Shown: positions 1 to 38,318 of the stretch, one piece after another
How the letters are laid out: every line of letters starts with the position of its first letter
Position numbering within the stretch: position 1 is the first letter of the stretch
Virus record (IMG/VR): IMGVR_UViG_3300008255_000246
Coordinates: 1 to 38,318 of that record
Source of the DNA: a virus
Taxonomy: Duplodnaviria; Caudoviricetes
DNA length: 38,318 nucleotides
Direction: 5' to 3' (one strand)
The notes under the pieces: generated by a model
Database searches by the model: none
Told to the model about the DNA's origin: nothing
What the model saw: the letters and a program-made list of their open reading frames with translations, nothing else
Made by a program: the position numbers and the translations under genes

Positions 1-2
1 GC

Positions 3-1556
3 AAGCGCCTTAAGAAGACGACACGCTCATTCAAGGCGAGCGAGGTCGAGTTGCAAAGCGTCGCCACCCCAGGGCTCATGCAGCGCTTTAGGGTGGAGTT
101 GAAGCGCTCAGGTGGAGTTTGGGTCGTGGTGACTGACTCGCTCCCCGAGGGCTGGCGCATCCCCACGGGCAAGACGCCGCGCTCTGTACTCGAATACAAG
201 GCGCCGCCCAACCATAGTCAGCTTAAGACTTTCTACGAGGTTGAGGCTGACGAGTTTGTCGAGGGGGAGCCGTGCAAAACAATGGCTCATCTTCTAAGGC
301 GCACACGCTTTAACATGCTCGCGATTGACGAGGCTCACCGCCTTAAAGGTGGCCAAAGTACAAAGCAGGGCAAATACACGCAGTTGCTCCGCGCTAAGCA
401 TGTGGTCTGCCTGACAGGCACAGTGATCAAGAGTTACCCTCGGAACATCTACCCCTTGCTTGTTCGCACGGGAGGCGGTCAGACCACGCAGTGCGAGTGG
501 TCTTATGTCCATGACATGCCTAAAGACTGGTCGCGCGTGACGACATCTACCAGGGTCTTCGCTGAGAAGTTCGTTCAGGTCGTTGATATGTCAGACGAGT
601 TCAAGGACTCGCTTGAGAAGGGCCGCAAGTCGCGTGAGATCCCGATGGTGCCCGCCGCTGCGCTTCCCGACTGGTTCGACATGATCGAGCGGCTTGTCAT
701 CCGGCGCCAACGTCACGAGCCTCTTGTCTCCAAGGCCATCAAAATGCCCCAGGCAGACATCGAGGAGCTGTTCTACCCCATCGACCAGCCGCACGCGCTC
801 TTTTACCAGTGGTGGCTTGACGAGTTTGCTAAGTGGTTTGAGGAGCAGCAGGAATCTGAGCGAGCTGGCGAAGGCTTCGATTATTCGGGCCTGCTCGCTC
901 AGCTCTCTAAGCTCCAGTTTGCAGCGGTTTACCCGCAGGCGCCCGAGGTCCAAATCAAAGGTGTTGTTGAGTGGCAAGGTGGCTTGACGACTCGTCAAAC
1001 GGGCGTGCTCGATGGTGTAATTGAAAGCGTGCAGTCAGGTGCTCGCGCGATCATCTTCACCGAGCGTCCCGGCTTAGTGGATCTGATGAAGGGCTACCTT
1101 CTGAACCGCGACGTGCTCTCTATCGGCTTTCATGGTGGCATTGAGATGCAGAAGCGGCTCAACGGCCTGGACAAATTCAGGCGCGACGATGACTATTCTG
1201 TTCTGATCATGTCAAGAGGCTGTGGTCAAAACGGCTTCAACATCTCGTGCGTCGATGAGGTCTGGTCTATGGACTGGAGCTGGACGCCATCGTCAATGGA
1301 GCAGGCCGAAGGTCGTATGCTTCGCCCCGACTGGCTCACCAATGAGCGTGAACAGCAGGGGATGAGCCCGAGGATCTATCGAACCATCCAAGAGGGTACG
1401 ATAGACCTCTACATGCGTCAGCTCGTGCTAGCAAAGCGCGCTGGCATCGATCAGGCGATGGACCATCAGGAAGCGAAGTTTGACATCGAGAATTGGAAGT
1501 CTTACCGCCAGTTCAGCGAAGACATGCTCCGCGATCTTGGCCTTTTGACCAGTTAA
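3..1556 (+). CDS. SNF2-family (SF2) helicase/translocase, 5'-truncated
   Basis: Frame is open from position 3. Motif II IDEAH, motif III LTGT, and helicase C-terminal motifs (IIFTE, GQNGFNI, WTPSSMEQAEGRMLR). Confidence 0.85.
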   Translation, partial: KRLKKTTRSFKASEVELQSVATPGLMQRFRVELKRSGGVWVVVTDSLPEGWRIPTGKTPRSVLEYKAPPNHSQLKTFYEVEADEFVEGEPCKTMAHLLRRTRFNMLAIDEAHRLKGGQSTKQGKYTQLLRAKHVVCLTGTVIKSYPRNIYPLLVRTGGGQTTQCEWSYVHDMPKDWSRVTTSTRVFAEKFVQVVDMSDEFKDSLEKGRKSREIPMVPAAALPDWFDMIERLVIRRQRHEPLVSKAIKMPQADIEELFYPIDQPHALFYQWWLDEFAKWFEEQQESERAGEGFDYSGLLAQLSKLQFAAVYPQAPEVQIKGVVEWQGGLTTRQTGVLDGVIESVQSGARAIIFTERPGLVDLMKGYLLNRDVLSIGFHGGIEMQKRLNGLDKFRRDDDYSVLIMSRGCGQNGFNISCVDEVWSMDWSWTPSSMEQAEGRMLRPDWLTNEREQQGMSPRIYRTIQEGTIDLYMRQLVLAKRAGIDQAMDHQEAKFDIENWKSYRQFSEDMLRDLGLLTS

Positions 1557-1572
1557 CTGCAATCGATTGCAG
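1557..1572. repeat. dispersed palindrome copy 1
   Basis: CTGCAATCGATTGCAG directly after the TAA of the SNF2 gene. Confidence 0.95.
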
Positions 1573-1596
1573 CTTATCCACCATTAGGGATAGCCA

Positions 1597-3057
1597 ATGT
1601 TTACTCTTGCCTACGTTGATGGGGCTCTGACCGTCTATATGGAGCCTTCTGACAAGTCGCTGCCCAGCCTCGCTGTTCAGCCTGACTTCCTGTATATGCT
1701 CCCCAAGGCGCTCACCGCTCATTCAGGGCCGCCTCGCATTGTCACCGCCTCTTTTCCGTTGGACTTCTCTAAGGAGTACATCGAGTCGGTCTTTGGCAAG
1801 TCAGGTTACATTGTTAAGTCAAACGGCAAGAGGACGCTGATCACGCTTAACGAGGGCACAAACTTCTATGTCAAGCCTCGCTCAGTGTCTCGACTGATCG
1901 ACAAGTCAAACCATTGTGCAAGCATGACTAGGGCCATGTTTTTCATGCACATCCCGATCTACAAGTTTGGCCTGATCATAGGGCAGCGCCTCAGTCTTCT
2001 TACGCTTAGTGACGATGTGCGCGAACGCGCGCATGGTTTCCTGCCGCATCGAGACTTTTCGTCGATCTACGATGAGGCGATGGCTCACATCGCGCTTCAG
2101 GGGCAAAGCCCGCTGATCTATCCAGTCTTTGATGCGACGGGCCGCCACGCTCCTTTGACGCTGTTTGATGACGACTACCTCGTGTCGATCTCAGGCAGCA
2201 CGAGCATCTTGCACAAGCAGGATGCCATCGAGCGTCGCGACGCGAAGATCGTCGATTGGGCGCAACGTCTTAAGGAGCTTTACGACTCAGGCAACGTCCC
2301 CCTGGGTGATGTGTCCCCTCCGGCAAGCGTGCATGGTCGAGCTTCCTTCTTTGGTGTGGAGCACGTCGTTGGGACCGTTGAAGTTGATAACGGCTTCCCG
2401 TTTGGGATTGCGCCGCCACTTCCCAAGGACGAGCTGCTTGGCTATCAGTTCGCCGCTGATGGTTATGTTTGGACCGTCTGCGACTTTCACGAGCCCAAAG
2501 ATCACCTTGAGGGGTGGGTCTTTTTGGTGCGCACCGATGACGTGGATGGCTTCCCCATGTTCTCGACGCTATCTCAGCCCGGCTTTGAGCGGCTGGCTTT
2601 TGGGAAGTCGCTGGTTGACTATGTGCGCTGGTCGCCGGGCCTCAACTACGCGTCGCCGCAGATGGATCTTAACTTCAGGTCAACAGGCCGCCGCGCACGC
2701 ACGCTGCTGAAGTATTATGAGACGATCCATGACATCAGCTCCGGGCCGCTCAGGTGCTTTGAGTATCACCTCGCTGCTGTTTCAGTGGCCAAGTACGACA
2801 CCATGAACGGTGTCTTTCAGCAGGTGAAGTTGCTGACGTTCTCTCAATACGAGCGCCTTAAGCAGAATCATCAGCGCGCTCAAGAGGAGAAGCGGCTTAA
2901 AAGGACAGCGCAGAGCTTGGTGTCTAAGGCGCAAGACAGGAAAGCTGAGCGCCTTAAGAACGTCGCCCAGATGCTTTTATCTCAGCGCGAAAACTCTAAG
3001 CCCAAACCGCTCAGCCCAAAAGCCAAGAAGCTCTTGAAGGGGATGAAGAATGGATGA
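1597..3057 (+). CDS. hypothetical protein (486 aa), basic helical C-terminus
   Basis: Long ORF with AGGGA upstream that overlaps the next start. No recognisable motif. Confidence 0.7.
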   Translation: MFTLAYVDGALTVYMEPSDKSLPSLAVQPDFLYMLPKALTAHSGPPRIVTASFPLDFSKEYIESVFGKSGYIVKSNGKRTLITLNEGTNFYVKPRSVSRLIDKSNHCASMTRAMFFMHIPIYKFGLIIGQRLSLLTLSDDVRERAHGFLPHRDFSSIYDEAMAHIALQGQSPLIYPVFDATGRHAPLTLFDDDYLVSISGSTSILHKQDAIERRDAKIVDWAQRLKELYDSGNVPLGDVSPPASVHGRASFFGVEHVVGTVEVDNGFPFGIAPPLPKDELLGYQFAADGYVWTVCDFHEPKDHLEGWVFLVRTDDVDGFPMFSTLSQPGFERLAFGKSLVDYVRWSPGLNYASPQMDLNFRSTGRRARTLLKYYETIHDISSGPLRCFEYHLAAVSVAKYDTMNGVFQQVKLLTFSQYERLKQNHQRAQEEKRLKRTAQSLVSKAQDRKAERLKNVAQMLLSQRENSKPKPLSPKAKKLLKGMKNG

Positions 3058-3427
3058 TGGTTCGCCGCGCATTGACTATGACTTGAGCTGGGTTAATGAG
3101 CTTAGGTCATGCCCGCCTGAGAAGTTTAAACGGCCCTGGATTGGTGAGAACGTCACCTATAAAGGGTTTGTTTTTCATGTTGTGGCGTACACGTCATTTC
3201 AGGATGTGATGAAGGGAATTGATCCTACTCAACGCCAGTCTTTCATGGTAAAAGTTAAATCTGTCATGGGCGCTGATTATGAGCGCCTTTACTTTTCTTT
3301 GTCGCTAGGTGGCCGCCATCTTGAAGACGTTGGCATATCTGACTACGCGACGCTCACGGTGCATATATGGGAGGTGCGCTATGATTTCCGAAAGGACTTG
3401 GAAAACCCTTCATGGAGAAAGACCTGA
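3050..3427 (+). CDS. hypothetical protein
   Basis: 125-aa ORF overlapping both neighbours in the usual phage arrangement. Confidence 0.6.
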   Translation: MDDGSPRIDYDLSWVNELRSCPPEKFKRPWIGENVTYKGFVFHVVAYTSFQDVMKGIDPTQRQSFMVKVKSVMGADYERLYFSLSLGGRHLEDVGISDYATLTVHIWEVRYDFRKDLENPSWRKT

Positions 3428-4349
3428 CCTGATCAAGCAGATAGGAAGCGCCGCCTATCTGCTGTTCTCTTGGCTTGCTTATCGTGAGTTGGAGACGGTG
3501 CAGCAGGATGAGGACGGTGAGCTGAAGACTTACTGGCAGGCAGCCTTTAGCGCCAGTGACTTCCTTGAGGTTGGCGATCAGCTTCAAGCGAGCCTTTACT
3601 CGCTCAAGGCGCATGGCTGGATCTACTCTTACGATGACTTCGACCTTGATGACATCCGTGTCAACCTTGGGCTCATCGAGCGCGGCTCGATCTGGTGCAT
3701 CGAGGAGACGATCAACAGGCGTGCGATGCTGCCGACGCGTCTTGTGGTCGCTGAATCTGACATCGAGGCAGCGCCTGCCGCGCCGCCGCGCGCGAACAGC
3801 TCCAGGCTGTCAGCGCTAAAGGGCGCCATAGAGACGCAGAAGTCTGCGACTGACAAGCGCCAAGCCGCGCAGAAGCTCAAAAGGGAAGTACGGCGCCAAG
3901 GTCGTGCAGAACAACCAGCACCAGCGCCAGTAAAGGCAGCCCGCCCTTTGAACAAGCTCGACCTTTACCGTAGGTATGAGAGCTTGTTCGAGTCGATCTT
4001 CTCGACAACGCCTCCAGCGCTGTTCACCAACGGCAAACCCAACGCCCAGGCCGCGCGCTTCAACGTCATTGTCAACGAGTATGGCTTAGATGAAGCCTTC
4101 TGGATGGTAGAATATGCGCTTGAGAACTGGAAAGAGCTGAGCGAGATCCTGAGAAAAACAGAGCCGCCTGTGCCTGGGATCATCGTAAACCTCCGCCACA
4201 CCTTGCATTTTTGGCATGAAAAGTGCGAAGATCCTGTTCATGGGATGAGGGAACAGCTCAAATCTCATAAGTCTGAGGCGAAAAGGGACAGCCTTACGCG
4301 CAGTGAGTGGAGCCAGACCGACGAAGACCCAGGAGATAGGCTATGGTAA
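3381..4349 (+). CDS. putative replication initiator / helicase-loader partner
   Basis: Start moved to ATG 3381, which follows a GGAGGT RBS. N-terminus looks wHTH-like, with a Pro/Ala linker. Lies directly upstream of the DnaC-like and DnaB genes. Function inferred from synteny. Confidence 0.45.
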   Translation: MISERTWKTLHGERPDLIKQIGSAAYLLFSWLAYRELETVQQDEDGELKTYWQAAFSASDFLEVGDQLQASLYSLKAHGWIYSYDDFDLDDIRVNLGLIERGSIWCIEETINRRAMLPTRLVVAESDIEAAPAAPPRANSSRLSALKGAIETQKSATDKRQAAQKLKREVRRQGRAEQPAPAPVKAARPLNKLDLYRRYESLFESIFSTTPPALFTNGKPNAQAARFNVIVNEYGLDEAFWMVEYALENWKELSEILRKTEPPVPGIIVNLRHTLHFWHEKCEDPVHGMREQLKSHKSEAKRDSLTRSEWSQTDEDPGDRLW

Positions 4350-5008
4350 GAGGCGCATACATGAAGCCGTGGTTGTTCGCAGAACAGGGCCGCCCTTTGA
4401 TGAGGGCTGACCTTATAGGGATGCGTCTGCCAGAGCGCTGCTGGGAAACGACTGTGAAGCGCTTTGGTGGGGGACCAAGCGTGATCGAAAGGCTCAAGAG
4501 CTATGCCTTTAACTTGCGCAAGATGCGCCAGGACGGCATCGGCCTTTTTCTCAACGGACCTAATGGTGTTGGCAAGAGCTGCATTGTCGCCCATTATGGT
4601 AAGGCGTTTCGTTCTCACGGTCAGTCGGTGCTTTATGCGAGGGCCGTGGAGCTGGTCACGTCTTCGATCGAGACTTATCCTATGGGTGACGCGTGGGGTG
4701 GTCTTGACCTGTGGCAGCTCGCCAAGCAGGTCGATGTTTTGATCCTTGATGATCTTGGAAAGGAGCATAGGTCGCAGTCGTCCTACGCCGAGACAATGAT
4801 CGAGGATCTTCTGCGAGCGCGTTACGAGCGCAAGGGGGTTACGCTGATCACCACCAATATGTCAGGCCCCGCGTTGGTGGAGACTTATAAAGCATCGACC
4901 TTGAGCATCATCAAGGCGATGACTATCTCGCTCACCATCACGGGTGAGGATCAGCGTCAGCAGAAGTACGAAGCAGACTTAATGAACACAGGTGCCTTAG
5001 CGCCCTGA
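4343..5008 (+). CDS. DnaC/IstB-like AAA+ helicase loader
   Basis: Walker A GPNGVGKS, Walker B LILDDLGKE, and TLITTN motif. Confidence 0.85.
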   Translation: MVRGAYMKPWLFAEQGRPLMRADLIGMRLPERCWETTVKRFGGGPSVIERLKSYAFNLRKMRQDGIGLFLNGPNGVGKSCIVAHYGKAFRSHGQSVLYARAVELVTSSIETYPMGDAWGGLDLWQLAKQVDVLILDDLGKEHRSQSSYAETMIEDLLRARYERKGVTLITTNMSGPALVETYKASTLSIIKAMTISLTITGEDQRQQKYEADLMNTGALAP

Positions 5009-5019
5009 ATCAGAATACT

Positions 5020-5039
5020 GGCTGCAATCGATTGCAGCC
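5020..5039. repeat. dispersed palindrome copy 2 (20 bp)
   Basis: GG-core-CC, between the loader and dnaB. Confidence 0.95.
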
Positions 5040-5053
5040 CTGGGAGGTCACTG

Positions 5054-6355
5054 GTGAACGTTGATCAGGTGTTCGTGCGCCTTTTGAATAGGGAGACTCA
5101 AGGGGCGACGTGGAAGATGTCTGCCTATGGCATAGACTCAAAGATGCTGAGCACAGAAGCTCGCGATGCTCTAAACTTCATCGACTCCTACAAGGAATTA
5201 AACGGACGCCCACCATCGGATGAGATTCTGTGCTTTGAACAGAAGTGGCCCTCTAAGCCGCTCGCTGAGCTGAGCGAGGATCTTGCCTACGTCAGTCATA
5301 ACATCAAGCGCCGCCAAGCAGGCAGGATCGTCGCCAGGGCGATCAAAGAGGCTGAGGAGATGCTTGAGTCTGGAAGGGATGACATCTTCGAGGCCGCTGA
5401 GATCATCAAGGCTGCCTCAGATAACCTTCGCGGCATCTCAAAGTCTCGCCAGATCGCAGTCAACCTCTTTGATGGTTATTACGACACGCTGGTCGAGCGC
5501 TATGCGAGCTATAAAGACGGCGTGGCTGGGATTCCAGGGCCGTTTGCTCCGATCAATGAGGCCACCAACGGAGGGTACAAGCTGGGTGAGGCGGTGTGCT
5601 TCGTCGCGCGCCCATCGATCGGCAAGACATGGACGCTGCTCCTGCACGCCAAAGAGCTGTACCGCCAGGGGTATAATGTCCTGCTCCTATCTCCAGAGCT
5701 AGACCGAGAACAGCTCAAAGAGCGCTTCTCCACCATGCAGTTTGGGCACAGCTATGTAGGCTTTGTTCAGGGCAACCTCGGGCACTTCACCGAGGACGCC
5801 TTCTTTGACAAGGTGCGCGCTCACGAGCAGTCGCGAGCGCGCCCGCTATGGGTGATTGAACAGTCGATGCGCATCGAGCAGAGCATGGTCGAAGATGCTG
5901 TGGAGCAGTTCGATCCAGACATCATCTTGATCGACTCTCTCTACCTGCTCGGGAAGGGGTATAAGCGCAGTGATCAGATAGAGAACGTGTCCCCCTGGGT
6001 CAAGAGCTTATCCAACCTTGGCCGCAAGCGCTTAGCAATCTGCACCAGTCAGATGAACCGCTCAGCGACCACCTTTGAGCAGATGGGGCCGTCAAACATC
6101 TACGGTTCTGATGCGGTCTATCAGGACTTCGATACGATTTATGGTCAGTGGCAAGATCCTGATATGTACCGTGACCGATTAATGGGCTATCTTCAGTTCA
6201 AAGTCAGGAGCGGCAGCAAGTCAAACCCCACTTTCTTCACTAGGTTTGACATTGACGCAATGGACTTCAGCGTCATAGATGAGTCGAGCGCGGTGATAGA
6301 AGACGCCGTGCCCGCCGATCCCGAGAAGGGGTCGATCACGTCATTTGAGTGGTAG
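5054..6355 (+). CDS. dnaB: DnaB-like replicative helicase
   Basis: GTG start after GGAGG. Walker A ARPSIGKT, LSPEL, IILIDSLY, SQMNR, and K-x-R (KVRSG) motifs. Confidence 0.85.
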   Translation: MNVDQVFVRLLNRETQGATWKMSAYGIDSKMLSTEARDALNFIDSYKELNGRPPSDEILCFEQKWPSKPLAELSEDLAYVSHNIKRRQAGRIVARAIKEAEEMLESGRDDIFEAAEIIKAASDNLRGISKSRQIAVNLFDGYYDTLVERYASYKDGVAGIPGPFAPINEATNGGYKLGEAVCFVARPSIGKTWTLLLHAKELYRQGYNVLLLSPELDREQLKERFSTMQFGHSYVGFVQGNLGHFTEDAFFDKVRAHEQSRARPLWVIEQSMRIEQSMVEDAVEQFDPDIILIDSLYLLGKGYKRSDQIENVSPWVKSLSNLGRKRLAICTSQMNRSATTFEQMGPSNIYGSDAVYQDFDTIYGQWQDPDMYRDRLMGYLQFKVRSGSKSNPTFFTRFDIDAMDFSVIDESSAVIEDAVPADPEKGSITSFEW

Positions 6356-6361
6356 GAGCAC

Positions 6362-6802
6362 ATGATGAGCACGCTAAAGGGGCACGTCGCCTCAGTGGCT
6401 TTGGTCCTTAAGGGGTATGGCTATATCGTCGAACGCCTCAGCGATGTTGAGCTAAGCATTGGCTTGAAGCTGCGCTACAAGCCTTCGATGATTCACGAGG
6501 TGGCCTCAGCCGAGTCAACTGCGACGCTGTTGACAGTCTCTTTTAAAGAGGCTGACATCCAAAACGCGCCCTCCGATCTGGCCCTTCAGATTGACAGGGA
6601 GATCAAGCGGCTGCTCTCCAAGTCTCTTGAGCAGGATGAGTCTGGCATGTCTGTCCTGCTCGACAGGGATGATAAGGATCTGGTGGTCGCTGACGGCCAG
6701 ATTTATGTGACGCCAACCGTGGCGGCCTTTATCAAGCGCGCCCACATCGAGGCAGTCAGCCACAACCTCTTGAATGCTCAGCGCCGTCAACCCGGCTCTT
6801 GA
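6362..6802 (+). CDS. hypothetical protein
   Basis: AGGAG RBS, 146 aa. Confidence 0.65.
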   Translation: MMSTLKGHVASVALVLKGYGYIVERLSDVELSIGLKLRYKPSMIHEVASAESTATLLTVSFKEADIQNAPSDLALQIDREIKRLLSKSLEQDESGMSVLLDRDDKDLVVADGQIYVTPTVAAFIKRAHIEAVSHNLLNAQRRQPGS

Positions 6803-6822
6803 GCGACACACCAACGGTATGA

Positions 6823-6851
6823 ATAAGGACGCTGATGCGTCCTTATCTTTT
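6823..6851 (+). terminator. putative intrinsic terminator
   Basis: Stem ATAAGGACGC, loop TGAT, stem GCGTCCTTAT, followed by CTTTT. Confidence 0.6.
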
Positions 6852-6865
6852 GGAGCACGACAAAC

Positions 6866-7483
6866 ATGGCAAAGCTCACCGGGCCTGAGATCATCAAACA
6901 GGTAAAAGCGGGTCAGATCACCATCGAGCCCTTTGACGAGTCGCAAGTCGGGCCAAACTCCTACGACGTGAGGCTAGGACCAACGCTCAAGGTCTATGTG
7001 AATGAGTATGGCGACCTGATGAGGCCAACCCCTCATCAGCTTAGGCATTATGCTCTTGAGCAGGGGCCGGGGCAGATCATCCCATTTGACTATCTGGACT
7101 CCAAGGTCAAGCCCGAGACAAGAGAGATCACCATCCCCGAGAATGGGCTAATCCTTATGCCTGGAGTGGCATACCTTGGCGCATCCGTGGAGAAGATCGG
7201 GACAGACAAGTTCGTGCAGACCTTGCACGGCAGAAGCTCGATCGCGCGCCTCTTTGTCTCAGTTCATCCAGGCGCCGGGCTTGGGGATGTTGGTTGGACC
7301 GGGCAATGGACGGCTGAGATCACTTGCGTGCTCCCGGTCAGGATCTACCCCAACCAGCGCATCGCTCAGATTTGCTTTGAGGAAGTTGTTGGCGACGTGC
7401 TCTCTTACGCCGATCGCCCAGGCTCAAAGTATCATGGTCAGGCCGGGCCTACGCCCTCAATGATTTATAAGGACAATGACTAA
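6866..7483 (+). CDS. dcd: dCTP deaminase (trimeric dUTPase fold)
   Basis: PNSYDVRLG, GRSSIARL, GDVGWTG, RIAQICF, KYHGQ..PTPS. Confidence 0.9.
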   Translation: MAKLTGPEIIKQVKAGQITIEPFDESQVGPNSYDVRLGPTLKVYVNEYGDLMRPTPHQLRHYALEQGPGQIIPFDYLDSKVKPETREITIPENGLILMPGVAYLGASVEKIGTDKFVQTLHGRSSIARLFVSVHPGAGLGDVGWTGQWTAEITCVLPVRIYPNQRIAQICFEEVVGDVLSYADRPGSKYHGQAGPTPSMIYKDND

Positions 7484-7916
7484 AATGCTTATGAAGGCTG
7501 TCGTTGGTGATATAGTCTGTGTCGGCCCGCAGAATACCTGCGGGCTCTTGGTGTCACCTCAGTCATTTAGGCCAATGAAGGGCACATGCGCTTTCTCCTT
7601 TGAAAGCGCTCCCTTTCTTTTTGCTCGTCACGAGGATGTTGGATCGCTCATAGTGCTCCAGCTTCGCTCTGAGGAGCTTTCAGCGATCAAAAGCGGCCTT
7701 GATATCATGGCGATGCCCATATCACATGACCTCAAGTGCTTGGCGCTTCAGGAGGCGCTGGTCATCGTCAACGCGATTCGGCACAACTTGAGCAACAAAG
7801 GAGCGCGTCCATCGGCGTTGGGAGACTCCTTTGTTTCGTCAGCCGTGTCTTGGTTACAAAAAAACGCCTCACAAGAGAATAGGGATGAAGGCGAGCGACG
7901 TGGAGAAACTTCTTAG
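7476..7916 (+). CDS. hypothetical protein
   Basis: 146-aa ORF overlapping the dcd stop, with AAGGA upstream. Confidence 0.5.
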   Translation: MTKMLMKAVVGDIVCVGPQNTCGLLVSPQSFRPMKGTCAFSFESAPFLFARHEDVGSLIVLQLRSEELSAIKSGLDIMAMPISHDLKCLALQEALVIVNAIRHNLSNKGARPSALGDSFVSSAVSWLQKNASQENRDEGERRGETS

Positions 7917-9057
7917 GCTTCTAGGCAGCCGCGAGGTTGTCCCTATCGATGGTAGGGGCTGGATTAAGGCAACGTGCCCCTTCGAGCGCTGGAAGCATAA
8001 ATCAGGTCGAGATGGTACTCCGAGCTTTGGTGTGAAGCTCTCAGATGGTCACTTTGGGTTCTCTTGCTTTGCCTGTGGTCAAACAGGTGGTCAGCCGCAT
8101 GAGCTGCTCTGGCAGCTTGAAGCGCACGGCGCCGATGTTGGAGCTGCTGCGCAGTTTCTTTATGGGCGTCGTAAAGAGAGCCCGCCTGAGCCCGTTATCG
8201 TGGAGAAGAAGCGCAAGTCTTTTGACTTCAATGATGATCCGTTTCATGCGACTGAAGTGGGCTGGGGTCATCAAAGTGAGCTGATCGCAGCCGAGCACGA
8301 AGACATCGAGCGCCCTAGTTTGCCCGAGAGCGCGCTTGATGAGTTCAAGGCGGTGCATCATCCATATCTTCTCGCGCGAGGCTTCAGCGTTGAATCTATT
8401 GAGCGCTGGGGCCTCTTGGTAAGCGATGATATGGACAGGGTTGTCTTTCCCATTCGAGACGACAAGGGAAGGCTGCTTGCCTTCTCAAAGCGCGTGACAT
8501 GGGACAAGCCGCGCTGCCAGAGCTGCGGCTATCAGGACGCAGCCGACGCGCAGGACAAGACGATCGCTTTTGGGTCAAGGCGCCGTAACGGTAAAGGGGG
8601 CTGCCCCAACTGCCGCAACGGCTGGGTTTGGCCAAAGTATCAGCACAGCAAGGGCTTTACTCGCAACCTCTACCTTTATGGTGAGCACCTGCTTGATCTG
8701 AGCCTCGACACAGTTGTGGTCGTCGAGGGGAATCTCGACCCGATCCGACTAGACCAGTTTGGCGTGGTGAACGTCGTGGCGACGCTGGGCTCGAAAGTTG
8801 GCACCAAATGGCCAACACCGGGCCACCCCGGAGAGCAGGCTTACAGGCTGAGCAAGATGTTCAAGCGCGTGATCATCTTGGCGGATGGGGATGAGGCGGG
8901 CTCGATGATGATTGAGCGCTTGACGCCACCATTAAGATCAAGTGGTGTCAGTGTTGTTGGTCTAATTTGTCCTGACGGCGAAGACCCAGGGTCTTTAGAC
9001 GCCGATCAAGTCTCGGCAATTCTTGGGCCAACAGGTGTTAAGATTATAGGTCGCTAA
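7885..9057 (+). CDS. DnaG-like DNA primase (N-terminal Zn finger plus TOPRIM), with an extra C4 insert
   Basis: CPF..H...D..PSF...CFAC zinc-binding domain; RVVFPIRD; VEGNLD; DGDEAG; EDPG. Start moved to ATG 7885. Confidence 0.88.
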   Translation: MKASDVEKLLRLLGSREVVPIDGRGWIKATCPFERWKHKSGRDGTPSFGVKLSDGHFGFSCFACGQTGGQPHELLWQLEAHGADVGAAAQFLYGRRKESPPEPVIVEKKRKSFDFNDDPFHATEVGWGHQSELIAAEHEDIERPSLPESALDEFKAVHHPYLLARGFSVESIERWGLLVSDDMDRVVFPIRDDKGRLLAFSKRVTWDKPRCQSCGYQDAADAQDKTIAFGSRRRNGKGGCPNCRNGWVWPKYQHSKGFTRNLYLYGEHLLDLSLDTVVVVEGNLDPIRLDQFGVVNVVATLGSKVGTKWPTPGHPGEQAYRLSKMFKRVIILADGDEAGSMMIERLTPPLRSSGVSVVGLICPDGEDPGSLDADQVSAILGPTGVKIIGR

Positions 9058-9093
9058 CGATCACAAAAGCGACGCCCAGCGTACATTTTTATG

Positions 9094-9121
9094 TTGCTAT
9101 TTTTTTGGCGAGGGTTAGCAT
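9094..9121 (+). promoter_or_regulatory. possible sigma70-type promoter for the SSB gene
   Basis: TTGCTA-N16-TAGCAT in an AT-rich intergenic gap. Confidence 0.3.
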
Positions 9122-9211
9122 GTGTTCATCGGCAAGCGGAACGCCAAACCCAAGAGGTAAAGAGCCGCGTGTTAAACCAATATGGGCAAACAGCCCAACC
9201 AAGGTGAAAAA

Positions 9212-10075
9212 ATGTCAGGTGCAAGCTGGTACTCTCAAGACTCGTCTGTCCACGATGACATCCTTAAGGGCAAGGGTGCTAAGGGGGCGGGCGGCGGCTC
9301 CTATGTCTTCGACCCAGACAAAATCTTCAGGTTCTATATGAAGAAAGGCGACGAGCCCCGCACGGTCATGTTGCTGGACGACGCTCCCTTTAACGTCTGG
9401 ATGCACCAATTCCCGATCGATGGGAATTGGGGGAACTTCCAGAGCTGCCCCAAGCGCACCGGCTTGGATAGCCGCTGCCCGCTCTGTGAGCAGGACAAAT
9501 ACTACGCCAAGATGATCGGCAACTACACCATCTTGGACATCACAGGCTGGGAGAAGGATGGTCAGCACTTTATGGGCCTCAAGATCCTGCCCGCCAACTC
9601 CCAACTGGTTCAAAAGCTGGAGCGCGAGCGCAAACGTCGCGGCACACTCCAGGGCGCGATGTTCGAGGTGTCGCGCGATGGGAACAACGCGCTTGGTGAC
9701 GATTGGGTCTACATTGATCGCGTGAGCCCGAAGGACTACCTGCAAGAGCATTTTGACGAGATTGTCGGCGGGCTTAACTATCTCCCCGAGGGGTGGGCGT
9801 TCTGGAAGAACAAGGAGGGCGCCACCTTCAAAGACCCAAGCCGCCCCACCCCCGAGGAGCTTAAAGAGGGTCGTCACTATCGCCTTCAGGGCTTCCCCTT
9901 CGAGCAGTTTCTTAAGCCCAAGATGTACGATGAGTTGGCCGCTTACATCGCCAGCGGTGGCAGCTCAACCCAAGCCCCTGCCAAGGCGGCCAAGCCTGAC
10001 TCATCCTTTGAGTTTGGCGCTAACGCCAAGGGCAAGTCGGGCGACTACGATCCCTTCGAGGACACGCCCTACTGA
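9212..10075 (+). CDS. single-stranded DNA-binding protein (T4 gp32-like)
   Basis: H...C...CPLC Zn motif, aromatic OB-fold-like strands, flexible linker and acidic/aromatic tail (DYDPFEDTPY). Follows the primase. Confidence 0.75.
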   Translation: MSGASWYSQDSSVHDDILKGKGAKGAGGGSYVFDPDKIFRFYMKKGDEPRTVMLLDDAPFNVWMHQFPIDGNWGNFQSCPKRTGLDSRCPLCEQDKYYAKMIGNYTILDITGWEKDGQHFMGLKILPANSQLVQKLERERKRRGTLQGAMFEVSRDGNNALGDDWVYIDRVSPKDYLQEHFDEIVGGLNYLPEGWAFWKNKEGATFKDPSRPTPEELKEGRHYRLQGFPFEQFLKPKMYDELAAYIASGGSSTQAPAKAAKPDSSFEFGANAKGKSGDYDPFEDTPY

Positions 10076-10114
10076 TCCAGGCGCCAGTAAAGCCTAGTCA
10101 TCCAACCTAAACAG

Positions 10115-10148
10115 CAGATAAAGGGTCTTAAGACCCTTTATCTGTTTT
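10115..10148 (+). terminator. intrinsic terminator built on a perfect 30-bp palindrome
   Basis: CAGATAAAGGGTCTT/AAGACCCTTTATCTG followed by TTTT, downstream of SSB. Confidence 0.7.
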
Positions 10149-10171
10149 ACTTACGCCCCCTGGAGTGATCT

Positions 10172-10921
10172 GTGGACAAGATTAAAGGCGCTCACCTAGA
10201 TGAGCAATTTGCCTCGTTTAAGTCAGCCGTCGAGATCAACACGGCTCGTCAGCCTCTTGAGCTGCTTGACGTTTACGAGCCCTCAACACGCAAAGAGGGG
10301 TGTTACCGCCCCAACTATGATGGCCCATTCACGCGCTCTGAAGACGGCGGCGTCACCTATCATGAGCAGGTCTGGACTCCAGAGCGCCGCATTAAAGCGG
10401 CCTGGGTTCCCAAGGTGCTCGTGCAGGTTGTCCCCCGCTACTTCAAGCAAGGCGCCATTGAGCTTGTTGATGAGGCGCCAAGGGTCACTTCATTCAATAG
10501 AGACAACTCAGCCTACAAGACAGCGCTCAGGCTTAGTTATGGGACTGTCATTGGCTTGAGCCCCAGGGCAGAGCGTCAACTAAGCCTTGGTCAAGATGTC
10601 ATGTTCCCTGCGATGCTTGGCGTCAGGTATCTTGGCGACCAGATCACAGGGACAGGGGCGTTCAAGAGCATTGAGCTGGATATGGTCAAGGTGCTCAACC
10701 TCCACCCCATGACATCCGAGATCATCGGTGTCGTCACCTATGCCGAGCCGGGTCTTGCGCTAAGCTATCGAAGGCCAGGGGGCCACAAGGTCTTCGAGGC
10801 TGTGCTTGTTGAGGAGCACGTCGTCTACGGCGATCACTACCTCGCGGCCCATCCTGGTCAAGAGTCGGATGAGGCGTCTTGGTTCCTTCTCCCTAAGAAG
10901 TGGCTTGTTGCCACCCGCTGA
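10172..10921 (+). CDS. divergent GroES/gp31-like co-chaperonin with a large insertion
   Basis: Segments IKAAWVPKVLVQV / KQGAIELVDEA / YGTVIGLS / LSLGQDVMFPAMLG / WFLLPKKWLVA line up in order with GroES strands and mobile loop. Confidence 0.4.
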   Translation: MDKIKGAHLDEQFASFKSAVEINTARQPLELLDVYEPSTRKEGCYRPNYDGPFTRSEDGGVTYHEQVWTPERRIKAAWVPKVLVQVVPRYFKQGAIELVDEAPRVTSFNRDNSAYKTALRLSYGTVIGLSPRAERQLSLGQDVMFPAMLGVRYLGDQITGTGAFKSIELDMVKVLNLHPMTSEIIGVVTYAEPGLALSYRRPGGHKVFEAVLVEEHVVYGDHYLAAHPGQESDEASWFLLPKKWLVATR

Positions 10922-10936
10922 GCCTAAACCACCATA

Positions 10937-10960
10937 GCAACTGCAATCGATTGCAGTTGC
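10937..10960. repeat. dispersed palindrome copy 3 (24 bp)
   Basis: GCAA-core-TTGC, upstream of thyX. Confidence 0.95.
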
Positions 10961-10978
10961 CCCAACACTGGACAAGTC

Positions 10979-12418
10979 ATGAGTGATGATCAAACCCGCC
11001 CCTCAGTCAGCGTCGATGATCTTAAGCGAGTCGAGAGCACGCCCAAATCTGAGGTGCGCATCTTGAGCGCTTCAGTTGGTCCAGAGGTCCAGGCTGTTCT
11101 TGGCGCCAAGCGCAGCCGGGCCTCCGACATCGAGAAACGCTGGGCTGAGTTCGTCGCCATCTCTACTAAGAAAGGCGATGCCGACACCGCTGTCAAAGAC
11201 TTCTTTGACACGAACATCAAGGGCTACTCGCACGCTTCGATCGCTGATATGTGCCCGGTTTGGGCTGACCTTAACGGCGTCGGTCCTATGGCAGCTTGGA
11301 TGCTGCTGGACTTTGATATGTTCTCAGGCCAGGAGGTGTCCAGCCGAGTCATTGATCAAGGCGCCACCGCTGAGCGTCGAGCTGTCTGCTCCACAGCGCC
11401 AGATCACCCCAGGCTGCACGAGCTGCATGAGAAGTGGCTCAACTTCTATGATGGCTTGACTGCCTCAAACGCTGGCGCCGAGGCCAAGGCATACAAGTTT
11501 GATGACAAGCGCTTTGCGCTGCCGGGCACCATGCGATCTGGCGTGACCTTTGGCAACGTCCGCGCTCGCGACTACATGAGGCACGCTCAAAACCTGAAGC
11601 TCTTTGGAGGCATGGGCGCTCAGCTCGGCCAACAGATGATCGATGCCGCAGCAGCTTACATCCCCAGCATGACAGACGGGCTCACCATGCACTTGAACGA
11701 GCATGGTGAAGAAGTCGAGCGCCAGGGTCAGTATGTGAAGAACTGGCACGATGTAGGGACGGCATGGGTTAGTGGTGAATGGCGAATGCAGGCTGCACTT
11801 ATTGGCTGTGAAACAGGGGTCAAGCTCAACTTCGCTGAAGACTTCCTTTGCGCGCCTGAGCAGGTTAGGCACTTGTTCTGGCTTGGAGCGCTGGCGGATC
11901 GTGGTCCAGGTCGAACCAAGCACCGGGCCTACTTCACCGAGAGCTATAAGCACTTGCCAAGGTTTCAGCTCACGCAGGTGTTGAGCCTTGGCACTGCGCG
12001 CGATGAGCACCGTCACCGTAGGGCGATGCCTTGGGACTTTAAGGTGGTCGTTGATGAGAATCGTCAACCTCTCTTTTGCCCTTGGGCACCATTTAAGCGC
12101 CCAGACGCGCTTTGGAAGGAGACGTGCGAGGTGTTTAATGAGCTGCGCGACGCTGACCCGACCGCCCAAGGATTCTGGTCAGCGTTGCACGCCTTGCCAT
12201 TTTGTGCGACTGTTGTGCTGTCATCGACCTTGGATCTCCCGGCGCTCGTCTATAAGGCTGAGCTGCGCGCCACAGCGCCGAACGCGCATTGGGAATACAA
12301 GAGGCAAAACCTTGAGGTGCTGAGGAGGCTGGTTGAGCTGCTGCCTCGGCAGTTTGTCGAGGCGAACCACCTTCACGCTGTGGTCGAGGGCAATAAGTCA
12401 GGCGTCAATCTGGTCTAA
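10979..12418 (+). CDS. thyX: tandem-domain FAD-dependent thymidylate synthase (ThyX/Thy1-like)
   Basis: GYSHASIAD, EVSSR, FDDKRFALP, RDEHRHR and ELR...AHWEYKR match the duplicated ThyX architecture. Confidence 0.75.
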   Translation: MSDDQTRPSVSVDDLKRVESTPKSEVRILSASVGPEVQAVLGAKRSRASDIEKRWAEFVAISTKKGDADTAVKDFFDTNIKGYSHASIADMCPVWADLNGVGPMAAWMLLDFDMFSGQEVSSRVIDQGATAERRAVCSTAPDHPRLHELHEKWLNFYDGLTASNAGAEAKAYKFDDKRFALPGTMRSGVTFGNVRARDYMRHAQNLKLFGGMGAQLGQQMIDAAAAYIPSMTDGLTMHLNEHGEEVERQGQYVKNWHDVGTAWVSGEWRMQAALIGCETGVKLNFAEDFLCAPEQVRHLFWLGALADRGPGRTKHRAYFTESYKHLPRFQLTQVLSLGTARDEHRHRRAMPWDFKVVVDENRQPLFCPWAPFKRPDALWKETCEVFNELRDADPTAQGFWSALHALPFCATVVLSSTLDLPALVYKAELRATAPNAHWEYKRQNLEVLRRLVELLPRQFVEANHLHAVVEGNKSGVNLV

Positions 12419-12433
12419 GGCGCGCTAACTCAA

Positions 12434-12459
12434 GAGGGGCATCACGCCCCTCGTTTTTT
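12434..12459 (+). terminator. intrinsic terminator
   Basis: GAGGGGC-ATCAC-GCCCCTC followed by GTTTTTT. Confidence 0.75.
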
Positions 12460-12473
12460 GTAAGGAGTGATCT

Positions 12474-13997
12474 ATGGGTCCGCAGACGCTTATGGCAAAC
12501 GTCGTGATCATGGATGGCATGGCATGGCTTCCCAAGTCGCTGCTTGGCGAAGCTCGCGTCCAGGCGCTCAGGAAGGAGCTGACGGCGGGCCTCAAGCAAG
12601 GGATGAAGGGTGAGATCGTCGAGGTGGAAGCATTCGTTGAGAATGACTTTTGGTTTGGGCTGCCGCGCGCTTATTACGAGCACACATCCACAGGCAAGCT
12701 GCCTGTGGTGTACGAGGTGTGTGATGCACCTATCGACACGCTCTCCACTACGATCGAGCCCAAGAACGAGATGCAGACTGATGCTGTCAACACGCTCTGC
12801 GAGCGCTTGCAGCGTTACCCTGCGACACAGGCGATGCTTCAAGCCGGAACAGGCGCGGGCAAGACGGTGATGAGCCTCTTGATCGCGGGCAGGCTCAAGC
12901 AGCGCACGATGATTCTGGTTCACATGGAGTCGCTTTACCTCCAATGGCAGGAGAGGATTAAGACCACAGTGGGCGGCGGCCTCCCAGGAGTCTTTCCCGA
13001 TGCCAAGCTCGGCTTGTTCAGGGGCACGACAGAAGACTATGAGGACTGCGACATCTGCATAGGGATGATCCAGACGCTTGTTAATCGACCCCCAGATCAT
13101 CCAGTCTTTAAGCACTTTGGGCTTATTATCGTGGACGAGTGCCACAGGACGGGCTCTCAGACGTGGAATGTCGTGGCCTCGCGCTTCAACGCAGCTAAGC
13201 GCCTTGCTGTCACGGCGACCCCGCGCCGCAAAGATGGTGGAGAATGCCTCTTTCATTGGCATCTCGGTGAGATCGCCTGGGTTGGCAAGCTCCCGCTGCT
13301 CTCCGCCAAGGTCTTTCCCGTGAAGACATCCTTCACGCTTACTGGCGACTATCCCAAATGGATAGAAGAATCGCTCATGGTGAAGTCCGAGCCGAGAAAC
13401 ATGCTGATCGTGCGCGAGATCATGAAGGCAGTGAGCAAGGACCGTAAGTTGCTCGTCGTTTTCAAGAGGATTGAGCACGCGAACATGATCAAACGCCTCT
13501 TGGATCGCATGTTGCCAGACTACACCGTGGGCCTCGCTGTGGGTTCTTGGTTTGTCGATGAGGACGACGCCTACTCTTACACGGTAGACGGTCGCGCTTA
13601 TCAGGCGCAGTTTAAGAAGAATGGCCGATATGACATCGATCAGATGAACCCGGCCAAGCATCAGGGTGTGGTCAGCGGCAAGAGCGGGATTAAGAAGGTT
13701 AAGCCTAAGACGCGCCAAGTGAGCGCTGAGCAGTTCAAGGCGGCGTGCGAATGCAACATCCTGCTCGCGACTGAGCGCAAGGTTTCCGAGGGCTTTGACC
13801 TGCCGCGCTTGGACACGCTGTTTATCACCACGCCCACTTGGGACATCGAGCAGGTAGCGGGGCGAGTGCTTCGCCCTCACAAGGAAAAAAGACCGCCAGT
13901 GGTCACTCACTTTGTTGACGCTGAGGTGCCCAAATACAGGCGGGCCTGGGAGGCGTGCAAGATCATCTACGAGGACATTGGGTCAGAGATTTTATAG
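12474..13997 (+). CDS. SF2 DExH helicase (UvsW/ResIII/XPB-like)
   Basis: AGTGAGKT, IVDECH, TATP.RKDG, EGFDLP.LDTL, QVAGRVLR; AAGGAG RBS. Confidence 0.9.
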   Translation: MGPQTLMANVVIMDGMAWLPKSLLGEARVQALRKELTAGLKQGMKGEIVEVEAFVENDFWFGLPRAYYEHTSTGKLPVVYEVCDAPIDTLSTTIEPKNEMQTDAVNTLCERLQRYPATQAMLQAGTGAGKTVMSLLIAGRLKQRTMILVHMESLYLQWQERIKTTVGGGLPGVFPDAKLGLFRGTTEDYEDCDICIGMIQTLVNRPPDHPVFKHFGLIIVDECHRTGSQTWNVVASRFNAAKRLAVTATPRRKDGGECLFHWHLGEIAWVGKLPLLSAKVFPVKTSFTLTGDYPKWIEESLMVKSEPRNMLIVREIMKAVSKDRKLLVVFKRIEHANMIKRLLDRMLPDYTVGLAVGSWFVDEDDAYSYTVDGRAYQAQFKKNGRYDIDQMNPAKHQGVVSGKSGIKKVKPKTRQVSAEQFKAACECNILLATERKVSEGFDLPRLDTLFITTPTWDIEQVAGRVLRPHKEKRPPVVTHFVDAEVPKYRRAWEACKIIYEDIGSEIL

Positions 13998-14101
13998 ACA
14001 GCCCCCCACTTAAAATGAGACAATTGGCTCTCTTGGATTAAGCGCGCTCTGCCCACCAATGCCGCTCGATCCTTCAACCCCCATCGACACAGAGGATAGT
14101 C

Positions 14102-15556
14102 ATGGCCGATGAAAACATCAGTCGCCGTGCGCGGCGTTCGCGCGCGCTCAAGCAGTATCAGGCCGAGGTCGGCAAGACCTACAAGGTCAACACCTTCAGC
14201 AAAGCCAGCGATCCGATCAACCGTGTCCAGTTCATCCCCAGCGGCTCTTTTGAGCTTGATCTTGCGCTTGGCGGCGGCTGGAAGATCGGCGGCACGCACC
14301 TCATCTGGGGCAAGGAGCACAGCGGCAAGTCTGTTGCTGCGCTCATGGCAGCGGGTCAAGCTCAGAAGATGTGCTCCAAGTGCGGCACGCACATTGAGTT
14401 GAGGCCGCTTGAGCCTGAGCCCGATGCGAGCCCTCAAAAGATGGCGCACTGGCTTAAAGCGCGGCAGGTGTGCATGTGCTGCGGCACCGCTTACCACACA
14501 AAGGATGCTCCTGCCCCTACGCTTGGGCTGCTCGATATTGAGCCAGAGCCAGGACAGAACGCATCATCGACCTACTGCTCAAAATGTGGATCTGTGGACA
14601 AGATCGTCTCGCTCAGCAAGGATGACGACTATCTTGAGCCGCCTAGACTCTGGAGCTGCGTCTGTGGTGAGAGCGATCCTATGGTCGTGCTCCTGATCCT
14701 GCTTGAGTCAGACTTCGATCCTGAGTGGGTTGAGGCGCTAGGTGTTAACCTTGATGGGCTTCTGATCGAGCAGCCTCACTATGGCGAACAGGGTATGGAT
14801 GTCCTACGCTCATCGGTGCGTCAGGGCTTGGTCGATGTCGTGATCGTTGACTCGGTGAATAACTTGTCGATGTCGGCAGAGATCGACTCCTCTATGGAGG
14901 ATAACCACATGACGCTGACAGCTCGCAAGGTGAACAGCCTCTTGCGTCAGTTGACAGGGCTTACGCGCCAGGGCTCTCAGGTTAAAGATGGTGTCCCGAC
15001 GACGGTTTTTCTGATCAACCAGATCAGGGAGAAGATCGGCTCCGGCCCGTTTGGTGGCGGCCATACGATGTTCGGTGGTCTTGGTCAGTTGTTCGCCGCT
15101 GCGACAATCACCAAATGGGGTCGCGCAAAGCAGCAAACTAACGAGTACGTCTACGGCAACGCATCTGAGACGTTTGGCCTTGGCGTCTCGGTGGATCTGT
15201 CAGTGGCGGTGCAGAAGAACAAGTTTGCTGGCACGACCGACACCACCACGTCGTTTACCTTGATCAAGGCAGACGACGAGCATGGCGTGATGCGCAAGGG
15301 CATGGTCGATGACTTCGATCGCTTGTTTAAGGCTGCCAAGTCTATCGGCCTCATCCGCCGCCCCGAGGGCTTTAACAAGGGCTGGGAGATCGACGGCGCC
15401 CCTGAGCTTGGCTCTTGGGATGTGGAGGGTGAGCTTAAGCTCTCGCTCTATCAGAACGAGCAACTGAAGCGAGCCCTTGTGAGAAGGGTGATCGACCTGA
15501 CGGTGAGAAACACCGTCGCCGCCTTGTCTGGGCTTAAGCAGAAAGCAAAGAAGTAA
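14102..15556 (+). CDS. recA: RecA/UvsX recombinase with a ~98-aa Cys-rich insertion
   Basis: IPSGSFELDLALGGG, Walker A GKEHSGKS, E..FDPEW...LGV, Walker B VIVDSV, INQIREKIG, GG.G..F, KNK. Confidence 0.9.
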   Translation: MADENISRRARRSRALKQYQAEVGKTYKVNTFSKASDPINRVQFIPSGSFELDLALGGGWKIGGTHLIWGKEHSGKSVAALMAAGQAQKMCSKCGTHIELRPLEPEPDASPQKMAHWLKARQVCMCCGTAYHTKDAPAPTLGLLDIEPEPGQNASSTYCSKCGSVDKIVSLSKDDDYLEPPRLWSCVCGESDPMVVLLILLESDFDPEWVEALGVNLDGLLIEQPHYGEQGMDVLRSSVRQGLVDVVIVDSVNNLSMSAEIDSSMEDNHMTLTARKVNSLLRQLTGLTRQGSQVKDGVPTTVFLINQIREKIGSGPFGGGHTMFGGLGQLFAAATITKWGRAKQQTNEYVYGNASETFGLGVSVDLSVAVQKNKFAGTTDTTTSFTLIKADDEHGVMRKGMVDDFDRLFKAAKSIGLIRRPEGFNKGWEIDGAPELGSWDVEGELKLSLYQNEQLKRALVRRVIDLTVRNTVAALSGLKQKAKK

Positions 15557-15566
15557 AGGGGGAGAT

Positions 15567-16040
15567 ATGACCAAGGGGCTACCTAAAGAAAAGAAAGGTC
15601 AGCCCTCTCTCACCATTGGCCTTCCGACGAACAAGGAAGCCAAAGGGAAGGTGAGGGGGGCTCAGAAGCAAGAGGATCGTCTTGCTGGCAAGATGGGCGG
15701 CACGCGCAACCCTGGCTCTGGCAACGTGCGGGGCCGGGTCTGGGAGACGACAGATCGTCGTGGTGATGTCATCGCTAAAGACTGGACGCTAGAGGCGAAG
15801 CACACCAAGCACGCGTCTTACCGGGTCACAGAAGACACGATCTCTAAAGCGCGCGCTGAGGCGCTGCTCTACCAGACAGATTGGGGTCTTGCGATCCAGA
15901 TAGAGGGGTTTGCTGACAAGAGCTTGCCCAGCCGCTTTGTGCTCGTCGATGAGGACGTTTACATGCGCTTGGTTGAATCTGAGCGTCAGCTTGAGAAGCT
16001 GCAATCGATTGCAGCGCTTAAAGCCTCCAGTGAGGAGTGA
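15567..16040 (+). CDS. Hjc-like PD-(D/E)xK Holliday junction resolvase
   Basis: E.RLA...GG...PGSG...GDV...LEAK pattern. Confidence 0.7.
   Translation: MTKGLPKEKKGQPSLTIGLPTNKEAKGKVRGAQKQEDRLAGKMGGTRNPGSGNVRGRVWETTDRRGDVIAKDWTLEAKHTKHASYRVTEDTISKARAEALLYQTDWGLAIQIEGFADKSLPSRFVLVDEDVYMRLVESERQLEKLQSIAALKASSEE
15998..16015. repeat. dispersed palindrome copy 4 (18 bp, inside a CDS 3' end)
   Basis: G-core-C, encoding LQSIA in the Hjc-like gene. Confidence 0.95.
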
Positions 16041-16507
16041 TGGCAATCATAAGAGGTCCATTCAGTGACGATCCCTACCACTGCCGCGACTTCTACAAGG
16101 GCGATCCTCGTGAGGATGTGATCCGCAAGCGCTGGAGAGAGTTCCAGCGCTGGATCGACCTGCATAGCACCATCACGAGGATGAGCATCTTAGATGAGCT
16201 TGCTCAGTTGTCATGGAAGCTAGGCTATAACCACAAAGTCAACAGGCCCGTGAGCTGCCTGTGTTGGATGTTCTTAGATCATCCGATTAGGCAGCCGCAT
16301 GGCGATAGCGTCGAAATGTGCTTGTTGTTCCTGTCAGGGATCGTGTCGCTCTATCGCGAGTGCGCCGCGCACAAGTCACATGATGGCTCGCTCGGTTACG
16401 ATGGCCCTTGCCGGACGGTCTTTGAGTTGGAAAACAAGCTAGACAGCGCACAGGCTCGCCACAACTTTGCGGTGGGCTGGATGATGCGCTTAAGGATGTT
16501 GCGATGA
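16037..16507 (+). CDS. hypothetical protein
   Basis: 156 aa, with start/stop overlaps on both sides. Confidence 0.6.
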   Translation: MMAIIRGPFSDDPYHCRDFYKGDPREDVIRKRWREFQRWIDLHSTITRMSILDELAQLSWKLGYNHKVNRPVSCLCWMFLDHPIRQPHGDSVEMCLLFLSGIVSLYRECAAHKSHDGSLGYDGPCRTVFELENKLDSAQARHNFAVGWMMRLRMLR

Positions 16508-17481
16508 GCAAAGTGAACAATATCCCAAGTTGGGCAACCCCGATGCACAACTTGCCGATTGAAGACTTCCTCGGGGAGCAGAAGTCAGAGGAGAAGATCG
16601 TTGAGCCCAGAAGTGAGGGCCAAACATGGCGGGCCTCAGCGCTTGGAAGTCTTTGCCCAAGAGAGGAAGCGCTCTGTGCCAAGCACGGCGTCTCTCGCAC
16701 GAGCGAGGTGAGCGCTGACCTTAAGGTGATCTTCACGCTTGGTCACGGCATCCACGACGCGATTCAGCAGCGCTACTTAGGGCATCTGTTGATCGGCGGC
16801 TGGCGCTGCCTTGGTTGTGGTCTTGAGACGGGCTCAAGCTCCAAGCTCATGCCGCGCCCTAGTCGGTGCTCAGGCATGAAGTATGACCACAAGACCGAGA
16901 GCCTGACGGCGTGCCCGAACCACAACTACGCCGAGGACGTGGTGAAGGACTGGCACCTGCCGGGCTGGTCTTATCGCGAGGTCAACATCAGAGCGCGCGA
17001 GCCGTTCGTGATCTACTCCCACCCGGATGGTTTTTTGTGGCGCGGCCCCGATGCTCCCCCGGAGGAGGGTGTTGAGCCTCAGCACCATTGGGTTGAGGTG
17101 CTGGAGATCAAGTCGGCTTCAAGCACTTCCTTTTATCAGGGCTCGGGCGGAGAGCGCCCGGTGCGCGACAGCCCTTACGAGTCACACATCAAGCAGGTGC
17201 AAACTTACCTCAACCTCTTGGACATGGAGGTTGGTCGCATCCTCTATGTCAACAAGAGCGGCTGGGGCGTGCGAAGCACCTTCGCCTCTCATGTGGTCAC
17301 AAGGGACAAAGACTGGTTTAATGAGCACGTCGTCAAGGATGTGCTGAGCGTCGAGGAAGCGATCAAGACAGGTGACGAGCTTGGCACCCGACGCGTCTGC
17401 GACAAGGTTGACTGTGAGCGAGCCCGCAAGTGTGTGGTGCGCGCTCAATGCTGGACGGCGATCGATAAACCCAAGGGATAG
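16504..17481 (+). CDS. Cas4-like PD-(D/E)xK exonuclease
   Basis: RAS...CPR, G..IH..IQ, HPDG, LEIKS, QVQTY, and a C-terminal Cys cluster. Confidence 0.8.
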   Translation: MSKVNNIPSWATPMHNLPIEDFLGEQKSEEKIVEPRSEGQTWRASALGSLCPREEALCAKHGVSRTSEVSADLKVIFTLGHGIHDAIQQRYLGHLLIGGWRCLGCGLETGSSSKLMPRPSRCSGMKYDHKTESLTACPNHNYAEDVVKDWHLPGWSYREVNIRAREPFVIYSHPDGFLWRGPDAPPEEGVEPQHHWVEVLEIKSASSTSFYQGSGGERPVRDSPYESHIKQVQTYLNLLDMEVGRILYVNKSGWGVRSTFASHVVTRDKDWFNEHVVKDVLSVEEAIKTGDELGTRRVCDKVDCERARKCVVRAQCWTAIDKPKG

Positions 17482-17485
17482 TGTC

Positions 17486-18250
17486 ATGTCAAACGAGTCT
17501 TGCTCCTGCCTCGCGCTGGTGTGTGAAGCGCAGGGTTACTTGCCCGCGCGAGCGCCCAAGAGTGATTGTCCTCAAGCCTGGGCACTTTATAATGACCACC
17601 ATGATCTGCCCGAAGGTAACAGGCTGCCGAAGTCTAAGGTCAAAGGGGCGTGGCTGACGCGCCGCCTCCCGCGCTTTGAGCTGTATGAGCTTCCTGCTGG
17701 TCGTTTCCAAGACACGCTCCCTGGAGCGCTGGAGGGCTTTGAGCCCTCGGTCTTAGGGATAGATGCCAGTCTTCGCAACACGGGCGTCTGCGTGCTCGCC
17801 AGGAGCCTTTCTGGCGACTTTTACCGCGTCGTGCCGCTCCACTATGGGATCAGCCTAAGTCAAGCTGCCTCGCCTGAGCTGACTGTGATCAGGATGACAA
17901 ACATCACGAACACGGTCGCAAATATTTTTAGCGCTTGTCAGCCTTATGGGCTCCCTGACATTGTGATCGAGGACCACGCCTTTGCTCGGAACGACAACAA
18001 GGCGACCGCCCTTCATGAGCTGCATGGAGACATCAAGGGTTTTTTCTGGAGAACTAGAAATAGGCTTGCACTACCTGTTGGAATCGCTAGTGTACGAAGT
18101 GTCATCGCGCATAACGGGTCTTTAAAAAAAGACAAGTTTCATGCGCTCTTAAAAGCGAAGCTGCCTTGGTTGAATAAGCTAACCGAGGACGAAATTGACG
18201 CATGGGCCGTAGCAACGGCTCATCTAATCGAGGTAAATCATGGCGACTAA
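17486..18250 (+). CDS. RuvC-like resolvase (RNase H fold) with N-terminal extension
   Basis: VLGIDASLRNTG, IVIED, DEIDAWA. Start moved to ATG 17486. Confidence 0.8.
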   Translation: MSNESCSCLALVCEAQGYLPARAPKSDCPQAWALYNDHHDLPEGNRLPKSKVKGAWLTRRLPRFELYELPAGRFQDTLPGALEGFEPSVLGIDASLRNTGVCVLARSLSGDFYRVVPLHYGISLSQAASPELTVIRMTNITNTVANIFSACQPYGLPDIVIEDHAFARNDNKATALHELHGDIKGFFWRTRNRLALPVGIASVRSVIAHNGSLKKDKFHALLKAKLPWLNKLTEDEIDAWAVATAHLIEVNHGD

Positions 18251-19085
18251 GAAGAAGGAAGCGTCCACCGACTTGAAAGTGAACGAGGAAGTGATCGACG
18301 GCTTTGTCGTCGACGCCGACTCCAAGCAAGAGGAGGCCGAGAAGCATCTGGCGAACGTCCGCCAGATCAAAGAAAAGGACGCGGAGCTTTTCGTGGAGCT
18401 GGCTCAAGAGCTTTGGGTTATCAGGCAAGAAAACCTGTTCCTGCTCCTCGAAAACCCTCAGACTGGCATGGCCTACGCTTCGATGAAGGAGTTTATCGAG
18501 GTCGAGGTCAGTTACTCCGAGCGCAAGGCGCATTACCTGTTGGACATCCATAGGGTTTATGCTGACCAGCTCAACGTCATGGACAAGGTAAAGCACCTTG
18601 GCTGGACAAAGCTGATGGAGATGATCCCGGTGATCACGGCTGATAACGTGGATCACTGGATCGCCATCGCTGAGGGCGAAAGCGTCAAGAGCCTTAAGAA
18701 GCTGGTCAAGCACGCCTTGGGTGGTCCTGAAGACATGGACACCCCAGACGGCCTGCTCACCGAGCAAACCAAGCGCTTGACCTTCCAGCTCTTAGATGAC
18801 CAGCACACCGATGTCAGCACAGCGCTTGAAGTCGCCCAGAAGATCAGCGGCTCTAACAACAAAAGCGAGCTGCTGGCGCTCATCGCCAGTGACTTCCTGG
18901 CGGGCAACGCCCAGAGCGCTGGAACCGACCTTCCAGTGCGCGACATCCTGGCTCGCATTGAGCGCAACTTTGGCATCAGCCTGATCGCGCTCAACGCTGG
19001 TGGCCTCATCTACGGCGAAGCAGCGCTGGAGCGACTGGCCACTGGAGATGAGGAGGATGAGGATTTAGGGGATGAGGTCTTCTGA
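18240..19085 (+). CDS. putative DNA-binding protein (HTH plus RHH-like C-terminal part)
   Basis: GAGG RBS. YASMKEFIEVEVSYSERKAHYLL..LGWTKL resembles DUF3102/plasmid-partition-type HTH. LTFQL...helix-helix C-terminal region and acidic tail. Confidence 0.55.
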   Translation: MATKKKEASTDLKVNEEVIDGFVVDADSKQEEAEKHLANVRQIKEKDAELFVELAQELWVIRQENLFLLLENPQTGMAYASMKEFIEVEVSYSERKAHYLLDIHRVYADQLNVMDKVKHLGWTKLMEMIPVITADNVDHWIAIAEGESVKSLKKLVKHALGGPEDMDTPDGLLTEQTKRLTFQLLDDQHTDVSTALEVAQKISGSNNKSELLALIASDFLAGNAQSAGTDLPVRDILARIERNFGISLIALNAGGLIYGEAALERLATGDEEDEDLGDEVF

Positions 19086-19103
19086 GGAAGCCTGATCTAA
19101 ACC

Positions 19104-19135
19104 AAAGGCTGCAAGTGATTGCAGCCTTTTCTTTT
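19104..19135 (+). terminator. intrinsic terminator that is also a loop variant of the dispersed palindrome
   Basis: AAAGGCTGCAA-GTGA-TTGCAGCCTTT followed by TCTTTT. Confidence 0.75.
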
Positions 19136-19144
19136 GGTGGTGAC

Positions 19145-19504
19145 ATGAACCGATATGCGACCGATGCCTTCTACCAGAGCTTCTTGGCAGGCAAGCCCCT
19201 ACCTTTCTCTTGGGAGTCCAGGCTCAAGATCATCGTCAACCTCGCAGAATGGCCAGAGCGCGTGATCGTCTTCTTTGAGAGTCGTTATGATGAAGACGAT
19301 CCCAGGCTGCTTGGTTTGGAAGCGCTAGGCTCTTGGGCTTCGACGCGTGAAAGCTGGCAGGTGAAGCCGACTGAGGGCCTGCCGCCAAGGAGCACCATCA
19401 TGCAGTTAGAGGCTTCTGACTTTGATCAGGAGGTCTTAAAGACGCTCAAAATGAATGCAGCATTTTTGCGAAGAACAAGGTTAAAAGACTTGAACCCATT
19501 CTAG
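19145..19504 (+). CDS. hypothetical protein
   Basis: ATG 19145 after GGTGG; about 119 aa. Confidence 0.55.
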   Translation: MNRYATDAFYQSFLAGKPLPFSWESRLKIIVNLAEWPERVIVFFESRYDEDDPRLLGLEALGSWASTRESWQVKPTEGLPPRSTIMQLEASDFDQEVLKTLKMNAAFLRRTRLKDLNPF

Positions 19505-19563
19505 TTTAAGCTAGTTTTTGTGTGCGTTCTTTCCCTTGCCCCAAAACCCGAACGAGACGAAAA

Positions 19564-20715
19564 ATGCAAGACCAAATGTCCTTAATCTGCGACATCCCAG
19601 ATGTCGTGGAGTTCCTGCCTCTCCCGCCGCCGCTCAACCTTGAGCAGCACAACATCGCCCCTTCAACGCCTGAGCAGCAAGCCCAGGCGTTGAAGTTCGT
19701 TCGCGACATGGCCGTCTCAGATGGCAAAAGCTCAGGAGCCTTCTGGGCGACCAAAAGTGCTATGCACAAAGAGATCCGCCGTAACGACTGGACGCGCGCA
19801 CTCTCCTATGGCCGCTGGTTTCATCACATGGCGAACAACTCGTCAGTGAAGAAGTACATTTACAGTTGCGCCACCGAGGAAACGCGCAACCTCGACATGC
19901 TTTTGTGGATGGCCGAGAACCACGCCAGCCGCAAAGGCGCCGCCACATGGGTTGACTTCCTCCACAAGATCACTTCAAGCATCAAGAAGTGGGAGGTGCC
20001 GTGCTTAGCTCACACAGAATCAATACTGTTCGAGGTCAGCGCCCGCGCTCGCTTGGTGCTGACCGAGGACGAGGTGACTGAGCGCACGCTGAGCGTTGAC
20101 TCGCTCACCGAGGCATATCACATCTTCATCAGTATCAGTATGCCCGAGCAGGACGAGCGCAAACAGCAGCTCATGGGCGAAGCGCTGCTAGAGCGTCTGC
20201 CCAAGGATGTCAGCGATCCGCTCAAGCTCTACTTCAAGCATCGACACATCAGCTTTAACCCGCTTCAGACGATGATTGACTACCTGTTCATCCCTGAGTG
20301 CATCGAGGCTGCCAGCACATACCCGCACGCCCAAGAGCCCGCCGATCTGACCTATGACTTCTATCCTTACGAGCCCTATGTCATGGACAATCACGTCCGC
20401 CCAGGGAATCAGGCTCTTAAGCAGGGCCGCGACGCTTGGTTTAGGAATGAGCAGCCCCCCGGCACCGATCTGCGCTGGAGCGGCGCTGAGATCGGCAACC
20501 TGTGGCGCTATCTCGCATTCCATTCTGGCGATCCCGACTGGATGAACCAAAGCTGGATGCAGCCTTTCGAGGCTTGTGACGACGATCTCAGAACTTATCA
20601 CCGCGCCCTCGCTGTCCAGGCTCATGACAGCGCCTTCATGCCCCGCTTTAAGGTCATGGCCGAGCACATTGACTTGGGATCGCTTGTCGGCTTTGACTGG
20701 ACCGTGCTACGTTAA
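19564..20715 (+). CDS. RarA/MgsA C-terminal-like helical domain protein (no ATPase domain)
   Basis: KSAMHKEIRRND...A..Y resembles RarA SA.HKS.RGSD; later YVMDNH..PG motif. Confidence 0.4.
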   Translation: MQDQMSLICDIPDVVEFLPLPPPLNLEQHNIAPSTPEQQAQALKFVRDMAVSDGKSSGAFWATKSAMHKEIRRNDWTRALSYGRWFHHMANNSSVKKYIYSCATEETRNLDMLLWMAENHASRKGAATWVDFLHKITSSIKKWEVPCLAHTESILFEVSARARLVLTEDEVTERTLSVDSLTEAYHIFISISMPEQDERKQQLMGEALLERLPKDVSDPLKLYFKHRHISFNPLQTMIDYLFIPECIEAASTYPHAQEPADLTYDFYPYEPYVMDNHVRPGNQALKQGRDAWFRNEQPPGTDLRWSGAEIGNLWRYLAFHSGDPDWMNQSWMQPFEACDDDLRTYHRALAVQAHDSAFMPRFKVMAEHIDLGSLVGFDWTVLR

Positions 20716-20721
20716 CTTGCG

Positions 20722-20755
20722 AGCGCTCAACTGCAATCGATTGCAGTTGAGCGCT
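20722..20755. repeat. dispersed palindrome copy 5 (34 bp)
   Basis: AGCGCTCAA-core-TTGAGCGCT, upstream of the wlbA-like gene. Confidence 0.95.
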
Positions 20756-20799
20756 GCTCACATCACCATCGTCAACCTTAATGTCAACTGGAGGAGCGC

Positions 20800-21903
20800 A
20801 TGAGCGTTCGCTACCCTAGTCTTGAACCGATCAACGATCGCCCGGTGAGGTTTGCTATCGTTGGCCTTGGTCGTATCTCTCAGCAGCACATCCAAGCGAT
20901 CAGCGCTTGTCCTAAAGCTGAGCTTGTCGGCGCGTGTGACATTGATCACTACGCGCTCATGAGGCTTTCGACGAGCTATCATGGCGACTTGACGGTCAGG
21001 CATGAACTCGACCGACTCTTAGATGACATCGAGGGTCAAGCCGATGTCGTCGTCTTGACGACGCCTAGTGGCCTCCACGCTGCTCAGGCGATCAAGTGTG
21101 CATCGCGCGGCTTCCATGTCATCACCGAGAAGCCTATGGCGACAAGGTGGAGCGATGCAGTCAACATGGTGCGGGCCTTCGATCAAGCCCAGAAGCTCTT
21201 GATGGTGGTGAAGCAGAACAGGCTCAACCCGACGCTTGTGATGGTAAAGCGCCTTCTCGACGAGGGGCGCCTTGGTCGGATCTATGCCGTCCAGTCTAAC
21301 GTCTTCTGGACGCGCCCACAGCTTTACTATGACTTGGCGGACTGGCGAGGGACGTGGGAGTTTGATGGCGGCGCCGTGATGAATCAGGCAAGCCATTACG
21401 TTGATCTCTTGACGTGGCTCTTTGGGCCTGTGGTCAGTGTCAGCGCCTACGCCTCAACGCTTGCTCGCAAGATCGAGGTGGAGGACACGGCCACACTCTC
21501 TCTTGAGTGGCAGTCAGGGGCACTCGGCAGCATGATGATCACCATGCTGACCTACCGTGAGAACCTTGAGGGCTCGCTTACGATCATCGGTGAGCGTGGA
21601 ACGATCCGCCTTGGCGGCAAGGCGTGCAACACGGTTGACTTCCTCGACATCGAGGGGCTTGATGCCGAGGAAGTCGCCCGCCTGAGCGCTACCTCCTATG
21701 ACACCAGTTCGGTCTATGGATATGGTCACAAGGGCTACTACCAGAACGTCGTCAACGCGCTTGAAGCGGGCACTCGCCCTGATGTTGATGGTCGCGATGG
21801 CTTGAAGTCGCTGGAAGTGATCATGGCGGCTTACAGGTCGTCTCGCTTAGGATGCCGCGTCCACCTCCCATTTGACCTTGGTGTTGGCCATGAAGGCTTC
21901 TGA
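20800..21903 (+). CDS. wlbA: Gfo/Idh/MocA UDP-GlcNAc(A) C3-dehydrogenase (WlbA/WbpB-like)
   Basis: GLGRI Rossmann motif, TPSGLH, EKPMA, WTRPQ.YYD..WRGTWEFDGGA.MNQASHYVDL, SVYG.GH; GGAG RBS. Confidence 0.9.
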   Translation: MSVRYPSLEPINDRPVRFAIVGLGRISQQHIQAISACPKAELVGACDIDHYALMRLSTSYHGDLTVRHELDRLLDDIEGQADVVVLTTPSGLHAAQAIKCASRGFHVITEKPMATRWSDAVNMVRAFDQAQKLLMVVKQNRLNPTLVMVKRLLDEGRLGRIYAVQSNVFWTRPQLYYDLADWRGTWEFDGGAVMNQASHYVDLLTWLFGPVVSVSAYASTLARKIEVEDTATLSLEWQSGALGSMMITMLTYRENLEGSLTIIGERGTIRLGGKACNTVDFLDIEGLDAEEVARLSATSYDTSSVYGYGHKGYYQNVVNALEAGTRPDVDGRDGLKSLEVIMAAYRSSRLGCRVHLPFDLGVGHEGF

Positions 21904-22510
21904 GCTGAAGTTCTATCACCATCCCACATCTGACGTGGAAATGCTTACCGCCGCTGAGCCTAAAGGCTCTATTGGCGATGGCACAAAGATATGGCGCTGG
22001 GTCCACGTCATGAACGGGGCCGTCATCGGAGCGCGCTGCATTCTTGGTCAGGGCGTCTTTGTTGCTCCTGGCGTCAAGCTGGGTAACGGCGTCAAGGTGC
22101 AGAACAACGTCTCGCTCTATGATGGCGTAGAGCTTGAAGATGACGTGTTTATAGGGCCGAGTGTCGTCTTCACGAACGTGAAGACGCCAAGGGCTCATGT
22201 GGAGCGCAAGGACGCCTATGAGAAAACGATCGTTCGTCGAGGCGCTTCTATTGGTGCCAACTCGACGGTCCTCGCTGGCGTTGAGCTTGGGATGTACTGC
22301 TTTGTTGGTGCCTCGTCTTTCGTCAACAAGGACGTGCAGCCCTTCGCCCTGGTCTACGGCCAACCTGCCCGTTGGCAAGGCTGGATGTGCGTCTGCGGCG
22401 AGGTGCTAAGCCGTCAACGCGCGCCTGAGCATATCTGCGAGCACTGCCTAGCAGTCTACAAGGAGCACATCAAAGGCGGCAGCGGCCTTTACTGTGCTTT
22501 CACCCCTTAA
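21890..22510 (+). CDS. wlbB: hexapeptide-repeat sugar N-acetyltransferase (WlbB/WbpD-like)
   Basis: LbH repeats, KVQNNVSLYDGV.LEDDVF.GPS.VFTNV..PR, GASIGANST, GWMCVCG plus C-terminal CxxC. Confidence 0.9.
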   Translation: MKASELKFYHHPTSDVEMLTAAEPKGSIGDGTKIWRWVHVMNGAVIGARCILGQGVFVAPGVKLGNGVKVQNNVSLYDGVELEDDVFIGPSVVFTNVKTPRAHVERKDAYEKTIVRRGASIGANSTVLAGVELGMYCFVGASSFVNKDVQPFALVYGQPARWQGWMCVCGEVLSRQRAPEHICEHCLAVYKEHIKGGSGLYCAFTP

Positions 22511-22542
22511 CATAACCATCCCCGTCTGACTGTGAGTGACCT

Positions 22543-23697
22543 ATGACTGTCCCATTCTTCGAGTTCTTTCAAAGTGAGGAGCAAATCACCAAAGCGCTTG
22601 CCCGAGTCGAGTCTGTGGTGAGGTCTGGCTCTTTCATTGGCGGCCACGTCATCACTGAGCTTGAACACAAGCTCGCCAACTACCTTGGGGTCAGCCCCGA
22701 GCAGGTGGTGACGACAAGCAGCGGCACTGACTCGCTGGTGCTCGCGCTACTCTGTTTGGGTGTAGGCCCAGAAGATTATGTGATCGTCCCGCCCTTCACC
22801 TTCTATGCGACGATCGAGGCGATCCTCTTGGTCGGCGCCAAACCTCTCTTTGTGGACATTTGGATCGACTACAATATCAACTCCAACCTTGTCGCCAAGG
22901 CGCTCAGCAGCCCTGAAGGGGCGTCGGTCAAGGCTATCATGCCCGTTCACCTCTTTGGTCAGATGTGCAACATGGGCCATATTCAAAGCCTCGCCGCCAA
23001 TTATAAGGTGCATGTCATCGAGGATGCAGCTCAGTCGATCGGCTCTTATCTGAAGGAGTACAATGGCGACAAGCAGTATGCTGGCACCATTGGCGACGTG
23101 GGTTGCTTCAGCCTTTTCCCCACAAAGAACCTCGGCTGCATGGGTGATGGTGGCTTTGTCGTCGCGCGCAACCCTGCTGTGGCTTATGAGATCCGCCACC
23201 GCCGCGCCCACTGCATGACGCAGAAGTATTGTCATGATGGCGTTGGCGGCAACTATCGCCTTGACGCGCTCCAAGCTGCCTTTCTGATCGACAGGCTTGA
23301 GGAGCTGCCCACGCTGATTGAGCAAAGGCGCGCAAACGCCGCCTACTATAAAGAGGGCTTGGCTGACGTTAAGAGTGTGTCCTGTCCTTTTGACGGTCAC
23401 GACTATTACAGCTATCGCACCTTCAACCAATACTGCATCCAGTTCGGGACAGCTCAGCAGCGCACCAGGGCTGCTCAAGCCTTTAAGCTCGCAGGCATTG
23501 GATTCAACATCTACTACCCTGTGCCCTGTCACCTCCAGCCTGTGATCAATGGTCGGCGCGGGGCCTTTCCTATGGCAGAGGCAGCGAGCGAGAGGATCAT
23601 GGCGTTGCCGATCTACCCCGGCTTGAAGACCAGTCAGCAAGACCAAGTGATCGATCTGCTCAAGCAACTCGACAGCCGCAACGCAGGAGAGCTTTGA
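22543..23697 (+). CDS. wlbC: DegT/DnrJ/EryC1/StrS PLP sugar aminotransferase (WlbC/WbpE-like)
   Basis: SGTDSL, PVHLFGQ, IEDAAQS, FSLFPTKNLG.MGDGG, G.NYRLDALQAA, YYPVP.HLQP. Confidence 0.92.
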   Translation: MTVPFFEFFQSEEQITKALARVESVVRSGSFIGGHVITELEHKLANYLGVSPEQVVTTSSGTDSLVLALLCLGVGPEDYVIVPPFTFYATIEAILLVGAKPLFVDIWIDYNINSNLVAKALSSPEGASVKAIMPVHLFGQMCNMGHIQSLAANYKVHVIEDAAQSIGSYLKEYNGDKQYAGTIGDVGCFSLFPTKNLGCMGDGGFVVARNPAVAYEIRHRRAHCMTQKYCHDGVGGNYRLDALQAAFLIDRLEELPTLIEQRRANAAYYKEGLADVKSVSCPFDGHDYYSYRTFNQYCIQFGTAQQRTRAAQAFKLAGIGFNIYYPVPCHLQPVINGRRGAFPMAEAASERIMALPIYPGLKTSQQDQVIDLLKQLDSRNAGEL

Positions 23698-24347
23698 TGA
23701 TCTCTTTCACCAATTACACTCGCGCGCTGTTCCTGGCCCCCCATACTGATGACGTTGAGCTTGGTTGTGGTGCGACGCTTGCCAGGATGGTTGATGTTGG
23801 TGTTGACGTGACTGTCGCGGCCTTCTCGACGGCCAAAGAGTCGCTGCCCGAGGACCGCCCTGATCAACTCCGCGATGAGTTCTATACCGCGATGGCGCGA
23901 GTAGGCGTGGCCCCTTCCCGCCTTCACGTCTATGACTACCCCGTGCGCAAGCTCAGCTATCACAGGCAAGATGTGCTGGAGCGCCTTGTCGATCTTCAGC
24001 GCTCTGGAGATTTTGACATTGTGTTCTTGCCATCGGGGCACGATCTCCACCAAGATCACCAAGTGCTCTACGCCGAAGGGACGCGCTGCTTTAAGCATGG
24101 CACGATTCTCGGTTATGAGCTGCCCTGGAACCACATCACCTTTGATGCGCAGTTCTTCATTGAAGTGTCAGCAGCTCACCTTGAGCAGAAATGGAACGCG
24201 ATGCAGGCTTATGAGAGCCAGTTCGAGAAGGCGCGCAGCTACTTCAGCCGCGATTTCATGTTCAGCTTGGCGCAAGTCAGGGGCGAGCAGATCCGCAAGC
24301 CCTACGCTGAGGCTTTTGAGCTTGTTCGCATGGTGCTCAAACTTTAG
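23694..24347 (+). CDS. PIG-L/LmbE-family N-deacetylase
   Basis: APHTDDVELGCG, D.HQDH, K..AM..Y.SQ, AEAF. Confidence 0.9.
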   Translation: MMISFTNYTRALFLAPHTDDVELGCGATLARMVDVGVDVTVAAFSTAKESLPEDRPDQLRDEFYTAMARVGVAPSRLHVYDYPVRKLSYHRQDVLERLVDLQRSGDFDIVFLPSGHDLHQDHQVLYAEGTRCFKHGTILGYELPWNHITFDAQFFIEVSAAHLEQKWNAMQAYESQFEKARSYFSRDFMFSLAQVRGEQIRKPYAEAFELVRMVLKL

Positions 24348-24373
24348 GCGCCCTCGCGCGCTTCTACTGAGAG

Positions 24374-24405
24374 GCCTGTGACTGCAATCGATTGCAGTCA
24401 CAGGC
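24374..24405. repeat. dispersed palindrome copy 6 (32 bp)
   Basis: GCCTGTGA-core-TCACAGGC, between PIG-L and the glycosyltransferase. Confidence 0.95.
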
Positions 24406-24420
24406 TTCAGGAGTTTTTTG

Positions 24421-25950
24421 ATGATCTGTCTCTACATCCCGTTCGTCACCAACCCAAACGTGCAGGGCTGCTCTATCCACAACTCCAACAAGGTCATCTT
24501 GCGCCGCTGGGTGGAGAGCAACGAGAACAACTCAGTGATCTTCCCTATCTACTCGAATTTGACTTATGACGACTGGATCGATCACCCGCGCATCCTCAAG
24601 GTGCCGATCTCCCCGGAGCTGATGACTGGACAGTTCAAGACAGGGAGCAGCCTTCAGGATGACATTCTGAGGCTGGTCCTGCCTGATGATCCTGAGAGTC
24701 TTCAATTTGACTTCATCATGACGCCTAAGCCGAGGATCGCGCCGCAGATTCAGGCGTTGCTTGGGCGAGTTACTGCGGGCTCTCCTGCCGTCATCATGAG
24801 CCTGTGCTCATTCATCACGCCCCCAGATCAGCCCTACTACTCAGGTATCAATCATATCTACGACGAGATTTACTTCTACGGCCTGATGCAAAGTTACGCG
24901 GCCTACCAGTCGGAGTTCTCGTTTCAGTACATGGTCGAGCGCGCCCGCAAGGTCTTCAAGCCCGGCAATATCAGGCGCCTCTATGATAACCGCCTGCCGG
25001 ACTATCAGGGTGTTGATGTGAACCGCGTCCTTGGGGTGATCGACGGGATAGAGAAGCCCAAGAATCACCCGCTCAGGATTCAATACGCGGGCCGCCTTAC
25101 TTCCTCTATGCGCGTCGAGGAGTTTAGGGAAACGGTGCAGTCGCTCTTTGAGTTTGGTCGTGACGTTGAGCTTGTGATCTGCTCTCAGGGGATGCCCGGC
25201 CAATATGGCAAGAAGCAGCTCGGCATCCTTGATGATCGTGGCATGGCCTACGAGCTTCATACTCAGTGCCCCCAAGAGGAGTTCTGGAAGATTTCAGCGA
25301 CCTGCCACATCCAGATCTATTCTTCAAAGTATGGCGAGGCATCGATCGCCGCCTCCACCGCTGAGCAGATCATCGCTGGCGTCGTGCCGATCATCTTGGA
25401 GGCTCCATACACGCAGCGTTGGTGGCAGGACTATCCCTTCAGCTTCAAGACCAAGAGCGAGCTTGAGGTGCATCTTAGGTACATTTACGAGCACTACTTC
25501 GAGGACGAGGTGCAGGGGCCGTTCAACGAGCTGCGCGAACGGATGATCAAGGGGTATGACGTTGTGGTCCGGCATCAAATGCTGATGAACAGCATCAAGC
25601 CCCTGGTCGAGAAGAACAGGGAGACAACGATCGCTGCCGCCAGCTACGTTTCAAGCATTGTGGCTGATGCGCTGCTCGCCAGTGGTATGCCTGAGCAGAT
25701 CACCTGGGATGAGCTGGTCGATGTGGCCAAGCGCACGTCAAAGACAGGGGCGGACATTCGCCAAGGGACGCAGCTTTTCATGAAGACCACCAAACTCGAC
25801 TATCACAAAACGATGGGGTTCATGGGCTACGAGGGCACCTACGATGAGAACAGGGTCTTGACGTATCGACGCCTCGACTTTGACTTCCCCATCGCCAAAT
25901 ACATGAGCAAGTCGGAGTCGGTCCCTGCCGTGGAGGATGAAGAAGAATGA
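24421..25950 (+). CDS. GT-B fold glycosyltransferase
   Basis: IQYAGRL plus an E-x7/8-E-like motif (GEASIAASTAEQIIAGVVPI) typical of the GT4/GT-B C-terminal Rossmann domain; AGGAG RBS. Confidence 0.65.
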   Translation: MICLYIPFVTNPNVQGCSIHNSNKVILRRWVESNENNSVIFPIYSNLTYDDWIDHPRILKVPISPELMTGQFKTGSSLQDDILRLVLPDDPESLQFDFIMTPKPRIAPQIQALLGRVTAGSPAVIMSLCSFITPPDQPYYSGINHIYDEIYFYGLMQSYAAYQSEFSFQYMVERARKVFKPGNIRRLYDNRLPDYQGVDVNRVLGVIDGIEKPKNHPLRIQYAGRLTSSMRVEEFRETVQSLFEFGRDVELVICSQGMPGQYGKKQLGILDDRGMAYELHTQCPQEEFWKISATCHIQIYSSKYGEASIAASTAEQIIAGVVPIILEAPYTQRWWQDYPFSFKTKSELEVHLRYIYEHYFEDEVQGPFNELRERMIKGYDVVVRHQMLMNSIKPLVEKNRETTIAAASYVSSIVADALLASGMPEQITWDELVDVAKRTSKTGADIRQGTQLFMKTTKLDYHKTMGFMGYEGTYDENRVLTYRRLDFDFPIAKYMSKSESVPAVEDEEE

Positions 25951-26624
25951 GAGTCTGCATCCACCAACTCAACTTCATGCCTTGGCCCGGATACTTTAAC
26001 AAGATGATCAAGTCAGACGTGTTCATCCTTGATGTAGACTCCAAGGTTGGCGAGTTCACCCGACGCGCTAAGCTCAGCCGTCAGCATCAGGGGTCGAACA
26101 AGGACTACTATCTGACCTTACCCCTCAATGGGCGCATGGTGAGCATCGGCCAGTGCCAATTCACACCTCACGTCACCGACTGGCCAGAGCGAGTGTTTGG
26201 TGACTTGAAGGCCGCCTACGCCAAGGCGCCTTACTGGAAGGTATACGAGCACGAGCTTGCTGAGCTTCTTGGGAGCAAGTCGCTGTTTCTGTGGCAGTAT
26301 AATCTGGCTGCGCTAATATGGTTAAGAGTAAGACTGAAGATCAACACACCACTGGCGCTCTGCGCAGACCATTCAGGCGACTCGACGACTGATCGCCTGA
26401 TCCATGCGTCTAAGTCTGTGGGCGCGTCATCGTGCATCCTTGGTAGCTCATTTAAGGCTTATGGCGACATGGATGCTTGGCGAGCATCTGGCCTGGGCCT
26501 TGTCATTCAAAACCTTGCCAAAGATCCTTCGCCTTACTCGACGCTCCACTGGCTGCTCACCATTGGTCCAGAGCGCACGAGGGAGCTGGTCGTTGGCTTT
26601 GCAACGTTTGAGAGGTTGATGTGA
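25947..26624 (+). CDS. WbqC-like protein (proposed aminoacyl/glycyl transferase)
   Basis: IHQ.NFMPW.GYFNKM..SDVFI.D, LTLP, Y.KAPY, T.RLI, ST(L)HWL..IGP. Confidence 0.85.
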   Translation: MRVCIHQLNFMPWPGYFNKMIKSDVFILDVDSKVGEFTRRAKLSRQHQGSNKDYYLTLPLNGRMVSIGQCQFTPHVTDWPERVFGDLKAAYAKAPYWKVYEHELAELLGSKSLFLWQYNLAALIWLRVRLKINTPLALCADHSGDSTTDRLIHASKSVGASSCILGSSFKAYGDMDAWRASGLGLVIQNLAKDPSPYSTLHWLLTIGPERTRELVVGFATFERLM

Positions 26625-27442
26625 TCGACGAGATGGAGACAGAAGGGGCGCTGGGTGGTGAATATAGGGTGCTGCCCATAGAGAAGTGCGTGCCTAATGA
26701 GTGGAATCCCAACGAGATGGATGAGGAGACGCTGAACAAGCTGTCCGACAACATCGACGAGGTTGGGTTCATCGATCCCATTCAGGTGGTCAGGATCGAT
26801 CGCGGCGACGGCGCCGAGGTCTATCAGATTCTTGGTGGAGAGCACCGCTGGCAAGCCTGCAAGTATAGCGGCAAGACTCACATTCCAGCGATTGTTTTGA
26901 CCAGCGACATCTGGAAGGACGAAGACCTTAAGAAATTCGTCACCGTGCGTCTCAACGCGCTCAGGGGTGAGATCAATACCGAGAAGTTCGTCAAGCTCTG
27001 GACCGACCTTGCGCGCCGCTATGAGGCCAAGGAGATGCAGAACCTCTTGGCGTTCACAGACAACTCTGCTTACAAGTCGCTCACCAAGGGCCTCGTGCAA
27101 GACATCGTGAGCATGGACCTCCCCGCGAGCGTGAAGGACCAGTTCAAGAAGAAGATCAAGGAGGAGAAGCTGACAGTAGGCGGCATCTCCAAACTGCTTA
27201 ACGAGCTGTTCTCCAAGTATGGGAGCACGGTGCCTAATCGCTACCTGTTCTTTGACTACGGCAACAAGGAGCACCTTTGGGTGCCCGTGGACGACAGGCT
27301 TTGGAAGCACCTTACGATGCTGATGAATGCTGTGTCCGAGGAGAATGTATCTGCGACCGAAGTGTTCAAGGATATGTTGAGGCTCTATGACCTGAACCGC
27401 CTCAAGCGTCTCCCCAAAGTCATAAGCACAGACGAGCAGTGA
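26621..27442 (+). CDS. ParB/Srx N-terminal domain protein
   Basis: PNEWNPN.M, L..NI.E.GFIDPI.V, YQILGGEHRW.A. Confidence 0.88.
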   Translation: MIDEMETEGALGGEYRVLPIEKCVPNEWNPNEMDEETLNKLSDNIDEVGFIDPIQVVRIDRGDGAEVYQILGGEHRWQACKYSGKTHIPAIVLTSDIWKDEDLKKFVTVRLNALRGEINTEKFVKLWTDLARRYEAKEMQNLLAFTDNSAYKSLTKGLVQDIVSMDLPASVKDQFKKKIKEEKLTVGGISKLLNELFSKYGSTVPNRYLFFDYGNKEHLWVPVDDRLWKHLTMLMNAVSEENVSATEVFKDMLRLYDLNRLKRLPKVISTDEQ

Positions 27443-27443
27443 T

Positions 27444-28166
27444 ATGTCTGAAGTGCATCGCGCGCCCCGTCGCTATCGCCGGGATGAGAAGAAATATCAG
27501 AAGCTGAGGAACCTGAATTGCTTTAATGACGCCTACGATATGATCTTCAATGGGTTCAAGCTGACTGAGATTGCCTCGTTCATCCAAGAGGACAAGGGAG
27601 AATATCTTGAGGTCCAGCCGACCACGCTAGTCGCTATCTTGAGCGACTTTAAGCGCTCGGTCATGACTGAGGATGAGATCGCCGTGCAGGTCCATCCAGA
27701 GCGCGCTAAGCAGGCATTGGAAAAGCTCAACGATCATGTTGACGTGCTGAACGAGTATCAGCGCCTCTACGACATGCAGATGGCCAGGATTCAGAAGACC
27801 GTGGCGATGGAGGAGCACATGAACGGCATGATGCTCCCGCAGCTTGGAAAAGAGATCAGCCGGGCCGCCGACCTGCTCCGACAGATCAAAGAGACGCAGC
27901 AAGAGTATGGCCTCACCCCGAGAAACATAGGCCAGTTGACGCATCGCGCCGAGATTGGGGTGGTAGCAGGGGACAAGATCCCGCCCCACCTACTCGGATC
28001 TGAGAAGATTCAGCAGACGATTGAGTTTTTTAAACTCTTGGAGAACACCGACTCAGGCGTGTTGGTTGCCGCGCAGCTCTTTCCCGTCTCGGTCGAAAGC
28101 GACATCCCCGAGTATGACGACGCCGTAATCATCGACAACCATGATGCCGGATCTGAAGAAGAATAG
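27444..28166 (+). CDS. putative terminase small subunit
   Basis: N-terminal HTH-like region, central coiled coil and acidic tail; lies immediately upstream of the large terminase. Confidence 0.55.
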   Translation: MSEVHRAPRRYRRDEKKYQKLRNLNCFNDAYDMIFNGFKLTEIASFIQEDKGEYLEVQPTTLVAILSDFKRSVMTEDEIAVQVHPERAKQALEKLNDHVDVLNEYQRLYDMQMARIQKTVAMEEHMNGMMLPQLGKEISRAADLLRQIKETQQEYGLTPRNIGQLTHRAEIGVVAGDKIPPHLLGSEKIQQTIEFFKLLENTDSGVLVAAQLFPVSVESDIPEYDDAVIIDNHDAGSEEE

Positions 28167-28175
28167 GAGGGTCAA

Positions 28176-30188
28176 GTGATTGAAAAAGAGGGTGGCCGAG
28201 CGCGCAGCGTAAGGACTGTTGAGGAGGAATTAGACATCATCCGTAGTGCTTGGCAAAGCCTGAGCTACGAGCAGCAGCGACTCATCAAAGAGGTCATGGC
28301 GGGCAAGCAAGAGTCAGTTGACGTTTACCGGGCGATGGCCTCAGCTCACTACATTAGAGAGCCTGTCGATCTTGATACCTTCCTCGACGATCCCTACTAC
28401 TCCGGCACAGGTGGCCGCAGCGTCTTTCCTGAGATCCGCAAGTGCTTAAAGGAGATCAACGCGGGCCGCTACTCGTCAGTGATCATGGCTGGGTCAATTG
28501 GTTGGGGTAAGAGCTACGCCGCCACCTACGGGCTCATGTACTCGATCTATCGTCTGACCTGCCTGCGCAACCCGCACGAGTCGCTAGGCGTGGCGCCCAA
28601 CTCAATGATCATCTTCGGCCTGCTGTCGATGTCCAGGGAGCACTGCCGAGATACGCTCTATCAGGACTTCAAAGAGAAGCTGGAGGGCAGCGCCTACTTT
28701 CAGGAGCTAGGCTCACAGTGCTTGACCTACTATGCCAAGATCATGCCTGGGGTGAGGGTGGTGACAGACTCGACGGCAGGCAAGAACGTCATCGGCAAGA
28801 ACCTCATCGGTGGCATCATCGATGAGGTCAACTTTGGCGCTTCGATTAAGCTCGTCTCCACCAAAAGGACAGCGACCAGTCAAGGCGCCCCGCTCACGCA
28901 GGTTGAGGTCACTTATGACCAGCTCAACCGCCGCATCAAGTCGCGCTTTATGAGGCGCGGCACAGTGCCTGGGTGCCTATATGTGATCTCGTCCTCAAAC
29001 AACGAGATGGACTTCACAGAGAAGCTGATCAACGCCGCCGCTCATGATCCGCAGGTGTGCGTGCTCAACTATGCTGAGTGGGAGACAAAGCCGCCTGAGC
29101 GTTATAGTGGTGAGAAGTTCCGCGTCTTCTTTGGAGGCCGGGCCTTGGTGTCTCGCATCCTTGAGCCAGATGAGCCCGACCCTGTGACTGATGACGAGTT
29201 CGCCAAGGTCATCGAGGTGCCGATCGAGTTCAGGCAGGACTTCGAGCGCGACATTGAAAACTCGATCAGGGACATCGCTGGGGTGTCTGTTCCGCGCATC
29301 ATGCCGTTTATGTCCCGCTGGGATAAGATCCAGGCGATCTATAAAGAGCGCGAAGATCAGCCCGTGCCGACAAAGGAAGTGATCTGGTACAGCGGCGACC
29401 CCTCACCGTTCAGATGGAACAACCTATCGAAGAAGCGGCAGATCACAGAATATGGCGTCACCAAGGTGAAGTGGTTGCCCTTGGTTAACCCTGATGCGCG
29501 CCGCCACATCCACCTCGACCCGAGCTTGACCAAGGATAAGATGGGCTTTGTCGTGGGCCACATCGATAGGTGGGTTGAGGTGCCGCTCTATGACGCTGAG
29601 AGCAACACCTACTACTCTGAGCTGAAGCCCTTGATCTGGATTGACGTTGCGCTGGCGATCTCAGCGCCGCCCGGTGGAGAGATCACTTACTCGCACGTCA
29701 GGCGCTTGATCTACGAGCTTCAGGAGCACGGCTATAAGTTCAACTTTGTGAGCGCCGACACCTACCAGAGCGCAGATATGCTGCAAGAGCTTAACGCTAA
29801 GGGCATCAGGTCTGAGATCCGCTCACTCGACACAAGGATTACTGGGTATCAATACTGCAAGGACGCGATCTATGATGGTCGCGTCTTGATGTACCCCTGC
29901 GACTATCTGATCGATGAGCTGAAGTATCTCCAGGTGGACAACATCCGAGGCAAGATCGATCACCTACCCGGTCGCACTAAGGATGTTTCCGATGCGCTTG
30001 CGGGTGTAGTATGGTCGCTATCGACTGAGGTTGAGAAACCTATGGATTTGACGCTTGGCTTGAATGCCTTTGAGAAGACGGCCCAGAGCGAAGACGAATA
30101 TTTTGGGCTCACTGGCCCAGACTCTTTGGGGAATGACCCCAACCGTGTCTTCATGCAAGGTCGCGACTTTCCAAGCTGGCTAAAATAA
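28176..30188 (+). CDS. terL: terminase large subunit
   Basis: GGAGG RBS with GTG start. Walker A GSIGWGKS, Walker B IIDEVNF, ISS motif III, and nuclease motifs HLDPS, DTYQS, KIDH...KDVSDA. Confidence 0.9.
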   Translation: MIEKEGGRARSVRTVEEELDIIRSAWQSLSYEQQRLIKEVMAGKQESVDVYRAMASAHYIREPVDLDTFLDDPYYSGTGGRSVFPEIRKCLKEINAGRYSSVIMAGSIGWGKSYAATYGLMYSIYRLTCLRNPHESLGVAPNSMIIFGLLSMSREHCRDTLYQDFKEKLEGSAYFQELGSQCLTYYAKIMPGVRVVTDSTAGKNVIGKNLIGGIIDEVNFGASIKLVSTKRTATSQGAPLTQVEVTYDQLNRRIKSRFMRRGTVPGCLYVISSSNNEMDFTEKLINAAAHDPQVCVLNYAEWETKPPERYSGEKFRVFFGGRALVSRILEPDEPDPVTDDEFAKVIEVPIEFRQDFERDIENSIRDIAGVSVPRIMPFMSRWDKIQAIYKEREDQPVPTKEVIWYSGDPSPFRWNNLSKKRQITEYGVTKVKWLPLVNPDARRHIHLDPSLTKDKMGFVVGHIDRWVEVPLYDAESNTYYSELKPLIWIDVALAISAPPGGEITYSHVRRLIYELQEHGYKFNFVSADTYQSADMLQELNAKGIRSEIRSLDTRITGYQYCKDAIYDGRVLMYPCDYLIDELKYLQVDNIRGKIDHLPGRTKDVSDALAGVVWSLSTEVEKPMDLTLGLNAFEKTAQSEDEYFGLTGPDSLGNDPNRVFMQGRDFPSWLK

Positions 30189-30198
30189 GAGGTGCGCT

Positions 30199-31935
30199 GT
30201 GGGCTTATACGATCTCTGGAACGACTTAAGGGGCTTTTGGTCGATGCAGGCCAATCAGGTTCAGGAGATTGAGCGAGCGCGCCACCCTGAGCGCTATAAG
30301 TCACCAATGAACCTCTGGGGGCTGGGCGGCGCCGAGGGCGGCTTCTTTGACAGCTTCACGCGCAACACGCAGGTTCATGCCGACCTCTACCGTCGTTATG
30401 TGGACTATGAGCAAATGGATGACTACCCCGAGTTGTCATCCGCGCTTGACTCCTATGCCGACGAGGCGACGCAGGCCGACTTCCTGAGAGGCCAGAAGAT
30501 ATGGGTTGAGAGCCCCAACATTCACATCGCCTCGGATCTCAACTTCATGCTTCACAAGACGCTCAAGGTGGACAACGTGATCTGGGAGCAGACGCGTTAT
30601 CTGTGCAAGATGGGCAACGGCTTTGAGCGCATGTTGATCAACGAAAACGGCGTAATCAAGCTGGATCCGTTGCCAGCGACGATGACGCGCGTGGTCAAGG
30701 GTGTTGGCAACATCACCATCGGCTATATCGCCTCGCTCAACCCATCAGTGACCATGAATCCCGATCAGTTCAGGTCGCTTCTCTTGAAGGCGCAAGGCGG
30801 CCAGGGTCCGATCGTCACGTCCGGCAACGCGCAAGACATTCCGTTTGAGGGCTGGGAGGTGTCGCACTTTGCGCTGCGTGGCAAGGAGCGCATGACCGAC
30901 TATGGGTACTCCATCATGGAGCCCGCGCGCTGGGTCTACCGTCGCTTGGTCATGATGGAGGATGCTGTGCTTGTCCATAAGTTGACGAGGGCATCGAGCC
31001 GCAACGTCTTCTACGTCAACACAGGCGACCTCCAGCCTGATCAGGCGATGAGCTACGCGCTTCAGGTTAGAAATTTCTTCAAGCGCCAGAAGCTCGTGCG
31101 CACAAGCAACGGTACGCTTGACAGCGCCTATAACCCCTTGGCGATCGATGAGGACTTCTTTATCCCCGTTCACCGAGAGCGCGGCGAAGCTGTGCGCGTG
31201 GACAGCATCAGCGGGTCTGACTATCAGGGGATGGAGGACACTGACTACTTCAGGAAGAAGCTGGGCCGCGCGATCAAGATCCCCAACTTTGGGCGAGATG
31301 ACGACGCTCAAAACCGCCCGCTCTCCCAAGAGGACTTCAGGTTTGCTGCCGCAGTGATGCGTGTGCAGCGCGCAATTATCGAGGGCTATTACAAGGTGTG
31401 TGATGTTCACCTTATCGCGACAGGTCGCGACCCGAGGGACTTTGACTACAAGATCATGATGACGGTGCCGTCCGCGATCATTGAGCTTGCCAGGGTTGAG
31501 GTGATGTCGGCCAAGGCGGACATTCTGGGCTCTCTCCGAGAAGACGTGTCGATCCGTTGGCTGCTGGTCAACCTCTATGGCTTCTCAGAAGACGAAGCGG
31601 TTACGCTCATGGTCCAAAGGCAAGAGGAGCTGGATTACTTCGCGGCAACGGACTTGGAGCGCCAGCTTGAGAGGGAGAAGATCGAGCGTGAAGTTGGCGG
31701 CCTCAGCGAGAGCAATCTTGGTCACTCAAGCGAGTTTGAGAGGAAGCTCAAAAAGGGAGCCCTTGGGGTCACTCGTGACAAGTTCATGGAGGGCAGTGAG
31801 CCTGACCGCGCGCACCTACGCCGCATCGCCAAGCGAGAGCCTAGACTGGCAAAGCGGCTGGATCGTCTTGAGGCGCTGCTGAATGAGATCAAGCGCACGA
31901 CCCGAATGAACAGCCAAAACCGAGAAGCAAAGTAA
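30199..31935 (+). CDS. portal protein (T4 gp20-like)
   Basis: Y..MD.YPE.SSALD.YADEAT, L.MMEDA.LV.KL.RA..R.VFYV..G.L, EDFFIP, D.DYF.KKL..A.KIP. Confidence 0.9.
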   Translation: MGLYDLWNDLRGFWSMQANQVQEIERARHPERYKSPMNLWGLGGAEGGFFDSFTRNTQVHADLYRRYVDYEQMDDYPELSSALDSYADEATQADFLRGQKIWVESPNIHIASDLNFMLHKTLKVDNVIWEQTRYLCKMGNGFERMLINENGVIKLDPLPATMTRVVKGVGNITIGYIASLNPSVTMNPDQFRSLLLKAQGGQGPIVTSGNAQDIPFEGWEVSHFALRGKERMTDYGYSIMEPARWVYRRLVMMEDAVLVHKLTRASSRNVFYVNTGDLQPDQAMSYALQVRNFFKRQKLVRTSNGTLDSAYNPLAIDEDFFIPVHRERGEAVRVDSISGSDYQGMEDTDYFRKKLGRAIKIPNFGRDDDAQNRPLSQEDFRFAAAVMRVQRAIIEGYYKVCDVHLIATGRDPRDFDYKIMMTVPSAIIELARVEVMSAKADILGSLREDVSIRWLLVNLYGFSEDEAVTLMVQRQEELDYFAATDLERQLEREKIEREVGGLSESNLGHSSEFERKLKKGALGVTRDKFMEGSEPDRAHLRRIAKREPRLAKRLDRLEALLNEIKRTTRMNSQNREAK

Positions 31936-31952
31936 CTGCAATCGATTGCAGT
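31935..31952. repeat. dispersed palindrome copy 7 (18 bp)
   Basis: A-core-T, between the portal TAA and the next AGGAG RBS. Confidence 0.95.
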
Positions 31953-31965
31953 AGGAGAATGAAGC

Positions 31966-32715
31966 ATGGCATTGAACGCGCAGCGCATCGTGGAACTCAC
32001 CACAGGCCGCATGGAAGACAAGCTCAACACCATTCACGCCTGGGTGACTGAGCGCGACGAGGTGCTTATCGGCACTTATGAGGACCGCTTTGTGACGATC
32101 AAGGGCACGAGCGCGTTCACCTACGGATACAGCTTTGGGGCGGATGGGCTATCGGTCAACCTGCCGGGCTCAAGTGAGGATCTTCACATCGACGATGAGG
32201 AGTATGGCAGGCAAGTCGTCACCAAGACTAAGGAGGCCATGTCGCTGCTCTCCGAGGGCCGCGTGTCGGAATCTGTCGAGATGTTGACAGCGCTCATGCC
32301 TCATGCACACGCACCAGACTTTATTGCAGAAGCGTGGTTGAGTAGATTAAGGCCACTGACTGAGCAACGTCTCTTGTTTGTAGAGCAGGACGTGGGCTTA
32401 ATTACAGAAGGGCTATCGACTCGACAGTTGACGTTGCTCGAAGAAAGCATCGACGAGGGCTCGTATCTGAGTAGGTGCAACGTGGTTCGTCTTCAAGCAG
32501 CTCGCTTCACTGAGATGATCCCCGTGCTCGCTGAATCGGCCCCGGTGCTTGAAGGAGCTTTTCTACTTGAGAGCTTGGACCTATGGAATCAGATCGACCT
32601 CTTGCACGAGAGCTTGAACTTTATCAGCGAGAGTTATCACAGGCTCTTGTCGGAGCAGTTGACGACCCTTAGTAACCTAACAGCGCGAGCCTTAAGCCTC
32701 GCAGGTGGAGAGTAA
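31966..32715 (+). CDS. head-module protein, likely prohead core/internal protein
   Basis: AGGAG RBS; between portal and protease; many hydrophobic-x-E-S/A motifs. Confidence 0.55.
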   Translation: MALNAQRIVELTTGRMEDKLNTIHAWVTERDEVLIGTYEDRFVTIKGTSAFTYGYSFGADGLSVNLPGSSEDLHIDDEEYGRQVVTKTKEAMSLLSEGRVSESVEMLTALMPHAHAPDFIAEAWLSRLRPLTEQRLLFVEQDVGLITEGLSTRQLTLLEESIDEGSYLSRCNVVRLQAARFTEMIPVLAESAPVLEGAFLLESLDLWNQIDLLHESLNFISESYHRLLSEQLTTLSNLTARALSLAGGE

Positions 32716-32718
32716 CGA

Positions 32719-33420
32719 ATGAGCGAATATAACGTCTTGCTAGAGAGGAAAAGCGGCCTTTTGAGCTATCTGCGAGCTGGCCGAACCGAGCTTTCTGAGT
32801 CCAAAGAGCCCAAGCGCTACACGGTGGCTCAGTCTTCTGGAGAGGAGCCGCCCGACCCCGAGCCTGTGCTTGAGGCGCTGCTTTCTGAGGCTGGCTATCG
32901 CAAGGTGCGCAGCTTCGCCAAGCCGGGCGCTCCAAAGAAGAAGAAGATCAAGAAGGGCACGTCAGGGCAGCGAGCAGCGTGGCGCCGCAACTATCGCAAG
33001 AAGCGCGCAAAGCTGAAGGTCCAGCGCAAGCGCCGTCAGCGCAAGCCAGAGTTCCGTCGTCGCGAGCAGCGCAAGAAGTCTTACCTTAAGCGCATGGGCG
33101 AGTCGGCTGAGCGCAGCGTTGATGGCGTGCGCTACTTGTTCGTGACCGATCTCATGGAGGCAGCCGACCTCGCGAGCATCACGCTTGAGCAGATGATCGC
33201 CTTGGCGGAGGACGCTGACTTTGCTGACGAGCTGGCCGAGTGCTCCTGCCAGTTCCAAGAGATCGCCGCCGATCTGGAGCGCGGCCAAATCACAGCCGAG
33301 GAGGCGACAGCTCGCATGGTCAAGGGCATGAACCTTCTCGACTCCTACCTTGAGATTTACGAGGGGAAGGAGTCTGATGATGACGGCGATGATGACAATG
33401 ACGATGACGAAGAAGAATGA
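32719..33420 (+). CDS. putative prohead core protein with an Arg/Lys-rich block and acidic tail
   Basis: RRNYRKKRAKLKVQRKRRQRK block and DDDGDDDNDDDEEE end; position matches T4 gp67/gp68. Confidence 0.55.
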   Translation: MSEYNVLLERKSGLLSYLRAGRTELSESKEPKRYTVAQSSGEEPPDPEPVLEALLSEAGYRKVRSFAKPGAPKKKKIKKGTSGQRAAWRRNYRKKRAKLKVQRKRRQRKPEFRRREQRKKSYLKRMGESAERSVDGVRYLFVTDLMEAADLASITLEQMIALAEDADFADELAECSCQFQEIAADLERGQITAEEATARMVKGMNLLDSYLEIYEGKESDDDGDDDNDDDEEE

Positions 33421-33655
33421 CCTTGAGGAGCGTCTGTCGGCGTTCCTCAACGAAGAATTTGAGAGGAGCGATGGCGGCCTGAAGAAGCGGCGAACGGCCT
33501 ATTCTTCAGGTCGCCGTGAGCAGATGGGCATGAGGCGTAAGCGTCCATCCTTGCGCGCTGAGCTTAAATCAGCGCTCGGGACAAGCAAGCGCCGAAAGAA
33601 GTCGGTCAACACACAGACGCCCGCTCGCTCAAAACAACGTTGGCGAAAACGATGA
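33404..33655 (+). CDS. small, very basic protein
   Basis: MTKKNDLEERLSAFLNEE... with an R/K-rich C-terminus; overlaps the previous stop. Confidence 0.45.
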   Translation: MTKKNDLEERLSAFLNEEFERSDGGLKKRRTAYSSGRREQMGMRRKRPSLRAELKSALGTSKRRKKSVNTQTPARSKQRWRKR

Positions 33656-33659
33656 TAGA

Positions 33660-33689
33660 GTGTGTACTGCAATCGATTGCAGTACACAC
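33660..33689. repeat. dispersed palindrome copy 8 (30 bp)
   Basis: GTGTGTA-core-TACACAC, upstream of the protease. Confidence 0.95.
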
Positions 33690-33749
33690 CATTGATTCAG
33701 GCTTGCTGATGGCTTCAAGATAGGTGCAGCACAGCCACAGGAGGACAGG

Positions 33750-35636
33750 ATGCTCATTACTGAAAATGTCGAGGGCCAGGAGCTGTACCTTATCAACGAG
33801 GTTTACTCATTCACCATTGATAAGGCGTCGCTGGTTGAGTCGGTCGATCCGACAACCTCGCGAAAGAAAATCACGGGTCGAGGTGAGTTTGGTTGGTGCG
33901 GCAAGCCAACTCAAAATCGTCGCGTCTACGGTCAGGCCATCATGGAGCGCGAGATCAAGCGCCTCCAACCCATGATCGCCAAGGGGCATCTTCTTGGTGA
34001 GATGGATCACCCCGAAGATGGTCGCTCTCGCTCTCACCGCTCAGCGATCAAGATCACCGAGCTGAAGGTCGAGCCCAACGGTCGAGTTGTTGGAGCTTTT
34101 GAGGTGTTAAGTGAGAAGGTTCCTGGGGCCAGGGAGATGATGGGCCTTCTGGAGTCTGGTGTTAAACTTGGCGTCTCATCAAGAGGCTCAGGTAGCGTGC
34201 GTGAGGACTCGAACGGCAACTTTATTGTCCAAGAGGACTTCAGGCTTGCAGTATACGATGTCGTGGTCGATCCCGCGTGGGGCGACGCACTGCCTGTTTT
34301 TGATATGAACGAGGCCACAGCGGCCCCGCCCGAGGAGACTAAGAAGATGTCTGACGAGAAGATCAACGAGCTGAACAAGATGTGGGAGTCGCGCTTTCGC
34401 GAGCTTGAGCAGGCCAATGAGGCCAAGCTCGCCAAGCAGCTCAGTGAGATGCAGCGCCACTTGCGCGAAAGCGCTCTGAATCAAGCGCGCACGGAGAGCG
34501 GCCTGGGCCAAGACGCGATGTCCAAGCTGCTTGAGGCCGTGCAGGGCATCGCCCCGATGGACCAGATCTCTGAGAAGAAGATCAAGAGCCTTGAAGCTCA
34601 AAACGCACAGCTTGTTGAGTCTGTTAAGACAGCACAGGCGCGCCTCGATGAGATGAAGGCCAAGCAGAAAGCCGAGGGCGAACAAGGGCTTGATGCCTAC
34701 ATGGACGAGCAGGTCGGTGAGGCTGTCCAGTGGGTTGAGTCTTCGCAGGTGCAGAGCTTCTTTAACCTCCTGGGCGAGAAGTCGCAGTTCACGAGCAGGG
34801 AGTCGTTTGATCAGCGCCTCAACGGCCTTAAGGAGCACTTCAAGCTCTCAGGCTGGATGATGGAGGCTAGTGACTATGACATCTTCGCGATGCTCGAAGA
34901 CCTTACCGTGGCCGAGTCGCTTATCAAAGAGAGCAAGGCCAAGATGGAGGAGATGGACAAGGAGCTGGAGGAGTCGCGCCGCGTGCTATCCCGCCGAACG
35001 GCCCTGCTGTCCGAAGCAAAGAGCGAGATCGAGGCGATGTCCTCAAAGCTCAAGGCTGCTGAGTCTGAGAAGGAGGTCATGCAGAACGAGATGCGTCAGA
35101 TCAAGGAGTCTCGACGCGAGCTGCGCCGTAGGCTCTCCGAGAGCACGTCTAACCTTCGCGCTGCGACCGATCGCGTTGCCAAGCTCAACGAGGAGCACGA
35201 GCGCGCCACCAAGCTCATCAGTGAGTCTAAGCGCGAGCTGACCAAGCGTCGCAAGCTAAACGAGCGCCTTGAGCTGGACATCTACAAGCACAAAGCCGTG
35301 CTTGGCGCCACCAACCCTGTCACGATGCTGGAGGAACTTTCTTCAGCAAGTTCGCAAGAGGCAGTTGATTCACTTCTGGAGAGCTACCAGAATGGCAAAG
35401 GGAAGCAGCCTTCCTTCCAGAGTGACCTTAACGAGCAGGCGGTCGAGAAGATCCGCATGACCGCGAAGGCCAGAAGCGAAGGGAGGCCGCAACCAAGCGC
35501 TAAGCAGCTTAACGAGGCCACATCGACCCCCAAAGCTCCGACCAGCCCCATGCAGACGCCTGCACCATCGGGTCCAGTCATGGTTGAGGAAGGGCTCCCA
35601 AGTGTGAGCTTCGTTCGCAAAGTGCTCAATGGCTAG
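33750..35636 (+). CDS. prohead protease (T4 gp21-like) fused to a coiled-coil scaffold
   Basis: N.R.Y, GEMDHP, GVSSRGSGS, DF.L..YDVV.DP; then about 430 aa of heptad-rich helix; AGGAGG RBS. Confidence 0.9.
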   Translation: MLITENVEGQELYLINEVYSFTIDKASLVESVDPTTSRKKITGRGEFGWCGKPTQNRRVYGQAIMEREIKRLQPMIAKGHLLGEMDHPEDGRSRSHRSAIKITELKVEPNGRVVGAFEVLSEKVPGAREMMGLLESGVKLGVSSRGSGSVREDSNGNFIVQEDFRLAVYDVVVDPAWGDALPVFDMNEATAAPPEETKKMSDEKINELNKMWESRFRELEQANEAKLAKQLSEMQRHLRESALNQARTESGLGQDAMSKLLEAVQGIAPMDQISEKKIKSLEAQNAQLVESVKTAQARLDEMKAKQKAEGEQGLDAYMDEQVGEAVQWVESSQVQSFFNLLGEKSQFTSRESFDQRLNGLKEHFKLSGWMMEASDYDIFAMLEDLTVAESLIKESKAKMEEMDKELEESRRVLSRRTALLSEAKSEIEAMSSKLKAAESEKEVMQNEMRQIKESRRELRRRLSESTSNLRAATDRVAKLNEEHERATKLISESKRELTKRRKLNERLELDIYKHKAVLGATNPVTMLEELSSASSQEAVDSLLESYQNGKGKQPSFQSDLNEQAVEKIRMTAKARSEGRPQPSAKQLNEATSTPKAPTSPMQTPAPSGPVMVEEGLPSVSFVRKVLNG

Positions 35637-35660
35637 TTCGTTTGCAGTGTAGAGAAACGA

Positions 35661-35676
35661 GGAGGCGTAAGCCTCC
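35661..35676 (+). promoter_or_regulatory. GNRA-tetraloop hairpin in the capsid gene leader
   Basis: GGAGGC-GTAA-GCCTCC with no U-tract. Confidence 0.4.
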
Positions 35677-35712
35677 CACCCTGAATCAACAGCTTTAAAA
35701 GAGAGATAAATC

Positions 35713-37218
35713 ATGAGTGTTCTTATGGAAGGCGGCGCGGTCGCTTCGATCCACTCCAAAGAGTTCATCATGCCTTTGGTGGAGAAGTACCAGGAGTACC
35801 TTGAGCTTGTCCCCAAGGGTGGTTCCAACGGTGATGATCGTCGCAAGTCCTGCGCGCTCGTGCTTGAGAGCACGCGCAAGGGTCTGGCCACGGCGATCAA
35901 GAAGGCCAACATGTTCGAGTCGGTCAACACGACCACGGCCCAGATCGACTCCTACGCCCAGACGATCTTCCCCGTCCTGATGAACGTCTTCCCAAACCTC
36001 ATCGCGCACGAGCTTGTCTCGGTGCAGCCGATGGCTGGTCCCATTGGGGCGGTGTTCTACTACGACTACAAGTATGCCTCCAACAAAGGCCGCGTGAAGT
36101 CGGGCGACAACATGATCGAAACCTTCGATCCTTACTACACCTCCGAGGAGGTCGAGGGTGAGTTCTTGGTTACGGCAGACGGCACCAACTTTGGTGGCGC
36201 TGGCGTGGCTCTGAGCGCCACGACTCGATACAGCCCCCTGCGCCCGCTCAACAGCTCAAACAACAGTAACCACAAGGTCATGATCCTTGAGGTCGATGCT
36301 GATGATGAGATCGTCCAGATGGCGACTGATGACGGCGCTGGCGGCTTCACCTTCGTGCCTGCTGGCGCTCCCGCCGCTGGCGCTGTGGACTATCAGTCCG
36401 GCACCATCACGGGCTTTAAGTTCAGGAACATCCCCGCCAACGGCAACAGGATCGTCGCGCACTACTGGTACAACATGGAGGGCAATACCGATGTCCCCCG
36501 TGGCGCGATGGACATCCGACTCCAGACGATCGAGGCGAGCACCCGCAAGCTCAACGCGACGTGGAGCGTCGAGGCCGCTGACAACCTTCGCGCGCTTCAC
36601 GGCATCGAGGGTGAGGCGATGTTCCTTGTTGGCTTCTCGAACGAGATCGGCCTTGAGATCGATCGTGAGATCCTGAACGACCTGATCAACGGCGCCGAGA
36701 CATCAGCGACGTGGAACCGTGGCGGCACGCCTTCCGGCATCTCCGAGCTGGACTACCTGCGCACCCTGTTCACGGTCCTGAGCGAGCAAGCCAACCAAGT
36801 CCACAGGAAGACCAAGCGCGCGCCTGCCAACTGGATCGTCACCTCCCCCGAGGTGTCCGCCCTGTTCGCGCAGTTCCAAACGCACGGCGACTACCTGCCA
36901 AGTGCCCCTGTGTCTGAGCGTGATCCAAGCTACGGCAACATCACCTCCGACTTCGGTGCCTATCGCACGGGCGCCCTGATGAACCGCTTCAACGTCTACC
37001 AAGACCCGTATATGCGCCGTAACCAGATCCTCATGGGTCTGAAGGGTCGCACCTACCTTGACGCTGGCTACGTCTACGCCCCGTACATCCCCTTGGAGAT
37101 GACGCACACCTTCCAAGACCCAGACGACCAGCAGTTCAAGAAGGGCTTGCGCACCCGCTACGCCAAGAAGCTGCTTCGCGGCAGCTTCTACGCCACGGTC
37201 CAAGTCCAAGGGATCTGA
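35713..37218 (+). CDS. major capsid protein (T4 gp23-like, HK97 fold)
   Basis: SVQPM.GP.G.VFY, TRKL.A.WS.EAA..L.A.HG, EIDREI, ANWIV.SP.V, AGY.YAPYIPL, G..TRYA. Confidence 0.95.
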   Translation: MSVLMEGGAVASIHSKEFIMPLVEKYQEYLELVPKGGSNGDDRRKSCALVLESTRKGLATAIKKANMFESVNTTTAQIDSYAQTIFPVLMNVFPNLIAHELVSVQPMAGPIGAVFYYDYKYASNKGRVKSGDNMIETFDPYYTSEEVEGEFLVTADGTNFGGAGVALSATTRYSPLRPLNSSNNSNHKVMILEVDADDEIVQMATDDGAGGFTFVPAGAPAAGAVDYQSGTITGFKFRNIPANGNRIVAHYWYNMEGNTDVPRGAMDIRLQTIEASTRKLNATWSVEAADNLRALHGIEGEAMFLVGFSNEIGLEIDREILNDLINGAETSATWNRGGTPSGISELDYLRTLFTVLSEQANQVHRKTKRAPANWIVTSPEVSALFAQFQTHGDYLPSAPVSERDPSYGNITSDFGAYRTGALMNRFNVYQDPYMRRNQILMGLKGRTYLDAGYVYAPYIPLEMTHTFQDPDDQQFKKGLRTRYAKKLLRGSFYATVQVQGI

Positions 37219-37227
37219 TCCGAGCTG

Positions 37228-37243
37228 CTGCAATCGATTGCAG
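37228..37243. repeat. dispersed palindrome copy 9
   Basis: Core 16-mer between the capsid stop and its terminator. Confidence 0.95.
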
Positions 37244-37250
37244 TTGACCT

Positions 37251-37286
37251 AAAACAAGGCGGCCATTGAGCCGCCTTGTTTTTTTT
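37251..37286 (+). terminator. strong intrinsic terminator after the capsid gene
   Basis: AAAACAAGGCGGC-CATTGA-GCCGCCTTGTTTT followed by further T's. Confidence 0.85.
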
Positions 37287-37388
37287 CTTGCGGATCACGT
37301 TGGTTCTAGTTGAAATTGACTCGCTCACCATTGAGCCCCGCTCAGGTGAATGTCATCTTGTCTTACGCCTCAACTCTAGGAGTTTTGC

Positions 37389-37967
37389 ATGTCTACGACA
37401 CGCACCCCGGTCTACCGTATTAAAGAGCACTTGGTGGAAAATCCTCGCAAGACAATTCAACTAGGCGGCTGGTCTGCCTTGGATGCTCCTGTGATCACGC
37501 TGAGTCAAGCTGAGCCCTTCATCTATGATGATCAGCCCCACCTTGAGCGATATAAGGTATACCTCGGCACACACCTGCGCTTAGTGGACGCGCCTAAGAA
37601 GGTGGACGCCACGCTGAAGTCAAAGTTTGCGGCGCTTCACGATAACATCGAGAGCGGCAAGCCTTTGAACATGAAGCCCGCTAGTGAGCCCCATACGCCC
37701 AAGCAGGAGGACGCCTACCCCAACTTCCCCAAGAGTGAGCCGCAGTCGCTAGAGGTCAACGTTGAGGCCGATGATGTCCAAAGCATTGAGCTTTCCGCGC
37801 TCATCCCCTCAGCCGAGGAGCTTGAGTCGCAGAACCGAGAGGCTTTGATCTCGCTGGCCGAGAAACTTGGAGTGTGGGAGGACATCAAGCCTGCCTCTGG
37901 AACCTACAAGACTAAGGCAGACATCTTGAATCACCTGCTCGCTCTTAAGGGCAATAAGGTGACTTGA
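37389..37967 (+). CDS. hypothetical protein with a C-terminal HeH (SAP/LEM/Rho-N-like) motif
   Basis: AGGAG RBS; NREALISLAEKLGV...TKADILNHL. Confidence 0.55.
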   Translation: MSTTRTPVYRIKEHLVENPRKTIQLGGWSALDAPVITLSQAEPFIYDDQPHLERYKVYLGTHLRLVDAPKKVDATLKSKFAALHDNIESGKPLNMKPASEPHTPKQEDAYPNFPKSEPQSLEVNVEADDVQSIELSALIPSAEELESQNREALISLAEKLGVWEDIKPASGTYKTKADILNHLLALKGNKVT

Positions 37968-38024
37968 TCGCGCTTGATCCTCCGGCGATACTTTGAGGGT
38001 TAAAGCACCCGCGAGGAGGATGTG

Positions 38025-38318
38025 ATGGCGTTGAGATTTTTCGGGCTAGATCCCAGCTATGCCCTGACAGGCAGTGCCCCTTTATACCGCTGCTACTTTG
38101 TAGACGAGGTGACTGGAGTGCCGACCGATCCAGATAGCGTCCTCTCTCTTGAGGTCTATCTTGGCGGCGTGCTCCAGCGCTCGTTTATACCTCCAGATAT
38201 TACGAGCCCAGGCGTCGGTCTTTATCAGGCCCAGGATGTCGTCTTGGACGACCCCGCCGTTCTTGAGCTGCGCTGGACGTTCATTGATGGCGGTGTGACA
38301 AGACAAGCCTCTGTGAGC
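38025..38318 (+). CDS. 3'-truncated ORF missing from the supplied track, possibly a virion structural (beta-rich) protein
   Basis: GAGGAG RBS, ATG 38025, open to the window end: MALRFFGLDPSYALTGSAPLYRCYFVDEVTGVPTDPDSV...GLY...LRWTF. Confidence 0.6.
   Translation, partial: MALRFFGLDPSYALTGSAPLYRCYFVDEVTGVPTDPDSVLSLEVYLGGVLQRSFIPPDITSPGVGLYQAQDVVLDDPAVLELRWTFIDGGVTRQASVS

Follow-up and report, generated by a model that had tools for sequence, protein, structure and literature searches.

A sugar cassette ahead of the terminase genes

The analyzed window, 38,318 nucleotides in length, is a 38-kb contig fragment of a groundwater phage with relatives of 80 to 130 kb. Nine open reading frames (ORFs), all on the plus strand and free of internal stops, lie intact in the order WlbA, WlbB, WlbC, PIG-L, glycosyltransferase (GT), WbqC, ParB, TerS, and TerL. 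The earlier note's description of six sugar genes running into ParB-N and the small and large terminase genes was borne out, with overlaps of 14 nucleotides (nt) for WlbA/WlbB, 1 nt for WlbC/PIG-L, and 4 nt for both GT/WbqC and WbqC/ParB, and gaps of 32 nt (WlbB/WlbC), 73 nt (PIG-L/GT), 1 nt (ParB/TerS), and 9 nt (TerS/TerL). Pfam families above the cut-off were GFO_IDH_MocA, Hexapep, DegT, PIG-L, WbqC, and ParB_N. Four of four runs, one of which may be the source of the window assembly, covered all 30 bins of positions 18000 to 32000 with five single-letter differences in total. Contigs from these runs end at the PIG-L/GT hairpin, and the join is supported by the window assembly and by the IMG/VR contig L001 from the same phage.

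The cassette opens with a WlbA/WbpB-type UDP-GlcNAcA 3-dehydrogenase (20800 to 21903, plus strand), which matched PDB entries 3q2i (E = 2e-125) and 3q2k (E = 4e-117), both of which we take to be WlbA, with the next PDB match only at E = 2e-24, and is 55 to 59% identical to proteins named UDP-N-acetyl-2-amino-2-deoxyglucuronate dehydrogenase. It is followed by a WlbB/WbpD-type hexapeptide N-acetyltransferase (21890 to 22510, plus strand; Hexapep; PDB 3mqg, presumably WlbB, E = 1e-54) and a WlbC/WbpE-type PLP aminotransferase (22543 to 23697, plus strand; motif SLFPTKNLG), for which WbpE (PDB 3nyu, E = 3e-62) was the best match by a small margin, other sugar aminotransferases following at E = 1e-59. 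The Wlb assignments made earlier for these three genes hold, their closest solved relatives being WlbA, WlbB, and WlbC/WbpE. A PIG-L family N-deacetylase (23697 to 24347, plus strand; PF02585, E = 2e-15) with intact APHTDD and HQDH motifs precedes the GT, and a WbqC-like protein (25947 to 26624, plus strand; PF08889, E = 5e-24), a putative aminoacyl (glycyl) transferase, follows it.

The three enzymes with their best PDB matches and the wlbA-wlbB-wlbC order are shared with Bordetella WlbABC and Pseudomonas WbpBDE, but the window adds PIG-L, WbqC, and a phage GT, and the 38-kb fragment has no flippase or polymerase, no WlbD/WbpI 2-epimerase, no WbpA for UDP-GlcNAcA supply, and no UDP-GlcNAc 6-dehydrogenase by Pfam. 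The cassette is predicted to make a rare two-nitrogen (2,3-diamino) sugar, and its bacterial-type pathway is borrowed by the phage. Sugar genes around the GT exchange freely among related loci. No other source matched WlbA and WlbB among 80 overlapping loci and genomes, and this phage is the one place where WlbAB turned up; GenBank phages gave WlbA-like matches of at most 31% identity, and locus searches with GT, WbqC, and WlbA as queries returned the window's own DNA or no match. Of the diamino-sugar system put forward earlier, the Wlb pathway genes are present, but the diamino sugar is a local plug-in rather than the heart of the system.

Three features, the ORF at 19522 to 20715 and palindromic hairpins at 20731 and 24382, lay outside the earlier note or went unmentioned in it. 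The palindrome CTGCAATCGATTGCAG (20731 to 20746, no strand assigned), one of nine exact copies in the window, lies within a longer hairpin before WlbA, and a second copy of this sequence repeat (24382 to 24397, no strand assigned) lies within a longer perfect inverted repeat in the PIG-L/GT gap. The TGCA-N6-TGCA site is dispersed every 2 to 5 kb through the genomes of the lineage and is not tied to the module. A function as parS for ParB was rejected, the palindrome being present in three genomes without ParB (G017, G019, and G037) and absent from two Arthrobacter phages carrying ParB. Asymmetric variants of the palindrome lie in either orientation, which makes it a poor match for an RNA element or a promoter, and no shared protein was found among the compared genomes as a candidate binder.

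A conserved core and its glycosyltransferase

The ParB-N protein (26621 to 27442, plus strand) matched PF02195 and phrog_26387 (E = 3.5e-49), carries a GEHRWQA motif, and has a family-specific C-terminal region. The next gene (27444 to 28166, plus strand) is a putative small terminase by position, with no family match above the cut-off; the gene after ParB forms one cluster in 48 of 52 loci. The large terminase (28176 to 30188, plus strand) has Walker motifs, a weak PHROG match (E = 2e-4), and 30 to 33% identity to annotated terminases. Ahead of the cassette, the ORF at 19522 to 20715 (plus strand) encodes a RarA/MgsA C-terminal-like protein with a profile match to residues 251 to 349 of RarA 3pvs (E = 1.6e-8), an atlas cluster in which 11% of members carry MgsA_C, and invariant residues S79, K83, E119, D289, H291, and G295. 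Only the C-terminal RarA region matched, and Pfam found no AAA+ ATPase domain. Of 27 records with the ParB family, 22 carry this RarA-C-like gene, 12 of the 22 having supplied rows to the search profile, against 0 of 11 records without the family; the complete record G029 has no such gene.

The GT-ParB-terminase neighborhood, for which the earlier note looked to related phages, is conserved in them. Among 52 loci retrieved by ParB, a set that includes several near-duplicates and leaves out the window, L001, L025 (DLP5 again), and L030 (a near-copy of the KellEzio group), 41 have the GT family, and in 47 TerL lies no more than 2.5 kb downstream. Nine of the 11 GT-negative loci have less than 3 kb upstream; L012 and L055 have ParB without the GT family despite 10 kb upstream. 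A dCTP deaminase or dUTPase gene lay near GT or ParB in 11 of the 52. Of the packaging-coupled system claimed earlier, the gene order beside the terminase stands, and a coupling to packaging is proposed from that order. The module was found across unrelated phage lineages, including Arthrobacter phages, and is absent from the complete kin G017 and G037. The GT and ParB families and the RarA-C-like gene are common to the window and to Stenotrophomonas phages DLP3/DLP5, RHph_TM16, JP1, RcTiptonus, and Arthrobacter KellEzio/DanielleIgnace, as is the terminase linkage except in the Arthrobacter loci as retrieved, whereas the sugar cassettes of these phages are different or missing: DLP3/DLP5 carry an amino-sugar cassette, and RcTiptonus and JP1 carry none. 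We propose from sequence a three-gene core consisting of the RarA-C-like protein, a GT-B enzyme with a winged-helix-like tail, and ParB-N; the two non-sugar partners, ParB and the RarA-C-like protein, belong to DNA-associated families.

The core GT (24421 to 25950, plus strand) is a GT-B (GT4-like) enzyme, with the transferase in residues 1 to 400 and a winged-helix-like domain in residues 398 to 490. It had no Pfam match, matched phrog_30253, and belongs to an uncharacterized phage family of at least 168 representatives. Two Rossmann domains were seen in an alignment-based AF2 model (pLDDT 92.4, pTM 0.91), and this model and a fold search upheld the GT-B fold named in the earlier note. The best fold match was BshA (Z 26.6, rmsd 3.0, 351 aligned), and cellular GT4s, such as the LPS/Und-PP enzymes PglA (Z 23.6) and WaaG (Z 22.7), outscored both the HY126 DNA GT (Z 20.0) and T4 alpha-GT (Z 19.5); the protein-acting GT-B enzymes SdgB and GtfA were also matched, and T4 beta-GT was not among the 50 matches listed. 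Known DNA GTs can also rank BshA first, the arabinosylating DNA GTs of another phage being reported with BshA or 6kih as top structural matches (PMC13326640). The C-terminal domain, retained throughout the GT family, reached TM 0.51 to 0.55 to MarR/IclR/FUR-type models, under the bar for naming, and a profile search found no winged helix for it in PDB sequences. With a net charge of -2 (range across the family, -5 to +5), the domain is not basic. Complex prediction for GT and ParB gave a score of 0.12 against a mark of 0.32, which tells in neither direction. The literature searched, with subscription journals outside its coverage, held no characterization of the GT family or the palindrome motif, nor of any part played by WbqC in modifying phage DNA, and the available portions of PMC8601537 and PMC7824862 had nothing on the module.

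The BshA match, with a weak NCBIfam BshB1 match of PIG-L under the cut-off, is what would be expected if the GT, deacetylase, and WbqC made a small molecule along the lines of BshA/BshB/BshC (sugar, deacetylation, and aminoacylation), or modified a host defense protein or RNA. We consider this improbable, as BshA is likewise the best match of known DNA GTs (PMC13326640), a metabolite pathway needs no ParB or terminase linkage, and a 13-member GT clade is mostly without tailoring genes. An alteration of host LPS or capsule through the host's flippase and polymerase (superinfection exclusion or conversion), as proposed by the DLP3 authors (PMC7326821), agrees with the LPS-pathway origin of WlbABC (55 to 59% identity to bacterial proteins), with the PglA and WaaG matches, with the temperate nature of DLP3 (PMC7326821) and DLP5 (PMC5834331), and with the incompleteness of the contig. 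In the proteins of the 38-kb fragment, however, no clear membrane segment (maximum 19-residue hydropathy 1.74) and, by Pfam and hydropathy, no GtrABC-type membrane flippase or membrane transferase were found, which supports the earlier view of serotype conversion as a poor fit. With the GT family also conserved in phages of Gram-positive Arthrobacter, and with a late packaging operon position overlapping ParB, a surface target is very unlikely.

Acceptor chemistry and restriction sites

DNA-glycosylation routes described in the cited papers start from a pyrimidine hydroxylated by TET or by a thymidylate-synthase homologue. A PF12851 search found Tet_JBP in 0 of 22 relatives, although many phage 5mYOX enzymes are reported to escape PF12851 annotation (PMC13229309). 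ThyA-type enzymes were found as partial matches in 2 of 22 relatives and in 0 of 9 near-complete viral records, the window itself being incomplete, and Thy1 in 4 of 22, as divergent ThyX-like genes. A ThyX-like gene lies behind the DLP5 terminase. The DNA bases suggested earlier are a candidate acceptor, and most relatives lack the enzymes that usually prime a base.

ParB is reported to activate phage DNA-modifying dioxygenases, with GTs and terminases as common neighbors (PMC13229309, PMC8256090). The phage 5mYOX (TET/JBP)-ParB-GT clusters, as far as described in the available text (PMC8256090, PMC13229309, bioRxiv 2023.12.21.572611), are alike in a ParB-N without a clear DNA-binding domain, in the joint neighborhood of GT, sugar-tailoring genes, and terminase, and in their post-replicative logic, and their linkage of ParB-N to terminase is present in the window. 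In contrast, none of the 22 relatives has a Tet_JBP match, and the present module has a RarA-C-like partner and a GT from another family, extended by a winged-helix-like domain. T4 alpha-GT and the arabinosylation systems of HY126, RB69, and Acinetobacter DLP3 (a different phage from Stenotrophomonas DLP3) share the GT-B fold (Z 19.5 to 20) and a phage-supplied nucleotide sugar, but reportedly need a thymidylate-synthase homologue for hmC or hoC, found here in 2 of 22 relatives, and their GTs are 10 to 14% identical to this one and have no terminase link by the module (PMC13326640). The glycosylated-thymidine phages RP13, YerA41, Carin-5, and SP-15 similarly combine sugar, deacetylase, and GT genes with glycosylated DNA, but their systems are described as thymidylate-synthase-dependent (PMC12686479). 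RP13, characterized there as heavily modified, carries PIG-L and WbqC in close proximity to a GT4-like gene; it differs in having no RarA-C-like gene, and the retrieved RP13 locus has neither the GT family nor ParB.

The DNA of Stenotrophomonas DLP3 was reported to be resistant to 15 restriction enzymes (PMC7326821), and 4 of 36 enzymes cleaved that of DLP5 (PMC5834331). Most of the DLP3 resistance is site avoidance, because 10 of the 15 enzymes have zero sites in the genome; sites exist for five (EcoRI 7, XbaI 1, SmaI 68, ClaI 18, and NdeI 4), and the remaining resistance could alternatively reflect methylation or impurities in the DNA. Palindromes of six bases occur at 0.56 of the expected number in the window, at 0.43 to 0.80 in module-bearing phages of 80 to 100 kb, and at 0.45 to 0.58 in three phages without the module, so that phages carrying the module avoid such sites no less. 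This strong avoidance of restriction sites, seen in module-bearing relatives as well as in the window, weakens the anti-restriction purpose suggested in the earlier note, and the DNA is probably modified in part and not shielded throughout.

Glycosylation of virion proteins (capsid, portal, or tail) at assembly, with the cassette located near the head genes so as to be expressed late, would be consistent with continued site avoidance and, requiring no primed base, with the missing TET/ThyA enzymes. Virion glycosylation is known in mycobacteriophages, the cassette has a late-operon position, and SdgB and GtfA are among the fold matches. We nevertheless judge a virion target unlikely, as it does not account for the close ParB linkage, for the RarA-C-like gene, or for the winged-helix-like tail, phages with unrelated capsids share one GT family, and KellEzio carries a separate GT4, outside the GT family, among its tail genes.

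Proposed glycosylation of phage DNA

On balance, we lean toward late, ParB-assisted glycosylation of the phage's own DNA by a terminase-side core with a swappable sugar cassette. UDP-GlcNAcA would be supplied either by the host or by genes in the part of the genome beyond the fragment, and WlbA, WlbC, and WlbB would oxidize, aminate, and N-acetylate C3, yielding UDP-2,3-diacetamido-2,3-dideoxyglucuronate. The GT, anchored to DNA through its winged helix, would be activated or loaded by ParB and would transfer the sugar to DNA, the acceptor most likely being on C or G because the reported uncut DLP3 sites include SmaI CCCGGG. Before or after transfer, PIG-L may take off one acetyl group and WbqC may acylate the amine thus exposed, an amino acid being the probable acyl group. 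The RarA-C-like protein may serve as a DNA-engaging scaffold or in acceptor preparation. Exchange of the sugar probably lets the mark stay ahead of host defenses that read DNA modifications.

A more far-reaching version is doubtful: a widespread, undescribed phage machine of RarA-collar-like protein, winged-helix GT-B, and ParB might glycosylate canonical DNA directly (C, G, or backbone) during packaging, with no TET or thymidylate-synthase priming and with the sugar exchanged via imported bacterial O-antigen pathways, here an aminoacylated 2,3-diamino-glucuronate, possibly loaded from TGCA-N6-TGCA sites. If the GT family, with its at least 168 representatives, is truly without TET and thymidylate synthase, new acceptor chemistry would be implied. 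The cultured phages RcTiptonus and KellEzio, whose hosts are harmless, make a direct test possible. If true, DNA glycosylation by this module would account for the modification reported in DLP3 and DLP5, would add a second enzyme class to ParB-assisted modification, and would mean that phages borrow LPS sugar pathways for varying a DNA mark.

Sugar pathway and neighbourhood of the cassette

The 38,318-base tailed-phage fragment codes on the + strand for a replication module, followed by the cassette (20800-30188) and a T4-like head module. The nine genes from WlbA to TerL were confirmed intact, with the positions, overlaps and gaps claimed in the earlier note. Its WlbA, WlbB and WlbC assignments also held. 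In a PDB search, the best solved relatives of the dehydrogenase were 3q2i (E 2e-125) and 3q2k, the next match being distant (E 2e-24), and the enzyme was 55-59% identical to database homologues named UDP-N-acetyl-2-amino-2-deoxyglucuronate dehydrogenase. The acetyltransferase matched 3mqg (E 1e-54) and the aminotransferase WbpE (E 3e-62); we take 3q2i and 3q2k to be WlbA and 3mqg to be WlbB. By analogy with the known pathway, the expected product would be UDP-2,3-diacetamido-2,3-dideoxyglucuronate; a UDP-GlcNAcA-supplying enzyme was absent from the fragment. PIG-L retained its metal-binding motifs, and WbqC is a putative aminoacyl transferase, a function proposed for such proteins.

The replication module (4343-19085), similar to those of Stenotrophomonas phage DLP5 and RcTiptonus, is joined to the head module with portal, protease and gp23 genes (30199-37218); genome G017 shares both and lacks the sugar module. 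Window DNA was detected in metagenomes from aquifers and in a single sample from a hot spring, and the cassette region was covered in all four sequencing runs examined, with five single-letter differences.

The ParB-N protein (26621-27442), used as query, retrieved six GenBank and 49 IMG/VR loci, of which 52, near-duplicates among them, were counted after removal of the window, L001, L025 and L030. The glycosyltransferase (GT) family was present in 41/52 loci and a TerL homologue no more than 2.5 kb downstream in 47/52, so the GT-ParB-terminase linkage anticipated in the earlier note extends to relatives. Nine of the 11 GT-less loci have <3 kb upstream; two have 10 kb, still without GT. Passages of PMC8256090 and PMC13229309 already describe ParB, GT and terminase clustering for TET-type systems.

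Genes beside the GT were variable (epimerase/dehydratase, DegT, PIG-L, WbqC, UDP-GlcNAc 2-epimerase, UDP-sugar dehydrogenase, methyltransferases, GDSL, and RmlC/RmlD, with none in some loci), and WlbA and WlbB had no match elsewhere among 80 overlapping sources (loci and genomes). Together, these gene contents indicate that the diamino pathway is a local addition onto an older core. In a 37-row GT tree with hand-assigned cassette labels, the window GT lay on a long branch, grouped (98/95) with loci L235 and L236, whose cassettes carry RmlC/RmlD and WbqC/methyltransferase/PIG-L, respectively. The synteny nearest to the window, without WlbABC, was L236:1726-13638 (RarA-C-like, WbqC, methyltransferase, GT, PIG-L, ParB, TerS, TerL, and T4-like portal). 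At L055:7321-10002 and in L008, whose ParB proteins are among the closest relatives of the window ParB (38%), an 893-aa methyltransferase-GT2-TPR-GT9 fusion occupies the GT slot, and locus L013 has a Dam-type methylase upstream. DLP3 gp99 (L062:17295-17975) is annotated Erm, but its place within the sugar cassette is taken by SAM methyltransferases in relatives, and a role in methylating the sugar seems equally likely.

A RarA-C-like gene and a repeated palindrome

The ORF at 19522-20715 (+) formed one family with two unannotated neighbour clusters (hhalign probability 96.7), and the family profile aligned with RarA/MgsA (3pvs, E 1.6e-8) solely in the C-terminal region of that protein. The gene was present in 22/27 records with the ParB family (twelve contributed profile rows, ten were independent of the profile) and in 0/11 records without it, including the complete kin G017 and G037, despite common replication and terminase genes. 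Of the five ParB-family records lacking it, four are at most 58% complete; the fifth, G029, is 99% complete. The gene also occurs in unrelated Arthrobacter phages and is proposed as the third core gene of the module.

CTGCAATCGATTGCAG occurs in nine exact copies in the window versus 0.02 expected (starts 1557, 5022, 10941, 15999, 20731, 24382, 31936, 33667, and 37228; variant at 19109). Eight copies lie outside ORFs, several within longer hairpins, and two flank WlbA to PIG-L. The generalised pattern TGCA-N6-TGCA was enriched in 17/21 genomes examined, with 11-67 copies each versus 0-7 for spacers of 4, 5, 7 or 8. Its core is genome-specific, both orientations occur, and it is often intragenic (18/25 in DLP3, 35/47 in RcTiptonus). 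A role as parS for ParB was rejected: the pattern occurs in three module-less phages and is absent from two module-bearing Arthrobacter phages, a distribution independent of the module that therefore marks a separate lineage feature. It may possibly be a loading site. A search of the literature for the palindrome string returned no phage paper. In Arthrobacter phage DanielleIgnace, a sequence similar to the bacterial parS consensus ranks with the most repeated 12-mers, at about four copies.

Acceptor of the glycosyltransferase

The GT (24421-25950) had 168 relatives among cluster representatives in a profile-free search, mostly of 450-540 aa; an AlphaFold2 model built on an alignment with 128 of them (pLDDT 92.4) predicted a GT-B fold for residues 1-400, as the earlier note had expected. 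Its proposed comparison of T4 DNA enzymes with LPS GT4s was undecisive between acceptors: cellular GT4s ranked first (BshA, Z 26.6, rmsd 3.0, 351 aligned), LPS and Und-PP enzymes second (PglA, Z 23.6; WaaG, Z 22.7), and DNA GTs lower (HY126, Z 20.0; T4 alpha-GT, Z 19.5). Known DNA arabinosyltransferases likewise have BshA as top match, according to passages of PMC13326640. A small molecule made in a BshA/B/C-like manner, or some other product, is considered improbable. Residues 398-490 form an extra domain, conserved family-wide and not basic, whose nearest models are winged helices at TM 0.51-0.55, below our naming bar and hence winged-helix-like only. Conversion of the host surface is the poorest fit and improbable: the window has no membrane protein, and phages that infect Gram-positive bacteria also carry this conserved GT family. 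The earlier note likewise judged serotype conversion a poor fit. Glycosylation of the virion is a real, if unlikely, rival.

We lean towards phage DNA as the target. Both non-sugar partners, ParB and the RarA-C-like protein, come from DNA-associated families, which counts for this acceptor. ParB activates phage thymine dioxygenases in passages of PMC13229309 and is proposed to direct modification during packaging in parts of PMC8256090. DLP3 and DLP5 carry the module, and their DNA is reported restriction-resistant, to 15 enzymes for DLP3 (in sections of PMC7326821) and in PMC5834331 for DLP5. By site count, the DLP3 genome has no site for 10 of the 15 enzymes; the remaining five have EcoRI 7, XbaI 1, SmaI 68, ClaI 18 and NdeI 4. 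Because SmaI, despite its 68 sites, reportedly did not cut, modification on C, G or the backbone is pointed to, provided the digests are sound. Site avoidance was equally strong with and without the module, which is therefore no blanket shield against type II enzymes. Six-base restriction palindromes were strongly avoided in the window and relatives, 19 being nearly absent from the window (e.g., HindIII, 0 versus 27 expected). In phage RP13, described as heavily modified in parts of PMC12686479, genes for PIG-L, WbqC and a GT4-like enzyme lie close to one another, with no link to the RP13 modification seen.

The scarcity of matches to TET- and ThyA-type priming enzymes counts against DNA as the target. 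Tet_JBP was found in 0/22 relatives with the Pfam TET model, which overlooks many phage enzymes (passages of PMC13229309); ThyA-type enzymes occurred in 2/22 and Thy1 in 4/22. DLP5 gp110 (L004:15366-16259), a divergent ThyX-like gene immediately behind the terminase (E 9e-7), is by homology a candidate priming enzyme in its subgroup. A dCTP deaminase gene lies at 6866-7483, 13 kb from the cassette, and genes of this type (dCTP deaminase/dUTPase) were near GT or ParB in 11/52 relative loci. A bolder, less probable reading would have canonical DNA receive the sugar without any priming step. Searches of the literature turned up no characterisation of the window GT family.
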